From Roseibacillus sp. (GTDB lineage Bacteria > Verrucomicrobiota > Verrucomicrobiia > Verrucomicrobiales > Akkermansiaceae), in contig JBPOGI010000006.1 of assembly GCA_051251855.1 (NCBI GenBank), positions 290,902-354,901 of the forward strand: DNA of 64,000 bases. The letters run 5' to 3'. Below, one piece after another: positions 1 to 64,000 of the stretch. Every line of letters starts with the position of its first letter. Position 1 is the first letter of the stretch. The notes below the pieces were generated by a model. That model saw nothing but the letters and a program-made list of their open reading frames with translations. It did no database searches and was not told the DNA's origin. Both the position numbers and the translations under genes were made by a program.

Positions 1-440
1 CATTCTTCGCGGATGGCACGTCCGGATTTCTTATCATATTGGGCAAAGGTGTTCTTGCCACGAACGAGATGAATTTTGAGAAGGCCTGCTTCATCTTTTG
101 GTAGCGGGAATACGAGGGGCCCGAATCCGTTTCGCTCCATTTCGTCGCGATAAAAGTCTTGGATGTGAAGCATGATGCCGGTGAGACGTTCGCGGAATTG
201 GGCGGCGGGCTCGCGGTCGGATGGGGTCCAGTAGACGACGTGCAAAGTGCGGGCTGAGGGCGCGGGGTTGTCACTCTGCCATTGGGTGAGTGTTGCTCGG
301 GCGGCTTTGGCTTGAGCTTGTTCAGAATGGGTGAGTGGGGGTTTGATGTTGGCCGCAGAAGGAATCGACTTTCGTTCGGCAAAGAGCCACGCACCTACTG
401 CAAGAAGGAGGGAAAGAGAGATGAGGGGGAATCGACGCAT
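1..440 (-). CDS. Secreted hypothetical protein, N-terminal part only (runs off window start)
   Basis: Manual translation from ATG at 440: MRRFPLISLSLLLAVGAWLFA (signal peptide)...RTLHVVYWTPSDREPAAQFRERLTGIMLHIQDFYRDEMERNGFG..., open to position 1. Not in the ORF track because it has no stop in the window. Confidence 0.75.
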   Translation of the reverse strand, partial: MRRFPLISLSLLLAVGAWLFAERKSIPSAANIKPPLTHSEQAQAKAARATLTQWQSDNPAPSARTLHVVYWTPSDREPAAQFRERLTGIMLHIQDFYRDEMERNGFGPLVFPLPKDEAGLLKIHLVRGKNTFAQYDKKSGRAIREE

Positions 441-577
441 GGGCTCAGCTTATCCTTACGGGTGTGGAAGGGGTCTTTATGTCGGAATTCTTCAAAAAAT
501 TAACGAATTGCGTTTCGATGGCTTTTGGGGTGCTTGACGCTTGGCAGGAAATGTTTGTGCCGCTACCGATTGAGGTG

Positions 578-1474
578 ATGATTGCAAAGGTTGTTTCGAT
601 AGTTTTGGCGGGAAGTCTTATGGGGGATGCTGAAGAGTGGGTGAATCTTTGGTCTGGGGAAGCGCCAGGAGCGAAGCCTTTGCCGGCGGGATCAGAGCAG
701 GTTGGCGAGGGGTTGCGGTATAGTGAGGTTGAGGTTCCGCAGTATCAGCTCTTTCAGCCGGAGAAGCCGAATGGGCAGGCGATTGTTCTTTTGCCGGGAG
801 GGGGTTATTCGATCGTGTCGTGCGAGAATGAGGGGGTGGGAGTGGCCAATTGGTGTGTGGAGCGCGGTATCACGGCGATGGTGGTGAAGTATCGAGTCAG
901 TCGTAAAGATGAGTCGGGTTATCAGTTTCCGGTGCCGCAATTGGATGCACGTCGAGCTATTCGGACGATGCGAGCAAAGGCGGAAGAGTGGGGCGTGGAG
1001 CCGAGTAAGATTGGAGTAATGGGTGCCTCAGCGGGTGGTCATTTGGCTTCGACGTGCGCGACTCTTTTTGACGAAAAATTGGAGTCTGGTGAGGGCGATG
1101 CCATCGATGCGGTGAGTTGTCGGCCTGACTTTGCGGTGTTGTTGTATCCGGTGATTGGGATGGATAGTCCTTGGGGTCATGGGGGCTCAAAGAGAAGGTT
1201 GCTAGGTGAGAATCCGTCTCCGGAGTTGGTGAAGTTGAATGCGACTCATCTCCAAGTAACGAAGGAAACACCTCCCACTCTGATTGTGCATTCGGCAGAT
1301 GATAAGGCGGTGCCTCTGCGCAACGCGGCGGAGTTTATGAGTGCCTGTGCGGAAAAAGATGTTCCGGTATCGGCGGCGATTTACCCGACCGGGGGTCATG
1401 GCTTCGGTTGGGAGGGGCGGGGTGCGGCCAAGGAGTGGTTGCAGGTTCTTGAGGTTTGGTTGGGAGAGCTTTAA
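578..1474 (+). CDS. Alpha/beta hydrolase (acetyl/feruloyl esterase-like, BD-FAE type)
   Basis: PGGGY oxyanion motif, GASAGG nucleophile elbow, D...HGFG catalytic residues. Signal-like start MIAKVVSIVLAG at 578 (ORF track starts at 464). Confidence 0.85.
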   Translation: MIAKVVSIVLAGSLMGDAEEWVNLWSGEAPGAKPLPAGSEQVGEGLRYSEVEVPQYQLFQPEKPNGQAIVLLPGGGYSIVSCENEGVGVANWCVERGITAMVVKYRVSRKDESGYQFPVPQLDARRAIRTMRAKAEEWGVEPSKIGVMGASAGGHLASTCATLFDEKLESGEGDAIDAVSCRPDFAVLLYPVIGMDSPWGHGGSKRRLLGENPSPELVKLNATHLQVTKETPPTLIVHSADDKAVPLRNAAEFMSACAEKDVPVSAAIYPTGGHGFGWEGRGAAKEWLQVLEVWLGEL

Positions 1475-1534
1475 GAAACATTTTTAAAGGATCGCAAAGA
1501 GGTTGTGGAGAGGTCTGACTAAGGGGCTACGCCA

Positions 1535-1996
1535 ATGACTAAGAACGATATTCTCCGCCGACTCCGATACGCCTTTGAAATCAACGATGCTGACATCGTG
1601 AAAATTATCGCGCATACGGGGGAAGAGGTGAGTGTGAAGGAAGTGGTGAATTGGTTGAAGAAGGAGACCGACCATAATTGTGTGGAGATTTCGGATGCGA
1701 TGCTTTGTCGCTTTTTGGATGGCTATATCATCGAGAAACGAGGGCTGCGATCTGATGGAACGATTCCAGTGCCGCTGGAGTTTCTCTCTAATAATGAGGT
1801 TTTGAGGAAACTGCGTATTGCTTTGGAGCTTCGCGATGAGGATATGAATGCGGTTTTCGAAAAGACGGAGTTTGTGGTGACGAAGGCGGAGCTGAGTTCC
1901 TTCTTTCGGAAAGAGGGGCATCGCAACTATCGCAAATGCCCGGAGCAGGTTCTGCGGAAATTTATCCAGGGTTTGGGTAGGCAGCGGGAGGAGTGA
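1535..1996 (+). CDS. DUF1456 (YehS-like) family protein
   Basis: Two internal repeats NDILRRLRYAF / NNEVLRKLRIAL and SSFFRKEGHRNYRKC tail typical of YehS. Confidence 0.85.
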   Translation: MTKNDILRRLRYAFEINDADIVKIIAHTGEEVSVKEVVNWLKKETDHNCVEISDAMLCRFLDGYIIEKRGLRSDGTIPVPLEFLSNNEVLRKLRIALELRDEDMNAVFEKTEFVVTKAELSSFFRKEGHRNYRKCPEQVLRKFIQGLGRQREE

Positions 1997-2044
1997 GAGC
2001 TTGCAGGGCGGATGCGATCTTAAGCTGCGGTCTAAGGGGGGGAG

Positions 2045-2074
2045 TTTGGAGTGCGTGCAGCTTGCTGCCGCTTT
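2045..2074. repeat. REP-like palindromic extragenic element
   Basis: TTTGGAGTGCGTGCAGCTTGCTGCCGCTTT with internal GCAGC-TT-GCTGC hairpin, in the intergenic region between convergent genes; a degenerate partner (GCAGCAAGCGGC) lies near 2183. Confidence 0.45.
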
Positions 2075-2269
2075 GGGGTCGATGGGTTAGTTCTTTGACT
2101 CTCTCGTGAAGAGGCAAGCTTGCGAGCTCGACCGCGGTGTCGCACGCAGGGAAGGAGCGGTGGTGAGCTGTGACGGGTTGGAGCAGCAAGCGGCTCCTAT
2201 TCTACGTGCGAGAGAGGATTAAGGTGGGTGAGGAAAGCCTCCGCACTTCTGGAACGATTCTGGGTCCTT

Positions 2270-3118
2270 TTAGGTGATCTCCTGCAAGCTGTTGATGACT
2301 TCGTTTTTGAACTCGTCGATAAGTTCGGTGATGAGGGCGACTGGAGAGAGGTTGGGGTCTTCTAACAGAGGCATGAGGTCGAGGGCGAAGGTGACTTGGG
2401 TGACGGTGTCGCTGGCGTGCGGATTGGAGAAGGTGGCGTGTGCGGTGCGCCGTCCGATGAGAGCGTGGTGGTAGTTCTTTCCGCCGGCGATTTGGGATTG
2501 GAAGACTTGGTTGAGCTGGGCGGCGAGTTCGGGATGGGGGGAGACGTCGAGGGTGACTTTGCGAGCATCAGGGACCCAGTCGAGGTCGCGCCAGACTTCG
2601 CAGCCGAGGAGGGTTGTGGGCTGTTGGTCTTTGGGAAGAGCGCGGAGGGCGGCGATGGTAGCGGAAAAGACGGCGAGGTGAGTGGAGTGTTTGTCGGCGG
2701 GGTTGTGAGTGTAGACGGTCTGGGGAGTGGTCTGTGTGAGGAGGGTGATGAGTTGGTCTCGGAGTTGGCTTTGGCCGGTGGGGCTTTTGAGGTGAGAGGA
2801 GGAGTGGGCGAGTTGGAATTGGGCGGCGTACTGACCGAGATCGGCGGCTTGAATTTGTTCGCGGTGGCGGAGTTCTTTGATGTCGGCATCGGTGTGGTCG
2901 GCGAAGGGGCCGGTGCGCGGGGAGCCGCCTCCGTCGGTGCAGGTGATACCGGTGAACCAGTTACTCGGTTCTTGGTAGCAGGTGACGATGCCGTGATAGG
3001 CCATGAACTCGAGGTCGTCCTGATGAGCGCCAATGCCGAGGTGGGTGGTGCGCGTGAAGGCTTCGGGGAGGTCTTTGTGGTCAGGGATGTGCGGCGTCAT
3101 GAGGGGATGGGTTGGCAA
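2270..3118 (-). CDS. PIG-L/LmbE family N-deacetylase
   Basis: GAHQDDLE metal motif, TDGG, D-x-H-x-x-H (DKHSTH). Alternative ATG start at 3100. Confidence 0.85.
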   Translation of the reverse strand: MPTHPLMTPHIPDHKDLPEAFTRTTHLGIGAHQDDLEFMAYHGIVTCYQEPSNWFTGITCTDGGGSPRTGPFADHTDADIKELRHREQIQAADLGQYAAQFQLAHSSSHLKSPTGQSQLRDQLITLLTQTTPQTVYTHNPADKHSTHLAVFSATIAALRALPKDQQPTTLLGCEVWRDLDWVPDARKVTLDVSPHPELAAQLNQVFQSQIAGGKNYHHALIGRRTAHATFSNPHASDTVTQVTFALDLMPLLEDPNLSPVALITELIDEFKNEVINSLQEIT

Positions 3119-3157
3119 ACTTTCTTGTGAGGTGGTCGAAATTGATTAGAAACGGAC

Positions 3158-4492
3158 ATGGAGAAATCTCAAACCACTTCTGGTGCAGTCACGAAACTCT
3201 CGGTGATGATGTTCCTGCAGTTCTTTGTGTGGGGCTCGTGGTTTGTAACGCTCTTTCTTGTTCTAGGGAAAGAGGGGCTCGCTGGAATCATTGGTCGTTC
3301 TTATTCTACCGCGCCAATTGCCGCGATGATTGCGCCGTTATTCTTGGGTCTGGTGGCGGATCGATTCTTTTCGTCAGAGAAGGTGATGGCGGCTTTGATG
3401 TTGGTGGGAGGAGCTTTGATTTTGATGGTTCCGGGCGCGATTGCGAAGGGGAACGGAGAGTTGGTGGTGTGGTTGATTACGGGTCACATGCTTTGTTACA
3501 TGCCTTCCATTGGTCTCGGGAATTCGATCGCCTTTACTCACTTGCCGATGGATGTCTTTCCTCGGGTGAGGGTTTGGGGAACGGTGGGTTGGATTGTAGC
3601 AGGGCTGGTGGCGGGCTTTTTGGGATGGTCCGATAGTGTTCATCTTTTCCATATGGCGGGTGCTGCCGCGATTGCGCTGGGTATCTTTAGCTTCTTCCTT
3701 CCTCACACGCCTCCTCCGGCGGCGGACCAGCCTTTGAATTTGCGAGCGTTGTTGATGGTGGATGCCTTTTCGCTTCTTAAGAAACCTTCGTTCGCGGTCT
3801 TTGTGCTTTGTTCGGGGTTGATTTGTGTGCCGCTTGCTTACTACTACTCGAATGCTTCGGGTTACCTGGGCAACATGGGCTTTGAGCAGGCGGCTTCGGC
3901 GATGTCGGTGGGGCAGATGTCCGAGATTATTTTCATGCTAATGCTGCCCTTTTTCTTTCGGAAGCTGGGTGTGAAATGGATGGTGATGATTGGGATGGTC
4001 GCTTGGATCAGTCGCTACTTTCTGTTTGCGTTGGGAGCACCCGAGCAGGTGGTGTGGATGCTGTTTATGGGAATTGCGCTTCATGGCATCTGTTACGATT
4101 TCTTCTTTGTCACGGGCTTCATGTATACCGACCGGGTGGCTCCGCCTGCGATTCGAGGTCAGGCTCAGAGTTTGTTGATTTTCTTTACGCAAGGGGTGGG
4201 GCTTTATGTGGGCTTTCAAATTGCGTCTAGGAAGTTGGCTCCGGTAGCGGAGAAGTCGAAGGAGTTGCAGGGTGCTATTTCTGAGGCTCGGGGTGAGAGC
4301 AGTGTGAGCTTTGCGGAGCAAATGGGTCAGATGTTTGCGGTGAGTATGCCCAAGGAGGTTGATGTCAGTTTGTTGGCGCAAACGAGCGAGCTTTGGAAGA
4401 GTTACTGGATTTTTCCGGCGGTGATGTCGGTGGTGGTGGGGGTGATTTTCTTTTTGGCCTTCTGGGACAAAGCCGAGGATGCCGACAAATAA
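3158..4492 (+). CDS. MFS transporter, nucleoside:H+ symporter (NupG/XapB/YegT-like) family
   Basis: LSVMMFLQFFVWGSW N-terminus, ADRFFSSEK, FPRVRVWGTVGW, LHGICYDFFFV; about 12 hydrophobic segments. Confidence 0.9.
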   Translation: MEKSQTTSGAVTKLSVMMFLQFFVWGSWFVTLFLVLGKEGLAGIIGRSYSTAPIAAMIAPLFLGLVADRFFSSEKVMAALMLVGGALILMVPGAIAKGNGELVVWLITGHMLCYMPSIGLGNSIAFTHLPMDVFPRVRVWGTVGWIVAGLVAGFLGWSDSVHLFHMAGAAAIALGIFSFFLPHTPPPAADQPLNLRALLMVDAFSLLKKPSFAVFVLCSGLICVPLAYYYSNASGYLGNMGFEQAASAMSVGQMSEIIFMLMLPFFFRKLGVKWMVMIGMVAWISRYFLFALGAPEQVVWMLFMGIALHGICYDFFFVTGFMYTDRVAPPAIRGQAQSLLIFFTQGVGLYVGFQIASRKLAPVAEKSKELQGAISEARGESSVSFAEQMGQMFAVSMPKEVDVSLLAQTSELWKSYWIFPAVMSVVVGVIFFLAFWDKAEDADK

Positions 4493-4504
4493 GAGTTTAC
4501 TAAG

Positions 4505-5584
4505 ATGAGTGTTCAAAGAGTGCGGGTGTTGTGTGTCGGTGCGGGTCATATGGGGGCTTCGCATGCGCGGGCTTATGCGGGACTGGAGGGGTTTGAGATT
4601 TGTGGAGTGGTGACGAGGAGTGAGGGATCGCGGGCGGCCTTGTTAGAGGAGTTGGGGGGAGATGTTGCAGGCTTTAATGATTTTCATGAAGCGCTCGCTG
4701 CAACGAAGCCGGATGCTGTTTCGATTTCGACCTATCCCGATACTCATGCCGAGTATGCGATTGCGGCGATGGAGGCGGGGGCGGATGTCTTTGTGGAGAA
4801 GCCTTTGGCTGAGACGGTGGCGGAGGCTGAGAAGATTGTAGCGAAGGCGCAGGAGTTGGGACGTAAGGTGGTGATTGGCTATATTCTGCGGGTGCATCCG
4901 AGTTGGGTGAAATTTATTGAGATGTCGCATTCACTTGGGAAGCCATTGGTGATGCGCATGAATCTGAACCAGCAGTCGAGTGGCGAGAATTGGGAGACGC
5001 ATAAGAAGCTGATGTCATCGATTCCGCCGGTGGTGGATTGTGGGGTGCATTACGTGGATGTGATGTGTCAGATGACGCGATCGAAGCCGATTCGGGTGAG
5101 TGGAATTGGGGCGCGATTGAGTGATGAGTTGCCCGCGGGGATGGTGAACTATGGCCAGTTACAAGTGACCTTTGAGGATGGCTCAGTGGGGTGGTATGAG
5201 GCAGGTTGGGGGCCGATGATGAGCGAGATGGCGTTCTTTGTGAAAGATGTCGTGGGCCCGAAGGGGTGCGTCACTATCGAGGCGAAGGATGCGGGAGCGA
5301 GCGGGGCTTCGGCGGATGTGGACGCGCATACCAAGACGGAGTCGTTGCGATTGCATCACAGTGAACTGGGACCGGGTGGCAAGTTCGTGAAGGCGGACGA
5401 GTGGATCGATACCGAGGACGAACCGGACCACGATGAGCTTTGCAAACGGGAGCAGGAGTATTTTTTGCAGTCGATTCGGGAAGACTTGGATTTAAGCGAC
5501 CACATGAATGATGCGCTCAACTCGATGCGTATTGTGGCCGCTGCGCATGAGAGTTTCCTGACGGGCCGTATGATTGAGCTGTAG
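4505..5584 (+). CDS. Gfo/Idh/MocA family NAD(P)-dependent oxidoreductase
   Basis: VGAGHMG Rossmann motif, VFVEKPLA, DCGVHYVD catalytic motif. Confidence 0.9.
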   Translation: MSVQRVRVLCVGAGHMGASHARAYAGLEGFEICGVVTRSEGSRAALLEELGGDVAGFNDFHEALAATKPDAVSISTYPDTHAEYAIAAMEAGADVFVEKPLAETVAEAEKIVAKAQELGRKVVIGYILRVHPSWVKFIEMSHSLGKPLVMRMNLNQQSSGENWETHKKLMSSIPPVVDCGVHYVDVMCQMTRSKPIRVSGIGARLSDELPAGMVNYGQLQVTFEDGSVGWYEAGWGPMMSEMAFFVKDVVGPKGCVTIEAKDAGASGASADVDAHTKTESLRLHHSELGPGGKFVKADEWIDTEDEPDHDELCKREQEYFLQSIREDLDLSDHMNDALNSMRIVAAAHESFLTGRMIEL

Positions 5585-5596
5585 AATTTTGAGAGA

Positions 5597-6916
5597 ATGA
5601 AGAGATTGACGATACTTTTGGTAATGGGCCTGGCCGGGATGGCTTCAGGGAATTGGGTGAAGCTGAGCGGAGGGGCAGACTTATCGGGCTGGATGGGGGG
5701 CGAGGGTCAGACTGAGGTTGAGGGTTATGTTTTGAAGGATGGGGTGATCTCTTCTCAGCCGGGGTGTGTGAATTTGAAATCGGCCAAAGAGTATGAGGAT
5801 TACATTTTGGAGTTTGAGTTCAAGCTGACGCCAGGGGCGAACAATGGGTTAGGGATTCATTACACGGGGGAAGGAGACCCAGCTTATACGGGCATGGAGT
5901 TGCAGATTTTAGACAACTCGTCTGAGAAGTATCAGGGGAAATTGAAGGACTATCAGTGGCACGGGTCGCTCTATACTTTAGCGGCGGCGAGGAGGGGGTT
6001 CTTGAAGCCGGTGGGGGAGTGGAATATGCAGCGGGTGACGGTGCGAGGAGCGCGGGTGTCGGTGGAGCTGAATGGGGTCACGATTCTGAATGAGAATTTG
6101 GATGCGTTGAATGAGAAGTATCCTAAGCACGAAGGGGCGAAGAGGCGGAAGGGTTTGATTACTTTTTGCGGCCACGGTGATGTGGTGAGTTGGCGCAAAG
6201 TTCGGATTGTAGAGATTCCGTTTGGGGCAAAGAAGGAGGAGGCGATGTATCAGCCTTCGGGAAAGAAAGATGACTTTGAGGCTTTAGGATTTCGTGATTT
6301 GTTAGCGGGTGGGAACCTCTCGCAGTGGAAGATGGAGCCAGGTCACGAGGGACATTGGACCGTGGTGGATGGGTGGAAGGTTGCTTACGATGGTAAGAGC
6401 AAGGCGAAAGATAAAAGTCTCTGGGGGAAGAAGGATTTGAAGGATTTTGAGTTGATTTGTGATTGGCGCTTCACGAGTGAGGGGAAGCCCAAGAAGCAGC
6501 CCATTGTGCTCCCAAATGGGATGGATATGCGGGGAGCGAAGGATGAGGTGATGACGATGGAAGTCGAGGACCTCGATAGTGGAATTTATTTGCGAGGAAG
6601 TAACCGTACCCAAGTGAACATGTGGAATTGGTCAGTGGGGTCAGGGGAAGTTTATGGGGTGAGAAATTCTTCTGTCGGTATTCCTTACAAAGCGGCGGTT
6701 ACTCCGCGTTTGAAAGCGGATCATCCGGTGAGGGAGTGGAATCGTTTCTTTATCCGGATGGTGGGAGAGAAGCTGACGGTCTATTTGAATGGAGAAGCCG
6801 TTTTGTTCGAGGCGGTGCTGCCTCCGGTTAAGAAAACAGGCCCGATCGCGCTTCAGCATCACGGGAATCCGGTAGAGTTTGGGAACTTGTGGGTGCGGGA
6901 GTTGGAGGGTGAGTAG
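5597..6916 (+). CDS. Tandem DUF1080 (3-keto-disaccharide hydrolase-like) secreted protein
   Basis: Signal peptide; two domains with NNG/DSG, ELQILD, GEWN/REWN and GPIALQHHG motifs. Confidence 0.9.
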   Translation: MKRLTILLVMGLAGMASGNWVKLSGGADLSGWMGGEGQTEVEGYVLKDGVISSQPGCVNLKSAKEYEDYILEFEFKLTPGANNGLGIHYTGEGDPAYTGMELQILDNSSEKYQGKLKDYQWHGSLYTLAAARRGFLKPVGEWNMQRVTVRGARVSVELNGVTILNENLDALNEKYPKHEGAKRRKGLITFCGHGDVVSWRKVRIVEIPFGAKKEEAMYQPSGKKDDFEALGFRDLLAGGNLSQWKMEPGHEGHWTVVDGWKVAYDGKSKAKDKSLWGKKDLKDFELICDWRFTSEGKPKKQPIVLPNGMDMRGAKDEVMTMEVEDLDSGIYLRGSNRTQVNMWNWSVGSGEVYGVRNSSVGIPYKAAVTPRLKADHPVREWNRFFIRMVGEKLTVYLNGEAVLFEAVLPPVKKTGPIALQHHGNPVEFGNLWVRELEGE

Positions 6917-6919
6917 CCA

Positions 6920-7264
6920 ATGGAGGTGAGATTGGATGTAACCGTCGCAGAGGAGTTCTCTCGTAGACTGCGGCGGCGAGCTGTTTTGGAGAAGTGTTTA
7001 TATGCTTCGACTTGGCTGAGCCTTTTCGTGATGTGGCTTTGTATCGGAAAGTCGAATTATCCGTTGTGGCCTTCGATCACGATATTGGTCGTAATATTAG
7101 CTGCGATGACTTGGGGGAAGTTTGATTGGCGCTGCCCGTCTTGTCGTGGATTTCTCCCGAAGAAGGGTGAGTTGTTAGAAGAGTGTCCCCATTGCCACGC
7201 GTCGTTCGTGAATAACAAAAATCTAGATTCTGAAGTGGCGCGGTCCTCCGAGCCGCGAGGGTGA
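6920..7264 (+). CDS. Small membrane protein with C-terminal zinc ribbon
   Basis: Two TM segments followed by CPSC...CPHC; starts 3 nt after the DUF1080 stop. Confidence 0.65.
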   Translation: MEVRLDVTVAEEFSRRLRRRAVLEKCLYASTWLSLFVMWLCIGKSNYPLWPSITILVVILAAMTWGKFDWRCPSCRGFLPKKGELLEECPHCHASFVNNKNLDSEVARSSEPRG

Positions 7265-7346
7265 AGGCAGTCGTCTCGGCTGGCTGCGGTGGCTTAATCC
7301 AGGCGGGATTCCTGGCCTCACCTACACGCGCCTGAGGCCCCATGCT

Positions 7347-8726
7347 TTACTGGGGGACAGGGTAGGCGAAGCGGTAGAACTTTTTTTGTTCACTGGTGGG
7401 GGAGGTCACTTCGATACTGAGGTTACCGTTGATGTCGGCGGTAATGGGGGTGTCGGACCAGTTCTCGCCATCGGTGGATTGTTGGAAGAGGTAGTCGAAG
7501 CCGGGAACCCCTTGTGCGGAGAGAGTGGAGGTGTGTTGACTGGCGTTGGAGGACATTGCCATGGCCATCGATTCGTCGGGTATGACGATAAGGGTCAGTT
7601 GGTCGTTTTCGTCAAAGGGGGGCGACCATTTGGGATCGGTGTAAAGGTCGTTACCACTGAGTGTTTCTAGGAAATTAACGAGGTCTGTTTGCTCCTGAGT
7701 AGAGAGGTTGAGGTTCTGGGGGGTGCCTCCACCTGGTCCTCCACCTCGAATCAGACGAGGGTCCAGGCCGGGCACAATCGCTGGAATCGCGTTATAGTGT
7801 GCGACCACGGCGGCAAGAGTCGCCTTGCTACCATCGTGCATGAAAGGTCCGTTAGGTGTTCCGTTTAGGTTGGTGAGGTCACGAAGGCTTGGAGAGCGAG
7901 TGTTGGTGAAGTCGGTGCCTCCTTCTAGAGAGGTGACCACTCCGTTGTTGCCTGAGTTGGGGTCGATGTCGAAGGTGGGTGGTTGGTGGCAAGCAGCACA
8001 ACCAGCTCCGCCTCCGCCTGGTCCACCTGGAGGGGCGAGGAAGAGGGCTTTGCCGCTGTTCTCGCTGGCGGTGAAGTTGGGGAAAGGGGCGCCGTCGTTG
8101 AGAACGGTGGCGCGACCGTCATCGTATTTGCTGTCGAAGGATTGGATGCTGCGAACGAATTGAGCAAGTGGCTTTTGAACGCGATCTTCGGTGATGTTGG
8201 GGTTACCGTAGACGCCGTTGAAGAGGACGCGGTATTCGTCGATGGCGGAAAGTTTGTCCACTAAGTCGGAGAAGTCGGGGTCATCCAAAGTGCCACTGAA
8301 GCCCATCTCGATATGGTCTTGGATGGGCTGGCTTGTCTGGACCTCAAGGGTCGCCGCTCTTTCATCCCAGAAGAAGCTGTTGCTCTGAGCGAAACGCGAG
8401 TTGACCAGCCTCATGGAGTGTCTGCCGGTGGTTCCTGCGACGCCGGTGCTGGCGATGGCGAGGTCGCTGAATCCGTTTCCTTGCTGGTGGCAGGAGGCGC
8501 AAGAGATGGTGTTGTTTTTGGAGAGGCGTTTGTCGTAGAAGAGGATTCGTCCCAAAGTTGCCCCTAAATCAGTGATGGCGTTGTTGTTGGGAGTGTTGTC
8601 TCGGTTGATGTAGTTGGGGAGGGGTTGATTGGCGTAGTTGGCCAAGTCAGTGAGATCAATGGTGCCTGATTGTGCCGGAGCATAAAGAGGAAGGCAGGTG
8701 GTGAGGGCGAGGAGGCTTTTTATCAT
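7347..8726 (-). CDS. Di-heme cytochrome c peroxidase (CCP/MauG family) with C-terminal beta-rich extension
   Basis: LGRILFYDKRLS, CASCH and CAACH heme motifs, FWDERA, PSLR, PFMHDGS; signal peptide from ATG 8726; tail ending KKFYRF. Confidence 0.9.
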   Translation of the reverse strand: MIKSLLALTTCLPLYAPAQSGTIDLTDLANYANQPLPNYINRDNTPNNNAITDLGATLGRILFYDKRLSKNNTISCASCHQQGNGFSDLAIASTGVAGTTGRHSMRLVNSRFAQSNSFFWDERAATLEVQTSQPIQDHIEMGFSGTLDDPDFSDLVDKLSAIDEYRVLFNGVYGNPNITEDRVQKPLAQFVRSIQSFDSKYDDGRATVLNDGAPFPNFTASENSGKALFLAPPGGPGGGGAGCAACHQPPTFDIDPNSGNNGVVTSLEGGTDFTNTRSPSLRDLTNLNGTPNGPFMHDGSKATLAAVVAHYNAIPAIVPGLDPRLIRGGGPGGGTPQNLNLSTQEQTDLVNFLETLSGNDLYTDPKWSPPFDENDQLTLIVIPDESMAMAMSSNASQHTSTLSAQGVPGFDYLFQQSTDGENWSDTPITADINGNLSIEVTSPTSEQKKFYRFAYPVPQ

Positions 8727-8820
8727 GAGTTGTGGTGGGGTGGCCAATGATTGAAAGTAGATTGCGTAAAGGACTGATTTTGAACCAGTCTCTTTTTATT
8801 AAGAGTTGATTAAGGAGCTC

Positions 8821-9573
8821 TTAGTAGAGGACCTTGACGAGGGTAAGTCCGCTGGCGGGGGCGCAGTGAGCCGGTTTGCGTGGCTCCCCTTGTTCGCCTT
8901 GAAGGAGGTCTTCAACTTCGTCGAGGCGAAGGCGGCCTTGGGCAGCTTGCACGGCCGTGCCGGTGAGCATGCGGACCATTTTGTAGAGAAAGCCGTTGCC
9001 GATGAAGGTGAGGAGGTAGCCGTCGTCGGTGGTGGCGAAGTCGCACCGGGTGAGGGTGCGGTTGTATTCTGTCTTTTCGCTTTCGTTGCCGCGTTTGGCG
9101 GAAAGATGGCGGAAGTCGTGTTCGCCGAGGAACAGAGCGAGCGCTTCTTCGAGGGTGACGGGGTCGAGTTGACGGGGAAGGTGCCAGGCGAGGCCGGCGT
9201 CGAGAGGGGGAAGGACGGGGGCGAGGGAGAGGCGGTATTGGTAAGTTTTTTCTTTGGCTGAAAAGCGGGCGTGAAAGTCGGGGGAGGCCTCTTCGCAGTC
9301 CATGACCCGGATGGTTGGGGGCAATTTGCCGTTGAGGGCGGGGAGGTAGTTGAAGGGGTTCATCGACGAGTTGTCGGGAGCGTCGAAGTGGGCGATTTGG
9401 CCTAGGGCATGCACGCCGGCGTCGGTGCGGCCGGCATTGTGAATGCGGATGGGTTCTTTGACGACTTCGGCGAGGGCGGCTTCGAGGTGGTCTTGTACGG
9501 TGCCGCCTTCGGGCTGGGAGGCCCAGCCGAGGAAGGGGCGTCCGTCATAGGCGATGGTGAGCTTGAGGCGCAT
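8821..9573 (-). CDS. truA: tRNA pseudouridine(38-40) synthase
   Basis: AYDG..F.GW, AGRTDAGVHA, FHARF, GFLYKMVR motifs. Confidence 0.95.
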   Translation of the reverse strand: MRLKLTIAYDGRPFLGWASQPEGGTVQDHLEAALAEVVKEPIRIHNAGRTDAGVHALGQIAHFDAPDNSSMNPFNYLPALNGKLPPTIRVMDCEEASPDFHARFSAKEKTYQYRLSLAPVLPPLDAGLAWHLPRQLDPVTLEEALALFLGEHDFRHLSAKRGNESEKTEYNRTLTRCDFATTDDGYLLTFIGNGFLYKMVRMLTGTAVQAAQGRLRLDEVEDLLQGEQGEPRKPAHCAPASGLTLVKVLY

Positions 9574-9587
9574 TCGTGCGGTGAAAT

Positions 9588-9650
9588 GGAGAAGGGACAT
9601 TCCTGTCCCTGAATTGATATTTAAACCAAGGACAGGAATGTCCTTGCTTC
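9588..9650. repeat. REP-like inverted repeat pair
   Basis: GGACATTCCTGTCC (9595-9608) and its exact reverse complement GGACAGGAATGTCC (9630-9643); each arm is itself palindromic. Confidence 0.65.
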
Positions 9651-9655
9651 GTTTA

Positions 9656-10414
9656 CTACTTGATTTCTAGTAGTTCGACGTCGAAGACGAGGGTGCCGCC
9701 GGGGGCGCCGTTGCCTGGGTTTTCGCCGTATGCGAGGTCGGCGGGGATCCAAAAGCGACGCTTTTCACCTTCGACCATGAGCTGGACACCTTCAGTCCAG
9801 CCTTTGATGACGCCGTTGAGAGGGAAGGCGATGGATTCGCCGCGGGCGACGGAGCTGTCGAAAAGTTCACCTTTGGTGGTCCAGCCAGAGTAGTGGACTT
9901 CGACCATGGAAGTTGCGGAAGGGTTCTTGCTGCCGGTGCCTTTGGCGAGAACTTTGGACTGGAGGCCTGATGCGGTGGTTTCGGCGTCGGTAGGTGCGGC
10001 GGCGACGTCTTCAGGTGTTTTGGGTGGTTCGGGTGCTTTCTGGAATTCGAAGAGTTCGACGTCAAAGACGAGCATACCACCAGGGCGTCCGCCACCGGGG
10101 TTTTCGCCGTAGGCAAGGTCGGCGGGGATCCAGAAGCGGCGTTTTTCGCCGGCGACCATGAGCTGAAGGCCTTCGGTCCAGCCTTTGATGACGCCGTTGA
10201 GAGGGAAGCTGATGGTTTCGCCGCGCGCGACGGAGCTGTCGAAGAGTTTGCCGTCGGTGGTCCAGCCGGAGTAGTGGACGGTGACTTTGTCGGCGCCACC
10301 AGGCTTATCGGAACCGGTTCCGGCGGTGAGGACTTTGGAGGCGAGACCGGAGGAGGTTTTTTCGGCATCGGCGGGTATGGCGGCTACGTCAGAGGGAACT
10401 TCAGGTGTGTTCAT
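9656..10414 (-). CDS. FKBP-type peptidyl-prolyl isomerase with two tandem FKBP domains
   Basis: [22 protein letters not shown] and WIPADLAYG each present twice; ATG start at 10414. Confidence 0.95.
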
Positions 10415-10603
10415 GTGGCGGGGAACTTTGGGGAAGATGGGAGGGATGGCAACTCGAAAGGGGAGGGGCTTTCGATGAGGGGTGGGTCTGAGAGGCCTTG
10501 AAAAACCGAATGTCCAAAAACTCAAAAACCAAAATGGGCTGTTTGAGAGTTGAGAGGGTGGCTGGGGTTTTGAGCGGGAGGGAGAGCTGTTTTGACGAAT
10601 TCT

Positions 10604-11404
10604 CTATTGAGAGATGGGGAGGGGGAGGTTGTCGCGTTGGATTTGGGAGACGATTTCGGCGATGGAGGGGCCGAGGTTGTCGGGGCTGGCTCCGCGATGG
10701 GTGTCGACGGTGCCGGTGGGGTCGATGCGATTGGTGCGGTAGTTGACGTAACCTTGGCCGAGGTTGGAGCCGGCGGCTTCGTGCATTTCGAAGTGGAGAT
10801 GGGCGAGGTATTTGCCATCGGCATTGCCGACGTGGCCGATGTGTTGGCCACGCACGACGGGTTCGTCGAGGGGAACGGCGATGGATTGGAGGTGGGCATA
10901 CATCGATTGCACGATGCGGCCGTCGGGGAGGCGGTGGGCCACGAGGAGGACTTTCCCCCAAGTGGGATCAGGTTCGCCAGAATAGATGACGAGGCCGTTG
11001 CCGATGGCGTAGACGGGGTCACCGAGGTCGGAGTTCATCCCGCCGATGCCATTGAGGTCGTCGCCGGTGTGGCGAGCACCGCGCTTGTTGTTCATTTCCC
11101 AAAAGGATTGCGCGTTGTAGGAGAATGCGCCGTGGGCGGTTCCGATGGGATAGTCGAGGCGACTGGCGAGAGGGACGCGGAAGCGGTCGATACCGGAGAG
11201 CATTTCGAGGCGATGGTCGAAGGGCGGGACGAACCAGCCGTTTTCGAATTCGCGGGGCTCGCCGTCGGGAGCATCGGCTTCTTGGGCGGTGCGGAGACTA
11301 CGGACGCCACTGCGTTCGGGTTCCTTTTGCCCCCAGATGGCGTAGGCGAGAAAGGTGACCGCGAGGACTATGACTGCGACGGTGACGCCGTGCTTGAGCT
11401 TCAT
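10604..11404 (-). CDS. M23 family metallopeptidase, membrane-anchored
   Basis: HTGDD (HxxxD), YAHL and HLHFE motifs; N-terminal TM; start overlaps the stop of the OmpA gene (ATGA). Confidence 0.9.
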   Translation of the reverse strand: MKLKHGVTVAVIVLAVTFLAYAIWGQKEPERSGVRSLRTAQEADAPDGEPREFENGWFVPPFDHRLEMLSGIDRFRVPLASRLDYPIGTAHGAFSYNAQSFWEMNNKRGARHTGDDLNGIGGMNSDLGDPVYAIGNGLVIYSGEPDPTWGKVLLVAHRLPDGRIVQSMYAHLQSIAVPLDEPVVRGQHIGHVGNADGKYLAHLHFEMHEAAGSNLGQGYVNYRTNRIDPTGTVDTHRGASPDNLGPSIAEIVSQIQRDNLPLPISQ

Positions 11405-12795
11405 CGATTGCCAAAGTCGAGGTAGATTTCGGTGCGGCGGTTCGCGCGGCGGCCATCGGGGTTGTCGTCGCCGGATTCTGTTTCGTTGGGGCGTCGAGGT
11501 GCGCTTTCGCCTTCGGCAACGAGGACGATTTGGGCGGCGTTGACTCCGGATTCGACGAGGAAACTTTTGACGCTGGCAGCGCGCTTTTGGGAAAGGGCTT
11601 TGTTGTATTCGTCGCTACCAAGGGCATCGGCGTGGCCACTGAGGGTGAGCTTGCGATTGGGGTCCGTTTTGAGGACGTCGGCGACGATGGCGAGTTGGCG
11701 TTGAGTGCGGGGGGCGAGAGTTTCTTCGTCGAATCCAAAGAAGATAACGAGAGTCTCGCCTCCTTGGGGGTTGGGGACGAGGGGGGTGTAGTAGACGTCG
11801 CCACCTGCGACGCGGGTGGCGTAGTCGGCGAGGAGAGAGTCGAGGTTGATCTCGGAGACTTTCCAATCGTCTTCGGCCGAGCCGCGCATGAGGTTGACGC
11901 CGAATTGGGCGGGTTTATCGACTTCGCTGGTCAGGACGTTGGCCAAGAATCCGGCGGTGGTTTCGCGAGTGAACATGGCTCGAAGGGGTTTGGCGGGGTT
12001 GAGTTTGTATTTCCCTTCTTCAAAAAGAATGCACATGGCTGCAATTTTGGCGTCGGAGACGGTCTTGGTGTTGGCAAAGGATTTTGCCTTGGAAAAATCC
12101 TGTGAAAGGGCCGCTTGCAGGAAGTTGTCGCTAATGGTGAGGGAGTCGCTTTCGTTGGCACGCGGAGTTGTTGTGCCTGAGACTGGTGAATCGCCAGCAG
12201 CGGGAACGGCGCCAGGGGTGGCGGGTAGGCTGGCGATGGCGCTTTCGGGAAGGCGCACTTTTTCGACAGCCCACTGTCCGTTAGCGCCTCGAGTGAGGTC
12301 GAGGAAGAGGGGTTCGTCGCTGTCTTCCCACTCGAGGGCGAAGCGTTTGCGGCGGTTGATTTCAAGTTCGCCAACTTCGCGCACTTGCTTAAGCTTAAAC
12401 CCGTTCGCTCCTGCGATGGATTGCAGATGCTGGAGGGCTGCAGTGGAAATGCCGGATTCTTCGCCTCCAAGGGCTCGGTTGGCCCGCTCGAGGTCACCTG
12501 ATTCGAGGATTTTGGCGATTTGGGAAGCAACGTCTTCGGGGCGTGAGGCTTCTATCTTGACGCCAAGAGTCTCCAGAATCTCGGCCGAGGATTCTTCTAC
12601 TCCCTCCTCAGGAATCACGGCTGTGGAGTCGGGATTGTTGTTAGTTTGGGAGACAGCTGGTGGGGTGACGATGGGAGAGGGTGCGTCTTTGGCCCCGTAT
12701 AGAATGTAATAGATACCACCGCCCGCGATTCCGAGCACGAGTAAGATCACCCCGACAAGGGGGACCCAATTTTTCTCTTCTTCCTCGTAGTCCAT
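11401..12795 (-). CDS. OmpA-family peptidoglycan-binding protein with N-terminal TM anchor
   Basis: C-terminal GHADALGSDEYNKALSQKRA...NRRTEI OmpA_C motif; single N-terminal TM. Confidence 0.9.
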   Translation of the reverse strand: MDYEEEEKNWVPLVGVILLVLGIAGGGIYYILYGAKDAPSPIVTPPAVSQTNNNPDSTAVIPEEGVEESSAEILETLGVKIEASRPEDVASQIAKILESGDLERANRALGGEESGISTAALQHLQSIAGANGFKLKQVREVGELEINRRKRFALEWEDSDEPLFLDLTRGANGQWAVEKVRLPESAIASLPATPGAVPAAGDSPVSGTTTPRANESDSLTISDNFLQAALSQDFSKAKSFANTKTVSDAKIAAMCILFEEGKYKLNPAKPLRAMFTRETTAGFLANVLTSEVDKPAQFGVNLMRGSAEDDWKVSEINLDSLLADYATRVAGGDVYYTPLVPNPQGGETLVIFFGFDEETLAPRTQRQLAIVADVLKTDPNRKLTLSGHADALGSDEYNKALSQKRAASVKSFLVESGVNAAQIVLVAEGESAPRRPNETESGDDNPDGRRANRRTEIYLDFGNR

Positions 12796-12843
12796 GTGTT
12801 CCCTTTACTCCTGTTTAGTGATTCTCGCAATCCTTGATCCGAG

Positions 12844-13428
12844 GTGGGTGATTCCAATTCTGACGCACTCTTACAATCGACCAAAGGGCTTAGAGGGGCT
12901 ATTGATAGCGCTGTGGAAACAAACGAAGAAGATATCATTTGGTCGGGGCATCCCTCTCAGCTTCTCAACTTCTGGACTCATTTCGTCTCAGCCTTGGTGG
13001 TGATTGGGATAGTGGTCGCGGCTATTTTGACGGGGATTTGGCTTTTGGCTGTGCTCGTGATTTTGCCAATTGGTTGGTCGGTTTGGAAGTATCTCACCAT
13101 TCGGTGCCGTGTTTATCAACTGACGAGCGAGCGCTTGAGGCTCTTTGAAGGAGTTTTGAACCAAGAGATTGGAGAGGTCGAACTCTATCGCGTGAAGGAT
13201 ACCAACATATTGAGGCCCTTTTGGTTACGTGTATTCGGTCTTTCGACGATTAAGGCTGACACTTCGGATCGGACGCATCCGGTGGTGACTTTGGAGGCGA
13301 TTCGAGATGGGGTGAGGGTGCGTGAGCTTTTTCGGAAGCAAGTTGAAATTCTGCGGGATAAAAAGCGAGTCCGTGAGGTGGACTTTGATGGTGCGGGCGA
13401 CGGCGATGAGTTGGAGTTTGAGAGCTAG
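12844..13428 (+). CDS. Bacterial PH domain (bPH_2/YdbS-like) membrane protein
   Basis: Two TMs then YQLTSERL...EGVL...EVELYRVKD...FGLSTI. Confidence 0.8.
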   Translation: MGDSNSDALLQSTKGLRGAIDSAVETNEEDIIWSGHPSQLLNFWTHFVSALVVIGIVVAAILTGIWLLAVLVILPIGWSVWKYLTIRCRVYQLTSERLRLFEGVLNQEIGEVELYRVKDTNILRPFWLRVFGLSTIKADTSDRTHPVVTLEAIRDGVRVRELFRKQVEILRDKKRVREVDFDGAGDGDELEFES

Positions 13429-13524
13429 GGTTTCGGGAGAAGAGTTTTCTGAATTTCAGGGCGCAAAGCGAGTTAGCAGTATTTAGTTAAACAAACTTGA
13501 ATTTTAATTAAATTAAGGAGACTC

Positions 13525-16068
13525 TTGAGCCTCCCTATGGCCCGCCCCAAAAATAAATCGAAACGCAAAGCCCCCGTTGATGATCGTGTTGCTCGCAATG
13601 CGTGGGGATTTGGGCTGATTGCACTTGGTGTTCTGCTACTGCTTTCACTGGTTTCTTATAGTCATACTGACCTCGAGGGGTTGTGGATTTTTGATAAATG
13701 GTCGGTAGAGACCGTGGAGCCTTCACCAGGGACACAGAACCTAGTGGGGCCAATTGGGGCGATTTTGGGCTGTCTGCAGCTACAGTTTTTTGGGGCGGCG
13801 GCTTGGTTTATTCCTTTGGGGGTGGCTTGGCTGGGGGTGAGGCGGTTGACTTTGGAGGGGCAGTTTGGATGGAAGACTTGGACTGGTTTTGGGGTCTTTA
13901 TGGTAAGTGCGGCTTGTTTGGCGGGAGTGCTGGGCTGGTGGGACAATTGGGCGGCGCGCAATGTCATTCCTGGAAAAGCGGGGGGCATTATTGGTTATTA
14001 TCTGGGGCGTGGGGTCTTTTTTAAGCTTCTCAATTATGGGTCGGTCATCGTGTTGGGGTTTGTTTATTTGACGAGTCTTGTTCTTTTCTTGGGGCTCCAT
14101 CCCGTTTCCTTCTTTAAGGAGACTTACGCGCAAGGGATGGCTCTTTGGGAGGCGAAGCGAGGAGGAACAACTCGCAGTCGCGCGAAGGCGCCGGCTAGGA
14201 AAGCTCCTGCTAAGAAGAAGTCGAAGCCGAAACCCGAGCCTGTCGAGGAAGAGGAAGAGTGGGAAGAGGAAGAAGGCTACGAGTATGAATATGAGTATGA
14301 GGACGAGGAGGGTGAAGAGGAAGTGGAGGTCGAAGAAGATGGCCAGGTAGCCTTGCCGCTTCGCCAAGTGCCCGAGCCCAAGATTGTCGATGGTGCGCAA
14401 CGGATGGGACCAAGTGCCGATTTGGCTCGTCCATTCGAAAGGAAGAAAAAGGAGCATGCTTCGCTAACGACAGATGGTTTCGATGACTATGAGTTACCTG
14501 GATTCGACCTTCTGGACTACGACGCAGATGCGGCGGAGCCGGTGGAGAGTAATCACGATGAACTCTATGCCACCCAGCAGACGATTGTTGAGACTCTGAA
14601 GGCCTTTGGGGTCGAAGTGACGGCAGGGGATATTACGCGTGGTCCTACCATTACGCGCTACGAGATCTATCCTTCCCTTGGTCTGCGTGTTTCCAAGATT
14701 GTTGCTTTGGAGTCTGACCTTGCTCGCGCCACTTGTGCAGAGCGGATTAATATTTTGGCTCCAGTGCCAGGTAAGGATACAGTTGGTATTGAGATTGCCA
14801 ATGATGATCGAGTGCCGGTGGCGTTGCGCGAGCTTCTGCAGGATCCCGAGTTCCGTTCTTCCAAGAAGAAGATTCCGCTCGCTTTGGGTAAGGACGTCTA
14901 CGGCAATGCGGTGATTGGAGACTTGGCGGCAATGCCTCACCTTCTTGTGGCAGGTGCGACAGGATCCGGTAAGTCGGTTTGTATTAACTCCATCATTGCG
15001 TCCATTCTCTACAAGTTCGGGCCCGATGAATTGCGCTTCATTATGGTCGACCCCAAGGTGGTGGAGATGCAGATGTATAACGATCTACCGCATCTCGTGG
15101 TTCCGGTGGTGACAGACCCAAGGAAGGTGATTGGCGCTTTGAAATGGACCGTCAATGAGATGGAGCGCCGCTATAAGATTTTTGCCAAGCTTGGAGTCAG
15201 AAACTTTGACTCTTTCAATAGTCGTCCTCGCCCCGAGGTGGAGGAAGCGACCGAGGAGTTGGAACTCGCGCAAGATATTCAAGTGGAAGAAGACTTGGTC
15301 GATCCCGAGCACATGGAGTCAATTGCGCGTGCGCTGGAGGATGGGGATCTCGGACCTATGGACATGGATGGCGAGAGCGATGAGGAGCGAGTTGATGAAG
15401 ACGAGATCCCGGACCGCTTCCCATATATCGTGGTGATTGTGGATGAGCTTGCGGACTTGATGCAGACTGCTCCGGCCGATGTTGAGTCAGCGATTGCGCG
15501 GATTGCTCAGAAGGCAAGGGCTGCAGGTATTCATCTCATCATCGCTACCCAGACGCCACGTGCAGATGTCGTTACGGGTATCATTAAGGCCAATATTCCG
15601 TCACGGATTGCTTTCCAGGTTTCTTCGGCCCTCGACTCGCGAGTGATTTTGGATTCCAAGGGTGCCGAGAAATTGGTGGGTAAGGGAGACATGCTCTTCT
15701 TGCCACCGGGTTCCGCTAAGCTGGAGCGTTCGCAGGGGGCCTTTGTTTCCGACGAAGAAGTGGAAGATATTGTGAAGTTCTGCTCGAACCAAATCGACCA
15801 GAAATTCGAGCAGAGTATTCAAGCGACGATTGATGCAGGAGGCAGTGATCCAAGCGGAGACGATGATGTTTCTGACGAGGATGAAGAAGTCATCCTCAAG
15901 TGCATCGATGTCATCATGACCGAGAACAAGGCGAGCACCTCACTGCTACAGCGTCGCTTACGACTGGGCTATACTAAAGCGGCTCGCATGATGGATATCA
16001 TGGAGGGGCGTGGGATTATCGGGCCTGCCGATGGCGCGAAGCCCCGAGATATCTTAATGAGGCAATGA
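13525..16068 (+). CDS. ftsK: DNA translocase FtsK/SpoIIIE
   Basis: N-terminal TM domain, MPHLLVAGATGSGKS Walker A, IVDELADLM, ATQTP, C-terminal gamma domain STSLLQRRLRLGY. Alternative ATG at 13537. Confidence 0.97.
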   Translation: MSLPMARPKNKSKRKAPVDDRVARNAWGFGLIALGVLLLLSLVSYSHTDLEGLWIFDKWSVETVEPSPGTQNLVGPIGAILGCLQLQFFGAAAWFIPLGVAWLGVRRLTLEGQFGWKTWTGFGVFMVSAACLAGVLGWWDNWAARNVIPGKAGGIIGYYLGRGVFFKLLNYGSVIVLGFVYLTSLVLFLGLHPVSFFKETYAQGMALWEAKRGGTTRSRAKAPARKAPAKKKSKPKPEPVEEEEEWEEEEGYEYEYEYEDEEGEEEVEVEEDGQVALPLRQVPEPKIVDGAQRMGPSADLARPFERKKKEHASLTTDGFDDYELPGFDLLDYDADAAEPVESNHDELYATQQTIVETLKAFGVEVTAGDITRGPTITRYEIYPSLGLRVSKIVALESDLARATCAERINILAPVPGKDTVGIEIANDDRVPVALRELLQDPEFRSSKKKIPLALGKDVYGNAVIGDLAAMPHLLVAGATGSGKSVCINSIIASILYKFGPDELRFIMVDPKVVEMQMYNDLPHLVVPVVTDPRKVIGALKWTVNEMERRYKIFAKLGVRNFDSFNSRPRPEVEEATEELELAQDIQVEEDLVDPEHMESIARALEDGDLGPMDMDGESDEERVDEDEIPDRFPYIVVIVDELADLMQTAPADVESAIARIAQKARAAGIHLIIATQTPRADVVTGIIKANIPSRIAFQVSSALDSRVILDSKGAEKLVGKGDMLFLPPGSAKLERSQGAFVSDEEVEDIVKFCSNQIDQKFEQSIQATIDAGGSDPSGDDDVSDEDEEVILKCIDVIMTENKASTSLLQRRLRLGYTKAARMMDIMEGRGIIGPADGAKPRDILMRQ

Positions 16069-16179
16069 TCGGTTGCTTAGCGGACCACGAAGTAGATCCC
16101 CCTAATATTTTCAGTTTGCAGGCTTGCTACAAGGTCCTGCCCACACCAATTTTGACCTAAACCTTGCCCTACCCCCACG

Positions 16180-17244
16180 ATGCAAAACGAATCTAAAATT
16201 CAAAATGGGGAGGAGACTTCCCCTGATCTCTCCTCGCCGTTGTCCGCCGAAGAGCCGTCTTCTCCGAATTCTTCTGAATCTCCCGAGCTCAGCTCGGTCG
16301 AAGTGTTGAGGATGGATGAAGAGAGGATGGGTGAGATCACCCAGACGCCGCCGAATAGTAAGAATTCTTGGTTGCCTTGGAAGAGACCCAATCGACGGGA
16401 TCAGCAGTTACGACATTTACGCGAAGGTTACATTGAGCTTCTCGGATTGGTCCGGTCAATTAGTGGTCATTTAGACCGACAAAAGGATGAGAAATCCCAA
16501 GTGACCGACTTGGCGGAATCTTTGCCTCCAGCACTGAGGAGCTTCGAAACGCTTGCGGATTCGCAGAAGGAGGTGACCTCCATCTTGGGTAGCTTGAATT
16601 CTCACATGGAGAAGACAGGTGCCAAGGATGAGCAGCTGTTAGAGAATTTGGAAGGCTTCAACTCTGCCTTGAAGGAGGTGAGTTCTAGTAATGAGAAATC
16701 CCTTGGAACCCTTCATCAGGTCTCAGAGAGGATTGAGCATTCGGATGAGCAAATGAAAATGCTGTTCGAGCACGCGAATCAAAGCAGCCAGGCTGCGGGC
16801 GCGCTGATGGTGAGGCTTGAAAAGAGGGTCTTTCTTTCCAACCTCGCTCTCGTGGTACTCTTGTGTTTGCTTCTGCTATTGGGGATGTTCTGGGTGACGA
16901 AAAAGCAGCCTCCCGCCGCTCCAATCGTGGTGAACCTGCCAGCGACAGCGACGCAGGTGACTCCAAACCCTTTGCTCACTGAGGAATCGGCTGTCGAGGT
17001 GACGACGACCGAAATTGAGGAAGAGCCAGGATTGGTGGAGCCGCCGATCGAGGGGGTTGGGATTTTGGGGGAGGACGTGGCTCCTTCCTTTCCAACCGAA
17101 TCAGAGGATGAAACTCCCGAGTTTAAGGTGCCAGCAATTTTGAGTCCTGAGTTGTTGGCTCCCATAATTGAAGAAGAGGAGGCGGGAGCGGAAGCAACGG
17201 CGAAGGAAGAGGAGATTGAGGACCTCGACCTCTTCGAGTATTAG
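16180..17244 (+). CDS. Hypothetical coiled-coil, single-TM protein with acidic C-terminal tail
   Basis: 354-aa ORF; heptad-like region, one hydrophobic stretch, Glu/Pro-rich tail. Confidence 0.7.
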   Translation: MQNESKIQNGEETSPDLSSPLSAEEPSSPNSSESPELSSVEVLRMDEERMGEITQTPPNSKNSWLPWKRPNRRDQQLRHLREGYIELLGLVRSISGHLDRQKDEKSQVTDLAESLPPALRSFETLADSQKEVTSILGSLNSHMEKTGAKDEQLLENLEGFNSALKEVSSSNEKSLGTLHQVSERIEHSDEQMKMLFEHANQSSQAAGALMVRLEKRVFLSNLALVVLLCLLLLLGMFWVTKKQPPAAPIVVNLPATATQVTPNPLLTEESAVEVTTTEIEEEPGLVEPPIEGVGILGEDVAPSFPTESEDETPEFKVPAILSPELLAPIIEEEEAGAEATAKEEEIEDLDLFEY

Positions 17245-17283
17245 CCTTGGATTTCAATTCTCAACGACATTACTTCCTCTATC

Positions 17284-17622
17284 ATGACCTGCCCGCTTTG
17301 CACTCTCGACGATCTTTTGGAGCATCCAGATTCCTTTGAATGTCTCACTTGCGGACATGACTGGAAGAAGGAGGCCATCGAAGAGGAAGAGTCAGGGCCC
17401 GTGGAGCGAGTGGTCAAAGACGCTCACGGCAATGTGCTCGAAAACGGAGACATTGTGGCGATGGTCAAAGACCTAAAGCTGAAAGGAACTTCAAAGGTGC
17501 TCAAAAGCGGTATGAAATCAAAGGGCATCCGTCTGGTGGACGGAGACCATGAAATTGACTGCAAGATGGACGGACTGTCCATTGCCTTGAAGGCTCAGTT
17601 TGTAAAAAAGGTGCCGCAGTAG
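17284..17622 (+). CDS. phnA: PhnA/YjdM zinc-ribbon protein
   Basis: CPLC...CLTCGHDW, VKDAHGNVLENGD, KDLKLKG, IRLVDGDHEIDCK, LKAQFVKK. Confidence 0.9.
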   Translation: MTCPLCTLDDLLEHPDSFECLTCGHDWKKEAIEEEESGPVERVVKDAHGNVLENGDIVAMVKDLKLKGTSKVLKSGMKSKGIRLVDGDHEIDCKMDGLSIALKAQFVKKVPQ

Positions 17623-17633
17623 CCACCTCAGTT

Positions 17634-18569
17634 CTACCAGCAGCTCATCTCGCGGAAGAGATTGAGGCGGGCATTGAGTTCACCTTCGTCGAGTTTCTCA
17701 AGGCGGCGAGTGGAGAAATCTTCGCAGGTGTAGCTGGCAAGGACTGTCCCGCGCACAACGCCATCTCGAAGTTCGGAGAAAGTGAAGTCGGTCTTGCCGA
17801 GAGAGGCGAGATAACCTGCTAAGCCACCTAAGAAAGTGTCACCCGCCCCAGTAGGGTCGGCTACTTCTTCGAGAGGAAAGGCGTTGCAGCGGAAGAGTCC
17901 ATGATTTTCCTCGGGAGGCCCGAAAAGAACGGCTCCGAATTCACCGAGCTTGATGATTACGTACTTGGGGCCTTTGTCGCGGAGAATTTTACCTGCCTTG
18001 ATGATGTTGCTGGTTCCAGCGAATTCGCGGGCCTCGCTCTCGTTGATAACGAGAAGGTCGACTTTCTTTAAGACCGCGTGGAGAGCTTCGTTGGCAATCT
18101 CAATCCAGAGGTCCATAGTGTCGATAAGGACGAACTTGTTGTCAGCCGTGCAGGCGTCAATCATCTGCATCTGATTGTCGGGTGACATATTGGCAGCGAC
18201 AACAATGGGACTCTCGGCAGCAACGCCGGGAACTTTAACGGTCCAGCTTTCGAGCACGTTGAGCGCGACGGTGTGGGTCTTGCGGTCGTTCATGCTGTTG
18301 AAATACTCGCCGGTCCACGTAAAGGAGTCTCCATCAGAGTGCTCGAGAGATTCTTGCTGGACACCGTTTTTGGCCAACATGGCCAAGTGTTCCTCGGGGA
18401 AGTCTTTGCCAATAATTCCTACAAGGTGGACGGGATCGGCGAAGAAAGAGGCCGCTAATGAAGCATAGGAAGCAGAGCCACCGAGAAGGTTATTGTGCTC
18501 TGCGTCAGGGGTTTTGACGTTGTCGATGGCCACGGTGCCGCCAATAACAACGGGTAAAGTTTCGCTCAT
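17634..18569 (-). CDS. PfkB family carbohydrate/nucleoside kinase
   Basis: GGSASY, INESEA, DPTGAGDTF motifs. Confidence 0.92.
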   Translation of the reverse strand: MSETLPVVIGGTVAIDNVKTPDAEHNNLLGGSASYASLAASFFADPVHLVGIIGKDFPEEHLAMLAKNGVQQESLEHSDGDSFTWTGEYFNSMNDRKTHTVALNVLESWTVKVPGVAAESPIVVAANMSPDNQMQMIDACTADNKFVLIDTMDLWIEIANEALHAVLKKVDLLVINESEAREFAGTSNIIKAGKILRDKGPKYVIIKLGEFGAVLFGPPEENHGLFRCNAFPLEEVADPTGAGDTFLGGLAGYLASLGKTDFTFSELRDGVVRGTVLASYTCEDFSTRRLEKLDEGELNARLNLFREMSCW

Positions 18570-18704
18570 GGTCGGAAGGCATTAACTGTTTGGTCAGGAA
18601 ACAAAATCAAAAAAACGAGAAAATCACGGATTTAACTAATTTTCCTCAATGGTCATTGAGGGTTGGCTTCTGAGTCTACTTTGCTAAAATGCTCAGCCAG
18701 AACT

Positions 18705-20561
18705 ATGTGTGGAATCGTAGGTTACAGCGGCACCCAGTCCGCTGCCCCCATTTTGTTGAACGGCCTTAAGAGGCTCGAGTATCGCGGATATGATTCCGCA
18801 GGTCTTGCCTTGGCCTCTTCCGAAGGGATTCGCGTAGAGAAGTCTGAAGGTAAAGTCGCGAATCTGGTGACCAAGTTGGGTGACTTTGAAAAAGTGCCTT
18901 CTTTGGGAGGCGCGACGTCAGGAATTGCGCACACGCGATGGGCAACCCATGGACCACCGACGACGGTGAATGCTCACCCGCACGCGGCTTGCCCAGCAGG
19001 GGATTCGGTCAATCGGGTGGCGCTGGTTCACAATGGCATCATTGAGAACTATAAGAACTTAAAGGCTCGTCTTGAAGAGCAAGGGCGCGTTTTTCTTTCG
19101 GAAACAGATACGGAAGTTTTGGCCCATCTCGTGGATTCGCTTTATGAGGGAGATTTAGTTAAAGCGGTGACTTCGGCGCTGAACCAAGTGGAGGGAACTT
19201 TCGGGATTGCCTGTATTACTGCTGATGAGCCAGGAGTGATGGTAGTGGCCCGCCGGGGAAGTCCGATTGTGATCGGTTTAGGTGAAGATGAGACCCTCGT
19301 GGCCAGTGATGCCTCTGCGATTCTGCGATACACGCGACAGGTGATCTACCTCGACGACAACGATGTCGCACGAATCGAAGGAGCTAAGGTAGATATTTGC
19401 AGTCTCGATGCGATGCCAGTCACACGTGAGGCGACTCAGATCGATTGGTCGGATGATGCTGCCGAAAAAGGGGGGTACGCCCATTACATGCTCAAAGAAA
19501 TCTACGAGCAGCCTGAGTCGATTTGGAACACTATTCGCGGTCGTATGGATTCGGATCGTGGTAACGCGGTTCTATCGGGCCTCAATGTCGCTCCACGCGA
19601 TTTGGCGGAGTTGCATCGAGTGCTCTTGATTGGATGCGGAACTTCTCTCAATGCCGGGTTGGTAGGGGAGTACGCGATTGAAGACTTTGCCGGTATCCCA
19701 GCTGAGGTCGAGCAAGCGGCTGAGTTTCGTTACCGCAATCCTATTGTGGGAGCTAAGGACTTGGTTCTTGCGATTTCTCAGAGTGGCGAAACAGCCGATA
19801 CTCTCGCGGCAGTGAGAGAAGCAGTCGATAAGGGAGCTTTGGTTGCCGGTTTAGTCAATGTTGTAGGTTCGACCATTGCTCGCGAGACGGGGCGGGGAAT
19901 CTATCTTCATGCAGGACCAGAAATTTCGGTGGCTTCCACCAAGGCGTTTACTTCTCAGGTGAGCTGTCTTTTGATGATTGCGCTCAAGTTCGCTCGGGCA
20001 GCTCGGATGTCGCGTGAGCGTGGGGTGCGATTCGTGAAGGAGATTGAGGCGATTCCCGACCATGTGAGAGAAGTTCTCGCGCAGAATGATCACATTGCGA
20101 AAGTGGCGGAGAATTATATCCAGGCCGAAAACGCGTTCTATATTGGACGTGGGTACATGTATCCAGTAGCTCTGGAAGGGGCGCTGAAGATTAAGGAAAT
20201 CAGTTACATTCACGCCGAGGCGTTTCACGCTGCTGAATTGAAGCATGGCTCTATTGCCTTGTTAACTGAGGAGGTTCCCATCATCGCCCTGGTACCCGAT
20301 GGTCCAGGGAAAGACAAAACGCTTTCGAATGTGGCAGAGTGTCGCGCGCGTGGCTCTAAGGTTTTACTCGTAGCTACTGAAGGCGATGATGAGGTGAATG
20401 ACTATGGTGATGACATCATTCGCATCCCTAGAGCTCCGCTACATGCGGCAGTTATTCCTGCGACAGTTGCGCTGCAGCTTTTTGCTTATCACGTAGCGCG
20501 CTTGAGGGATTGTCCGATTGATCAGCCACGCAACTTGGCGAAGAGTGTCACGGTTGAGTAG
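18705..20561 (+). CDS. glmS: Glutamine--fructose-6-phosphate transaminase (isomerizing)
   Basis: MCGIVG N-terminus at 18705, LEYRGYDSAG, HTRWATHG, SQSGETADT, PRNLAKSVTVE C-terminus. Confidence 0.98.
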   Translation: MCGIVGYSGTQSAAPILLNGLKRLEYRGYDSAGLALASSEGIRVEKSEGKVANLVTKLGDFEKVPSLGGATSGIAHTRWATHGPPTTVNAHPHAACPAGDSVNRVALVHNGIIENYKNLKARLEEQGRVFLSETDTEVLAHLVDSLYEGDLVKAVTSALNQVEGTFGIACITADEPGVMVVARRGSPIVIGLGEDETLVASDASAILRYTRQVIYLDDNDVARIEGAKVDICSLDAMPVTREATQIDWSDDAAEKGGYAHYMLKEIYEQPESIWNTIRGRMDSDRGNAVLSGLNVAPRDLAELHRVLLIGCGTSLNAGLVGEYAIEDFAGIPAEVEQAAEFRYRNPIVGAKDLVLAISQSGETADTLAAVREAVDKGALVAGLVNVVGSTIARETGRGIYLHAGPEISVASTKAFTSQVSCLLMIALKFARAARMSRERGVRFVKEIEAIPDHVREVLAQNDHIAKVAENYIQAENAFYIGRGYMYPVALEGALKIKEISYIHAEAFHAAELKHGSIALLTEEVPIIALVPDGPGKDKTLSNVAECRARGSKVLLVATEGDDEVNDYGDDIIRIPRAPLHAAVIPATVALQLFAYHVARLRDCPIDQPRNLAKSVTVE

Positions 20562-20607
20562 GCTTTCCACGAGGCGGCGACATTGTGTATCGCTCTTTCG
20601 TTTCTTC

Positions 20608-21825
20608 TTAAAAGAAGAAGGTGAGATTCATTTCCAAGAGGTCTCCCTCGAGCTCATTCTTAATCTCCGGTGGCATGGCTGGAATCTTCGCTTTCTGAAT
20701 AGCTCGCATCGTGAAGCCTTCTTGAATGGCTCCCCCTGCAATGCGGGAATCGAATCGGAAGCCGGTGACTTTGCCGGTCTCGTTGATAGAAAAACTAACA
20801 GAAAGAACGCCGGGAAGGATGTGTTCGCGGCGGAGGATGCACTCCCGTTGCCAGGCTTTCTCGACCTCTTTATTCACTTGGGCGAAGTAGCGCCCTTTGA
20901 CGCTGTCCTCGACTTCAAGAGAGCTTTCACCCCGGCGGCGGATGGTGCCGCTCATTCGAGTGCGACTTGCCTCTCTGTCGTAGCCGCTTTCGAGACCTCG
21001 GTTGCCAGTAACACCGCCAGCCATGGAGGTCGGTTGAGGCTGGGCCTTGGGTTCGGGGATGGCCTCCTCTGGTGCCACTTCTTCTTTGGGTTCGGGGGTT
21101 TCTTCTTTTTTGGGGACAGGAATACTTTCGTTGAACGCAAGGAGCTCAGCCGCTTTGGCTTGAGCCATTTCTAAGCGTTGTTCATCGGTGGGCTCGCTCG
21201 GTTCGGTAGGCTCAAAAACAGGTGTCTCGGGTACGGGTTCGTCCATGAGCTCGGTAACTTCGGTCGGTTTGCTTTCCAGCATTTCCGCTTCGGGAATAGG
21301 CTCATTGAGGAGGGCGGTGGGGGAGAGAGGGAGGGGCTCGCCGGGTGTGCCAGGAGCACCAGTGGTATCACCATCGGCAAAGTCGGAGCTTGTGAGTTCG
21401 AGGTCGTTCTCGGTGAGCGCCTCGCGTCCGTCTTGGGAGGGGACCTCTAAGCCCTCCTCCATGACTTCGCCTTCACTTGCAGCAGCGGTATTTCGTTCGC
21501 CAAAGTAGCGCTGGGAGGTAACTTGCTCTGTGGTCTCTTGGTTCGGGCGAGTAGGCTGAAACCTCTTTTCAGGAGCTTGAGGTTTGGGGGCCAGTTCGGG
21601 TTCGGGCTTTGCGTTTTGAATGGCTTCCACCATTTCCATGGGCATGGTGACGTATTTGTCTTCTGCGATGACGTCTTCTACGAACTCGCGAGCGTTGATT
21701 GTGAACACTTCAAGGAAAATGGCGCCAATCCAGAGCGCTACCAGAAACACGTGCACCGCAACCGAGACCAAGAAGGCCTTGGTCCAATCATAGGAGCGGG
21801 GTTTGCGTATCGAGTAGGTGTTCAT
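20608..21825 (-). CDS. TonB/TolA-like energy-transducer protein (TonB C-terminal domain)
   Basis: N-terminal TM with SVAVH (S-x3-H), long Pro/Glu-rich linker, C-terminal Y...V...W...VSFSINETGKV domain. Confidence 0.75.
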   Translation of the reverse strand: MNTYSIRKPRSYDWTKAFLVSVAVHVFLVALWIGAIFLEVFTINAREFVEDVIAEDKYVTMPMEMVEAIQNAKPEPELAPKPQAPEKRFQPTRPNQETTEQVTSQRYFGERNTAAASEGEVMEEGLEVPSQDGREALTENDLELTSSDFADGDTTGAPGTPGEPLPLSPTALLNEPIPEAEMLESKPTEVTELMDEPVPETPVFEPTEPSEPTDEQRLEMAQAKAAELLAFNESIPVPKKEETPEPKEEVAPEEAIPEPKAQPQPTSMAGGVTGNRGLESGYDREASRTRMSGTIRRRGESSLEVEDSVKGRYFAQVNKEVEKAWQRECILRREHILPGVLSVSFSINETGKVTGFRFDSRIAGGAIQEGFTMRAIQKAKIPAMPPEIKNELEGDLLEMNLTFFF

Positions 21826-22114
21826 GGTTGAACTGGGCAGAGCTATATTATGGGACAAGCTGCGATTTCAGCTACAAAAACCTGCTGAGACGTGAAGTTT
21901 CGGTTGTAAATAGAAAGATGGGAGAAGATTTCATTGCTCCTTGGCGCTTTCCTATTTGGTCCGCCAGCCCTCACCGACTTCCTGCTGCGTTCTTGATGTA
22001 GCGTGAATTGTCAGTTTACGCGCTGTCGGGGAGTCGCGGGAATATGTTCCATTCACCTGCTGTCAGTATTTTGAATTTTGTTGCGGTTGGAATACCCTGA
22101 GCGATGAGGATTGC

Positions 22115-22594
22115 TTGAGATTTAATCAATCCTCTCTCTCGATTCCTTGTTTGTGTGCTGCCTCTTTGTTTACCTTGAATTTGAAGGCTGATGAAAATTC
22201 TGAGAAGAAAATTGTCGAACAGGTGATGGTGGAGGGTAAGATTCTTGATGTCTCAAACTTCTATATCGGAGACGTGGGCATCGCAGCCTACGAGACTCAC
22301 GAGTCAAAGGACTTTAAAGCATGTTCTGAGGTGCTTGTAAAACTTGCTGGATTTGTGGCGAGCGAAGCACGCCTTTCACGCAAGCCTAAAGCTGCGTCGA
22401 TGTTGGAGAGGAGTGCGGCATCGCTCACTAAGCTGGCCGCTCGTTTGCTCATCAAAAGGTCGCCTTCGATTGACCAGATCGAGCTCCCTCTGGCTCAGAT
22501 TGATCGAGGGCTTGAGCTCTCTTATGGAGTATCAGCTGGATGGATTCTCAAGGCTTGGACAGGCTCTCAAAAGAAAAAAGAATCGAGCCCGTAG
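22115..22594 (+). CDS. Hypothetical exported helical protein (possibly degraded)
   Basis: 159-aa ORF with signal-like start; its N-terminal part is paralogous to 26400-26525. Confidence 0.5.
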   Translation: MRFNQSSLSIPCLCAASLFTLNLKADENSEKKIVEQVMVEGKILDVSNFYIGDVGIAAYETHESKDFKACSEVLVKLAGFVASEARLSRKPKAASMLERSAASLTKLAARLLIKRSPSIDQIELPLAQIDRGLELSYGVSAGWILKAWTGSQKKKESSP

Positions 22595-22850
22595 AAGCGC
22601 TGCAGGTCGGTTTCTAGGATACTTGCTCTCATATTTTCAGGGTGTCTGGAGTTTCTAAAGCCAAGTGTTGGCAGGGTAACGCGAAAGGTCCTGCCCCTTG
22701 GGGTGGGGAAAGTTTAGCTCAAGCGTGTTGCTGACAGTCGTAGATTTTTCCCTACCAATTGACTCCCGAAGAAAACACCATGAGGCCAATCTAGGGGACT
22801 TCTCAGTCAGAAGTGATAAGGTTTCTACTGGAAACCACCGAAGTTGAGGG

Positions 22851-23762
22851 CTACCCTTTCCCCTTCGTTTTGGTCGAGGTTTTGCCTTTCGTCACATTGT
22901 CGAAGATGTGATCGATGATCATGCCGGAGACGTCTTTACCGGTTGCCTTCTCGATACCTTCGAGACCAGGGGAGCTATTCACTTCCATCACAACAGGGCC
23001 ATCTTTGGAGCGTAGGAGATCGACTCCTGCCATCCCAAGTCCCATGATGCGGGCTGCATTGACAGCGGTACTCCGTTCTTTTGCGGTGAGTTTTTCCAGA
23101 GTAGCGCTACCGCCACGATGGAGATTGGATCGGAATTCGCCCTCTGCCCCTTGCCGCTTCATGGCAGCGACCACCTTGTTGCCGATGACTAGGCAGCGGA
23201 TGTCAGCTCCTCCAGCTTCTTTGATGAACTGTTGCACGAGGATGTTAGAGTCCAATCCTCGGAAGGCCTCGATGACGGACTCGGCAGCCTTGGCTGTCTC
23301 CGCGAGCACGACGCCGATTCCTTGAGTGCCTTCTAACAGTTTAATGACGAGAGGTGCTCCGCCGCAAATTTTGATAAGGTGTTTGGTTGCTTTGGTATCG
23401 TGGGCAAAGGCGGTTACCGGAAGTCCTACTCCCTTGCGCGCGAGGAGTTGTAAGCTGCGGAGTTTGTCACGTGAACGGGAGATGGCGACTGACTCATTCA
23501 CGGAATAGACGCCCATCATCTCGAACTGACGCACCACGGCGGTGCCGAAGAAAGTTTGGGACGCTCCGATCCGGGGGATGATGGCATCGAAACCTTCGAG
23601 GGAACGATCACCGAGATAAATCTCCGGTTTGGCAGAAGTGATATTCATGTGACATCGAGGATAATCGATAACCTCGATCTCATGTTCTCGCTCTTCGGCG
23701 GCCTTCACGAGGGCATCGGTGGAATAGAGGCGACGGTTCCGGGAGAGAATAGCAATTTTCAT
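22851..23762 (-). CDS. rimK: RimK family alpha-L-glutamate ligase (ATP-grasp)
   Basis: [58 protein letters not shown]. Confidence 0.95.
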
Positions 23763-23987
23763 AGGGTTCACATCCTTTAGCTGATATGATACTGGAATCA
23801 TGGCTCTCTGAATTTTTTTAGTCAAAGGAGTTCGATTGCGATGACTCGTAGGCGTCAGTTCTCTCTCTAAAAGCGTTGGGACAATTTTAACAGTCTTGGT
23901 GTGGTCTAGCTTTGGGCTCGCGGTTACGGCTGACCGCTACCGCAGTTGGGTTGGAGTTTGCGATTTCCTCATCTGGCTTAAGGCGGC

Positions 23988-24893
23988 TCAGATCACTTCA
24001 AAGAAGGTGGGGCGGATGCGAACCGAACTGGTCAATGTGGACGAGACAAGCCCCGCGCTGTGGTAGGACCCTTGAATCGGGTTGATACTTTCTGCAACCA
24101 CAGCATGTGCCACTGGGACGTAATAGTTGTTACAGAACAAGCCGTAGGTCGGATCGATTCCTCGCCAACCTGCGCCAGGGAGGAACACCTCGGCCCACGC
24201 ATGCATGTCGCCGGGGAGGTTTGGGTCTAGACCCGGGTCATAGACATAGCCGCTGACAAAGCGAGCTGCTACCCCCAAGGTCCGCGCGCATGCGATAAAG
24301 AGGGTGGCATAGTCGCGGCATGAACCTGAATTCAGCTGAATGGTTTTGAGCGGTTTTTGAATTCCCTCCTCGTCACGACGCTCGTACTTCACGTTGGCAT
24401 TGAGAGTCTGAATCAAGGCCATGAGCCAGGCTACAGTGTCCGTTGGTCGATGAATGAATCGATGGTTCAACCATTTGTTCAAGGCATCTTGAACTGCGGT
24501 TGGAGGAGGTGTTAGGTATAAAGAAAGGTTGGCAAGGTGGAGAGGTTCATAGGTGAAGGGCATGCTCTTGGCATAGTCACGAACCAAAAAGTCGAAGGGA
24601 GGAAGGTCCGTCGTTTCGACGATGCACTCGGAACAGATCTGCAAAGTATCGGACTGGAGGTGGAAGTGGACACTGGCTGGCAGATTGTCAAAGTCGTCGC
24701 GCATCCAATGAATTTGCCCTTCGGGTTGTAGAGTGAGTTCGAAGCTCTTCACATGTAAAAGTGAATTTTCACGTGGCCTGAGATAAACGAGATGCGGGTG
24801 TAGCTGCACGGCCTTTTCGTAAGAGTAGCGAGTGCTATGATTGATTTTTAAATTCAAGATTTTGAAGAGTTGCGGTGGAAAGCTCGGGTGCAA
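23988..24893 (-). CDS. Transglutaminase-like family protein (Bact_transglu_N + core)
   Basis: HSTRYSY...LRPR N-terminus; catalytic GSCRDYA, HAWAEV, GIDPT. The true start may be TTG 24857. Confidence 0.9.
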   Translation of the reverse strand: MHPSFPPQLFKILNLKINHSTRYSYEKAVQLHPHLVYLRPRENSLLHVKSFELTLQPEGQIHWMRDDFDNLPASVHFHLQSDTLQICSECIVETTDLPPFDFLVRDYAKSMPFTYEPLHLANLSLYLTPPPTAVQDALNKWLNHRFIHRPTDTVAWLMALIQTLNANVKYERRDEEGIQKPLKTIQLNSGSCRDYATLFIACARTLGVAARFVSGYVYDPGLDPNLPGDMHAWAEVFLPGAGWRGIDPTYGLFCNNYYVPVAHAVVAESINPIQGSYHSAGLVSSTLTSSVRIRPTFFEVI

Positions 24894-25221
24894 ATGACCG
24901 CGTGTACAGGGAGCGAGTTTAGTGACTCAAGAAGGGTGTAGATCACTTTTCCCCGTCTTAAAGGATGGCTCCTCCCTCAGAATACGAAAAGGAAAAACAT
25001 GAAGAAACCAAGGGGCGTGAGGTGATGCTCGAATTTCTGGAAGAACAGTGTCTGGATTCTTACTGGGAAGGGCTGAGATTGCGAATGGCTATTATGCCAC
25101 CCCATTTAAGAAATGGCGACTGGCAGAAATGCGAGCTCTTCGGTTCTGGAAGGGAGTTTTAGATAAAGTGTTCTTTTCCTAGGCTTCACTCTGCGAGTTG
25201 GCGTAATTGTTCAGTGCTTAA

Positions 25222-25953
25222 TCAGGTCCAAACATCAGATGTTAAAAGCTGCTTCGTCGCTGCTTCGGCCCAACCGCGGTTGGCGGCGGGGGAGGCGGGG
25301 GAAGGATGGAGGATGCGGCCGAGAGTGGCTTCGTAGCCCATGGTTGAGGCCGCTGTTTTGAGCTTTCCTTCAGCGTAGGCACCGACCCCGATCAGGTATT
25401 GGGGCTGGAGGGCTTCGATGACGGATCGGAGGTGGGCTTGGCAGGCTTCTTCGACCGGCACCAGGGAAGCTGCAGGGAGTTTGTCGGGGGTGAGGTTGGC
25501 GCCGGTGTCTTTCATCCAGACGAGGGGGCAATAATTGGTGATGAAGTGGTTGGCGAAGAAGTCAGCGGGGTCGGGGTATTTTTCGGCGAAGAGTCCCCAG
25601 AGGCGACGGCCGGAGACTTCGGAGCGCTCGCAGGCAAAGCCGGTGATAGGTCTTTTGGGGTGTTCGGTTTCAGGTTTGCCGACTTCGCCGGTGATTTTTA
25701 GCCAATCGCGAACGTGTTCGATTTCGCCAAAAGGGACTCCAGTTTGGGCCATGCCGTAGGGGCCTGGATTCATCCCCATGAAGAGAACACGCTTGGGGCC
25801 GGAGCCGTATTTTTCAAGATACTGGACGTGGGGTTCCCAAGCATACTCGAGGGGATTGTAAGTGTGGGTAACGGGGTCGGGAAAGGTGAGGTCGCGCAGA
25901 TTTTCTCGAAGATTGTCGGCGGCGGTGATGAGTTGGTCTGAGATGGAGGGCAT
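25222..25953 (-). CDS. SMUG1-family (family 3) single-strand-selective uracil-DNA glycosylase, intact copy
   Basis: YNPLEYAW, GMNPGPYGMAQTGVPFGE, SEVSGRRLWG, NYCPL, HPSPASP motifs. Confidence 0.93.
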   Translation of the reverse strand: MPSISDQLITAADNLRENLRDLTFPDPVTHTYNPLEYAWEPHVQYLEKYGSGPKRVLFMGMNPGPYGMAQTGVPFGEIEHVRDWLKITGEVGKPETEHPKRPITGFACERSEVSGRRLWGLFAEKYPDPADFFANHFITNYCPLVWMKDTGANLTPDKLPAASLVPVEEACQAHLRSVIEALQPQYLIGVGAYAEGKLKTAASTMGYEATLGRILHPSPASPAANRGWAEAATKQLLTSDVWT

Positions 25954-25954
25954 T

Positions 25955-26336
25955 TTAGGTGAGGTTGATTTCTTCGGCGTAGGATTTAATGGCTCGATAG
26001 GTTCGTCTAGTGGATCCGTAGCGGCCACTTTTTAGATTGAAAAGGGTCTCAGCCGAAACTCCAATTTTAGATTCTAGCTCGTAGCAAGAAAGGGCAGTTT
26101 CCTTGCAAATGGATTCAATGAGACTCGGAATATCCTCCAACCCATTTTCCACTTGGTATCCGAGGAACGCTTCAATTTTCGGGATACGAGAATAGCGAGG
26201 CTCCACGAGTCCGTGCTCCCAATCGGAAAAAATATCGCATGAAATGTCGAGGAGAGTTGCGGTTTCTTTTTGCGTTCATTCGAGGGCTTGGCGTCTTTGC
26301 CGGAGATGATAGCCTACTGGGATGGCTCTTAAGTAT
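25955..26336 (-). pseudogene. Pseudogene of double-HTH (XRE-like) regulator
   Basis: Aligns with intact 49484-49879 but has ATG>ATA at 26336, a ~14-nt deletion near the 5' end and TGG>TGA at 26276-26278. Confidence 0.85.
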
Positions 26337-26399
26337 TGAAAATGAGAGCTTTGAACAGAATTGGCAAAAGGTGGCAGAATCAACCTTGTCTCTCGTTTG

Positions 26400-26525
26400 C
26401 GCGCGACTTCTTTGAGCGTATTGAGCCTTCAGGCAAAAAAAGACCCAGAGAAAAAAGTGGTGGAACAGGTTCTGGAGGAGAGCACGATCTTTGAAATTGA
26501 GGATTTCTATGTTGGAGACATGGGG
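26400..26525 (+). pseudogene. Truncated paralog of the 22115-22594 gene
   Basis: LSLQAKKDPEKKVVEQVLEESTIFEIEDFYVGDMG vs LNLKADENSEKKIVEQVMVEGKILDVSNFYIGDVG; similarity stops abruptly after this. Confidence 0.7.
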
Positions 26526-26860
26526 TTCGGATGTCATGTCCGCACACTGCCAAGTATGAAGTTTTCCAGAAAGACGGCCAAGACTGGGTGCGATTCACCG
26601 TCTATCCCATCAAGCGTCACGACGAAGTCTAGACCCACGCCGAGGCTATTGTTTCCAACTATCGTGTGGCCCGTGACTCCGGTGGCCATGAAGAACGTCG
26701 ACGCTTCATCAAAACTCTTCTTAAAAGAGGGGACGAAACTTGGTAAATCGAAATCAGCCTATCCAATAGAGAGAACATGAAGTTCCACATGCTTCTTGGG
26801 CGGACAGGGTTAAACAAAGGTATCCTCCTCGATTGTTCGCAATCATACTGCACGCGATAG
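26517..26860 (+). pseudogene. Pseudogene of RimB-like (RimK-associated putative aspartic/'ATP-dependent zinc' protease)
   Basis: Manual translation: ...SCPHTAKYEVFQKDGQDWVRFTVYPIKRHDEV*THAEAIVSNYRVARDSGGHEERRRFIKTLLKRGDETW*IEISLSNRENMKFHMLLGRTGL...; in-frame stops at 26630 and 26744; N-terminus missing. Confidence 0.8.
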
Positions 26861-27323
26861 AAGCCCAAAAGCTAATCATCGTTGTAGAATGAACGGAGGC
26901 TTAAGAGCACCCCGAGTCGTTCATGTAAAGTTTTAAAAATGGGAGGTAAGATTGCTGATTTTTTTGGCGCGCTGAGGGAAGTTTTAATCGCGCGTGAATC
27001 TCTTGGAAAGGATAGGGATATCGTTGTTTTGACTGTTCGCGGAGATAGCTCTGACGCGCAATTGGGTCAAATTTTTGACGAGAGAGGAGTAGCATTCATT
27101 CTAGCAAAGAATGGTTGGCTTGGTCCACGCCTTTACCTCCTACGAAGTCTTGGGGATCAGTTCGTCGACATCGGTTAAGGGGTAAGCTACCACTCGTTGT
27201 GTGGGGGGCGATTGAAACATCTCACCAGACCAGAGATAAATCTGGTGAATGGAAAACCTGTCCTTGAGTTGCTCAGACGAAGTGTCTGGGCAGGTTTACT
27301 TAAGAATTCTAACATTTACTCCT

Positions 27324-28838
27324 ATGAAGACCTCATCTCCTAAGCCGAACGGAATTGTTCGAACACTTTCGCTGCTCTCTCTCTTGGCTGGCTTTGCTTC
27401 TGCGGAATCAAATCGACCAAACATCATTTTCCTTTTCGCGGACGATCAGAGGGCCGACACCATTGGGGCTCACGGAAATCCTCATATTCAGACGCCCCAT
27501 CTCGATAAGCTGGCAGAGTCGGGATTTAGCTTCCGGAGAAACTATTGCGCCGGTTCTTTCAGTGGTGCGGTTTGCGTTGCGAGTCGGGCGATGCTGATGA
27601 CGGGGCGGCATTGGATGAATCTCCCCGAAGAAAAGCCTGCATCGAACTGGGGCGATTCCACGCCCCTTCCTTCTCTCTTGAGCTCCAATGGTGACTATCG
27701 GTCCTTCATTATTGGAAAGTGGCACAACGGCTTGAGCTCCTTGGAAAGGTCGTTTACGGAGGGACGCTCGGTCTACATGGGGGGGATGGCCAATCATGCT
27801 GACTTCGAGGTGCAGGATCTCACCGAGGGAAAGCTTAGCGAAAAACGCAAAGCAGGTGACTTTTCAAGCACTGAATTTGCGAACGAAGCGGTGAGCTTTA
27901 TCGAGAGCGCTGAAAGCGAAGAACCCTTTTTTCTCTACGTCGCCTTTATGGCACCTCATGACCCTCGAAATCCTCCAGAAAAATTTCGCGAGATCTACTA
28001 CCAAAATCGTCCGCCGTTGCCTCCGAACTTTCTCCCTCAGCATCCCTTCCAAAACGCACCGCAGGCGACCTCAGGTCGGGACGAAGGTCTCGCCCCTTGG
28101 CCACGGACCAAAGAGATGATTAGTGATCAGCTCTGTGAATACTATGGTCTCGTCACCCAGCTCGACGAACAGGTCGGGCGTATTGTAAGTGCCCTCGCGG
28201 TAAGCCCTCACGCTGAGAACACGATCATTATTTACACCGCCGACCATGGACTTGCGATGGGGAGTCACGGTCTACTCGGAAAGCAAAACATCTATGAGCA
28301 GAGTATGCAGTGCCCCCTCATCCTCAGTGGTCCCGGTATTCCCGCCGGGGAATCGAGTGAGGCCTTCACCTACATTCATGATCTCTATGCGACGGTCTGC
28401 GATTTTGCCGATGTTGAGGCACCGGATACAATCGATGCAAAGACACTAGTGCCTCTTATCAAAGGGGAGTCTAACAGCATCCGTTCATCGCTTTTTCTGC
28501 CCTTTCAGGATAATCAACGAGCGGTGAGCGATGGTCGCTGGAAGTTGCACCTTTATCCAAAAATCAATCACCGCCTCCTCTTCGATCTCGCGAACGATCC
28601 ACATGAGATGACCAATCTCGCGGAAGATCCTGACTACAAAGATGAGGCTACCGAAATGCTCAAGCTGATGGAATCATGGCGAAGCGAACTAGGGGATCCC
28701 TTTCCGCTCAGGGTGGAAGAACCCGAACCAAAGGAGCCGCTCTACGGCAAAGGCGAACGAACCCTCGACCGCTGGCAACCGGAATGGATTCGCGAGAAGT
28801 ATTTTGATGGCAGAAAGAACTCGAACCACGGGAAATGA
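27324..28838 (+). CDS. Sulfatase (S1, choline-sulfatase-like)
   Basis: Signal peptide, PNIIFLFADD, CVASRAMLMTG, GKWH, PHDP, DHG, GKQNIYE. Confidence 0.93.
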   Translation: MKTSSPKPNGIVRTLSLLSLLAGFASAESNRPNIIFLFADDQRADTIGAHGNPHIQTPHLDKLAESGFSFRRNYCAGSFSGAVCVASRAMLMTGRHWMNLPEEKPASNWGDSTPLPSLLSSNGDYRSFIIGKWHNGLSSLERSFTEGRSVYMGGMANHADFEVQDLTEGKLSEKRKAGDFSSTEFANEAVSFIESAESEEPFFLYVAFMAPHDPRNPPEKFREIYYQNRPPLPPNFLPQHPFQNAPQATSGRDEGLAPWPRTKEMISDQLCEYYGLVTQLDEQVGRIVSALAVSPHAENTIIIYTADHGLAMGSHGLLGKQNIYEQSMQCPLILSGPGIPAGESSEAFTYIHDLYATVCDFADVEAPDTIDAKTLVPLIKGESNSIRSSLFLPFQDNQRAVSDGRWKLHLYPKINHRLLFDLANDPHEMTNLAEDPDYKDEATEMLKLMESWRSELGDPFPLRVEEPEPKEPLYGKGERTLDRWQPEWIREKYFDGRKNSNHGK

Positions 28839-28893
28839 CCCTCGAACCCTCAGGAGGGGGAAGCCCTAGGTGCCTCGGTCACTAGGTTCCGCT

Positions 28894-31800
28894 TTAAGGC
28901 TCCTCAATTTGGGCTCGGATGAACTGCTTGGGCTTGTTCTCCACCGGTTCTGCGGCTCTGAGGAGAAGGTAGGTAGGCTCGTCTTCGATCACGATGCAGG
29001 CTGGCTCACCGTCGGACCAGAGAGAGAGGTTTTCGGAGACACTACCGATGATTTCGATGGTTCGGCGGGCATCGCGGGGAACTTTGTATTCTAGGTAGGA
29101 GTTTGCTCCTTCAACGGTGATCTTTCCTTCGCTGTGAGCAACAGAGGAGGTGAGACGAGGGTTTGTTCCGAAGACGTATTCCCACAAATTCGACTGGCCA
29201 TCATTGTCGGCATCGGTGCTCCATTGGCTGAAGGGGGTTGTCAGATTGGGATCGATATCGCCGAAGGTGCGGAAGCGCCAGAAGTTGGGTGCGAGCAAGT
29301 CTACCGGATTTGCGGCACCAGTTTTTCCGAGTGCATTGTAAGCGGAGACTTGCAGAAGAATGTCCTCCACCCCCGCGTCTACCGCGATGGTGCTCGTGGT
29401 GTCTCCAGAAGGCTTTTCATCGATGATTTGAAAGGGCGCTCCGTTGACAGATTTCTCGACGATATAGCCCAGTTCGTTGTTAGAGGCGTCGGTCCAGTCG
29501 AGTTTGACTTGGTTCACTCCCAGGAATTGCAGCTGAATCGCACCCGGGGTGGTTGGCACGTTGACTGGTGCTGGTGAGAATTCGGTGGAGGCATCGTTGA
29601 AGTGTCGGAAAGGGCGTGCTGGGATAGACCCGATGTAGTCGGCGAGCCGTCTTTTGAGATCGTAGGCCTTGGTTGGGTCCGTGCCGTAGATGTTTTGCTG
29701 CTCGCTCGAATCGGCAACGAGGTCGTAGAGCTGGTCGTCATCGAAGTAGCCGGGATGCGTGCCTTGAGCTAGGGAGCCGAGACTGCTGTTGTTCACGTAG
29801 TAGGGGCGTGGTTCGGTGAAGTTTCCGGTTTGGTGATTTTTCCAGAGATATCCACTATCGATTTGGTTGTAGACGCTGGCGGGATAGCGGACCGCGATAT
29901 ATTTCGAGTCCTTGGTGCGAACGCCGCGCGCATAGCCGATTTCGCAAAAGAGGTCGTCGCGAAGCGAGGTGCTGCTTCCGTTGAGGACGGGAACGAGGCT
30001 GATTCCATCCACGGGTCCAGTTGGCAGATTTGAGGCTCCCGCGAGTTCTAACAGTGTGGGCACGAAGTCGATGTGGGAAGTCAGTTCATCGTAGGTCCGA
30101 CCGGCAGAGCTAATGCCGGAGGGCCAGTTCATGACGAGTGGCACGCGCATCCCGAGGTCATAGAGCGAGGATTTCCCCCAAACGACAGGCGTGCCGGGAA
30201 GGGTTCGTTCGCCGTGATCGGCGGTAAAGATGATCAAGGTATTGTTGCGGACTCCGTGCTCAGTCAGTTTGTCTACGATGGCTGCCATCGAATAATCGAT
30301 CCACGTCTCTCGAGCAGAAATCAGGGCCTTGCTGGCATTGTTGACCTCGTCGACGATCGACTGTCGTGCTGGCATGAAGCTGTAATCCATATTTGGAAAA
30401 TAGCCCGCGCTGGTGTAACGAGAATCGGCCAAAAGGGACTTGCTCAGGTCGTTGCGCACTGGTCCGTGGTTGATGGTTGGCGCCATGTAGAGGAAGAAGC
30501 TCTGGTTGTGGTTTTCGTCGATAAAGTCCAAGGCGTTCTTTGTGATCCACTCCTGATTGTGAACGTTCAAAGAGTCGTTGCGGAGCTCTGCGAGATTGGC
30601 TCGATAGTAACCGTCGACAAAGTCGAAGCCATGGCGTCGCATCATCTGGCAAAGAACGCGGTGGTTATGTTTCATGGCCGCGTTCACTGCTGGGTCCGCG
30701 GCCGGATTGGCGTTCTGGGGATATTGAAGCAATCCTGCTGATGGCCAGTTGGCGGTTTTGACCAAATCATCATCGGTCAAATGGCCTTTCCCGACGAATC
30801 CGGTGCGGTAGCCCGCTTGTTGTAGCCAAGCGCCGAGGTTTTGTCCGTCTTCCTCGAACTCGGTGTCCGAGACCCCGAATCGTCCTACCGTATTCAAGGG
30901 GTATTTGGAGAGGTAGTGCGCGCTCGTGTTTCGCGAAGCCCACCGTCCCGTCATCAGGGAGTAGCGCGAAGGCCCGCAGACGGTGGAGGCTGCGAATGCT
31001 TCAGTAAACTGGATGCCGTTGGCTGCCAGCGAATCGAGGGTGGGAGTGAGACAATCGCGGCCTTCGAAATTGAAGTGCTGCCCTCCGACCATGTCGTCGA
31101 CATTAACGATAATGATGTTGGGTCCCGAGGCTGGGGTTTGGGCGACGACTTTGTAGTAGAGCGTGGTCGCCGTTGATACCAGTCGGAGTGTTCGGTTGGC
31201 GGGAAGGGCGAAGTTGCGGGTCCGCACTCCCGATGTGCTTCCGGAAAAGGCCCCGTAGTTAGCCAAGACAAAGTGGTCTCCGAGAGTATAGGGACCGGGG
31301 AATTGGCTGCCGTCGAGAATCCACTGCGATCCGAGATCGAGGGTGAGGGTGGCGGCTCCGAGGTTGAGGGGGCTTGTGCCACTTGAGTCAGGCAGGGTTT
31401 GCACGGTTCCCGCTGAGCCGACGGCGAAAACGTCTGAAGAGGCGGCTCCGCTACTTGTGAATGATGCGGAGGAGCCATCCATCACAAGGGTCGCGGTGGA
31501 CTCCAGAACTCGACCCAGTTCCATGGACTGAGGGGACAAGCTGGCGGCGCCACTTAGGGTCAGGGAGCCTTCTAACAATTGAAGGGCGGTTGGACTGGCA
31601 GCTGCGGCCGTGTTGAGAATGACGTCGTATCCATCGATGACTGCGTCGGATGGAGCCGCAGGAAGACCGGCAGGATTCCAGTTGGCTGCGGTGGTCCAGA
31701 GTTGATCGCCCGAATCGTTGTCGAATCCGAGAGGACCAGTGGCCGAGGAAACGAGATCGAAAGTCAATCCAGTGAGGACGTATCCCTGACTATCGGCATC

Positions 31801-32370
31801 CGAAGCGGAAGAGATCGTGAAGTCGCTGGAGATTGCTTGAGCCGAAACGTCCACGGTGCCGCTCGCGGTCGAGAGTGAATAGGAAATACCGTTTGCATCC
31901 AGCTGTGTCCCTGCAGAGGTGGTGGCATTGCCATAGCTGACGGAACGTAGGTCGAAGGTTGATCCCGAAACCGCTACCATGGCCGTGATGACTTCATCGG
32001 CTTTGTCGACCAACTGTGGGTTTTGGCCCTGAACCGCTAATCCGGCACCGGTATTGTTGATGCGTAGGGTTCCGTTGTTAGGGGATCTGGAAAGGGTGAT
32101 GGAAAAGCTCTGGCCCCAAATTGCGGGGTCAGTTGCGGTCCCGACAGCTCCGTCGAATTCGTCGATATAGACGGTTGGTCCCGCTTGAACACATGAGGCG
32201 TCGAGAACCACATTCCCAAGCGCATCCACAGTAAAGTCGAGAGTGATGTTTCCTGAGTTCTGGTTCGCCCCAGCAGGCCCAGTGTAGGAGTGCGCGAAAT
32301 TCACCGCAATCAAGGCCTCTGCGCACAAGGCGGAGAGGACCCATGCGGTGATCATCGGAAGGAGTTTCAT
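28894..32370 (-). CDS. Multidomain secreted sulfatase (N-terminal beta domains, S1 sulfatase, FN3-like domain, C-terminal sorting-like domain)
   Basis: Signal peptide from ATG 32370; PNIIIVNVDD, CGPSRYSLMTG, DHG, GKSSLYD; LDWTDASNNELGY FN3; tail DADNDGQSNLWEYVFGTNP...KQFIRAQI. Confidence 0.9.
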   Translation of the reverse strand: MKLLPMITAWVLSALCAEALIAVNFAHSYTGPAGANQNSGNITLDFTVDALGNVVLDASCVQAGPTVYIDEFDGAVGTATDPAIWGQSFSITLSRSPNNGTLRINNTGAGLAVQGQNPQLVDKADEVITAMVAVSGSTFDLRSVSYGNATTSAGTQLDANGISYSLSTASGTVDVSAQAISSDFTISSASDADSQGYVLTGLTFDLVSSATGPLGFDNDSGDQLWTTAANWNPAGLPAAPSDAVIDGYDVILNTAAAASPTALQLLEGSLTLSGAASLSPQSMELGRVLESTATLVMDGSSASFTSSGAASSDVFAVGSAGTVQTLPDSSGTSPLNLGAATLTLDLGSQWILDGSQFPGPYTLGDHFVLANYGAFSGSTSGVRTRNFALPANRTLRLVSTATTLYYKVVAQTPASGPNIIIVNVDDMVGGQHFNFEGRDCLTPTLDSLAANGIQFTEAFAASTVCGPSRYSLMTGRWASRNTSAHYLSKYPLNTVGRFGVSDTEFEEDGQNLGAWLQQAGYRTGFVGKGHLTDDDLVKTANWPSAGLLQYPQNANPAADPAVNAAMKHNHRVLCQMMRRHGFDFVDGYYRANLAELRNDSLNVHNQEWITKNALDFIDENHNQSFFLYMAPTINHGPVRNDLSKSLLADSRYTSAGYFPNMDYSFMPARQSIVDEVNNASKALISARETWIDYSMAAIVDKLTEHGVRNNTLIIFTADHGERTLPGTPVVWGKSSLYDLGMRVPLVMNWPSGISSAGRTYDELTSHIDFVPTLLELAGASNLPTGPVDGISLVPVLNGSSTSLRDDLFCEIGYARGVRTKDSKYIAVRYPASVYNQIDSGYLWKNHQTGNFTEPRPYYVNNSSLGSLAQGTHPGYFDDDQLYDLVADSSEQQNIYGTDPTKAYDLKRRLADYIGSIPARPFRHFNDASTEFSPAPVNVPTTPGAIQLQFLGVNQVKLDWTDASNNELGYIVEKSVNGAPFQIIDEKPSGDTTSTIAVDAGVEDILLQVSAYNALGKTGAANPVDLLAPNFWRFRTFGDIDPNLTTPFSQWSTDADNDGQSNLWEYVFGTNPRLTSSVAHSEGKITVEGANSYLEYKVPRDARRTIEIIGSVSENLSLWSDGEPACIVIEDEPTYLLLRAAEPVENKPKQFIRAQIEEP

Positions 32371-32476
32371 CGTTTGTTGGGGAGAAATTGTATGGAGAAT
32401 TGGCACGAGACAGCAAGGCACCGAGCTAAGGAGCCTTTGAATACAAAAAATACTGCCTCGTAAACCAAGCAGCGGA

Positions 32477-32496
32477 TAGTCCACATTGTGACGACA
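32477..32496 (-). promoter_or_regulatory. Island regulon motif copy 1 (TGTCGTCACAATGTGGACTA)
   Basis: Matches four other copies; oriented toward the sulfatase start at 32370. Confidence 0.7.
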
Positions 32497-32539
32497 AGTG
32501 TTGAAATTACTTACTTTTTCAAACCCTCTAAAAAGTGGC

Positions 32540-32559
32540 TGTCCTCAGTTTAAGGACTA
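32540..32559 (+). promoter_or_regulatory. Island regulon motif copy 2 (TGTCCTCAGTTTAAGGACTA)
   Basis: Oriented toward the GH71/99-like start at 32608. Confidence 0.65.
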
Positions 32560-32607
32560 GCCCAGAAGGGGAAAGAGGCCAAGGTTTGAGCTCGCTCACG
32601 TGAAACA

Positions 32608-33924
32608 ATGAAATTCATAGTCCAAGCAGCTCTTATCACTGGCTTTCTTTTGGCTGTTCCGCTGCGCGCGGAGGAGGATGCCAACCTGTTGCTTCCCTAC
32701 ACGGGACCGAGCAAGAAGGGAGTCGATACGACGACTCTAACGGGCAAGGTCATGACAGGGTATCAGGGTTGGTTCAATTGTCCAGATGATGGCAGTGGGC
32801 TGGGCTGGATTCATTGGTCGCAAACACCTTCGAAGCCATTTGCGCCAGGAAATGTTACGGTGGATTTGTGGCCGGATATGTCCGAGGCAACGCCTTCCGA
32901 GCACTACCCGACGGGCTTCAAGTTCAAGAGCGGTGAAGCGGCAACGGTCTTCAGTTCATACCACAAGACCACGGTGATGAGGCACTTCCAGTGGATGCGT
33001 GAATACGGGATCGACGGCGCCTTCGTGCAAAGATTCGCAAACGGCCTTCGAGGGGGCGCGCATTTCAATCACAAGAACAAGGTCCTTTCGAGTTGCAGGG
33101 AAGGGGCCAATCGGGAAGGGCGATCCTATGCCGTGATGTATGACCTGAGCGGACTCAATGCAGGACAGACGACCGTTGTCTCCGACGATTGGAAGATGCT
33201 CCGAAGTCGCATGAAAATGGGCTCTGACTCGGCTTACCTTCACCATGAGGGGAAGCCTTTGGTCGCTATCTGGGGAATCGGATTCAATGATGGGCGTCAC
33301 TATAGCCTTCAAGAATGCCGGGCCCTCGTTGAGTTCTTTAAGGCCGATGGATGTGCTGTCATGTTGGGCGTTCCTACAGGGTGGAGAAAGCAATATCGAG
33401 ATGCCACCTCTGATGCTTCGCTTCACGAACTCCTCGCGCTTGCCGATGTGATCAGTCCATGGACTCCGGGCCGCTATAGGACTCCCAAGGAGGCGAAATC
33501 TCATGCTGAAACTTTCTACGAGACTGACATCGCTTGGTGCGAGGAACGGTCGCTGGATTTTCTTCCGGTGGTCTTTCCCGGTTTCAGTTGGCACAACATG
33601 AAGCCAGAAGATCAACTCGCTGTCACTCCAAGGCTCAAAGGGAGATTTCTGTGGTCTCAGTTCGTGGCCGCCAAACAAGCCGGAGCCAGCATGATCTACG
33701 TTGCGATGTTCGACGAGGTCGACGAAGGAACGGCCATCTTTAAGTGCACCAACCATCCTCCTGTTGGCCCCAATCCGTTCCTGACTTATGAGGGGCTTCC
33801 CAGTGATCACTATCTTTGGCTCACGGGGGAGGGAGGACGGTTGCTTCGAGAGGAGCGAGAGCTAGGCAGTGCTCTTCCCGACCGCTCACCTTCCAATGAA
33901 AGTGATTCAAGTGATTCTCCCTGA
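32608..33924 (+). CDS. GH71/GH99-like glycoside hydrolase (often labelled xylosidase/arabinosidase)
   Basis: GYQGWF, HFQWMREYGIDGAFVQRF, VMYDLSG, FPGFSWHN, YVAMFDEVDEGT; signal peptide. Confidence 0.85.
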   Translation: MKFIVQAALITGFLLAVPLRAEEDANLLLPYTGPSKKGVDTTTLTGKVMTGYQGWFNCPDDGSGLGWIHWSQTPSKPFAPGNVTVDLWPDMSEATPSEHYPTGFKFKSGEAATVFSSYHKTTVMRHFQWMREYGIDGAFVQRFANGLRGGAHFNHKNKVLSSCREGANREGRSYAVMYDLSGLNAGQTTVVSDDWKMLRSRMKMGSDSAYLHHEGKPLVAIWGIGFNDGRHYSLQECRALVEFFKADGCAVMLGVPTGWRKQYRDATSDASLHELLALADVISPWTPGRYRTPKEAKSHAETFYETDIAWCEERSLDFLPVVFPGFSWHNMKPEDQLAVTPRLKGRFLWSQFVAAKQAGASMIYVAMFDEVDEGTAIFKCTNHPPVGPNPFLTYEGLPSDHYLWLTGEGGRLLREERELGSALPDRSPSNESDSSDSP

Positions 33925-33977
33925 GCGATTCAGAGAGCTTGAATCGTGATGAGTAACTGTTAGCCTAGCCGATCTCT

Positions 33978-35576
33978 TTGAAGCCCCTTTTCACGATTTT
34001 TATCCTTTCGATTTTTGTCTGTCTGACAGGAATCGTGTTTGGCAAAGAAACCTCTATCGAGGTTTTTGTGGATAGGGAGGAAGAAGGATATCTCGGCCCC
34101 GTGTTGAGGGTTCCCCCTGGAACCGACACTCTTCAATTTTCCGTAAAACCGAGTTCTTTACTCGTCCGCTATAAGCTGGAGGGCTTAGACAAGGAGTGGA
34201 AATCACGGCTTGATACGGGATTTGTGAGGGTGATGTTCTTCAATAGCCAAGGAGACCCGATCAAGGTGGAATCGTTTCCGGCTATCGGCCGCAGCACGGG
34301 TTGGAAGGGAACGGTAGAGAACTCGGAGTTCACTCCTCGGGTTGAGCAGGTGACTATACCTAAGGATACTGATTCTGTCGCAGTGGTGATGACAACCGGA
34401 GGACCGGCCGCGCTCGTTGGTGTGTTTGCGATCAAAGATTTATCGATATCGTCGCTTGGGGCATCGGGAGAATCGCCCACGGTGCTCTTTTCAGACCGTG
34501 AAAGTCCGCGGGGCCGAAAAATGAATTGGAACAAGTCGGGCACTCATCCTTCCATGGCTTACCGAGTTTCGACCGATAAGCAGGATTCTTCGACTGTGAT
34601 TGCGATCGCGGATAATGATCTCACCGCCCATGCCGACTGGAGCTCCCGAGTGCGCGCTCTTTCTGGCGTGAGCGCTGGCGAGACTTTGGAAATTCGCTGG
34701 AACGAAGTCTATAGCATCGGATTGGGTGGAAATTTGACCGTCGATTATGAGCGCCTTCCACCGGGGAAATACAAGTTCATCGTGGAAGAGCTCTCCTTGA
34801 CTGGAGAGCCTCTCAATTCTAGCGCTGCAGTCTCGCTGACAGTTCCCAGAGTCTTTTGGAAGGGGGCTTGGTTCTGGGCTGTTGTCAGCCTGTTGCTAGT
34901 GCTGTTATCGATCGTGCTGGGCCGGTTTTTGATTCGCCGGCGAATTCGTCTCCACTTGCAGCAGAAGCAACTCATCTCCGAGGAGCGGCGACGGATTGCG
35001 CTCGATTTGCACGATGACCTCGGCACCCGTATTTCCCACATATCGCTTTTGGCATCTCATGCCAACAACACCATCAAAAACCCAGAGGTCAGTCACACAT
35101 TCGACAAAATTTCCACCATGTCCCGAGACTTGATTGGAGCCTTGTCGGAAACGGTTTGGATGTTGAACTCGCGAAACGATGACCTCGAGTCCCTAGTTGA
35201 TTTCCTTTACCGACTCGTCAATGAACTCTGTCGCTTGAAGAAGATTCGTTGCCGAGTAGACGCGGTCTACCTGACTGAAAATCAGCCTATCAGTTACGAA
35301 TTCAGGCACAATGTGAGCCTCGCGGTCAAAGAGAGCCTGAACAATGTGCTCAAGCATTCAGAGGCAACAGAACTCAAAATGAAGGTCACGCTGGAACAAA
35401 ATATTTTTGCCGTCACCATCGAGGACAACGGTATTGGTCTTCAAGAAGACCCTAAGAGCACCGGAGTAGGGCTTGCCAACCTCGAACGCCGAATGAAATC
35501 CATTGGCGGAAGCTGTCGACTAGAGCACCTTGAAGAGGGTGGGTTGAAAATATTTTTCAGAGCCCCCGTCGCCTAA
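33978..35576 (+). CDS. Sensor histidine kinase (HisKA_3 type) with split Y_Y_Y periplasmic domain
   Basis: ERRRIALDLHDDLG H-box, KESLNNVLKHS N-box, EDNGIG, GVGLANL; one TM after the periplasmic region. Confidence 0.92.
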   Translation: MKPLFTIFILSIFVCLTGIVFGKETSIEVFVDREEEGYLGPVLRVPPGTDTLQFSVKPSSLLVRYKLEGLDKEWKSRLDTGFVRVMFFNSQGDPIKVESFPAIGRSTGWKGTVENSEFTPRVEQVTIPKDTDSVAVVMTTGGPAALVGVFAIKDLSISSLGASGESPTVLFSDRESPRGRKMNWNKSGTHPSMAYRVSTDKQDSSTVIAIADNDLTAHADWSSRVRALSGVSAGETLEIRWNEVYSIGLGGNLTVDYERLPPGKYKFIVEELSLTGEPLNSSAAVSLTVPRVFWKGAWFWAVVSLLLVLLSIVLGRFLIRRRIRLHLQQKQLISEERRRIALDLHDDLGTRISHISLLASHANNTIKNPEVSHTFDKISTMSRDLIGALSETVWMLNSRNDDLESLVDFLYRLVNELCRLKKIRCRVDAVYLTENQPISYEFRHNVSLAVKESLNNVLKHSEATELKMKVTLEQNIFAVTIEDNGIGLQEDPKSTGVGLANLERRMKSIGGSCRLEHLEEGGLKIFFRAPVA

Positions 35577-35591
35577 CAGAATCCAAAGCCA

Positions 35592-36224
35592 ATGAACCCG
35601 AAAAAAAAGAGCGTAGTGATCGTAGAGGACGATCTCGAACTTCAGCAACATCTGATCGAGGTTCTCAAGGCTGCGGATGATATCACCTTCCTCGAGGCCG
35701 TCTCCTCAGGTGAAGAAGCGGAAAAGAAGATCCCTTCGCTCTATCCGGATGTCATCCTGATGGACATCAATCTCCCTGGAAAGTCGGGTATCGATTGCAT
35801 CCGTGAATTGAAGAAACGTCTGCCCAAGGTGGAAGTGGTGATGCTTACGGCTTACGAAGAGGAGGACAATATCTTCCGAGCCCTTAAGGAAGGAGCGAGT
35901 GGTTACATTCTGAAATCGAGTAATACGAAAGATATTCTCGAGGCAATCCGAGACGTTTTCGCTGGTGAATCACCTTTCTCCGGCCCCATCGCGAGAAAGA
36001 TGGCGATGTATTTCCGCGAGGAACGAGAGACCGAAGACGAAAGGGAGACCCTCGCGCCGAGGGAGATGGAAGTCCTCAGATTATTGGCTTCCGGATATAT
36101 TTACAAAGAAGTGGCCGACGAAATGGGTATCACCTTGCCCACGGTCCGAACCTACGTGAAGCGAATTTGCTTCAAGCTTCATGTGCGCAGCAAGGTGGAG
36201 GCGATCATCAAGTACTTGTCCTAG
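35592..36224 (+). CDS. NarL/LuxR family response regulator
   Basis: IVEDD, LMDINLP, GYILK receiver motifs; LAPREMEVLRLLASG...KLHV HTH. Confidence 0.95.
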   Translation: MNPKKKSVVIVEDDLELQQHLIEVLKAADDITFLEAVSSGEEAEKKIPSLYPDVILMDINLPGKSGIDCIRELKKRLPKVEVVMLTAYEEEDNIFRALKEGASGYILKSSNTKDILEAIRDVFAGESPFSGPIARKMAMYFREERETEDERETLAPREMEVLRLLASGYIYKEVADEMGITLPTVRTYVKRICFKLHVRSKVEAIIKYLS

Positions 36225-36414
36225 CCCGAATTTCTCACGGGACATGAGCAATTCGCCCGGAGGGCCGACTTTGTCGGGGCTAGTGGTCTGTCCAATTGGG
36301 GAGCGGAAGCAATCGAGCGCTTGTCGTCGCATTGAGGACTGTAGGGTTCTTCGGTATTCGTGAATAATCCATTGCTAGTCCCGATGGCGGCAAAATATCG
36401 ACTATTATCCTATC

Positions 36415-37773
36415 ATGCTCTCTCTCAGAATTTCGGCGCTCTTGTGGCTCATCATGGAATCAAGCCTTGGGGCGTCGCCGAAGCCGAATTTCTTGATCAT
36501 CTACGCTGATGATTTGGGCTTTGGCGATGTCTCGACCTATCACGCTTCTGACGTCATGACGACGAATCTGGATCGGCTTGCGACCGAAGGTATGCTCTTC
36601 AACTCGATGCGGGCGAACTGCACCGTTTGCTCGCCATCGCGGGCCGCGTTACTCACTGGACGCTATGCTGACCGGGTGGGAGTTCCGGGTGTGATCCGAA
36701 CTTCCTTGGAGGATAGCTGGGGTTACTTCAAGCCAGATGTCCCCACCCTTGCTGACGAGCTTGGAAAGGCCGGCTATCAAACGGCCATGATCGGGAAGTG
36801 GCATCTCGGTCTCGAGTCGCCGAACACGCCCAATGAACGAGGCTTCGAGCACTTCCATGGCTTCCTAGGCGATATGATGGACAGCTACACCACCCACCTG
36901 CGCCACGGGGAAAATTATATGCGTCTCAACTCGGAGACGATCGAGCCGAAGGGCCATGCGACCGATCTCTTCACGGATTGGGCCTGCGATTATCTCAGTG
37001 AGCAAGCCACGGCGGAAGATCCGTTTTTCCTCTACCTTTCCTACAACGCGCCGCACTTTCCCATCGAGCCTCCTGCTGATTTTCTTAAAAAGACGAGAGA
37101 GCGGCTTCCCGAACTTGACGAGAAACGCGCCATGAACGTCGCCTTTGTAGAGCATCTCGATAGCGGTATTGGAAAGGTGTTAGAGGCGCTGAAGAAATCT
37201 GGATTAGAAGAAAATACGGTTGTGGTTTTTACGGCGGACAATGGGGGCTCACTTCGCTTTGCGCAAAATAACGAACCATGGCGGGGAGGGAAACAGGACC
37301 ACTACGATGGCGGCTTACGGGTGCCGTTCATGGTGCGCTGGCCTGGTCGGATTCAAGCTGGAACTCGGAGTGAATACCAAGGGTTGTGTTTCGACATCTT
37401 TCCCACCTTTCTCGAAATCGCCAGTAGCACGCCGTCGCCAGACCTTGATGCGGTGAGTCTGCTGCCCATCCTCGACGGTGGGGTAATCGAAACGCCTCGA
37501 GACCTCTACTTTGTGCGCCGTGAGGGAGGATTCCGTTATGGCGGGAAGAGCTATGAGGGGATTATCCGCGATGGCTGGAAGCTCATGCAGAACGATCCAT
37601 TCAGTCCGTTGGAACTCTACAACCTCAAGAATGATCCGTTCGAAAAAGAGAACCTTGTGGAAAGCCATCGTGCAGAAGCCTCCGAGCTCATGTCGCGACT
37701 TCGCAGGCACATTCAGATGGGTGGGGCTACTCCTTGGCGTAAAGCGTCACCAGAAGCAGACCCCAACAAATGA
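36415..37773 (+). CDS. Sulfatase (S1, arylsulfatase-like)
   Basis: PNFLIIYADDLG, CSPSRAALLTG, GKWHLG, NAPH, DNG, GGLRVP. Confidence 0.95.
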   Translation: MLSLRISALLWLIMESSLGASPKPNFLIIYADDLGFGDVSTYHASDVMTTNLDRLATEGMLFNSMRANCTVCSPSRAALLTGRYADRVGVPGVIRTSLEDSWGYFKPDVPTLADELGKAGYQTAMIGKWHLGLESPNTPNERGFEHFHGFLGDMMDSYTTHLRHGENYMRLNSETIEPKGHATDLFTDWACDYLSEQATAEDPFFLYLSYNAPHFPIEPPADFLKKTRERLPELDEKRAMNVAFVEHLDSGIGKVLEALKKSGLEENTVVVFTADNGGSLRFAQNNEPWRGGKQDHYDGGLRVPFMVRWPGRIQAGTRSEYQGLCFDIFPTFLEIASSTPSPDLDAVSLLPILDGGVIETPRDLYFVRREGGFRYGGKSYEGIIRDGWKLMQNDPFSPLELYNLKNDPFEKENLVESHRAEASELMSRLRRHIQMGGATPWRKASPEADPNK

Positions 37774-37813
37774 GAGTGGCAAGGCTCTTCGAGGAAACTC
37801 AAAGCAACCAACT

Positions 37814-39343
37814 ATGAAAAAGATTAGATTCTCTACAACGATAGGGGCCCTCTTTGTCTCACTTGCCAACGTTTTGCCGTCGGCGGAGAAGCCACCCAAT
37901 ATCGTGTTCTTCGCGCTGGACGATATGAACGATTGGGTGGGAGCTCTTGGCTACGACCAGGCGATCACTCCCAACATGGATCGTCTCGCCAAGTCTGGGG
38001 TCAACTTCACCAATGCCCACACTGCGGGGATTTTCTGCGCACCGTCTCGGACCGCGCTTTTCACCGGACGCCATGCTTCAACGACCGGTTGCTACACCAC
38101 TCAGGTTTACTTCCACAGTCTGCCTGAGTTGACTCCGCTTCAGCTTGTTCTTCAGCAGGGAGGTTATGCCACTCACGGGGGAGGAAAGCTCTTCCATCAC
38201 CCAGCGGGTTTTGTCGATCTGCGGGGATGGGATGAATTCTTTGTGCGTGATAGGTCGCAAAAGAGTCGAGGTTGGCCACTTGAAAGCTGGGATACGAACA
38301 TGAAAATTCTGCCTGAGCCGTATCCTAACAGTATCTTTAATCACGACCGTAAACCGGCTAACAAGTTCTTCCTCGAGTGGGGAGCGGTAAAGAACGAGAA
38401 CGAGGACAAAATGGCCGATACCATCCGCACCAAGTGGGCCTGCGACTTGTTGCGTGAAAAACATGATAAGCCTTTGTTCCTGTCTGTCGGTCTCTATACG
38501 CCTCACTTTCCCAACTACGCTCCTCAAAAATACTTCGACCTCTACGATGCTGAGAAAATTAAGGCACCAGCTTATAAGGAAGATGATCTCGAAGACCTTC
38601 CGCAAGCGATTAGGAAAGAAAAAACAAGGCGAGCGGCTCATCACAAGCGTCTCGTTTCGCTCGATGCGGTCGAAGATGCGATTCACGGTTATCTCGCTTG
38701 TATCTCTTATGCGGATGCCATGTTGGGACGTGTTCTCGATGCAATCGAATCTGGACCGAACGCCGACAACACTATCATCGTTCTGTGGAGTGACCATGGC
38801 TACCACCACGGCGAGAAATTCGACTGGGGTAAGCATACACTGTGGGAGCGGACTTCGAATGTGCCCTTCATGTTCGCTGGTCCGAGGATTGCAAGTGGAG
38901 AGAAAATCGACGCGACCGTCAGCCTCATCGACCTTTTCCCAACTGTGCTCGAACTCGCGGGTGTTGCCGACGCGCAGGAACGTGACGGCGTTTCCTTGGT
39001 GCCAGTGCTTCGGAATCCCGCCATCGCGAAGGACAGAGAGGTGCTCTTACCTGGAATGAAGCCGAACGAATACGCCATAATAAATCGCGACTGGCGTTAC
39101 ATCCATTATGCCGATGGCGGAAAGGAACTTTACCAAATTGGGGAAGATTCGAATGAGTGGCACAATCTGGCTTCGCGTCCGGAGCAGGCAACAGTTGTGA
39201 AACGACTGAGTGCCGCAGCCCCAAAGCGTTTCTCCCAGCCCTTACCGAGCCACAATGAGATTCGTCTTGTCATTGAAGATGAGGCCTTTCATTGGGAATC
39301 GAATGGGAAACCGAAAAAGAATACAAGGGGCGCATCAAACTGA
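37814..39343 (+). CDS. Sulfatase (S1, iduronate-2-sulfatase-like)
   Basis: Signal peptide from ATG 37814; PNIVFFALDDMND, CAPSRTALFTG, GKLFH, WSDHGYH, GKHTLWE. Confidence 0.93.
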   Translation: MKKIRFSTTIGALFVSLANVLPSAEKPPNIVFFALDDMNDWVGALGYDQAITPNMDRLAKSGVNFTNAHTAGIFCAPSRTALFTGRHASTTGCYTTQVYFHSLPELTPLQLVLQQGGYATHGGGKLFHHPAGFVDLRGWDEFFVRDRSQKSRGWPLESWDTNMKILPEPYPNSIFNHDRKPANKFFLEWGAVKNENEDKMADTIRTKWACDLLREKHDKPLFLSVGLYTPHFPNYAPQKYFDLYDAEKIKAPAYKEDDLEDLPQAIRKEKTRRAAHHKRLVSLDAVEDAIHGYLACISYADAMLGRVLDAIESGPNADNTIIVLWSDHGYHHGEKFDWGKHTLWERTSNVPFMFAGPRIASGEKIDATVSLIDLFPTVLELAGVADAQERDGVSLVPVLRNPAIAKDREVLLPGMKPNEYAIINRDWRYIHYADGGKELYQIGEDSNEWHNLASRPEQATVVKRLSAAAPKRFSQPLPSHNEIRLVIEDEAFHWESNGKPKKNTRGASN

Positions 39344-39400
39344 GGCGAAGAAATTTTGAAAGAGATGCTAGATAATCGTCATCGTGGTCCTAAGAGAGTC

Positions 39401-39676
39401 ATGCCTTACCCTGCAGCGGCCTTTGTTGCCATCTTGTTGCTTGCTGCTGGATCTTCCCTCACTGCAACTCCGAACATCTTGATCATTCTTGTTGATGACA
39501 TGGGCTATGGTGATGCGGGCTGTTACAATCCGGAATCCAAAATTTCGACGCCGAATATTGATCGGTTGGCTGCAGGGGGAATGCGTTTCACCGACGCTCA
39601 CGCTCCGGGACCGCTTTGTCATCCTTCGCGCTATGGGCTGATGACGGGACGCTATCGGAGCTCCCGCTGGAAATGA
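39401..39676 (+). pseudogene. Truncated sulfatase (N-terminal ~85 aa only)
   Basis: Signal peptide, PNILIILVDDMGYGD, TPNIDRLA, CHPSRYGLMTGRY, then unrelated sequence and a stop; no room for the remainder before the convergent gene. Confidence 0.88.
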
Positions 39677-39809
39677 TTGGGGCTCCGCTGCACAGCTGAG
39701 TAAAAAGAAGAAATGCTGAGAGCAGAGAAGTGTTCATGTCTAAGAACAGGCGGAACGCATGCTCGCCGATGGAATGGTGATTCAGGTCGCCCTCTGAGCG
39801 GGCGAGGGC

Positions 39810-41438
39810 TCAGTTAGCATTGGTGTTCACTGGCTCGTCCACGACGGTGGAGGGTGGGAAGTCTGAGGCTTTCTCTCCCTCTCGGCTGCGTAAACGGAGA
39901 TTATTGATGCCGCCGGAGGGCTGGTTCAGGGGGATTTCCATTCCTCCGAATTGTGCCATCATTGTGTAGAGTTTGTTTTCCATTTCTTTCGCCTGCTTTT
40001 TAATGGCAGGGTCGTTGAGGAGGTTGCGGCTTTCCGCGGGGTCCTCTTGCATATCGTAGAATTCGTCAGAATCCCACAATCCGTAGTAGGTAATGTATTT
40101 GTATCGGTCGCTGCGGATGGCGAAAGTGGTTGGGGTTTGCGGGAAGTTTTTCTCCCAATAATAGACGTAGAGAAATTGCTCGCGCCAAGGGATGGTCTTT
40201 CCCTCCACGAGGGGAAGGAAGCTCTCGCCATCGACGTGAGCGGGTTCCTTGAGGCCCATCGCCGCCATGACGGTGGGGCCGACGTCGATGTTGGCAATCA
40301 TTTCGTCCACCACGGTGCCGCCCTTGATGAGCGCAGGGCAATGCACGAGCATCGGCACGCGCATTGAGGTCTCGTAGGCCACGCGTTTGTCGATGAGGCC
40401 GTGTTCGCCGAACATGAAACCGTTGTCACCCATGTAGATGACGAGGGTGTCGTCGTAGATGCCCATCTCTTTCAGTTGCTGCATCACGCGCCCGACGCTG
40501 TCGTCTACCGAACGGAGGGACTCACAGTAACGTTTGTAGTATCGCTCGACGTTCAGTTCGCTGTGGTAGGGGAAGTCAACCCCGTGCCAGGAGTTGCGTT
40601 GGTCGCGGAGCCAGCGAGGTTGGTTCAGATTGTCGGGGGTGCTGGCTTCGGTTGCGGGACGGTCGAAGGGGAGGTCTTTGAGGCTGTCTTCATACTTGGG
40701 TTCGGGGGTGAAGTTTGCGTGCACTGCCTTGTGGGAGAGGTAGAGGAAGAAGGGTTTTTCGTCAGGTTTTTGTTCTTTTAGGAAGTCTATGGCATAGTCG
40801 GTGAGCTCGCTGGTGATGTAGCCTTTTTGCTTCACGCGTTTGCCATCCACATTGAGGGTATAATTGGGAGTAGGGGGATAGTAGTGCCCTTGGCCTCGGA
40901 AGCTGACCCAGTGATTCCAGCCGGGTTGGGGTTCGTCGCTTTCGCCGCCCATGTGCCATTTTCCGATGAAGCCGGTGGAATAACCTGCTTTTTGTAAATA
41001 TTGCGGGAAGTAGACCGTGCCCTCGGGGATGGCTCGGTTGTTGTCGATAACGCGGTGGCGGAAGGTGTAAAGTCCGGTGAGAATCGAGGCTCGGCTTGGA
41101 GAGCAGAGCGAGGTGGTCACGAGCGCGTTCTTTAGGTAGGCACCATTCGCGGCCAGAGCATCCATTTCGGGTGTTTTGGCGAACTGGTGTCCGAGGAAGC
41201 TCATGGCATCATAGCGGTGATCGTCGGAGAGGATGAAAACGACGTTGCGCGGCTTTGCGCCGGGAATGGCCTCGGGTATGATGTCCTTCGGGACGGGGGT
41301 GACTGCAAGTAGGGTTGATACGGAGGCGAGGATCAAGGTTCCCACCCAGGCAACGATTCGATGGATACAAGCTTTGAAGGAGTGGTCGTCCGTGTTTTCG
41401 GTGGAGACGGGCTCAGGTCTTTGAAGAGGATTTTGCAT
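39810..41438 (-). CDS. Sulfatase (S1, N-acetylglucosamine-6-sulfatase-like)
   Basis: NVVFILSDDHR, CSPSRASILTG, GKWHMG, HKAVH, GDNGFMFGEHGLIDKR. Confidence 0.93.
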   Translation of the reverse strand: MQNPLQRPEPVSTENTDDHSFKACIHRIVAWVGTLILASVSTLLAVTPVPKDIIPEAIPGAKPRNVVFILSDDHRYDAMSFLGHQFAKTPEMDALAANGAYLKNALVTTSLCSPSRASILTGLYTFRHRVIDNNRAIPEGTVYFPQYLQKAGYSTGFIGKWHMGGESDEPQPGWNHWVSFRGQGHYYPPTPNYTLNVDGKRVKQKGYITSELTDYAIDFLKEQKPDEKPFFLYLSHKAVHANFTPEPKYEDSLKDLPFDRPATEASTPDNLNQPRWLRDQRNSWHGVDFPYHSELNVERYYKRYCESLRSVDDSVGRVMQQLKEMGIYDDTLVIYMGDNGFMFGEHGLIDKRVAYETSMRVPMLVHCPALIKGGTVVDEMIANIDVGPTVMAAMGLKEPAHVDGESFLPLVEGKTIPWREQFLYVYYWEKNFPQTPTTFAIRSDRYKYITYYGLWDSDEFYDMQEDPAESRNLLNDPAIKKQAKEMENKLYTMMAQFGGMEIPLNQPSGGINNLRLRSREGEKASDFPPSTVVDEPVNTNAN

Positions 41439-41485
41439 GGAGGGTTTCAGTTTGAGAAATTAAGCAAGCCGAGGCAAGGATGGGC

Positions 41486-41505
41486 TAGTCCCCAAAGTGA
41501 CGACA
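41486..41505 (-). promoter_or_regulatory. Island regulon motif copy 3 (TGTCGTCACTTTGGGGACTA)
   Basis: Oriented toward the sulfatase start at 41438; exact inverse of copy 4. Confidence 0.75.
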
Positions 41506-41588
41506 CTCGTTTGCGCCTTGAATCTTTGTGGTCTGTTGAGGTCTTCTTTGGGGAGGGGATGTGTGATGGAAACAACGAAAATCGTTGG

Positions 41589-41608
41589 TGTCGTCACTTT
41601 GGGGACTA
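41589..41608 (+). promoter_or_regulatory. Island regulon motif copy 4 (TGTCGTCACTTTGGGGACTA)
   Basis: Oriented toward 41692; 41485-41506 and 41588-41609 form a perfect 22-bp inverted repeat. Confidence 0.75.
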
Positions 41609-41691
41609 GTGTCGATTTACGGTCCTATGTTTCGATGATGGAGTCTCGTAGTAGGCTGTCTTTCCAGCCTTTAGAATTCTCAAAATAAACC

Positions 41692-44600
41692 ATGAAAACC
41701 AATAATTCTGTGATTCGTCACAAATTCTCCCCCAATCAAATTCTCTTCACCTGGTTGACGACTCTAGCGGTGAGCTGTCAGGTCCTCTTGGCTGACTTGA
41801 CGGTAACCCTGACAGGAGGAAGTGCCACCCAAACCTCGACGGGTACCATCACCGTGACTCTTGGTTCAACAGCCGCTCCAATCAGTAGCCAAGTGTTGCT
41901 GTCCGGCACTACCGAGATTGGCGACCAAACTGTGAGCGGGACGCTTCCTGGTTTGACCGGAAGCTTCGACATCAATTTTACGGCACTAGGCACAAGCGGT
42001 GATACTTTTGACGCGGTTGACTTCACGGGTGGCACCGCTGCCATCAATGCCACTAGCACGACCTGGGGCGTCAATTCTGATATCAATGCGTTTGAGAACA
42101 CCTTCGTGGGACAGGGTATCGTCTACAGCTTTGACTTCACCAATCTAGTGGGGGCGTCGTCTATCGATCTCAGTGGGGTTGGGCTGCAAAATAGTAATGA
42201 CAACTCTAGGATCAACTTTCGTGCAGGAGGAGCTGGCACTTCTTCGGTTCTTTATGGAGGAGGTGTTGCGGCAAGTAACGACCAGACTGTCCCTTTGACT
42301 CAAGCCCTTGATTCTGGTGATGAGATTGCGTTTTTTCCCTCCGCAGGTGGGCAGAACCGAATGAAGAGATTGTCCTTCAGCTATGTCCCCGCAGGAATCA
42401 CCCCTCCAACTGGTCTCGCAGCTACTACCGATGGATCAAAGGTCGATTTAAACTGGGACGACGATCTTTCCGGGACACTCGACTTCTACACTGTTTACCG
42501 CAGTTTGACTTCGGGATCGGGCTACGCACAAATTGCCACCAGCCTGGCAACCAGTGACTATTCCGACACCACCGTGTCGACAGGTATTACCTACTACTAC
42601 GTGGTGACCGCGACTGATAATGTTGGGCCGACTGAAAGTGGCAATAGCGCCGAGGTCTCCATCGCAGCACTTATTCAACCTCCTGCTAACTTAACAGCGA
42701 CGCAGGGGGACGGGGTGGTGACTCTCGATTGGGATGACGATGCTTCGGGCATTCTCGATTTCTATTCTGTTTATCGCAGTGAAATTTCCGGTTCGTTTGT
42801 GGACCCGCCGATTGCAACTGGTCTCGCTTCCAGCGATTACTCCGACACCGGAGTGACAAACGGAGTCACTTACTACTACGTGGTGACCGCTACCGACAAT
42901 GTTGTCGCTACCGAGAGCGGTGATAGCAGCCAAGTGAAGGCCACTCCGTTCACGCCTATTCTGACCACTGACCTGTATGTTCATCTGGATGCGGCAGATG
43001 TTCCGAGTGTGAACGAGACTGGTGGTGTCGTCTCTGACTGGTTGGACCAAACAGCCAACTTCAACGATGCCTTCAGCGCTGTGGGAGATGTCTCTTTTCC
43101 GAGTGGGAGTTTGAGCGAATCCGGTCTTCAGGGATTGGCATTTGGCTCTTCTGGGAAAACAACTCTCTCGCTGTTTAATTCTTCGGGACAAGACAGTTGG
43201 TTGGACTTCTCTGATGGTGCCGGTGCTCTTCCTTACACGGGATTCTCTCTCTTGGTAGCCGTGCACGCGGACAGTATTCTCGCTGGAATCAATCGTGATG
43301 TGGTCATGGGTAGCAACCCGACAGTCTTCTCGCTGCGCTATGAAAATGGTAATCCGAGATTGTTCTTTGGCGGGAGCATTCTGGAGACCGCTGGTGGTGT
43401 CGTTCAGGCTGACGAGACCGTGGTTTTTGCCGTGAACTACAATGCCTCTACTGGGGAAGTGGAGTTCTGGGATTCTCAGAGCGGGACGAGCGCTAGCGCG
43501 ACTATCCCTGCTACAGATTTCTCTACTACGACAGATTTGTTTCTCGGCGGAAGCGTGAACGGTGATCAATACATGGATGGTATCATCGGCGAAGTGAAGA
43601 TTTATCGTGGGGTGATGGATGCCACTGCATTTGTGAGTGAGCGCAATGCCCTCAACTTCAAGTGGACCGGTCTCACTGCACCGGTGGGACTGGATGCTAT
43701 GGGAGGATCCTCTGTGGTCGAACTCGACTGGGGTGATCAAATTGCTGATTCCTATTCCGTCTACCGTGACTCGGTGTTGCTTGCGCAAAACATTACAAGC
43801 AGTGATTACACGGATACTACCGTGACGGGCGGAACGACCTATACCTACCACGTAACCGCCACCAAGGATAGCGTGGAAAGCGCAGCCAGCGAAACTAGCA
43901 GTGCCACTCCCTATACCGCCGTTTCGGGGAGCTCGCTCTACGTTCACCTCGACGGGACCGTCGCAAGTAGTGTGGTTCTTGACCCCCCCAATATTGTTTT
44001 TGATTGGCTTGATCAGACCGCCAACGTGAACGACGCCTTCAGTTCCTTTGGTGAAGTTCTCTATCCCAGCGCCAGCTTGAGCCCGACGAGCTTGGCTGGG
44101 CTTGATATGGGTGCGGACCGGAACACTCTTTCCATGTTCGGTAGTGGTGGTCAGGATGCTTGGCTAGACTTTACCGATGCTCTCGGTGCGCTCCCTTATA
44201 GTGGGTTTTCGGTGTTTGTCGCTTTCAAGGCGGACAATGTTCCTACTCCTTCGACAACCCGAGAGGTCGTGCTTGCCAACGCCGATGCCATTGTCGACCC
44301 GAATGCGTTTATGATGCGCTACGAGGGTGGCATTCCTCGGGCCTATCTCGGAGCGGTGCAGGTCAATCAAGGTGCTGCTGTCGTCGACTCTGGTGACACG
44401 GTGATCATGGCTGTCAACTACGATGCCGCCACGGGGGACCTTGAGTTTTGGGACTCCGAGAATGGCACCTCCACTACGGTGAATATTCCGGCAGGAGACT
44501 TTTCAAGTGATGGCCAAATGTTTCTTGGTGGGAGTAGTAACCCCGGGCAGAAAATGGAAGGGATGATTGGCGAGGTGAAGGTCTATCGGGGAGTCTTAAC

Positions 44601-45027
44601 GTCCTCTGCCTTTACCGCCGAACAAGCGGCCCTGAGCACCAAGTGGCTTGGAACGGTTTCTCCTCCTGGTTTCTCGTCTTGGATTACGGGAACCTTCGCC
44701 AATGGAACCGTGACCAACCAAGGTCCCGATGATGATGACGACAATGACGGCATTAGCAACTTGATGGAGTTCGCTATCGCGGGTGAGGATCCAACGGTAT
44801 CGAATCCTTCCATTGGAATTTGCACGAGTAATTCGCTCAGCTTTACCAAGCGCGCCGCCACGAGTGGACTCACCTACGCTATCCAAGAGTCAACCGACCT
44901 CGGTGATGCCGATGACTGGACCGAAGTCTCGAGTGGTTCCTATGTCAATGATGCTGGCACCATCTCGTTTGGGTTCACGCCTGGGACCCCAGCGAAGAAC
45001 TTTCTACGGTTAGAGGTGACGAACTGA
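41692..45027 (+). CDS. Large secreted FN3 / LamG-like repeat protein with C-terminal sorting-like domain
   Basis: Signal peptide; three FN3 repeats (L.W.D...YSVYR...TYYYVVTA); two homologous LYVHLD...DWLDQTAN...GEVKIYRG domains; tail DDDDNDGISNLMEF...KNFLRLEV. Confidence 0.85.
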   Translation: MKTNNSVIRHKFSPNQILFTWLTTLAVSCQVLLADLTVTLTGGSATQTSTGTITVTLGSTAAPISSQVLLSGTTEIGDQTVSGTLPGLTGSFDINFTALGTSGDTFDAVDFTGGTAAINATSTTWGVNSDINAFENTFVGQGIVYSFDFTNLVGASSIDLSGVGLQNSNDNSRINFRAGGAGTSSVLYGGGVAASNDQTVPLTQALDSGDEIAFFPSAGGQNRMKRLSFSYVPAGITPPTGLAATTDGSKVDLNWDDDLSGTLDFYTVYRSLTSGSGYAQIATSLATSDYSDTTVSTGITYYYVVTATDNVGPTESGNSAEVSIAALIQPPANLTATQGDGVVTLDWDDDASGILDFYSVYRSEISGSFVDPPIATGLASSDYSDTGVTNGVTYYYVVTATDNVVATESGDSSQVKATPFTPILTTDLYVHLDAADVPSVNETGGVVSDWLDQTANFNDAFSAVGDVSFPSGSLSESGLQGLAFGSSGKTTLSLFNSSGQDSWLDFSDGAGALPYTGFSLLVAVHADSILAGINRDVVMGSNPTVFSLRYENGNPRLFFGGSILETAGGVVQADETVVFAVNYNASTGEVEFWDSQSGTSASATIPATDFSTTTDLFLGGSVNGDQYMDGIIGEVKIYRGVMDATAFVSERNALNFKWTGLTAPVGLDAMGGSSVVELDWGDQIADSYSVYRDSVLLAQNITSSDYTDTTVTGGTTYTYHVTATKDSVESAASETSSATPYTAVSGSSLYVHLDGTVASSVVLDPPNIVFDWLDQTANVNDAFSSFGEVLYPSASLSPTSLAGLDMGADRNTLSMFGSGGQDAWLDFTDALGALPYSGFSVFVAFKADNVPTPSTTREVVLANADAIVDPNAFMMRYEGGIPRAYLGAVQVNQGAAVVDSGDTVIMAVNYDAATGDLEFWDSENGTSTTVNIPAGDFSSDGQMFLGGSSNPGQKMEGMIGEVKVYRGVLTSSAFTAEQAALSTKWLGTVSPPGFSSWITGTFANGTVTNQGPDDDDDNDGISNLMEFAIAGEDPTVSNPSIGICTSNSLSFTKRAATSGLTYAIQESTDLGDADDWTEVSSGSYVNDAGTISFGFTPGTPAKNFLRLEVTN

Positions 45028-45056
45028 TCCCGATATTCGGTAAACGTTGGAATATG

Positions 45057-45092
45057 AATTGGCCGGCCTCGATGGGGCGGGCCAATTTCGTT
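45057..45092 (+). terminator. Probable intrinsic terminator
   Basis: AATTGGCCGGCCTC-GAT-GGGGCGGGCCAATT hairpin followed by TCGTTT, 30 nt after the 45027 stop. Confidence 0.6.
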
Positions 45093-45357
45093 TGGCGGCT
45101 GGCTGTTCAGGCCTTGTCATGACTTGGCCATCACTTGTCTGTCCAACGACGACGGTCCTTTCTGGGGGGGGCAGGAATTTGGAGGGCGTGTCTTGGGAAC
45201 GGCGGCATGGGAGGTTCCTGTCGGAGTCTGCGATGAGTCAAAGTAATGGAGAAGCGATCGAGGTTCGCTTAGGCGAGAAAAGGGGGATTGCAGGGGACGG
45301 AACCGAGGGCATGGCAGCTGGTGCAGGAGAGGTCCCCGCAAGCGGAAAAATCACTCA

Positions 45358-45377
45358 TGTCATCACTTTGAGGACTA
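45358..45377 (+). promoter_or_regulatory. Island regulon motif copy 5 (TGTCATCACTTTGAGGACTA)
   Basis: 18/20 identical to copy 4; upstream of the PEP-CTERM gene. Confidence 0.75.
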
Positions 45378-45470
45378 TCAAGGGCTTGCGTTTTTTGGTT
45401 CCGTTTTTCGGTGGCTCAGACTTTGCTGCTCTGCTTGGCTCCTTTAAAAATCCACTCCTTATTTAACATC

Positions 45471-46244
45471 ATGAAACCCAGAATATTTTCCTTAATCCTC
45501 GCTCTTGGAGCCTTGCCGGTCAGCGGCGCCATCACCACGAGTTTTGATGTCGATCTGAGTCCTGCCGCTCAAAATTTTGCTGCTGCTGGAGCCGCGTCAC
45601 TTACGCTGAATTACACGATTGATGGCGTAGGAAACGTGTCTCTGGACAATGTTGCACTCGGCGGTGGAGGAGGGGCTGCCTCTCCCGCGCGATGGGACCA
45701 AGTGGATAATGCGAGTGCCGGAACCGTCGCCGACGCGGCCTTGTTCAATACCACTCTGACTCTGACTTTTTCCGGTTCGGCCAACCCTATTCTCAATTAT
45801 CCATCGTATCCCAATGCCGGGACCGGGACCGGGTCCGTTCTGGCGACGCAGGGGCAGGGGAATGCCTCCGCCTTGGAGAATGGTGAATTTGCCGCGTTTA
45901 CCGTGAGTGGCTCGGCAGCGGCGGTGGCGGGGTTCTCCTTGGATTTGACGAACTTTTCTTATGACAACCGCCTTGCGAATGGCGGGTCGTCTTTCGGTGT
46001 TGAGGACACCACCGGTACCGTGATTGAGAGCCTCATCCCCAACACCTCGCTCGACGGAACCCTCTCTGGCACCGGAATCTCCCTGGCGCCTGGTGAAACG
46101 ATGACCTTCCGCACCATTGCCGGGAATGCCGGGGGCGCGGGTTTGAGTGGCTTTGAATTCACCGTGTCGGCAGTCCCTGAACCTTCCGCGGCGCTTCTTG
46201 GAGGACTTGGCCTGTTGACTCTCCTGCGCCGCCGCCGCGCCTAG
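45471..46244 (+). CDS. PEP-CTERM sorting domain protein
   Basis: Signal peptide MKPRIFSLILALGALPVSGA; C-terminus VPEPSAALLGGLGLLTLLRRRRA. Confidence 0.95.
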   Translation: MKPRIFSLILALGALPVSGAITTSFDVDLSPAAQNFAAAGAASLTLNYTIDGVGNVSLDNVALGGGGGAASPARWDQVDNASAGTVADAALFNTTLTLTFSGSANPILNYPSYPNAGTGTGSVLATQGQGNASALENGEFAAFTVSGSAAAVAGFSLDLTNFSYDNRLANGGSSFGVEDTTGTVIESLIPNTSLDGTLSGTGISLAPGETMTFRTIAGNAGGAGLSGFEFTVSAVPEPSAALLGGLGLLTLLRRRRA

Positions 46245-46276
46245 TTCCTTCGAAAGGAAGGAGACTTTTCTTTTGC

Positions 46277-46311
46277 AAACTCCCGTCCCGTATCGGATGG
46301 GAGTTTTTTTT
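46277..46311 (+). terminator. Rho-independent terminator
   Basis: AAACTCCCGTCC-CGTATC-GGATGGGAGTTT hairpin running into a T8 tract after the PEP-CTERM gene. Confidence 0.8.
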
Positions 46312-46346
46312 GACAAATATTTTTCACTCCAATTGACCCACGAACC

Positions 46347-48674
46347 ATGATTCACGATTCTACAGCGCATTCATTCTCCGGACCGTCCTTCGCACGCAAG
46401 CGGACTCGTTTCAAAGTCTTCTCGATTCTAACAGCGGTGATGACTAGTGGGATACTGAAGGCGGAAGACTCGACGATTCTTGACTTGGTGGATCCCTTCA
46501 TTGGGACGGGATTTCATGGGCACACATTTCCGGGGGCGACGACTCCTTTCGGGATGGTGCAGCTGAGCCCCGACACGCGCACCCAGGGATGGGATGCTTG
46601 CGGAGGCTACTACGATACCGATACTGAAATTTGGGGCTTCAGTCACACTCATCTCAGCGGCACTGGAATTGGAGACTATGGCGACGTGTTGATGATGCCC
46701 TTCACGGGAGAAGTCAGCATCGGATCGGGAACTCCTAACAAGCCCGATTACGGTTATCGCTCGGCCTACGATAAGAAGAATCAGGTGGCGAGTCCGGGCT
46801 ACTACCGGGTGTTGTTGGATCGCTTTCAGGTGAAGGCCGAGCTCACCGCCACGCCCAGAGCGGGGATGCATCGTTATACTTTTCCTGAAGCGGAGGAAGC
46901 TGGAATCGTAATCGATTTGAAGCATAGTCTTCAGAATCGCCAGACTCTTGAAGCTGAAATCGAAGTGGTCAATGAGCGCGAGATTCGCGGTTGGCGTCAT
47001 GTCAAAGGATGGGCCCCGAATCGGAGGATTCACTTCCACGCGGTTTTCTCAAAGCCATTTGTGGCCGAACTCTATGCGAATGATGCCTTGCAAGCGGGTG
47101 AAAAAGCCAAGGGCAAGCAAATCAAGGCGAAGCTGAAGTTTGCCACGAGCAAGGACGAAGAAGTGCTCATTAAAGTCGGCATCAGCCCGGTGGATATGGC
47201 TGGAGCTCAGGGGAACGTGATGGCCGAGATTGCTGATTGGAATTTTGATGGAGTGGTCGTAAAAGCGAAGCAGCAGTGGACGGAGCAGCTCGACGCCATC
47301 GAGGTGTCGGGAGGGAGTGAGGACCAACGAAAGATTTTCTACACCGCGCTCTATCACAGCTCGATTTCTCCCAATATTGCGAGCGACGTCGATGGGCGCT
47401 ATCGCGGTATGGACCAGAAGATTCATCAGGACGACGACTATACGAATCACACGGTTTTCTCCCTTTGGGACACCTTCCGCGCGCAGCATCCGCTTTACAC
47501 CATCATTGATCCAGAGCGCGACCAAGAGTGGATTCGCACCCTCCTGCGCAAGTATGATGAGGGTGGGATTCTGCCGATGTGGGACCTGGCCTCGAACTAC
47601 ACCGGTTGCATGATCGGTTATCACGCTGTGCCTGTGATCGTCGATGCTTACACCAAGGGATTGCGCGACTATGACGTGGATAAGGCCTTGGAGGCGGTGG
47701 TGTTCTCTTCCACCTATGACGGTGAGAAGCCGATTCCTTACCACACGCCTATCGTTAAAAAAGACCTCATGCCGAAGGGGAAGTTCTTCCATGCCACCAA
47801 GGATTACATTCCTGCCGATCTGGAACTGAAGTCAGTCTCCAAGGCGCTGGAGTTTGCCTATAACGATTGGACCATCGCCCGGATGGCCGAGGGGATGGGG
47901 CGCAAGGACCTCGTGAAGGAATACGATGAGCGCGCGGGTCGCTACCGGGCCTACTTCGATGCTGAGACCGGATTTATGCGTGGAAAGAATGAAGATGGTT
48001 CTTGGGTAGAGCCCTTTGTTCCTACGGACTCGAATCACAACGATGGAGAATACGTGGAAGGCAATGCTTGGCAGTGGACTTGGTTCGTGCCCCACGATGT
48101 TCCTGGCATGATTGAGATGTTTGGAGGACGGGAGCCTTTTGCGAAGAAGCTCAATGAATTGTTCACCACCGACTCGACCCTGACGGGAGAGCGAATTTCA
48201 GGCGATATCACCGGCCTCATCGGCCAATACGCGCACGGCAACGAGCCGAGCCATCACATCGCCTACCTCTTCAACTGGGTGGAGAAGCCATGGCGAACTC
48301 AGGAGATTGTGCATCAAATTATGACCGAGTTCTATCAGGCGGCACCTGCAGGCCTGATTGGAAACGAGGACTGCGGCCAGATGTCGGCCTGGTTCATCTT
48401 GAACGCGATGGGAATCTATCAGGTCGCACCCGGAGACACTCGGTTCTCGATTGGAGTGCCATTGTTCCCCGAGACGCGGATTCCACTGAAGGACGGCAAA
48501 GTCTTTGTGGTTCGGATGGAAAATGGGGGAGAAGAGAACCCCTATATTCAGAGTGTCACCCTCAACGGTAAAAACCTAACGAGTCCTTTTGTCGACTATG
48601 CCGACATTATGTCTGGTGCAGAGTTGGTCTTCAAAATGGGTTCCGATAAGACGGTGTTCTGGAAAACGAAGTAG
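46347..48674 (+). CDS. GH92 family alpha-mannosidase
   Basis: VDPFIGT, HTFPGA..PFGMVQLSPDT, FSHTHLSGTG, FSLWDTFR, EGNAWQW, YAHGNEPSHH, GNEDCGQMSAW. Confidence 0.96.
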   Translation: MIHDSTAHSFSGPSFARKRTRFKVFSILTAVMTSGILKAEDSTILDLVDPFIGTGFHGHTFPGATTPFGMVQLSPDTRTQGWDACGGYYDTDTEIWGFSHTHLSGTGIGDYGDVLMMPFTGEVSIGSGTPNKPDYGYRSAYDKKNQVASPGYYRVLLDRFQVKAELTATPRAGMHRYTFPEAEEAGIVIDLKHSLQNRQTLEAEIEVVNEREIRGWRHVKGWAPNRRIHFHAVFSKPFVAELYANDALQAGEKAKGKQIKAKLKFATSKDEEVLIKVGISPVDMAGAQGNVMAEIADWNFDGVVVKAKQQWTEQLDAIEVSGGSEDQRKIFYTALYHSSISPNIASDVDGRYRGMDQKIHQDDDYTNHTVFSLWDTFRAQHPLYTIIDPERDQEWIRTLLRKYDEGGILPMWDLASNYTGCMIGYHAVPVIVDAYTKGLRDYDVDKALEAVVFSSTYDGEKPIPYHTPIVKKDLMPKGKFFHATKDYIPADLELKSVSKALEFAYNDWTIARMAEGMGRKDLVKEYDERAGRYRAYFDAETGFMRGKNEDGSWVEPFVPTDSNHNDGEYVEGNAWQWTWFVPHDVPGMIEMFGGREPFAKKLNELFTTDSTLTGERISGDITGLIGQYAHGNEPSHHIAYLFNWVEKPWRTQEIVHQIMTEFYQAAPAGLIGNEDCGQMSAWFILNAMGIYQVAPGDTRFSIGVPLFPETRIPLKDGKVFVVRMENGGEENPYIQSVTLNGKNLTSPFVDYADIMSGAELVFKMGSDKTVFWKTK

Positions 48675-48909
48675 AAGCCATCGACGCACATTTAGGGTTC
48701 TTCAGCCTTGAAGGCGCGAGGAAGATGATGGAGATCGAGTTCCCTTTAGAGGGGTTGATGAATTAGCGGTTGGGAGGATAAATTGATTATCGCAGCGGAT
48801 TGGATAAGGGAGAAAGGCGCGATTGATACGAGTGAGAAGAGGCTATGGTTATCTTCAATCGGTCGTGTCGAGTGTGGCAAATTCGGTGGCGAAAATGTCT
48901 GGCGGTTGG

Positions 48910-49482
48910 CCAGGGCCAATCTTCCGATTTGGAAAGCTGCTTCGTTGCGGCTTCGGCCCAGCCTCGGTTGGCTGCGGAGAAGAGGGCTTCGCGTTCGGCG
49001 ACGGGGAGTTTGTCAGGAGTACGATTGCGGCTCGATTCCTCCATAAAGACGAGGGGGCAGCAGTTTGTGACGAAGTGTTCGGCGAAGAAATCGGAAGGGT
49101 CGGGATATTATTCAAAGAAAAGGCCCCAGAGGCGACGACCGGAGACTTCGGACTTTTGGCAGGCGAATCCTTCGATGAGGCGTTTGGGGTGTTCGTTGGC
49201 GGGCTTGGAGACGGCGGATTCAATTCCCATCCAGTCGCGAACGTGTTCGATTTAGCCAAAGGGGATTCCAGTCTGAGACATTCCCCAAGGACCTGAATTC
49301 ATGCCTAAGAAGAGCACGCGCTTTTTGGAATTACCGAATCGCTCCAGGTAGATGCGGTGGGGCTCCCACGCATAGTCGAGAGGATTGTAGACGTGGGTGA
49401 CGGGTTCTGCAAAAGTGAGTTTGTTGACCTCATCGCAGAGAGTCTTGGCGGCGGTGATGAGTTGGTCGGAGATGGAAGACAT
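48910..49482 (-). pseudogene. SMUG1-family uracil-DNA glycosylase pseudogene
   Basis: Same frame throughout but TAA stops at 49252-49254 and 49108-49110, GMNPGP>GMNSGP, and a ~50-codon internal deletion near 48975 that removes the HPSP motif. Confidence 0.9.
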
Positions 49483-49483
49483 G

Positions 49484-49879
49484 TCAGCGAAGCTTGAGTT
49501 TTTTGGCGAATGATTGGATGGCTTGCGCGGTGCGACGGGTGGCAGGGTAGCGGTTGCTTTTGAGATTAAATAGAGTGTCGGAGGAAATGCCTATTTTGGG
49601 TGCGAGCTTGTAACAGGAAAGGCCGGTTTGTTGGCAAATCGATTCAATCAAATCGGGGATTTCGGCGCGTTCATTCTCGACTTGGTAGCCGAGGAATTTT
49701 TCAATTTTAGGGATGCGGGAGAGGCGAGGTTCGACCAATCCACGCTCCCAATCGGACAAAATGTCGCATGAAATTCCGAGGAGGGTTGCGGTCTCTTTTT
49801 GCGTCCATCGGAGGGCTTGGCGTCTTTGTCGGAGGTGATGGCCGTAGATCGATGGCTTTCCGGGATGGCGCTCAAGCAT
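49484..49879 (-). CDS. Double-HTH (XRE-like) transcriptional regulator, intact copy
   Basis: GHHLRQRRQALRWTQKETATLLGISCDILSDWERG, plus second HTH GLSCYKLAPKIGISSDTLFNL; stop 1 nt before the SMUG1 ATG. Confidence 0.85.
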   Translation of the reverse strand: MLERHPGKPSIYGHHLRQRRQALRWTQKETATLLGISCDILSDWERGLVEPRLSRIPKIEKFLGYQVENERAEIPDLIESICQQTGLSCYKLAPKIGISSDTLFNLKSNRYPATRRTAQAIQSFAKKLKLR

Positions 49880-50061
49880 TGAAAATGAATGCTTCGAGTG
49901 GAATTGGCAAAAAGTGGCTGAATCAACCCAGAGAAATGAATGGGAGGAGGAAGGCGGTTCGACTCGAAAAAGCCTTCATTTTGGGGTTCAACAACTGTTC
50001 CCTAGCATAGCCTCAGGTGGAGAGATGCTTCTGATTTTCTAAGAAGATTTTGTAGAAGAAT

Positions 50062-50799
50062 CTACCTAGCAATGGCCTTCGTTAGTTCAATTTTAGATAA
50101 GCCTTTCGGCAGAGAAACGCCTGTTGCAAGAAGTTTGGCAAGGGCTCCGGTAAAGTAGGCGGCGGAAAAGCTGCAGCCAGTGAGTTGTGCGAAGTTGTGG
50201 TTGAGGGTTGGGACTTGCACCTCATTTCCGTCCACAAAATAGGACATGGGTCTTTTCGCGCATGCGATAGTGCTGGGGGTTTGGGGTGTTGTGTTCGAAA
50301 TCGAAAAAGCGGTTCGAAAGGAGGCGGGCCATTCGGGATAGTCTTCCTCTTCATCTGGAGAAGCGGCAACGACGTGTCGTCCAAGATCAAAAGCGTGGTC
50401 GATCCAAGATTTATAGAGAAGGCAGGTGTGGGGAGAGGCAGGCACTCCGAATGAGCAATTGAGAATGGTTGCTCCCTGGCTCAATGCGGCAAGGGCTCCT
50501 TGATGAATGATGCGGTGTCGATGCTGCCTCGGACCGTTGGTAAGAACTCGAATGGGCAACAAGGTCGCACTTGGGACGAGCCTATGGATAATTCCGGCTA
50601 CTGCCGTGCCGTGACCGATAAGGTCCTCGGGCTCTCGTTCGAACTCTTGAAAAGAGTCATCGAAATCAATTTGAGGTCTGAATTTGGCCCTCGAGAATAA
50701 GGGATGGGTGGCGTCAACACCGGTGTCGAGAATGGCGATCACGAGGTCCTCTTCTTGAGCAGAGTTGTTCGTGTTCTTATGGTCAATCGAGTCCGTCAT
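50062..50799 (-). CDS. S8 (subtilase) serine peptidase, compact, no signal peptide
   Basis: AILDTGVD (Asp), GHGTAVAG (His), LTGCSFSAA (Ser). Confidence 0.88.
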   Translation of the reverse strand: MTDSIDHKNTNNSAQEEDLVIAILDTGVDATHPLFSRAKFRPQIDFDDSFQEFEREPEDLIGHGTAVAGIIHRLVPSATLLPIRVLTNGPRQHRHRIIHQGALAALSQGATILNCSFGVPASPHTCLLYKSWIDHAFDLGRHVVAASPDEEEDYPEWPASFRTAFSISNTTPQTPSTIACAKRPMSYFVDGNEVQVPTLNHNFAQLTGCSFSAAYFTGALAKLLATGVSLPKGLSKIELTKAIAR

Positions 50800-50802
50800 A
50801 TC

Positions 50803-51234
50803 TCAATCGATTTGTAATTTTCGGGCGGCAGACTGCAATTCAGCGAGGGAACTCGAATCAAATTCGAGCGCCTGACTGCTCTCTTCGAAACAAGCGGCGG
50901 TGAGAACTCCTTCGAGTTCATCATCTTTGAAAATAGGAGCGGCCATGAGAGATTTCACTTTCTTTCCGGAGATAGAATCGAAGGTGGGATCGTGTTCTTG
51001 GTTGGCTGGAAGGTTGTTTTCAAGGAGGGGAAGTCCGGTGAGAAAGCATTGGCTGGTGAGTCCTTTCGAGATCGGTTGAAGAAAGTCTGCCTCCAAGGGA
51101 AGTGAGGTGCTGAGAGTTGCTACTAATGCATTGTTTTCCTCATCAAATAGCCACAGAATTAGGTTGTCTGCTTGGAGTGATTTCTCACAAAGATGCAGTT
51201 TGGCGAGAAGATGTGAACGGACTCCAGAGGTCAT
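50803..51234 (-). CDS. Stand-alone GAF domain protein
   Basis: LWLFDEENNALV...KGLTSQCFLTG...HDPTFDSISG..VKSLMAAPI...GVL; stop 3 nt before the peptidase ATG. Confidence 0.8.
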   Translation of the reverse strand: MTSGVRSHLLAKLHLCEKSLQADNLILWLFDEENNALVATLSTSLPLEADFLQPISKGLTSQCFLTGLPLLENNLPANQEHDPTFDSISGKKVKSLMAAPIFKDDELEGVLTAACFEESSQALEFDSSSLAELQSAARKLQID

Positions 51235-51320
51235 CTTTGCTCTAGATAGAGAGTCGAGTCTCGTAACGCGATGAAATTCAGTTGCGGTGTGCTCAAGGGT
51301 ATGGTGGTTTCGGTAGAGAG

Positions 51321-52031
51321 ATGAGCACCGACTTTTGTTCTGATTTGGATTTGGCAGAGTCTGCGATTGAAGGAGATCTTGTGGCCGGTCGACAGGTGGG
51401 TGAGCTGTTGCTTTCGGATAAGTTGAAGGCGATGTTGATCAATCGTGGTGCTTCCTCAGAGGAAGCGCAGGAGATTCAGTCCGAATTGGCGGCTGGTTGT
51501 TTTTCTGAGAGTCCTCAGCGTGGAATGCTTTTTGGATTGCTGGCGAAGTACTCTGGAAAAGCTCCTTTGGCGGCTTATCTCGGGCGAGTGGCTCTCAATC
51601 GTTTGATTAGTTTGAAGAGGCGAAAGACTCCCGAGATGGTCTCGGTGGATGAAGAGGATCCGGAGAAGCCTCCCGTGCAGCTTTCTGATAGTTCGGCATT
51701 GGAAGCGGAAGATGAGGTGATCGATTTGCTGAAGGAAGCGGTGAGAAACTCTCTGCGAAGAGTGAATCAGGAGAAGCTGGTTCTGCTTCGGTTGGTGCAG
51801 TCCTATCAGCTTTCGCAAAAGCGAGTGGGGGAGATGTGGGGGTGGAGTGAGTCTAAGATTTCGCGAAATTTGGGAGAGTTGGTGGTGAGTCTTCGAGACG
51901 AAATTATGGCTGAAGTTCACGGAAGGGACCCCTGGTTGGTGGTGGAGTGGGAGGATTTTGTCGCCCTTTGCGGGGAGTCGATTGACTTGTTTGACTATGA
52001 TGTGATGGCGGAAGGTGTGGCTGCGCCATAA
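51321..52031 (+). CDS. ECF-type RNA polymerase sigma factor
   Basis: Region 2-like YSGKAPLAAYLGRVALNRLISLKRR; region 4 HTH LSQKRVGEMWGWSESKISRNL; C-terminal extension. Confidence 0.8.
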   Translation: MSTDFCSDLDLAESAIEGDLVAGRQVGELLLSDKLKAMLINRGASSEEAQEIQSELAAGCFSESPQRGMLFGLLAKYSGKAPLAAYLGRVALNRLISLKRRKTPEMVSVDEEDPEKPPVQLSDSSALEAEDEVIDLLKEAVRNSLRRVNQEKLVLLRLVQSYQLSQKRVGEMWGWSESKISRNLGELVVSLRDEIMAEVHGRDPWLVVEWEDFVALCGESIDLFDYDVMAEGVAAP

Positions 52032-52045
52032 GTTTCGAGATTTTT

Positions 52046-52071
52046 TGCAAGACTGAGAGAAGAAAGCGTCA
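52046..52071 (+). promoter_or_regulatory. Putative ECF promoter copy 1 (TGCAAGA-N13-GCGTCA)
   Basis: TGCAAGA ctgagagaagaaa GCGTCA, 10 nt before ATG 52082. Confidence 0.75.
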
Positions 52072-52081
52072 ACAAGGGAAG

Positions 52082-52312
52082 ATGAGTGCAGTTACAATAG
52101 GAAACGACGAGTTTGACCTTCTGGAATCCTTTCTCGGTCTTTTTGGAAAAGAGGTCCAGGCGCATGGACGCGAGGAGTTGTCGGAAGCTGACAAGGAGCG
52201 ACTTCGGCAGTTGGCAGCAGGTCAGTTGGCCAAAGAGGAGCGCAGTGCTTTGGTGCCGCTATTAGCGAGCAACGAGTCGGCAATGGAATTTCTAGTGAAG
52301 GAAGCGGGATGA
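52082..52312 (+). CDS. Small acidic helical protein (possible soluble anti-sigma-like partner)
   Basis: 76-aa ORF directly after the sigma gene; L..LAAGQL...ER..L..LL pattern reminiscent of anti-sigma N-terminal helices. Function inferred. Confidence 0.65.
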   Translation: MSAVTIGNDEFDLLESFLGLFGKEVQAHGREELSEADKERLRQLAAGQLAKEERSALVPLLASNESAMEFLVKEAG

Positions 52313-52427
52313 CCTTCTGTTGCGCTCAATGGGCTTCTTCACGACGATTCCAAGCCGGAATCCGAGTAGAGTCCTATCGGGCAGCGAGACGAGTTCGTCT
52401 TGATGATAATTTTTTTGGAAGCAATAA

Positions 52428-55400
52428 ATGAAGGCGTTTTTTTCATTGGGAATTCTATTTTTGACCGCGCTCCATGCGCTAGGACAGCAGGCGGAGATTC
52501 TTGAGGTTGAGAACTCGGTTCAGTCAGCGAAGGCTGGGAAACGCAGCTGGAGCCGTGCGACTACGGGCCAGCAACTGGCGGTGAAGGATCGGGTGCAGAC
52601 TCTTTTCGATAGCCGGGCGATGGTTCGGGTAAGTGAGCTCTACACCATGCGCATGGATGAATTCACCACGGTGGAAATCACTCCTCGGCTGACGGGGAGC
52701 ACCAAGCCGACTCTGAATGTGGCGCGAGGGATTACTTTTATCTTTAGTCGAGAAGAGGAAGGGGAGATCGATGTTACGACGCCGACTGCGAATGCGGCTC
52801 TCAAGGGCACTCAGCTGGTGGTGGAGGTCAGTGAGGGTGGCAAGACGACGATTTCGGTGATTGAAGGGAGGGTGGACCTTTCCAACGAGTTTGGAGCGGT
52901 GGAGCTGATGGCTGGGGAGGCGGGCGAAGCCGAGAAAGGAAAGGCTCCTCGCAAGACGGCGGTGATTGAAGCGAGGAATTTGGTGCAATGGGCGCTCTAC
53001 TATCCGGGAATTCTGGATGCGAATACATTGGGGTTGGATGGGAAAGGGAGCTTGGCTGGCTCCTTGGCAGCCTATCGTCAGGGAGATGTTTTAGGAGCGT
53101 TGGAGCGCTTACCGAAGCAAGGAGGCGGGGGTGTGGGTGAGAAATTGTTTCGAGCGCAAGTGTTGCTGGCGGTGGGACGAGTTGATGACTCTACGCGACT
53201 TTTGCAAACTGTTCCTCATGAGGATTCGAGGCGTCAGGCTTTGGAGCGCTTGATTGAGGCGGTGACCTTTGTTCCTGAGAAACAGGGGAAGGGAGAGGAA
53301 CTGAGAGTCAATCTGCGATTGGGTTGGGATTCGGCGCAAGCAGAACTGGCCTTGGCGGAAAGTTATTATCAACAAGCACGACATCAATTGAAGGAGGCTC
53401 GGGCGCAGGCTCGTCTGGCAATCCAGTTGGCTCCTGACCATGGCTTTGCCTGGGCCCGGTTGGCGGAGCTGGAGTTTTCCTTCGGGGAGAATGGAAAGGC
53501 AGAGAATGCTCTGAATCAAGCGCTGAAACTAACTCCTCGCAATCCGCAAGCGCATGCCTTGCAAGGTTTCATTTTCGCGGGTCGCAATAAACTGGAGCTT
53601 GCGGAGGCCTCTTTCGAGACCGCCCTGAGCATCGATGGCGCCTTGGGGAACGCTTGGTTGGGGCGCGGGCTGGTTAAGATTCGAAGAGGAAATTTAGAGG
53701 AGGGACGGAAGGATTTGCAATCGGCTGCTACGGTGGAGCCGACGCGAGCGATTTTTCATAGCTACTTGGGAAAAGCTTTTGGCGAGGAAGGGGAGCGGAA
53801 GTTGTCAGGCAAAGATTTTGCGCTTGCGAGTCGTCTCGACCCCCTTGACCCCACTCCTTGGCTCTACTCGGCAATTGGGCATCAGAAGAGAAACCAGCTG
53901 AATCGAGCCATTGATGATTTGAGTCAGTCTGTTCGGCTGAATGACAATCGTCGGGTGTATCGATCGCAGCTTTTACTCGACCAGGATCGGGCGGTGCGAA
54001 GCGCCAACTTGGCGACGATGTATCAGAATGCGGGAATGGACTTGGTGGCGGTGCGCGAGGCGACTCGGGCTGTAGAAGCGGACTATACCAGCGCATCAGC
54101 GCACTTGTTCTTGGCAAATTCCTTTGATGCTTTGCGTGACCCGAGGAGGGTGTCCCTTCGCTATGAGACTCCTTGGTTCAATGAGTTGCTCTTGGCGAAT
54201 CTCTTCTCGCCTGTGGGCGGGGGACCTCTTTCGCAATTTGTTTCTCAGCAGGAATACTCCAAGATGTTTCATGCCGATGGCTTGGGGGCAAGTGTTCAGG
54301 GAGAATGGCGCAGTGATGAGGAGATGTTCACGACCGCTTCCGCTTTCGGATCTCATCGCAATTTTGAGTTCGGTATTGATGTCAATTATCGGCAGGCGGA
54401 TGGCAATCGCGTAAACAATCAGTCTGATTTGTTAGAGATTTATGCGCAGGCTAAGTGGCAGGCCACTCCCGATGATATTGTTTACTTTCTTGGTAAGTGG
54501 CAGGAGCAGTCGTCGGGCGATAATTTTCAGACCTTCGATAATCGTCCTCTCGAACCTCTGGTCGATTTCGATGAAAACCAGCGGCCTGGCTTGTTGATGG
54601 CGGGATGGAATCATCGTTGGAAGCCGGGAGTTCATACTTTGTTCTTAGGGGGAAGATTGAGTGCGGAGCAGACTTTGACTAATCCGCAGTCGGAGCAGCT
54701 CAAGGTGGTTCGCTCTCCTTCTCAGCTCGTTCCAGGATTTGTCGACCTTGTGGGAGGGAGTCTTCAGTTCACCGATCCTGCTCTGAATGCAGAAGTGCAG
54801 AATGCGATTGCGAGTGGCGGACCTGTCCCTGGTCAGATTGGAACGGACGGGACTTCGCTTCACCTTTCGCCAACTCTCCTCAATGCGGTGGAGCCGTTCC
54901 TTGGTTCCGGCAGTATCAGCGGGATATCGAGCACCGGTGCTCCGGGTGATCTCTCCTCCTTTGACCTTGTCACTCAGCGTGAGTTCGAAATTTACAGCGC
55001 GGATCTGCAGCAGGTTTTTCAGACAGAGCGCAGTACCCTCTTGATTGGGGGGCGGGCTCAGGGAGGGGAAATTCGGGCACGCAGTCAGCTTGTCTACAAT
55101 CGTCCAGTGGGCGATTTGGATGGCTTTGGGAATCCGGCTTCGACAGAGGAATACAGCTATGATTTCATGCGGTTCAATGCCTACGCTTATGACTACTGGA
55201 AGGTGTTGGATAGTCTCACCTTGTTAGGGGGCGTCTCGTGGGATTGGATTCAAAGTCCGGAAAATTTTCGGAATCCGCCTCTCTCGCCGGATACTCAGAT
55301 TGATCAACGTTTGTCCGGTAAGGCAGGCTTCACCTATTCTCCTTCCTCTTGGATCACGGCACGAGGAATGTTTTCGGAAGGCTTGGGCGGAGTGACCTTC

Positions 55401-56129
55401 GACGAGAGTGTGCGCTTGGAGCCGGTCCAAATTGCGGGATTCAACCAGTCCTTTCGCACCGCTTTGTCAGAATCGATCGCGGGTTCAGTGGAGACGCCGG
55501 AGTTCACCACGTGGGGATTCAGCTTGGAGGGAACCCTGCCGACTCGAACCTGGTGGGGGGTGTCTGCCAGCGGAATTTCACAGGATGTCGAGAGGGAGCG
55601 AGGCATCTTCACGGGATATACCATTCCAGTTCTCTTTGATTTGTTGCCGGTTTTCTTTCCGGATACCACGCGGGAATTACTTGAATATGAGGAATTGCAG
55701 CTCAGCGCGACTTTGAATCAATTGATGGGTGATGAGTGGGCGTTGGGGGCGAGATATCGTCTCACTCGATCTGAGCTTTCCTCCAGTCTGCCTGATTTGG
55801 GTTTGAGCTCATCTGAGGAAGCGCTTCTGCACGAAGTCTCCTTGTTTGCAGATTGGAACTCGCCAACAGGGCTCTTTGCCCGGGTGCAGGGGGACTGGTA
55901 TGCGCAATCATTGGATGGGGTAAATGATTCATCGGGTGCGGCTCGCGAGAGTGATCCGTTTTTCCAGTTCAATGCCAGCCTCGGCTATCGCTTTGCAGAC
56001 AACCAAGGAGAGGTCAGCCTTTCGGCGTTAAATCTCTTCGATCAAGATTATGAGCTCTATCCTTTGAGTCCCTATTTGGAGCTTCCACGCGAACGCACCT
56101 TTGTCGTTCGTTGTCGCTGGAATTTCTGA
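52428..56129 (+). CDS. FecR-domain + TPR + outer-membrane beta-barrel (TonB-dependent receptor-like) protein
   Basis: Signal peptide; FecR-like DRVQT...SRA...VTTPTANAALKGT...VIEGRV; many TPRs (AWARLAELEF, AWLGRGLVKI); amphipathic strands ending RTFVVRCRWNF. Confidence 0.85.
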   Translation: MKAFFSLGILFLTALHALGQQAEILEVENSVQSAKAGKRSWSRATTGQQLAVKDRVQTLFDSRAMVRVSELYTMRMDEFTTVEITPRLTGSTKPTLNVARGITFIFSREEEGEIDVTTPTANAALKGTQLVVEVSEGGKTTISVIEGRVDLSNEFGAVELMAGEAGEAEKGKAPRKTAVIEARNLVQWALYYPGILDANTLGLDGKGSLAGSLAAYRQGDVLGALERLPKQGGGGVGEKLFRAQVLLAVGRVDDSTRLLQTVPHEDSRRQALERLIEAVTFVPEKQGKGEELRVNLRLGWDSAQAELALAESYYQQARHQLKEARAQARLAIQLAPDHGFAWARLAELEFSFGENGKAENALNQALKLTPRNPQAHALQGFIFAGRNKLELAEASFETALSIDGALGNAWLGRGLVKIRRGNLEEGRKDLQSAATVEPTRAIFHSYLGKAFGEEGERKLSGKDFALASRLDPLDPTPWLYSAIGHQKRNQLNRAIDDLSQSVRLNDNRRVYRSQLLLDQDRAVRSANLATMYQNAGMDLVAVREATRAVEADYTSASAHLFLANSFDALRDPRRVSLRYETPWFNELLLANLFSPVGGGPLSQFVSQQEYSKMFHADGLGASVQGEWRSDEEMFTTASAFGSHRNFEFGIDVNYRQADGNRVNNQSDLLEIYAQAKWQATPDDIVYFLGKWQEQSSGDNFQTFDNRPLEPLVDFDENQRPGLLMAGWNHRWKPGVHTLFLGGRLSAEQTLTNPQSEQLKVVRSPSQLVPGFVDLVGGSLQFTDPALNAEVQNAIASGGPVPGQIGTDGTSLHLSPTLLNAVEPFLGSGSISGISSTGAPGDLSSFDLVTQREFEIYSADLQQVFQTERSTLLIGGRAQGGEIRARSQLVYNRPVGDLDGFGNPASTEEYSYDFMRFNAYAYDYWKVLDSLTLLGGVSWDWIQSPENFRNPPLSPDTQIDQRLSGKAGFTYSPSSWITARGMFSEGLGGVTFDESVRLEPVQIAGFNQSFRTALSESIAGSVETPEFTTWGFSLEGTLPTRTWWGVSASGISQDVERERGIFTGYTIPVLFDLLPVFFPDTTRELLEYEELQLSATLNQLMGDEWALGARYRLTRSELSSSLPDLGLSSSEEALLHEVSLFADWNSPTGLFARVQGDWYAQSLDGVNDSSGAARESDPFFQFNASLGYRFADNQGEVSLSALNLFDQDYELYPLSPYLELPRERTFVVRCRWNF

Positions 56130-56138
56130 TAGGACAGT

Positions 56139-58169
56139 ATGAAGGTGAGTGAGAAAGGAATCCGAAGAGCGAGCGCGATTTTTGGAATCGTGCTGACTTT
56201 GGTCGCTGGCTGGTTGGGGCTTTCCCGAGTGGGTCCTTTTGTCAGTTTGAGCTATGACTTGCCATTTGCGATTCATCGGGCGGCACCTTCACCGGATGTT
56301 TGTTTGGTCTATGTTACTGATCATCAGGATGGCACTTTGAGCCGTGAGATTCAGCCTGATTTGTTAGAGGCTTTGAATCGGGCAGGAGCGAAGGCCGTTG
56401 CCTACGATATCGTGTTTGAGCAAGAGGTCCCGCACGTCGATCCTGAGTTTGCGATGGCGATTCGGAAGTTTAGAGGAGTTGATGAGGAGGGAGAAGGGGT
56501 GGATGGCGCTCGCCAAAGGGAGGTCTTTTTGGCGTTCAGTCAGGTTTCATCAAGTGGAGATGGATTCGATGCCTCGATTCTTACTCGTCCTAATAATGAA
56601 CTCTACGAAGCGGTGGGCCATCATTCTCCGGTGGTGGTTTCTTATCAGGACGACAAGTATGTTGCGCGTAGAATTACTACCGAATTTGGAGATTGGCCTA
56701 CCCTTTGTTGGTCGGTGGCCTCCAGCTTCCGACGAGAGTTAAGCAATGAAGAGCCGAAGTTGGGCTTGTGGCTGAATTATCCGGGGCCTTCTCGTTCGCT
56801 TGGGAGTGAGAATGCAGGGGTGAAGATACCATGGTATCCAGCGGATGCGGTCGTTTCGGGGGGAGTGAAGCCTGCTGCCTTTAAGGATAAAATTGTCTTT
56901 GTTGGGGGAGCATTGGAAGGAGTTGATGAGGCGCTGGGGCGGGACCAGTTCATGACTCCCTATCACCGCATTTCCAAACGTTCTCCTTATATGAGTGGGG
57001 TGGAGCTGCAGGCTCTGATGACGTCCAATCTATTGGCGGGAAATGGGCTTAAGAAATCATCCCGCAAGGAGGAATCATGGGTTTTGGTGGGCTTCGGGAT
57101 TTTGGTGGCCTTGCTGATGGTCAGGCTCCGTCCCGCGTATGGTGTTGTGGCCTCGGTGGTGCTCTGTGCTTTGGTCTTTGGAGTGGGAGTGGCGACGATG
57201 AGTTTTGGTGGTTTTTGGGTTCCGTGGGCGGTGTTGGCATTGGTGCAAGTGCCGACGGCATTGCTGTGGGGGACGGGTTCGCACTTCTATATTGAACGTC
57301 TTTTCCGCGCGCGTTTGGAAGAAGAGAAGCGGGTGATGCGGGAAGCTTTTCAGAGGTATGTTTCGCCGCCGATGTTAGACCAGCTCACGGAGTCGGGTTT
57401 CTCAACCCCTTTGGGAGGAGAGAAGCGTGAGGTAGCGGTCATGTTTACCGACATCGCGGACTTCACCAAGAATTGCGAGCGGGTGGGTGACCCGGAGAAA
57501 GTCGTGGCCTCTCTCAACGAGTATTTTGAGCGGACGACGAAGGAGATCTTTGATTGTGATGGGGTGGTTATCAAGTTCATCGGGGACGCAATTGTGGCCG
57601 GATGGGGGGCTCCGGTAGATGACCCAGCAGCCGCGCGCAATGCCGCGAAGGCAGCCTGGGGATTGTTTGAAAATTCGGAACTTGAGATGGAGGGGGTGAA
57701 GCTGAAAACGCGAGTAGGAATTCACTTCGGCGAAGTGCTGGCGGGGAACATCGGGAGCAGTCAGCACATCGACTACACCTACATCGGAGACGCGGTGAAT
57801 CTGGCGGCTCGCTTGGAGAGCCTGAATAAGCAGCTGGGAACGAATATTTTGCTGAGCGAGGAAGTCGCTTCCCAATTGGGTGACGAGTTCGTGCTGCGGC
57901 GAGTGGGCAATTTTCAGGTGAAAGGGCGCAGCGAGCCTACAGGGGTATATGAGTTGTTGGGGCTAGTCTCTTCAGAGAAACAAGAAGAGTGGATTGAGGC
58001 CTATGAGAGAGGACTAGAGAGTTTTGAAGAGGGGGACTTGGAGGCTGCCCTGGATTCGTTCAAGGCTGTCGAAGGGCTGAGATCATTCAGTGATGGTCCA
58101 TCCCAGTTGCTAGTGAAAACAATTGAACAAGGAACAACGAACGGAATCATTGTGATGACCGAAAAATGA
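56139..58169 (+). CDS. CHASE2-domain class III adenylate/guanylate cyclase
   Basis: CHASE2 motifs AGAKAVAYDIVF, FKDKIVFVG, MSGVELQA; three TMs; cyclase VMFTDIADFT, KFIGDAI, YTYIGDAVNLAARLE. Confidence 0.93.
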   Translation: MKVSEKGIRRASAIFGIVLTLVAGWLGLSRVGPFVSLSYDLPFAIHRAAPSPDVCLVYVTDHQDGTLSREIQPDLLEALNRAGAKAVAYDIVFEQEVPHVDPEFAMAIRKFRGVDEEGEGVDGARQREVFLAFSQVSSSGDGFDASILTRPNNELYEAVGHHSPVVVSYQDDKYVARRITTEFGDWPTLCWSVASSFRRELSNEEPKLGLWLNYPGPSRSLGSENAGVKIPWYPADAVVSGGVKPAAFKDKIVFVGGALEGVDEALGRDQFMTPYHRISKRSPYMSGVELQALMTSNLLAGNGLKKSSRKEESWVLVGFGILVALLMVRLRPAYGVVASVVLCALVFGVGVATMSFGGFWVPWAVLALVQVPTALLWGTGSHFYIERLFRARLEEEKRVMREAFQRYVSPPMLDQLTESGFSTPLGGEKREVAVMFTDIADFTKNCERVGDPEKVVASLNEYFERTTKEIFDCDGVVIKFIGDAIVAGWGAPVDDPAAARNAAKAAWGLFENSELEMEGVKLKTRVGIHFGEVLAGNIGSSQHIDYTYIGDAVNLAARLESLNKQLGTNILLSEEVASQLGDEFVLRRVGNFQVKGRSEPTGVYELLGLVSSEKQEEWIEAYERGLESFEEGDLEAALDSFKAVEGLRSFSDGPSQLLVKTIEQGTTNGIIVMTEK

Positions 58170-58194
58170 ATTTGGCTGAGATTGATCTTTTCTT

Positions 58195-58220
58195 TGCAAG
58201 AAGGACGAGTTGTTGCGTCA
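58195..58220 (+). promoter_or_regulatory. Putative ECF promoter copy 2 (TGCAAGA-N13-GCGTCA)
   Basis: TGCAAGA aggacgagttgtt GCGTCA in the gap before the 58244 gene. Confidence 0.75.
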
Positions 58221-58243
58221 CAGTAGAAAATAAGTAGAATGAA

Positions 58244-60535
58244 ATGAAGGTTCGAAAAATGAGTTCGAGTGAGAAAATCAGGACGATGACAAGGCGGTGT
58301 TTTAGGAGAGAGCGCGAGGTTGAAGGGGTTGCAAGGAGTGTTGTCTCCTTGCTTTTCATGGCCTTCAATTTTTCTGCTTATGGTCTCGTAGTGAAGTCCT
58401 CCGATGCTCCAACGGAGGACATTATTGACTTCTCTCCACCTGGCCTTGTGGTTGATACAGCGCTACTTGATGAGGCGGTTCACTCCAATCATGCGCGAGG
58501 ACAGTTGTTTTCTTTAGGAGAGGGAATGGGCAATCGATTTTTGATTACTGGAGTTACGGTCCGTAAGAGTTCGACCCAGACATTTACTGGCGATCAACTC
58601 ACGATGAGAATTTTTAAGGGGACATCAAGCCAGTGGCTAACGGGTACTGGGCATTCGTCTGCAGAGGATGGAGACGACTACTATGTTGGGACGAGTGTGA
58701 CTGAGCTTGGCTCCGAGAGGTTCGATCTATGGGGAACGATTGAGGATAATGAGTATGTCACTTTCGAGTTTTTTGCTCCGGTCATCGTTGAGGAAAATTC
58801 GGATTTAGGGTTCTTGATGACCTATGAACAGGCTGACGGGTCCGCTTCTGATCGTTTTCGTCACTATGAGCACAATGGCATTCCGGATTCGGATGGAAAT
58901 CGTCTCTCGGTCCGGACTTCCGATCACACGGTTACTAGTTTTCGAAGGATACAGTATTTTGTTCATGGAATCGAGGTGGTCTCCCCTACTGATTTTTCGC
59001 CTTTGGCGGATGCGCTTCCAGCCTGCGTCTCTATAGTAGAAGGGGGTGACGTGACTCTTGTTCCCGATATTGATGTTGGGGCGGGAGCGACCTTCGAGTG
59101 GTTTGAGGAGGTAGTAGATGGGGCTGCGGTTCCCATTAGTTGGGCAACTTCAGCGAGTTTTCCCGCAACGGGGGTAACCGAAGAGAGCCGTCTTTGGGTG
59201 AGGATTACCGATGGTCTGGATGTGTTCGTAAGCGGGATTGTGGAGTTGCAACCAACGAGGAATTTGTGGACCTATGTTGACGCGCAGACCAGTCAATCTG
59301 ATGTCACGGGGTATACTACTTTGGGCGACGGGCAGGTGATTGTGCCGGAGGATTTGGGAAGTCTCGACTGGACGCAATCTCCTGCGATCAATCAGGGAGA
59401 CAATGCTTGGGCGAATCGAGGATACGGCAATGGCGGAACGGTGTTGGAAGCTTGGTCTGGAGAAGACGCACCGATATTGAAGACCGTGCTAACGGGTCTT
59501 GAGCCAAACGAAGTCTATCAAATTTCAGGGTATTTTTGGACAAGGCTGGACCAGAGATGGGATATCGGTTTGGGCTTGCTGGCTACCGACCCCTATCATC
59601 GCTTCTCCACGCGTGCTTGTCATTTAGGCGACTTTAATACGGACGTGAGTGGAACCTTCTTTGATGCGGGAAGATTTGGTTTGGCGGGTGTGAAAATACG
59701 TGAGGACGATCTCTATTTTCAAGAGATTGTGCTTACGGTAGCAGATGCGGATGAGAACGGAGAGTTATCGGTGCTCATTAATGATGTGCCAGGAAATGGT
59801 GGGAGAACATGGTACGATGGTCTTGGCTATCGGCTTGCGCCACTTTCTCACCGGGTTGGAGGAGGGGTGACTCAAACAAGTTTTGGAGCATCGGTGGGAG
59901 GCACTACAGGAGCTCTCAAGGTTGTGATTTCACCTCCAGAGATTGGAGCTCGATGGAATCTTGCTCCGAGTGAGCCGGATGCTCTCTTCGGGCTTGAGTC
60001 AGAGGATACTCTCTCGTCAATTGCGGCTTCATCGGAACCAAAGATTCTGGTGTTGAGTGAGGTGGAAGGATATTTGATTCCGCAAAGTGCCGAGATCGAG
60101 ATCGTGGCTGGCGAAACTGTTGTGGTAACTTACGAGTATGCTCCAGAGTCACTGCCTTTGACGAAGGAGGAGATTTGGCTGTTGAACAGCTTCGGGGAAT
60201 TGGGGCGCGAGGGAACTCAGGACTGGGAAGAAGATTTCGATGGTGATGGTCGGAGTAATCGAGTGGAGTTTCTTGCAGGCACGGATCCGGATCAGGACGA
60301 CGACTTTTTTAAGTTGGACAAGACCGGTATCGAGGGAGGGCTGTTTCGAGCCGAGTTTTTAGGGAAAGGCGAGAGGAGTTATTGTTTGGAGCGACTCAAT
60401 CTAGAGACGCTTGTTTGGGAGCCGGTGCAGGGTCAGGAAACGGGTAGCTTGTTAAGTGGAGGTTCAATCGAATTGCAGGACACCGTAAGCGGAGAAGACA
60501 AGGGCCTTTTCCGAGTGACTGTCGACTTTCCCTGA
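58244..60535 (+). CDS. Secreted multidomain beta-rich protein with Ig-like and C-terminal sorting-like domain
   Basis: Hydrophobic signal VVSLLFMAFNFSAYG; Ig-like EGGDVTL...FEWF...LWVRIT; tail DFDGDGRSNRVEFLAGTDP...KGLFRVTV. Exact start uncertain. Confidence 0.75.
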   Translation: MKVRKMSSSEKIRTMTRRCFRREREVEGVARSVVSLLFMAFNFSAYGLVVKSSDAPTEDIIDFSPPGLVVDTALLDEAVHSNHARGQLFSLGEGMGNRFLITGVTVRKSSTQTFTGDQLTMRIFKGTSSQWLTGTGHSSAEDGDDYYVGTSVTELGSERFDLWGTIEDNEYVTFEFFAPVIVEENSDLGFLMTYEQADGSASDRFRHYEHNGIPDSDGNRLSVRTSDHTVTSFRRIQYFVHGIEVVSPTDFSPLADALPACVSIVEGGDVTLVPDIDVGAGATFEWFEEVVDGAAVPISWATSASFPATGVTEESRLWVRITDGLDVFVSGIVELQPTRNLWTYVDAQTSQSDVTGYTTLGDGQVIVPEDLGSLDWTQSPAINQGDNAWANRGYGNGGTVLEAWSGEDAPILKTVLTGLEPNEVYQISGYFWTRLDQRWDIGLGLLATDPYHRFSTRACHLGDFNTDVSGTFFDAGRFGLAGVKIREDDLYFQEIVLTVADADENGELSVLINDVPGNGGRTWYDGLGYRLAPLSHRVGGGVTQTSFGASVGGTTGALKVVISPPEIGARWNLAPSEPDALFGLESEDTLSSIAASSEPKILVLSEVEGYLIPQSAEIEIVAGETVVVTYEYAPESLPLTKEEIWLLNSFGELGREGTQDWEEDFDGDGRSNRVEFLAGTDPDQDDDFFKLDKTGIEGGLFRAEFLGKGERSYCLERLNLETLVWEPVQGQETGSLLSGGSIELQDTVSGEDKGLFRVTVDFP

Positions 60536-60536
60536 C

Positions 60537-61652
60537 TCACTGGCTTTCGGTCTGCTTAACGAAGTTGGTTAAGCGTTGGACCATAGTGGTAAGGTAGTCT
60601 TGAACTGGTTCGAACTCTTGCATTCGGGCCCAGGTATCGACGACTTCAAGGGAACGGAGATCGCGGTCGCGGAGGTCGTTTCCGTCGAAGGCGGTTTGGG
60701 TGGTGAGGAGGTTGTTGGAGACCATCATGTTCCCATTGGGGAAAGTGGCGGCGAAGGATTGCAGTTCGGTAGCGGTGCGTTCGGGGGCGAGGAGCCAGCT
60801 TTGGAGGATGCTGCGTTGTTCGTTGCTGCGGACGTCGGCGCGGGCCATTTGCTGGGCGGTCATCTCGGGGCGGGCTTGGTGGAGGGTCGTGTCGGCAGCG
60901 AGGAGGGGGAGCATGGCCTCGGTCTGGTTTTGAGTGAGGCGATCGAGGGTGATGAAGCTGGCGTGGGCGAGGTCTTTGCGATCTTTATTTTGCACCAGTT
61001 CTGAGAGGAGGGGGCTGGATTCGGTGGCTCCGATGTGGACGAGGGTATCGAAGGCATTGAGATAGCCGGCCGAAGGATTCTGCTGCCAATCGGGGTTTTG
61101 GATAAGGGCTTCTGTTTTTTCTCGGAGAAAATCGCGGGAGTCTTCTTCGACGCGGGCGACATTCCGCAGCGCCAAAGCCCACTCGTCGGCGGTGGTGGGA
61201 GTGGAAAGAATTTCGCGGCTGAGTTGAGCTGCGGCCTCGGGATTGATTTTTCCGAGGTGGTCTAAGAGTGCGGTGCGAAGGGAGGCGGCAGATTTGAGCT
61301 GGCCGTCTTTTTCGACTTCGAAGGTGAGGGGGAGTTCGGCATCGTCTCCGGTGGCGAGGTAGTCTTCTACAAAGGTGGCCGCTTCCTCGGGAGAGAGTTG
61401 TTCGAGGGTTTGGCGGAGTTCGGTGAGGAGTTTCTGAGCGGACTGGGGGTCGCTGCTTTGGGCGAGGTTGGAGCAAAGCTGTTTTGCCTCAGAAAGATGG
61501 GACTGAGATGGGTGAGGGGTTGCGGGAGAGGATGGAAGAGCGTTCGGTTGATTGGGTTGACTATCAGGAGTGCTTTCTTTTCTGGAGAGCAGCACAAGAC
61601 AAAGTACGATCGCTAAACCGAGTGAAAGGAGGATGATACTTTTTGGCTTCAT
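60537..61652 (-). CDS. Membrane-anchored helical (HEAT-like) hypothetical protein
   Basis: MKPKSIILLSLGLAIVLCLVLL anchor from ATG 61652, Pro/Ser linker, helical body. Confidence 0.75.
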   Translation of the reverse strand: MKPKSIILLSLGLAIVLCLVLLSRKESTPDSQPNQPNALPSSPATPHPSQSHLSEAKQLCSNLAQSSDPQSAQKLLTELRQTLEQLSPEEAATFVEDYLATGDDAELPLTFEVEKDGQLKSAASLRTALLDHLGKINPEAAAQLSREILSTPTTADEWALALRNVARVEEDSRDFLREKTEALIQNPDWQQNPSAGYLNAFDTLVHIGATESSPLLSELVQNKDRKDLAHASFITLDRLTQNQTEAMLPLLAADTTLHQARPEMTAQQMARADVRSNEQRSILQSWLLAPERTATELQSFAATFPNGNMMVSNNLLTTQTAFDGNDLRDRDLRSLEVVDTWARMQEFEPVQDYLTTMVQRLTNFVKQTESQ

Positions 61653-61660
61653 CAAGAGAG

Positions 61661-61686
61661 TGACGTTGGAATGGAGAGAACTTGCA
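61661..61686 (-). promoter_or_regulatory. Putative ECF promoter copy 3 (TGCAAGT-N13-ACGTCA)
   Basis: Minus strand TGCAAGT tctctccattcca ACGTCA, 8 nt before ATG 61652. Confidence 0.7.
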
Positions 61687-61808
61687 CAATGATTGTATGT
61701 TTTGCGAGGGAAGGAATGCTTCTTTGGTCTTGTGATGGGCTGACTGTGGTCCTTAAGCTGCTCTGTTTTCCGGTAGAATTGGCTTTCGAAAAAAAGTTTG
61801 AGAAATTC

Positions 61809-61834
61809 TGCAAGAGCACGAGAACGTTGCGTCA
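61809..61834 (+). promoter_or_regulatory. Putative ECF promoter copy 4 (TGCAAGA-N13-GCGTCA)
   Basis: TGCAAGA gcacgagaacgtt GCGTCA upstream of ATG 61895. Confidence 0.75.
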
Positions 61835-61894
61835 ATCCTGCACTGGGATGCGAAGGCGTCTCACTCATTCATCAAATCCCCATTGAAAAAGATT

Positions 61895-63268
61895 ATGAAA
61901 AAGTTCCTATATTTCATCACCTGCCTCTTACTGACATTCAATTCCTCCCTTTGGGCGGATATTGTTGTTCCCGGGGCAGATGGTTCGGACTGTGATCTGA
62001 CGATCACGGTCGATACCGAGATTGATTTGTCACTGGCTGCGACTGCACCTTGGAATGCCAGTTATGCCACCTTGGCGGCAGCAGACCCTGACCGAGCGGC
62101 GGCTGACTATATTGCGAAAGGAGTCTACGACCCTGAGAAGTGGGCGGTGGTCTTTCGCTATACCGATGTGAGTATCGCGGCAGGGGCGACAGTGACGTTT
62201 AAGAATCACCCGAGTCGGGCTCCGGTGGTTTGGCTGGTCAGTGGGGATGTGGATATTGCGGGGACGGTGAGTTTGGATGGGGAGAACGCTGCCGACGTGG
62301 TGGTTACTCGGCCAATGAGACAGGCGGAGCCTGGGCCAGGTGGTTTTCGAGGAGGTCTCTCCACTCATGATGTTAGCTCTCCTGTCTTTCAAACCTTGAA
62401 TCAAGGGTCGGGCTTTGGTCCTGGAGGGGGCAATATTGGCGACGGCCCCGGAGCGAAAAAGGGACATGGCGGAAACTACTTCACTGCTTCATCGCAGACT
62501 AGCGAAGGACCTCGACCTATTCTTTATGGGAATCCAAGTTTGTTGCCATTGATTGGAGGGTCTGGGGGGGCTGGAGATGGTGAGCGTATTTTCGGAGATG
62601 TTGGCGGGGGCGGAGGCGGAGGTGCAATTCTTGTTGCTTGCAAGAATTGCATCTCTTTGAGCGGTATAATTCGTGCCAATGGTGGCCCCGGTTTCGGCTC
62701 GGGTGATAGGGAAACAGGTGGTGGAAGCGGCGGAGGAGTTCGAGTGGTTTGCAATGAATTTAACGGTGACGGAGCAATCCAGACCGCAGGCGGAGGAGAG
62801 GGGTGGTCAACCGGAGGCTTGGGTCGAATTCGTATCGAGAGGGTCCTCGTCGACAATACTCTCAACTTCAGTCCAACTCCGAGTTCCGCTGTTCTTCTAG
62901 ATGATGACGAAGCATTAGTTTGGTTACCTAATATTGCTCCAAGTGCTGAGTTGATTTCGCTCGAAGGAGTCATGGCTCCTAGCGATCCACGAGCAGGAGT
63001 TGATGGAGAAAGTTTCGGGCCAGATTTTATTGCGGGGAATTCACCCACTGCTGAAGCGGTGATTGAGACCACAAACCTTCCTCAAGATGGGACTGTTCAA
63101 ATACGAGTGAACCGGAGGACAAACGGGGATTATCAAACTGTGCAAGCAACGTTTCACTCTCAGATTAGCGCAGATCCTTTGGTTTTGAGATGGGTCGCAG
63201 ACGTACCAATCACCGATGGCTATTCTGCGATTCAGGTTCGGATCGCGACGCCTTCTTCGAATCCGTAG
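61895..63268 (+). CDS. Secreted glycine-rich domain protein
   Basis: Signal peptide MKKFLYFITCLLLTFNSSLWA; GPGGFRGG, GGSGGAG, GGGGGGGAIL, ANGG, GGGSGGGVRV motifs. Confidence 0.8.
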   Translation: MKKFLYFITCLLLTFNSSLWADIVVPGADGSDCDLTITVDTEIDLSLAATAPWNASYATLAAADPDRAAADYIAKGVYDPEKWAVVFRYTDVSIAAGATVTFKNHPSRAPVVWLVSGDVDIAGTVSLDGENAADVVVTRPMRQAEPGPGGFRGGLSTHDVSSPVFQTLNQGSGFGPGGGNIGDGPGAKKGHGGNYFTASSQTSEGPRPILYGNPSLLPLIGGSGGAGDGERIFGDVGGGGGGGAILVACKNCISLSGIIRANGGPGFGSGDRETGGGSGGGVRVVCNEFNGDGAIQTAGGGEGWSTGGLGRIRIERVLVDNTLNFSPTPSSAVLLDDDEALVWLPNIAPSAELISLEGVMAPSDPRAGVDGESFGPDFIAGNSPTAEAVIETTNLPQDGTVQIRVNRRTNGDYQTVQATFHSQISADPLVLRWVADVPITDGYSAIQVRIATPSSNP

Positions 63269-63302
63269 CTAGTTGATTTCGCTTTCGAAAGGAAGAAACG
63301 TA

Positions 63303-64000
63303 ATGATGAAAACGAATTGGAGAGCGATTTTGATTGGGATGCTTAGCCTTGGGCTAAGTGCGATCCAAGCAAGAGCTGTTGAGCAATTCTATCAGGTCGA
63401 TTCGCAATCATCCTTTTATAACATCGTAAGCAATTCTCCTCTCGTCGTTGAGCTAGCGAGTTTGGAGATTTCTCCCGGGGATGTCATCTCTTTGACTAAG
63501 AAGGGGAGCTACGATGGGGGTGGCTCAGTTGGAGTGAGAGGGCGGTTGCGGGCCGTCTTTAGTGCCTCCAACCAATTGTTACCTATCGGCAATGACCATC
63601 GTGTAGTGGATGCTATTGAAGCTGGAGATGATGTCGTTAGTTTTGCGCCTGATATTCCTGAAGACTTTAGCTTGTTAGGAGTGAATCATGCAGATGACTT
63701 CACTCTTCAAATCGAAGTTCCAGCGATGGCCGGTTACCTTTTTTTTGGAGTAGGGGATAGTAATTTCGGAGACAATTCGGATCCCGATGGAGACTTTGGA
63801 GTGACGATCAGTTCGAACTCTTGTGAGACCTTCGAGTATCCTGAATTCATCACCCGCGAGTATTCGGTCTTTTCGTCTTCCGAATCGGACCCTGGGCAAC
63901 CTTACCAAGAGTTCATCACCCGCGAGTATTCGGTTTTCTCGTCCTCCGAGTCCGATCCTGCCCAACCTTACCAAGAGTTCATCACTCGTGAGTATTCGGT
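63303..64000 (+). CDS. Secreted protein with 22-aa tandem repeats (partial, runs off window end)
   Basis: Manual translation MMKTNWRAILIGMLSLGLSAIQARA...; open to 64000; not in the ORF track. Confidence 0.8.
   Translation, partial: MMKTNWRAILIGMLSLGLSAIQARAVEQFYQVDSQSSFYNIVSNSPLVVELASLEISPGDVISLTKKGSYDGGGSVGVRGRLRAVFSASNQLLPIGNDHRVVDAIEAGDDVVSFAPDIPEDFSLLGVNHADDFTLQIEVPAMAGYLFFGVGDSNFGDNSDPDGDFGVTISSNSCETFEYPEFITREYSVFSSSESDPGQPYQEFITREYSVFSSSESDPAQPYQEFITREYS
63843..64000 (+). repeat. 66-bp coding tandem repeat (at least 2.4 copies)
   Basis: Units start at 63843, 63909 and 63975 and encode EFITREYSVFSSSESDP(G/A)QPYQ, differing mostly at synonymous sites. Confidence 0.9.

Follow-up and report, generated by a model that had tools for sequence, protein, structure and literature searches.

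A divergent locus in Roseibacillus sp. places a stand-alone GAF protein and an S8 subtilase back to back with an ECF-type sigma factor, a 76-residue protein, an outer-membrane receptor and a class III cyclase, and it raises the question of whether these genes together could turn cAMP into transcription. In the window (the whole 64,000-nt stretch of DNA that was analysed), ORF coordinates and domain searches agree with the earlier description of this locus, with S8 and GAF 3 nt apart and 86 nt between GAF and the sigma ATG (51321). Domain calls were made with Pfam/NCBIfam-type models (Peptidase_S8, E 5e-17; GAF, E 2.7e-8), and no hydrophobic segment is found in S8, GAF, sigma or the 76-aa protein.

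The locus belongs to an island of ≈25 kb bracketed in its entirety by copies of an imperfect direct repeat of ≈1 kb. The left copy (48980..49930, no strand assigned) carries a broken uracil-DNA glycosylase gene and an HTH_3 gene; the right copy, with the glycosylase gene intact, lies on contig C9, 3′ of a DUF3307 gene, and the island runs on into C9 through a 77-nt exact overlap with the window end. Outside what the window shows, C9 encodes a cNMP-binding protein (C9:10015-10479), which follows a giant surface protein and is the sole PF00027 match in the genome, and then the DUF3307 protein (C9:10504-10863).

A conserved four-gene module

The conserved core in Verrucomicrobia consists of sigma, 76-aa protein, GAF and S8. 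All four occur together at 45 of 80 S8 loci, and at 29 of the 50 with at least 5 kb on both flanks, which bears out the view of these genes as a unit. GAF lies immediately 5′ of S8 at 76/80 S8 loci. A strong sigma match is present in 18 of 101 related genomes, all 18 of which also carry the S8 family; the small-protein gene adjoins sigma at 15 of these 18 loci and GAF-S8 in the remaining three genomes. At four loci S8 has no GAF or sigma nearby, and 6 of 24 S8 genomes give no strong sigma match to a single-protein query. The wider proposal of six genes as a fixed unit fails, as the receptor, intact or contig-cut, stands beside the module at only 3/80 S8 loci (2/50 well-flanked), and no S8-family match is seen in seven other receptor-bearing genomes. 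Here the module is joined to the receptor-cyclase pair; elsewhere other inputs take the place of that pair.

The sigma factor (236 aa, 51321..52031, + strand, divergent) has no match among Pfam sigma models at E≤0.1, and its sole other model matches, TIGR02937 and TIGR03001, fall below cutoff; its family profile matches AlgU, RpoE and SigW, aligning with them across both sigma2 and sigma4, and a C-terminal helix is conserved (DPWLxLEWxDFxxLC). The 76-aa protein (52082..52312, + strand), a predicted soluble, zinc-free anti-sigma, consists of a helix (9-19), a flexible linker (V25-Q-A-H28; family form [VAI]-x-[GA]-[RHK]) and a helical bundle (33-76) that resembles an anti-sigma domain (ASD) in the predicted model. 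Searched against 48,161 chains, the bundle returns RslA (Z 3.8, rmsd 1.6, 42 aa), MucA (Z 3.6, rmsd 1.9) and RsiW (Z 3.5, rmsd 1.7) as ranks 1-3; the tiny size of the domain keeps all Z-scores low (<4). This fold strengthens the case made in the earlier note, and the 76-aa protein is very probably the anti-sigma of this sigma.

As in the class I ASD/ECF pairs (RseA-SigE, MucA-AlgU, RsiW-SigW, RslA-SigL), an ECF sigma gene is followed by one for an ASD-like bundle, and the predicted promoter is autoregulated, with -35/-10 elements of the TGCAAG/CGTC type. Class I proteins carry an extra helix after the ASD bundle; that of the module precedes it. The module's anti-sigma differs further in being soluble, with no membrane segment and no zinc motif (0/150 family members), in having GAF-fused one-chain relatives, and in a predicted release that depends on a cytoplasmic subtilase of its own and not on site-1/site-2 membrane proteases.

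A functional link among sigma, small protein and GAF, as had been proposed, finds a natural counterpart in 110 proteins (of 8,000 scored) that join all three in one chain, with the same GAF domain at the C-terminus. No S8 gene lies beside the fusion loci (0/10) and no S8-family member is found in genome G036; a cNMP-binding gene flanks 5/10 fusion loci. In these one-chain relatives, ligand binding would free the tethered anti-sigma domain with no protease. GAF probably gates the sigma switch.

The subtilase and its predicted target

The S8 subtilase (245 aa, 50062..50799, − strand) is predicted to be cytoplasmic, without signal or pro-peptide, and has the triad D25/H63/S210, which is complete in 97/97 family members. 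Its best NCBIfam match, at 83 bits, is the QhpE subtilisin-like leader protease (NF049966), likewise a small cytoplasmic subtilase that lacks a signal peptide, but the window S8 scores below the 165-bit cut-off and has invariant motifs of its own (CSFG, KxWxD, EWP); no quinohemoprotein genes lie near it. Glu156, on the S1 floor, aligns with the Gly166 position of subtilisin BPN′ and is kept in 96/97 members. In the available portion of one study, an acidic residue at subtilisin position 166 shifts P1 preference to Lys (PMC3378952).

A basic residue closes the linker motif of the anti-sigma, and that motif occurs in 137 of the 150 representatives of the stand-alone family and in 58 of 61 copies taken from loci, compared with 1/96 fusions; it is also missing in both genomes that have sigma and anti-sigma and lack S8. 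Protease and substrate motif thus co-vary as the clipping idea predicts, although the independent events behind this are few (a single fusion clade and a single genus) and kin do not count as independent. On balance it is likely that S8 cuts the V-x-G/A-R/H/K linker.

GAF might instead switch partners, acting through direct binding to the anti-sigma or the sigma, and S8 might serve another purpose, for instance trimming of GAF, trimming of the sigma C-terminal helix or a reset of the system. The fusions that occur without S8 and the loci where S8 stands alone fit such a scheme, as does the alignment of the sigma C-terminal helix and the first anti-sigma helix to a single segment of the fusion, a hint that the two compete for one site. 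We nevertheless regard it as quite improbable, given that stand-alone anti-sigmas retain the basic-P1 motif, which disappears in the absence of S8, and that GAF is genetically tied more closely to S8 than to sigma. GAF Glu72 also argues against it: present in 90/94 stand-alone GAFs and mostly Val in fusions (78/98), it behaves as expected of a candidate S8-contact residue.

Promoters, receptor and cyclase

An ECF-type motif, TGCAAG-N15-CGTC, recurs upstream of the anti-sigma gene across genomes and is present in four exact copies in the window, where 0.15 would be expected. In a set of 38 dereplicated anti-sigma genes, GCAA-N16-CGT lies upstream of 15 (maxima after shuffling, 5-7); within 75 nt, the motif occurs in 17/38 upstream regions with a 16-nt spacer and 8/38 with a 17-nt spacer, compared with 0/66 regions upstream of GAF and at most 1/41 upstream of sigma. 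When the whole genome is scored with a matrix built from other genomes, the window copies, all of perfect consensus, rank 1, 2, 4 and 13. The motif is very likely the promoter of this sigma.

The top-scoring site in the genome (52046..52070, + strand) lies 11 nt before the anti-sigma ATG and would also read through into the receptor and cyclase genes, making both predicted targets of the sigma. The receptor (1233 aa, 52428..56129, + strand) is an NsrA-like outer-membrane protein with a signal peptide, a FecR domain (54-149), TPRs and a TonB-type β-barrel ending in Phe. The CyaK-like cyclase (676 aa, 56139..58169, + strand; CHASE2 and Guanylate_cyc) is the sole PF00211 match in the genome, and its residues D438, K479, D483, T547, N554 and R558 are what we take, role labels included, to be the adenylate-type set. 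The motif also lies 7-11 nt before the receptor ATG at L053 and L133; no promoter is found ahead of the receptors at L135 and L136, nor for the cNMP-binding gene of C9, and the motif is absent before five receptors in genomes without a strong sigma-family match.

The other predicted promoters serve exported genes. One (58195..58219, + strand) precedes a probable surface protein (763 aa, 58244..60535, + strand), which has paralogues of its N-terminal domain on contig C1 and shares its C-terminus with the C9 giant protein. Another (61662..61686, − strand) lies 9 nt before the ATG at 61652, most likely the true start, rather than 61868, of a 371-aa protein with an N-terminal membrane anchor (60537..61652, − strand); it belongs to a Verrucomicrobia family with no assigned function and a HEAT-like lead, which recurs beside receptor-cyclase or module loci (L131, L133, L135, L137, L164). 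The last (61809..61833, + strand) precedes a Gly-rich probable exported protein (61883..63268, + strand) of a Verrucomicrobia family without Pfam match, with homologues adjoining the receptor-cyclase pair at L133 and L136, and the start of the giant surface protein (≈3,500 aa; 63273..64000, + strand, continuing at G000:C9:1-9951; FN3, cadherin-like and Ig domains, and by eye two trypsin-like-looking stretches). Of the four exported proteins in the earlier note, export-type genes are indeed present, but the second is encoded on the minus strand, and the last ORF covers no more than the beginning of a protein. The suggested regulon of secreted proteins agrees with the predicted promoter shared by exported and anti-sigma genes; in silico, the local regulon includes receptor and cyclase.

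The arrangement resembles NsrA-CyaK(-Clr) of Sinorhizobium meliloti, in which a ≈1,200-aa FecR-TPR-β-barrel gene directly precedes that of a CHASE2 class III cyclase. We infer that an unannotated pSymB pair (L168; 1,216 and 649 aa) is nsrA/cyaK; it aligns with the window pair in order (FecR 29%, TPR 29%, barrel end, cyclase domain 32%). Signalling through NsrA and CHASE2 cyclases is covered in the available portions of three accounts (PMC7529298, PMC13001267, PMC5498481). S. meliloti reads cAMP by the CRP-family Clr, whereas a search of the window genome finds no cNMP-domain regulator of the CRP-like kind; the island instead combines the GAF/S8/anti-sigma/sigma module with a stand-alone cNMP-binding protein, and receptor and cyclase are predicted sigma targets. 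Of what was taken for an undescribed system, the receptor-cyclase half is already known in architecture, as NsrA/CyaK, and a similar Campylobacterota cluster has been reported. FecI-FecR-FecA likewise has an outer-membrane receptor with a FecR-type domain and a sigma that, as predicted here, induces its own receptor. The FecR domain is here instead built into the periplasmic portion of the outer-membrane protein, or at L038, L039 and L130 resides in an exported protein of its own, and the anti-sigma is a separate cytoplasmic protein rather than an inner-membrane FecR.

The mechanism may hold for the family while the GAF/S8 arm decays in this copy, on a patchwork island where the receptor-cyclase pair has no more than a promoter in common with sigma. 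The window S8 is alone in its family in having Asp at the oxyanion Asn (N149D), together with C209 and a long branch, and in the window GAF Val replaces the conserved Thr93 and the N-terminal helices are missing; this copy may be impaired as a result. A same-genus genome with an internally deleted receptor, the broken glycosylase copy flanking the island, and the independent occurrence of receptor and module elsewhere point the same way. We consider such decay very unlikely, since none of the twelve island genes is interrupted, S8 retains its triad and Glu156, the four promoters are perfect, and receptor-cyclase has come together with the module in two distinct clades of S8 (L070/L112 and that of the window).

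cAMP as the candidate signal

The GAF protein (143 aa, 50803..51234, − strand) is of the cNMP-binding PDE/CyaB2/Lcd1-like kind, with CyaB2, Lcd1-cAMP and PDE GAFs as its best PDB matches and family conservation at Gly58 (94/94), Asp86 (86/94) and Thr93 (84/94). The PtsP GAF, which we take not to bind cNMPs, ranks 12, just below the cNMP GAFs, and the ligand assignment is therefore soft. This predicted cNMP-type GAF suggests cAMP binding, and we lean slightly towards cAMP from the island's own cyclase as its ligand. The island holds the sole class III cyclase of the genome and its sole cNMP-binding domain; in the family containing the window, a cyclase is present in 5/7 genomes with this sigma family versus 5/53 without. 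The stand-alone cNMP-binding protein on C9 is a second candidate cAMP reader that competes with GAF.

The switch could also work as proposed with GAF sensing another small molecule, in which case the regulon would produce cAMP as an output and the stand-alone cNMP-binding protein would be its reader. No class III cyclase is detectable in G008 (97% complete) or G048 (94%), although the four-gene core is intact in both; a cyclase or cNMP-binding gene lies in the fetched flanks of 15/50 well-flanked S8 loci, and 35/50 have no cyclase there. Receptor and cyclase fall downstream of sigma by virtue of the predicted promoter, the cNMP-binding gene travels with module and fusion, and the window GAF lacks the conserved Thr, all of which favour a different ligand. 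We find this reading rather unlikely: the top structural and sequence matches of GAF are cNMP-binding GAFs, and cyclases of at least five architectures (CHASE2, HAMP, TPR-S, DZR-AAA, GAF-cyclase) recur beside the module. The cyclase absence, moreover, looks like recent loss, since the G008 receptor is internally deleted and G048 has cNMP-binding and DUF3307 genes in the order of L130 but without the cyclase.

With cAMP as the signal, a surface cue would act through the NsrA/CyaK-like pair, a rise in cAMP being the likely result; cAMP would likely bind GAF, and GAF would likely activate the subtilase, whose predicted cut in the 76-aa predicted anti-sigma falls after His28. Once free, the sigma would start transcription at the four TGCAAG-N15-CGTC sites, ahead of the anti-sigma-receptor-cyclase operon, giving negative and positive feedback, and ahead of the exported-protein genes. 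The same logic of cyclic nucleotide, protease, cut anti-sigma and freed ECF sigma, predicted here, is found in CalpL-CalpT-CalpS of type III CRISPR (PMC11417357). As far as the available portion of that account goes, no domains are shared: cA4, SAVED, Lon and a 33-kDa anti-sigma there stand against a cNMP-type GAF, a separate subtilase and a 76-aa anti-sigma here, and CRISPR against envelope receptors. That cAMP is converted into transcription via anti-sigma cutting is, as a whole, a reading that we hold tentatively, at a little under an even chance; if true, it would add a hitherto undescribed mechanism to those by which bacteria read cAMP.

Gene content of the locus and of its relatives

The gene order and positions first read from the sequence hold: the S8 subtilase (245 aa; 50062-50799, minus strand) and the GAF protein (143 aa; 50803-51234, minus strand) are encoded divergently from an ECF-type sigma factor (236 aa; ATG at 51321), the ORF for a 76-aa protein, a 1233-aa FecR-TPR-barrel receptor (52428-56129, plus strand) and a 676-aa CHASE2 class III cyclase (56139-58169, plus strand). 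The 3-nt S8/GAF and 86-nt GAF/sigma gaps are verified on the sequence, and Pfam and NCBIfam searches back the domain content of the locus genes. The window ends where its contig, C10, ends, and the final 77 nt of C10 are identical to the first 77 of contig C9; from this repeat overlap we infer a C10-C9 join, across which the last window ORF (from 63273, plus strand) extends as a ~3,500-aa surface protein (L002:1-9951, L002 being the C9 region) with FN3, cadherin-like and Ig repeats and two trypsin-like-looking stretches, followed on C9 by a 154-aa cNMP-binding protein and then DUF3307. Since an imperfect ~1-kb repeat of uracil-DNA glycosylase and HTH_3 genes lies at both ends of the whole ~25 kb (window ~48980-49930, with a broken glycosylase copy, and L002 ~11070-12030), the unit is a twelve-gene island; a third HTH copy of the repeat is found in the window genome at G000:C10:316862-317215. 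Tandem 23-aa FITREYSVFSSSESDP repeats (window 63834-64000) interrupt the assembly at the C10-C9 junction, and relatives of the giant protein occur near the four-gene module or the fusion described below in L035/L131 and L165. Upstream, window 41692-48674 holds unrelated genes, labelled by eye as a 1,111-aa FN3/LamG-like secreted protein, a PEP-CTERM protein and a GH92-like alpha-mannosidase.

A strong sigma match is present in 18 of 101 related genomes, and the S8 family in all 18 of these and in 24 of the 101; the nearest S8 relatives come, by record title, from Roseibacillus, Akkermansiaceae and Luteolibacter. Among the best 80 of 301 S8 loci, a sample that is not dereplicated and includes kin, the GAF gene directly precedes S8 in 76, and the four core genes (sigma, 76-aa protein, GAF and S8) are found together in 45 and, among the 50 loci whose flanks each reach 5 kb or more, in 29; they form a single operon or run divergently or convergently. 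The earlier note had envisaged six co-occurring genes; the core stands, whereas the receptor joins only 3 of the 80 S8 loci (L053, L070 and L112; 2 of the 50 well-flanked loci), which rules out a fixed six-gene system. An internally deleted receptor remnant is encoded in a same-genus genome (L033:2273-3118), an in-frame 281-aa protein that fuses the FecR domain to the final ~100-120 aa of the barrel; searches of the genome concerned revealed no cyclase. The receptor is full-length in 4 of the 101 relatives, all with the sigma family, and joins the module in two separate clades of an S8 tree from which nine duplicate loci were dropped. The phylum-wide searches scored 2-7 candidates per genome, so that absences read as "not found"; on these few candidates, an S8-family match was found in 0 of 7 other receptor-bearing genomes of a 401-genome phylum sample.

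Other loci carry a different input in place of the receptor: a separate FecR protein with a porin and a CHASE2 cyclase (L038, L039, L130), accompanied in L039 and L130 by DUF3307 and cNMP-binding genes; ShlB, TPR-CHAT, a CHASE2 cyclase and DUF928 (L034/L137); a HAMP cyclase (L081 and relatives); TPR-S cyclases (L103, L128, L140); or a Ser/Thr kinase-receiver (L047-L049). In L034:1-5748 and L137, the sigma pair is separated from GAF-S8 by the ShlB/POTRA transporter, the TPR-CHAT protease, the CHASE2 cyclase and DUF928, one locus (L039:5079-10551) has two anti-sigma copies, three FecR proteins and two porins, and at L155:6772-8784 a CHASE2-Ser/Thr kinase, not a cyclase, is paired with an NsrA-like receptor. 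A BrnT/BrnA-like toxin-antitoxin pair follows S8, or directly follows a fusion gene in the corresponding place with no S8 between, in L037, L039, L041, L083, L139, L163 and L166, and an L,D-transpeptidase (YkuD) gene adjoins GAF-S8 in L106, L143, L147, L149 and L150, within a cluster of 13 loci whose sigma gene is mostly elsewhere.

The designation as an undescribed system divides accordingly. The receptor-cyclase pair has the known NsrA/CyaK architecture of S. meliloti, in which a FecR-TPR-barrel outer-membrane protein likewise directly precedes a CHASE2 class III cyclase, and an unannotated S. meliloti pSymB pair of the same architecture appears to be nsrA/cyaK. In the available text of the respective papers, S. 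meliloti NsrA and CHASE2 cyclases signal via Clr (PMC7529298, PMC13001267, PMC5498481) and a similar receptor-cyclase cluster is noted in Campylobacterota (PMC9239204), whereas no Clr/CRP-type output regulator was found in the window genome. Canonical FecIR is ruled out for want of a membrane anti-sigma: unlike in FecIRA, the product of the gene after the window sigma is small, soluble and without a FecR domain, and no inner-membrane FecR anti-sigma is encoded beside the sigma. A chain from nucleotide through protease and anti-sigma to ECF factor is already known from CalpLTS (PMC11417357, available text), built from unrelated parts, SAVED-Lon and type III CRISPR there and S8 and GAF here; no SAVED-Lon or CRISPR-type domains occur among the annotated neighbours of the module. 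The sigma/anti-sigma/GAF/S8 module, its promoter and the fusion, by contrast with the receptor-cyclase pair, were not found described in the non-subscription literature searched or in the available parts of the 2021 ECF classification. The main text of that classification (PMC7826278), as available, has no match to Verrucomicrob, GAF or cyclase, and in the part of the supplement searched, Peptidase_S8, CHASE2 and Guanylate_cyc are absent and the one GAF present is unrelated; later groups in the supplement may bear on novelty. The module is an ECF/anti-sigma signalling variant whose input route is likely new.

Sigma factor, predicted anti-sigma and one-chain fusions

Over its full length, the sigma family profile can be aligned with AlgU, RpoE and SigW (E 4e-9 to 2e-4), and, as in a group 4 (ECF) sigma factor, it comprises sigma2 and sigma4 only, with no sigma1 or sigma3. 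The window protein has no Pfam sigma match at E<=0.1 and scores 38 bits against TIGR02937 (cut-off 42.9), and its relatives match Sigma70_r2 and, weakly, r4_2; according to the available text of the 2021 classification (PMC7826278), sigma factors without Pfam sigma2/sigma4 hits were excluded from it.

The small-protein family forms 405 clusters at 50% identity, and nearly all of its best 150 members are stand-alone proteins of 70-120 aa. In a model of the 76-aa protein (pLDDT 78), residues 9-19 form a helix and residues 33-76 a bundle, with a linker of low confidence between them, and a fold search of 48,161 chains with this bundle ranks the RslA, MucA and RsiW anti-sigma domains 1-3, with RskA and ChrR next. 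These three matches have rmsd 1.6-1.9 over 42-44 aa and Z of only 3.5-3.8, so that they support an anti-sigma domain and do not prove one; by sequence, the family profile gives only chance matches in the PDB. On this model, the protein is predicted to be a class I-type three-helix anti-sigma domain that would bind and inhibit the sigma, a role on which adjacency, fusion and promoter feedback bear indirectly. A ZAS redox switch is ruled out, the HxxxCxxC zinc motif being present in 0 of 150 family members.

We find that a single ORF in one genome (L134:12856-14256, G036:C49) combines sigma, small-protein domain and GAF, and that 110 such proteins (~460 aa; clusters P0002-P0111) occur among 8,000 scored, annotated merely as "GAF domain" or "sigma24"; the fusion was found in 1 of 201 family genomes. 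Both the sigma C-terminal helix and the first anti-sigma helix align to fusion segment 204-224, a common helix visible only via the fusion, with no direct match between the sigma and small-protein profiles. A search with the sigma alignment found no longer sigma relatives; the fusion family is nonetheless real, so this blank is a failure of sensitivity. The fusion model reaches pLDDT 86 per domain and pTM 0.49 overall, so it is silent on the interface, and a fold search with it is occupied by GAF matches. At 10 fusion loci, short ones among which two pairs overlap, no S8 gene adjoins the fusion, and a cNMP-binding gene flanks 5 of them; G036 has a distant subtilase only. The fusion family is a candidate ligand-switched one-chain sigma factor.

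Promoter and predicted regulon

A blind dyad search recovers GCAA-N16-CGT upstream of 15 of 38 dereplicated anti-sigma genes, against shuffle maxima of 5-7, and finds no motif upstream of sigma or GAF genes. At most 75 nt from the anti-sigma start, the motif is present in 17 of 38 regions with a 16-nt spacer and in 8 of 38 with a 17-nt spacer; over the same distance, none of 66 GAF regions and no more than 1 of 41 sigma regions contains it. We liken it to SigW/SigM-type promoters. The window has four exact copies of TGCAAG-N15-CGTC, against 0.15 expected, each pointing into a gene: the anti-sigma-receptor-cyclase genes; the gene for a 763-aa protein; a minus-strand gene (60537-61652, 371 aa), whose start the predicted promoter would place at 61652; and the pair formed by a Gly-rich gene (61883-63268, plus strand) and the giant gene. 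A matrix trained on other genomes ranks these sites 1, 2, 4 and 13 genome-wide, and we infer that this sigma itself recognizes the sequence. The system's own regulon of secreted proteins, postulated in the earlier note, is thereby upheld in silico, with predicted promoters preceding exported-protein genes; a genome-wide regulon was rejected, since beyond the island the motif shows no excess (spacer 15 gives 137 sites, other spacers 137-171).

In other genomes, the motif lies just ahead of the receptor (L053, L133), and it also precedes a separate FecR gene (L130, weaker), homologues of the minus-strand gene (L137, L164) and a cNMP-binding gene (L158). It was not found ahead of the L135 and L136 receptors, or of five receptors whose genomes have no strong sigma-family match. 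L034/L137 carry it ahead of DUF928 and of the homologue of the minus-strand gene (X2).

The GAF-subtilase arm and the proposed relay

As the likeliest mechanism, though at slightly less than an even chance, we put forward a chain in which a surface ligand would act through the receptor and the CHASE2 cyclase to yield cAMP, cAMP would act through GAF on S8, and cleavage of the anti-sigma would release the sigma to transcribe the anti-sigma gene along with those for the receptor, the cyclase and the exported proteins. Its predicted specifics are the promoter sequence, a cut after residue 28, Glu156 as S1 residue and cAMP as ligand.

By sequence, the best PDB matches of the GAF family are Anabaena CyaB2, Leptospira Lcd1 (cAMP-bound) and PDE GAFs, and a fold search places cNMP GAFs at ranks 1-11 and PtsP at 12. 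Stand-alone GAFs keep Gly58 (94/94), Asp86 (86/94) and Thr93 (84/94), the window copy having Val93; we take Gly...Asp-x3-Gly-x2-Thr, with the roles of these residues, to be the cNMP pocket pattern of GAF. The window cyclase, the sole class III cyclase of its genome, keeps what we presume to be the adenylate-type residues. The stand-alone C9 protein gives the only PF00027 match in this 95%-complete genome and holds its sole cNMP-binding domain, which leaves no CRP-like reader found. In the family, 5 of 7 genomes carrying this sigma family have a cyclase, against 5 of 53 of the others. Counting against the cAMP step, no class III cyclase was found in G008 and G048, two genomes with the four genes intact, and 35 of the 50 well-flanked S8 loci have neither a cyclase nor a cNMP-binding gene in their flanks. 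A GAF ligand other than cAMP, with cAMP as an output, is an alternative that we consider rather unlikely.

The S8 triad (D25, H63, S210) is present in 97 of 97 proteins, and PF00082 scores over its cut-off. Glu156, ahead of a conserved WP, is kept in 96 of the 97 and aligns with position 166 of subtilisin BPN', where Gly166 forms the S1 floor and Asp shifts preference to P1 Lys (PMC3378952, available text). The motif of the anti-sigma linker is [VAI]-x-[GA]-[RHK], that is, hydrophobic P4, small P2 and basic P1: 137 of 150 representatives have it, as do 58 of 61 locus copies; it occurs in 1 of 96 fusions and is lost in both genomes that have sigma and anti-sigma without S8. This pattern, which comprises few independent events, is as expected if S8 cuts the linker, and suggests that it may do so. 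That GAF acts directly and S8 has some other role would fit the one-chain fusions, sits poorly with the linker pattern and is, in our estimate, distinctly unlikely. A QhpE-type leader peptidase was rejected (83 bits vs the NF049966 cut-off of 165; no qhp genes among annotated neighbours). Counting against the S8 step, the oxyanion-hole Asn of 95 of 97 relatives is Asp149 in the window enzyme, the only one with Asp there, and that enzyme has a long branch; decay of the GAF/S8 arm in the window genome, where the triad is kept, is improbable.

Beyond the relay in this genome, it is possible, somewhat short of an even chance, that an unclassified ECF sigma family replaces CRP as the output of receptor adenylate cyclases, in split and one-chain forms with interchangeable surface inputs. 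In the split form, cAMP-GAF would activate a basic-residue-specific cytoplasmic subtilase that cuts the 76-aa anti-sigma; in the other, a sigma-anti-sigma-GAF protein would be switched directly by cyclic nucleotide; the inputs would include an NsrA-like barrel, FecR with a porin, ShlB with CHAT, a HAMP cyclase and a Ser/Thr kinase. Because every part of the module is small and soluble, the idea lends itself to testing in E. coli and in vitro. If true, it would identify the hitherto missing cytoplasmic output of NsrA/CyaK-like receptor cyclases in CRP-less bacteria, provide a non-CRISPR case of second messenger, protease and anti-sigma from unrelated parts, and offer a natural ligand-switched one-chain sigma factor. 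The predicted regulon suggests a response to surface contact, since it takes in exported Verrucomicrobia proteins without assigned function as well as a 3,500-aa surface protein.

Follow-up and report, generated by a model that had tools for sequence, protein, structure and literature searches.

Four copies of the bipartite motif TGCAAG(A/T)-N13-(G/A)CGTCA lie downstream of a gene for a divergent ECF-like sigma factor in a 64,000-nucleotide stretch of Roseibacillus sp. DNA (hereafter the window). Are these motifs promoters, which sigma factor reads them, and what would that factor control and respond to? We favor, as a probable reading of the sequences, that the four motifs are promoters recognized by the adjacent sigma factor and that they define a local regulon of a small protein, a receptor-cyclase pair and secreted surface proteins. 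The features of the locus are as follows.

50062-50799, minus strand: subtilase of family S8, cytoplasmic, with no visible signal peptide and an intact D25/H63/S210 triad
50803-51234, minus strand: stand-alone GAF protein (Pfam GAF), divergent from the sigma gene
51321-52031, plus strand: divergent ECF-like sigma factor, 236 aa, with sigma2, linker, sigma4 and a C-terminal extension of ~30 aa (DPWL..W.DF..LC)
52046-52071, plus strand: predicted promoter site 1 (-35 TGCAAG, -10 CGTCA), 14 nt past the sigma stop codon and ahead of the 76-aa gene
52082-52312, plus strand: soluble helical protein of 76 aa, candidate zinc-free anti-sigma-domain-like partner
52428-56129, plus strand: outer-membrane FecR-TPR-beta-barrel receptor of 1233 aa, NsrA-like in architecture
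56139-58169, plus strand: CHASE2 class III nucleotide cyclase, catalytic motifs present, sole PF00211 match in the genome
58195-58220, plus strand: predicted promoter site 2, ahead of the gene for the 763-aa secreted protein
58244-60535, plus strand: predicted secreted protein of 763 aa, no Pfam or NCBIfam family
60537-61652, minus strand: N-terminally anchored protein of 371 aa (p371), probably HEAT-repeat, conserved in the receptor-cyclase cassette
61661-61686, minus strand: predicted promoter site 3, 8 nt ahead of the ATG of the membrane-anchored p371
61809-61834, plus strand: predicted promoter site 4, divergent from site 3 and ahead of the gene for the 457-aa secreted protein
61895-63268, plus strand: glycine-rich predicted secreted protein of 457 aa
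63303-64000, plus strand: giant Ig/fn3/cadherin-like secreted protein (~3500 aa), start only, running off the contig

An Xre-type HTH gene is also found at 49484-49879, and a segment is duplicated near the cluster edges. The original prediction made no mention of the anti-sigma-like small protein, the GAF protein, the subtilase, their natural fusion or the continuation of the cluster on a second contig, C9.

The four copies of the motif, equivalent to TGCAAG-N15-CGTCA, are exact and identically spaced at all four positions first proposed, compared to a chance expectation of 0.04 and a maximum of one in 100 dinucleotide shuffles of the window. The genome (4.96 Mb) contains five exact copies, four of which are the window sites; the probability that three of the other four copies fall within 10 kb of any one copy is ~3e-7. 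All four lie between open reading frames and are oriented toward the next gene, as had been described, with gaps of 10 nt (gene start 52082), 23 nt (58244), 8 nt (61652) and 60 nt (61895). The sites thus have the bipartite -35/-10 structure, fixed spacing, intergenic position and gene-facing orientation of ECF-type promoters. Their spacers have no further sequence in common, and the sites are therefore not copies of a repeat. The original prediction had also suggested near-leaderless transcripts; the spacing is seen at two sites here, but among orthologs the start lies within 11 nt of CGTC in just 8 of 47 small genes. Site 1 likely drives the receptor and cyclase genes as well, and site 4 probably serves the giant-protein gene behind the 457-aa gene.

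The genome and orthologous loci were scanned with a matrix, a check that had been called for. The four sites scored 16-19 bits; with a matrix built from orthologs only, their genome-wide ranks were 5 (site 1), 14 (site 2), 32 (site 3) and 10 (site 4). The motif recurred beside sigma orthologs. A weaker fifth copy had been proposed ahead of the receptor (52349-52374, plus strand). This sequence is present, but it lacks the near-invariant G of GCA and at 5.4 bits is background, not distinguishable from chance (9-13 for the best antisense scores, control windows). Across the genome a spacer of 16 was not in excess, either among all sites (108 versus 73-113 for other spacers) or among promoter-like sites (10 versus 6-16), and the best non-local matrix matches fell mostly in coding DNA; it is possible that the sigma factor has a few real distant targets. 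Scans for sigma-70 promoters and terminators gave chance levels only, and no motif was found upstream of the GAF-S8 gene pair in this genome.

Conservation of the motif was examined in other genomes, using 70 non-redundant regions that follow the sigma gene. De novo expectation maximization returned TTYGCA(A/T)-N16-(C/A)GT(C/T), with a log-likelihood of 280 versus 78 and 94 in two shuffled sets. The spacer was 16 in 40 of the 70 loci and 17 in seven, every other length occurring in at most four; the background rate was 67 in 2840 random 150-mers. Site 1 has a counterpart at the same position in 40/70 orthologous loci. Upstream of the small genes, the motif was found in sense orientation in 41/62 cases versus three in antisense. 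Ahead of receptor genes, it was present in 9 of 14 sigma-linked loci versus 1 of 23 unlinked ones (antisense, 1/37). Furthermore, the motif moves with its genes through rearrangement (L022, L023, L069, L083 and G597), and G540 has two sites ahead of the genes that come before its fused sigma gene. Orthologs of p371 carry an upstream site in L022, G036, G552 and G597, with the comparison resting on few loci (3/6 versus 0/5, p 0.18). Among seven divergent loci examined, L023 alone has the motif before the GAF gene.

Covariation was observed between the sigma factor and the -35 element. Residue 177, the first of the recognition helix predicted from the model, is E in 27/30 GCAA loci and Q in 21/21 GCAT loci, the best of all alignment columns, so that one -35 base tracks it. 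On a quickly built tree the pattern comes down to only 2-3 changes, however, and sites are doubtful in 4/5 rows of one clade. For the -10 variants (CGTC/AGTC/CGTT), no sigma residue clearly covaried. Collectively, ortholog footprinting, receptor-gene linkage and recognition-helix covariation argue for the proposal that the motif is the ECF-type recognition site of the sigma factor encoded at 51321. The absence of a copy upstream of the sigma gene was likewise confirmed: the best score there is below 0 bits, and orthologs show 5/69 sense versus 6/69 antisense matches. As judged from these regions, the sigma factor does not drive its own gene. An autoregulatory promoter copy upstream of an ECF sigma gene is common, not universal.

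Is the neighboring protein an ECF sigma factor? It matches TIGR02937 below the cut-off (E 9e-10). Its AlphaFold model resembles the ECF sigmas SigL, AlgU, sigmaE, SigW and SigK, and the top Foldseek matches are ECF sigmas (best E 0.003). Segments 5-108 and 123-211 of the model align to the sigma2 domains of SigW/SigC and the sigma4 domains of SigL/SigD (Z 8.3-8.8), giving the ECF (group 4) fold of sigma2 and sigma4 without sigma3. Pfam sigma2 and sigma4, required by the Casas-Pastor classification, find no match in the window protein; at E 0.1 they detect sigma2 in 9/31 homologs and sigma4 in 1/31. The family thus mostly fails the filter used in that classification (PMC7826278). Run against PDB sequences, the sigma profile retrieved only weak FliA sigma4 matches. 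The sigma family is common in Verrucomicrobia: within the order, the profile matches 106 of 401 genomes, about half of them representing a more distant clade with other gene context. The portion of the ECF supplement (PMC7826278) searched as text contains no mention of CHASE2 and no matching gene context, and a literature search on the sigma family or a sigma-GAF fusion, conducted mostly on listings and abstract openings, found no describing paper. This sigma family of Verrucomicrobia appears to be undescribed.

The conserved gene core of the sigma loci consists of the sigma factor, small protein, GAF protein and subtilase. Neighbors were counted in 23 "long" sigma loci. The small-protein gene stands at +1 of sigma in 59/71 loci and in all 23 long ones. 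Its product resembles a class I anti-sigma domain in being a small helical domain at +1, and it forms a helical segment in the model of the fusion. Likeness to zf-HC2 is weak (4/54 members, best E 0.002; Atlas 0.82), as is that to DdvA (E 1.6), and no conserved Cys or His, hence no zinc ligands, was found in the family. The 76-aa protein is probably an anti-sigma-like inhibitor of the sigma factor. The GAF gene is present in 19/23 long loci. The closest solved GAFs are those of CyaB2, Lcd1 and PDE2A, all of which bind cAMP or cGMP, and in structure the fused GAF comes closest to the Lcd1 GAF with cAMP bound. The nearest sequence and fold relatives of the GAF are nucleotide-binding, and non-nucleotide GAFs match too. 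Pocket residues and an NK...F...DE motif have functional roles in nucleotide-binding GAFs. Here the Asp of "VDxxTG" is near-invariant and the second Thr mostly kept; the first Thr is mostly Leu (Ser in this genome), and NK and DE are not kept, so likeness to the PDE2A/CyaB2 pocket is only partial. The subtilase gene is found in 18/23 long loci, and the Asp-His-Ser triad (D25, H63, S210) is invariant in 31/31 subtilases; in this genome the near-invariant Asn149 is replaced by Asp. TPR-CHAT genes lie near 7/23 long loci.

Natural fusions join three of these partners. We found 108 proteins, most of ~460 aa, that combine sigma, small domain and GAF as a single polypeptide and match the sigma factor (E 2e-14), small protein (E 3e-8) and GAF protein (E 3e-17). 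The fused gene adjoins receptor and cyclase genes in 6/8 loci examined. The partner subtilase subfamily was detected in the control G240 (E 2e-98) and in none of the four fusion genomes examined (best match 2e-32). In viral contigs, no fused sigma was found.

The putative target genes extend past the window. The giant gene continues on contig C9 (77-nt identical overlap, the end of C10 being the start of C9). Behind it on C9 come the gene for a cNMP-binding protein of 154 aa without an HTH, the sole PF00027 match in the genome, and a DUF3307 gene. The one class III cyclase and the one cNMP-binding protein of this genome are therefore both in this cluster. No convincing CRP was found in the genome (95% complete), two weak PF13545 matches falling in unrelated ORFs. 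Over its C-terminal 220 aa, the 763-aa protein shares 38% identity with the giant protein's tail, and in G036 and G189 homologs of the 457-aa protein are encoded just ahead of the giant protein. Class III cyclases, of CHASE2 and TPR-S types, lie within ~10 kb in 14/23 long sigma loci and are missing from 9/23; 61 relatives hold 89 cyclase matches in all. Receptor-cyclase-p371-giant cassettes without the sigma gene exist in G204, G296 and G330, with the cNMP gene inside the first two and nearby in the third; the cyclase therefore does not need the sigma factor.

The closest known systems share some features of the locus and differ in others. First, in the NsrA-CyaK/CyaD-Clr pathway of Sinorhizobium meliloti, an outer-membrane TPR/beta-barrel receptor of ~1200 aa is coupled to CHASE2 cyclases, and the receptor gene is induced by the pathway's output, smb20495 being the most Clr-induced gene (PMC7529298, PMC13001267, PMC5498481). 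The receptor and cyclase here are alike by architecture, not alignment. However, the output there is the CRP-family protein Clr, whereas here CRP was not found and receptor and cyclase genes lie behind sigma-type promoters; FecR is fused to the receptor here and is a separate protein, SMc02177, in S. meliloti. The local regulon is possibly a sigma-based analogue of NsrA-CyaK-Clr. Second, ECF30 (SigV/SigW type), ECF21, ECF263, ECF279 and ECF218 share the bipartite TGCAA.../CGTC motif, sigma2-sigma4 architecture and partner gene at +1 (PMC7826278), but their partners are mostly membrane anti-sigmas or C-terminal TM extensions, compared to a soluble 76-aa protein, GAF and S8 here, and self-regulated promoters were the source of their predicted motifs, while here the promoter follows the sigma gene. 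Actinobacterial ECF54 (PMC7826278) likewise has subtilases and TPR-CHAT proteins encoded nearby, but belongs to another phylum and has a different motif (-10 CTCC, -35 GTATCAG), with no GAF, cyclase or fusion listed for it in the part of the source seen. Third, in DdvS/DdvA of Myxococcus xanthus a three-helix class I anti-sigma domain of ~70 aa is released by proteolysis (PMC11506125); DdvA is a zinc-binding membrane protein and its sigma is autoregulated, unlike the soluble partner here. Fourth, the cAMP-binding GAFs of Lcd1 (Leptospira) and CyaB2 (Anabaena; PDB 5w10, 1ykd; PMC8846402), the best matches of the GAF here, control enzymes (GGDEF, cyclase), while the one here accompanies a sigma factor or is joined to it, with a putative ligand. 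The EACC2-caspase and other ECF-associated systems in the portion of PMC8195603 consulted are distinct from the sigma-small-GAF-S8 system.

These parts suggest a switch. The sigma factor would turn on the candidate anti-sigma, the receptor and cyclase, and several secreted surface proteins. The small protein would bind and silence the sigma factor and, because site 1 drives its production, would provide negative feedback. The GAF protein would serve as ligand sensor. Where the proteins are separate, it would permit the subtilase to clear the inhibitor; where they are fused, and this subtilase is missing, it would work in cis. The outer-membrane receptor would sense a signal, upon which the CHASE2 cyclase would make cAMP for the GAF; induction of both by the sigma factor would be positive feedback. 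That cAMP made after receptor signaling is the switch ligand is the least certain step, and we propose it tentatively. It is doubtful, if conceivable, that the complete chain holds, in which cAMP-GAF frees the sigma factor from a soluble inhibitor via subtilase or in cis, replaces CRP as cAMP output in many Verrucomicrobia and turns on giant surface proteins. A nucleotide second messenger also controls a sigma factor in RsiG-WhiG (PDB 7lq4), where c-di-GMP acts through the anti-sigma of the FliA-type sigma WhiG; no GAF or protease is known to take part there.

An alternative accepts the promoters as proposed but has the sigma-small-GAF-S8 switch respond to some ligand that is not a cyclic nucleotide. 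The cyclase would then be only a target gene, and its cAMP would be sensed by the stand-alone cNMP-binding protein or, in relatives, by a cNMP-glutaminase. We regard this account as possible, though unlikely. The departures in the GAF pocket and NK...F...DE motif, the sigma loci with no cyclase nearby, and the retention of cNMP and DUF3307 genes in sigma-less cassettes (G204) fit it; the core is, however, repeatedly paired with differently built cyclase modules, the best matches of the GAF by sequence and fold bind nucleotides, and no CRP was found here. It is quite improbable that another ECF sigma reads the sites, with the neighboring one a bystander. GCAA/CGTC-type motifs are widespread among ECF groups (ECF21, 30, 218, 263 and 279; PMC7826278), the genome has 46 TIGR02937 matches, and in G310 a 16.8-bit site precedes the receptor with no sigma of this family found, all of which count against the adjacent sigma; yet the spacer of 16 is not in excess genome-wide, and throughout the phylum the motif is linked to the locus of this sigma and changes along with the recognition helix. 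The least credible reading takes the sites, rather than as promoters, as operators bound by a dimeric transcription factor or as what is left of a repeated or mobile element. The Xre-type gene and the duplicated segment might suit it; against it, the boxes are asymmetric and gene-facing, their spacers are unrelated and the spacing is fixed at 16/17, as fits ECF -35/-10 elements.

By itself the promoter is an ordinary ECF-type motif, but it marks the regulon of a sigma family whose members would mostly escape standard ECF classification filters. In the fused sigma-inhibitor-GAF protein, a sigma factor that is probably ligand-gated comes as one chain, which makes it directly testable as one protein with one promoter and cAMP as candidate ligand. 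If cAMP gates the sigma factor, these bacteria could turn cAMP into a transcriptional response with no CRP involved, NsrA-like receptor/CHASE2-cyclase pairs outside the rhizobia would have an output, and synthetic biology would gain a compact inducible switch.

The motif TGCAAG-N15-CGTCA matched the window four times, compared to a mean of 0.04 in shuffled sequence, and these copies are four of the five exact copies in the genome (4.96 Mb, 13 contigs). They lie in the following gene cluster:

50062-50799 (-), cytoplasmic subtilase (S8), leftmost in the cluster
50803-51234 (-), stand-alone GAF protein, between the subtilase and the sigma factor
51321-52031 (+), divergent ECF-like sigma factor of 236 aa
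52046-52071 (+), motif site 1
52082-52312 (+), small protein of 76 aa, followed by a FecR-TPR-barrel receptor and a CHASE2 cyclase
58195-58220 (+), motif site 2
58244-60535, secreted protein of 763 aa, followed by an anchored protein of 371 aa (-)
61661-61686 (-), motif site 3
61809-61834 (+), motif site 4, followed by a secreted protein of 457 aa
from 63303, giant Ig/fn3/cadherin-like secreted protein, last gene of the window, continuing on contig C9

As the original prediction held, all four copies are found at these positions between open reading frames, each pointing at a gene start 8 to 60 nt away; sites 3 and 4 stand back to back within a single intergenic region. The spacers of the four sites are mutually unrelated. 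A further match ahead of the receptor (52349-52374, +), which had been put forward as a fifth site, scored 5.4 bits compared to 16 to 19 bits for sites 1 to 4, and it was rejected as background. In the genome-wide scan that had been called for, a matrix from ortholog sites alone ranked the window sites 5, 10, 14 and 32; the other top matches were mostly coding and spacer 16 showed no genome-wide enrichment, which argues for a local regulon. The feature is real, and the core of the first interpretation is supported.

Orthologous loci, where a scan had also been suggested, gave the same signal. From 194 loci, six weak matches and those with less than 110 nt past the sigma stop codon were removed, and dereplication at 80% identity left 71. 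De novo EM on 70 loci from other genomes recovered TTYGCA(A/T)-N16-(C/A)GT(C/T) after the sigma stop, at a log-likelihood of 280; two shuffled sets, run with fewer starts, reached 78 and 94. Spacer 16 occurred in 40 of the 70 loci, spacer 17 in seven and any other in at most four, and 2.4% of random 150-mers matched the motif. It was present upstream of the small gene in 41/62 loci (three antisense) and of a DUF4190 gene in 8/9. Upstream of sigma it was found in 5/69 loci compared to six antisense, so that the predicted lack of a copy before the sigma gene extends to the orthologs. Within the upstream stretch searched, none was found ahead of GAF (0/43) or S8 (0/39); in most loci both genes lie downstream of the small gene in one operon, and in locus L023 a site precedes a divergent GAF gene, outside the stretch searched for the 0/43 count. 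The motif travels with its genes through rearrangements; L022 has five good sites and L023 at least eight.

Several individual loci merit description. For testing the regulon, L023:9836-18598 offers the most material: this one locus has at least eight copies of the motif, two paralogs of the small gene, and long proteins of the fn3/Ig type. The closest same-genus relative (L015; G008:C32:2273-3118) has kept sigma, small gene, GAF, S8 and motif; an internal deletion has left only a remnant of the receptor, and a search of its genome (G008) gave no cyclase. Chthoniobacterales-type loci (L047, L049, L057, L082, L150) have, directly past the end of sigma, a leader of 100-150 nt between promoter and small gene, with a conserved GC-rich block that may be a structured RNA.

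Two further comparisons connect the motif to the sigma factor. First, a site scoring 12 bits or more preceded 9 of 14 sigma-linked receptor genes (one marginal) compared to 1 of 23 unlinked ones (Fisher p 1e-4, a value that overstates significance since related genomes are not independent). Gene maps and searches of the genomes served to assign linkage; part of the unlinked loci were viewed over only 1.5 kb per side, and six of the genomes concerned carry a sigma homolog elsewhere. Four of the five linked receptors without a site, the window's own included, lie on the strand of sigma and the small gene, downstream of both. Among unlinked receptors the exception is G310, with a receptor site and no detected sigma of this family in its genome. 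Second, in the 51 sigmas that have a site, helix 177-202 of the modeled sigma4 helix-turn-helix begins with residue 177, and this is E in 27/30 GCAA loci and Q in 21/21 GCAT loci, and this column is by far the best for the GCAA/GCAT covariation (0.77 vs 0.47). A quick tree gave three changes, at least two of them forced, with doubtful sites in four rows. The pattern is suggestive, though no proof, of direct readout of the -35 element by sigma. Together with the ortholog EM, these comparisons support the proposal that the motif is recognized by the sigma factor at 51321, and the four motifs are very probably promoters of this adjacent sigma. Near-leaderless transcripts had also been proposed: sites 1 and 3, at 10 and 8 nt ahead of the ATG, make very short leaders plausible in the window; across orthologs, only 8/47 small genes have a site within 11 nt of the start and the others at 16-153 nt (53 examined; starts picked by rule).

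The sigma factor itself is divergent. It scored under the TIGR02937 cut-off, and a Pfam search gave no sigma domain match; its model (pLDDT 83) matches ECF sigma2 and sigma4 structures. Only 9/31 homologs match Pfam sigma2 and 1/31 sigma4, so the family would mostly fail a filter applied in the ECF re-classification (PMC7826278). Among the groups as described in the searched text of that classification, none fits the family; the window promoter resembles motifs listed there for ECF21, 30, 218, 263 and 279, and the subtilase/CHAT context recalls ECF54. All named homologous loci with a given phylum are Verrucomicrobiota. At 1e-30 the sigma profile matched 106/401 genomes of the order, roughly half of these belonging to a distant clade in which, at inspected loci, sigma is followed by a DUF459-like gene.

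The window ends where its contig (C10) ends, with 77 identical bases overlapping C9. On C9 the giant protein runs on to a total length near 3500 aa, with some uncertainty in the number of repeats across the junction; its 22-aa tandem repeat (EFITREYSVFSSSESDP...; window 63826-64000) breaks the assembly between the two contigs. A C-terminal domain of about 220 aa is common to the 763-aa protein and the giant tail (38% identity) and is possibly a shared export or anchoring module. The giant gene is followed by genes for a stand-alone cNMP-binding protein of 154 aa and for a DUF3307 protein. In this genome (95% complete), the CHASE2 cyclase and the cNMP-binding protein are the sole PF00211 and PF00027 matches, and no CRP-like protein was found. 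A 955-bp segment, comprising the 5' portion of a gene for a SMUG1-like uracil-DNA glycosylase and the DNA upstream of it, lies on both sides of the cluster (window 48974-49928, truncated, and C9:11080-12034; 92% identity), and the two copies may delimit an acquired island of some 26 kb; a third copy (72%) lies at about 25475-26385. The upstream genes at 41692-48674 (Laminin-G/fn3 secreted protein, PEP-CTERM protein, GH92 mannosidase) carry no exact motif.

Of the sigma loci, 23 had 8 kb or more of flanking sequence in both directions; all 23 of these contained the small gene, 19 GAF, 18 S8 and 14 a class III cyclase. The cyclases were TPR-S enzymes or CHASE2 enzymes, the latter accompanied by the barrel receptor, by TPR-CHAT, or by FecR and porin encoded separately. 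Since 61 relatives had 89 cyclase matches in total (at most eight each), chance adjacency would be a few percent, soil lineages of the 23 being left out of this count. Soluble and helical, the small protein bears a weak likeness to zinc-finger anti-sigma domains and has none of their zinc ligands; its profile matches 496 representatives, the best 150 nearly all short and stand-alone. It probably acts as a sigma inhibitor. The S8 catalytic triad is invariant. Recurrent neighbors of the cassette cNMP genes are glutaminase-STAS-cNMP proteins and a calcineurin-like phosphoesterase (L065:7865-9679, L301:657-2537, L292:2909-3661); the former are candidate further cAMP effectors and the latter a possible phosphodiesterase.

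In two receptor-bearing genomes, a single protein of 466-477 aa unites sigma, small domain and GAF. Such fusions numbered 108 among 7999 candidates scored, and 6/351 family genomes carry one. Fused sigmas have E at the position equivalent to 177, with GCAA sites. Receptor and cyclase adjoin the fusion at 6/8 loci, the subtilase was not seen nearby (0/8), and the partner subtilase subfamily was missing from four fusion genomes and present in a control genome. More divergent proteins of 506-528 aa (L297:230-1750, L299:1465-3051) align to the fusion along most of the chain and have GAF at the end.

In the proposed mechanism, production of sigma would not depend on sigma itself, and the small protein would restrain it. 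A ligand sensed by GAF would free it, via the subtilase in the split form and in cis in the fused form, and transcription by freed sigma would then cover the genes for its inhibitor, for receptor and cyclase, and for the surface proteins. That this ligand is cAMP is a tentative and rather doubtful suggestion. The best GAF matches are CyaB2, Lcd1 and phosphodiesterase GAFs; non-nucleotide GAFs are also among the matches, and the pocket is partly altered. The main evidence against cAMP is that three genomes (G204, G296, G330) carry the receptor-cyclase-p371-giant cassette (p371, the anchored protein), cNMP genes included or close by, and have neither this sigma nor the motif, and that 9/23 long sigma loci lack a nearby cyclase.

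Compared to S. meliloti NsrA-CyaK-Clr, in which the receptor gene is described as induced by the pathway's own output (PMC7529298, PMC13001267, PMC5498481), the window cluster would work similarly, with a predicted induction of its receptor gene, but it has no CRP-type output and is not a member of that system. The literature searched gave no description of the sigma family or of the sigma-small-GAF fusion. The interest of these findings lies in the sigma-inhibitor-GAF module, with its putative inhibitor, more than in the motif itself.
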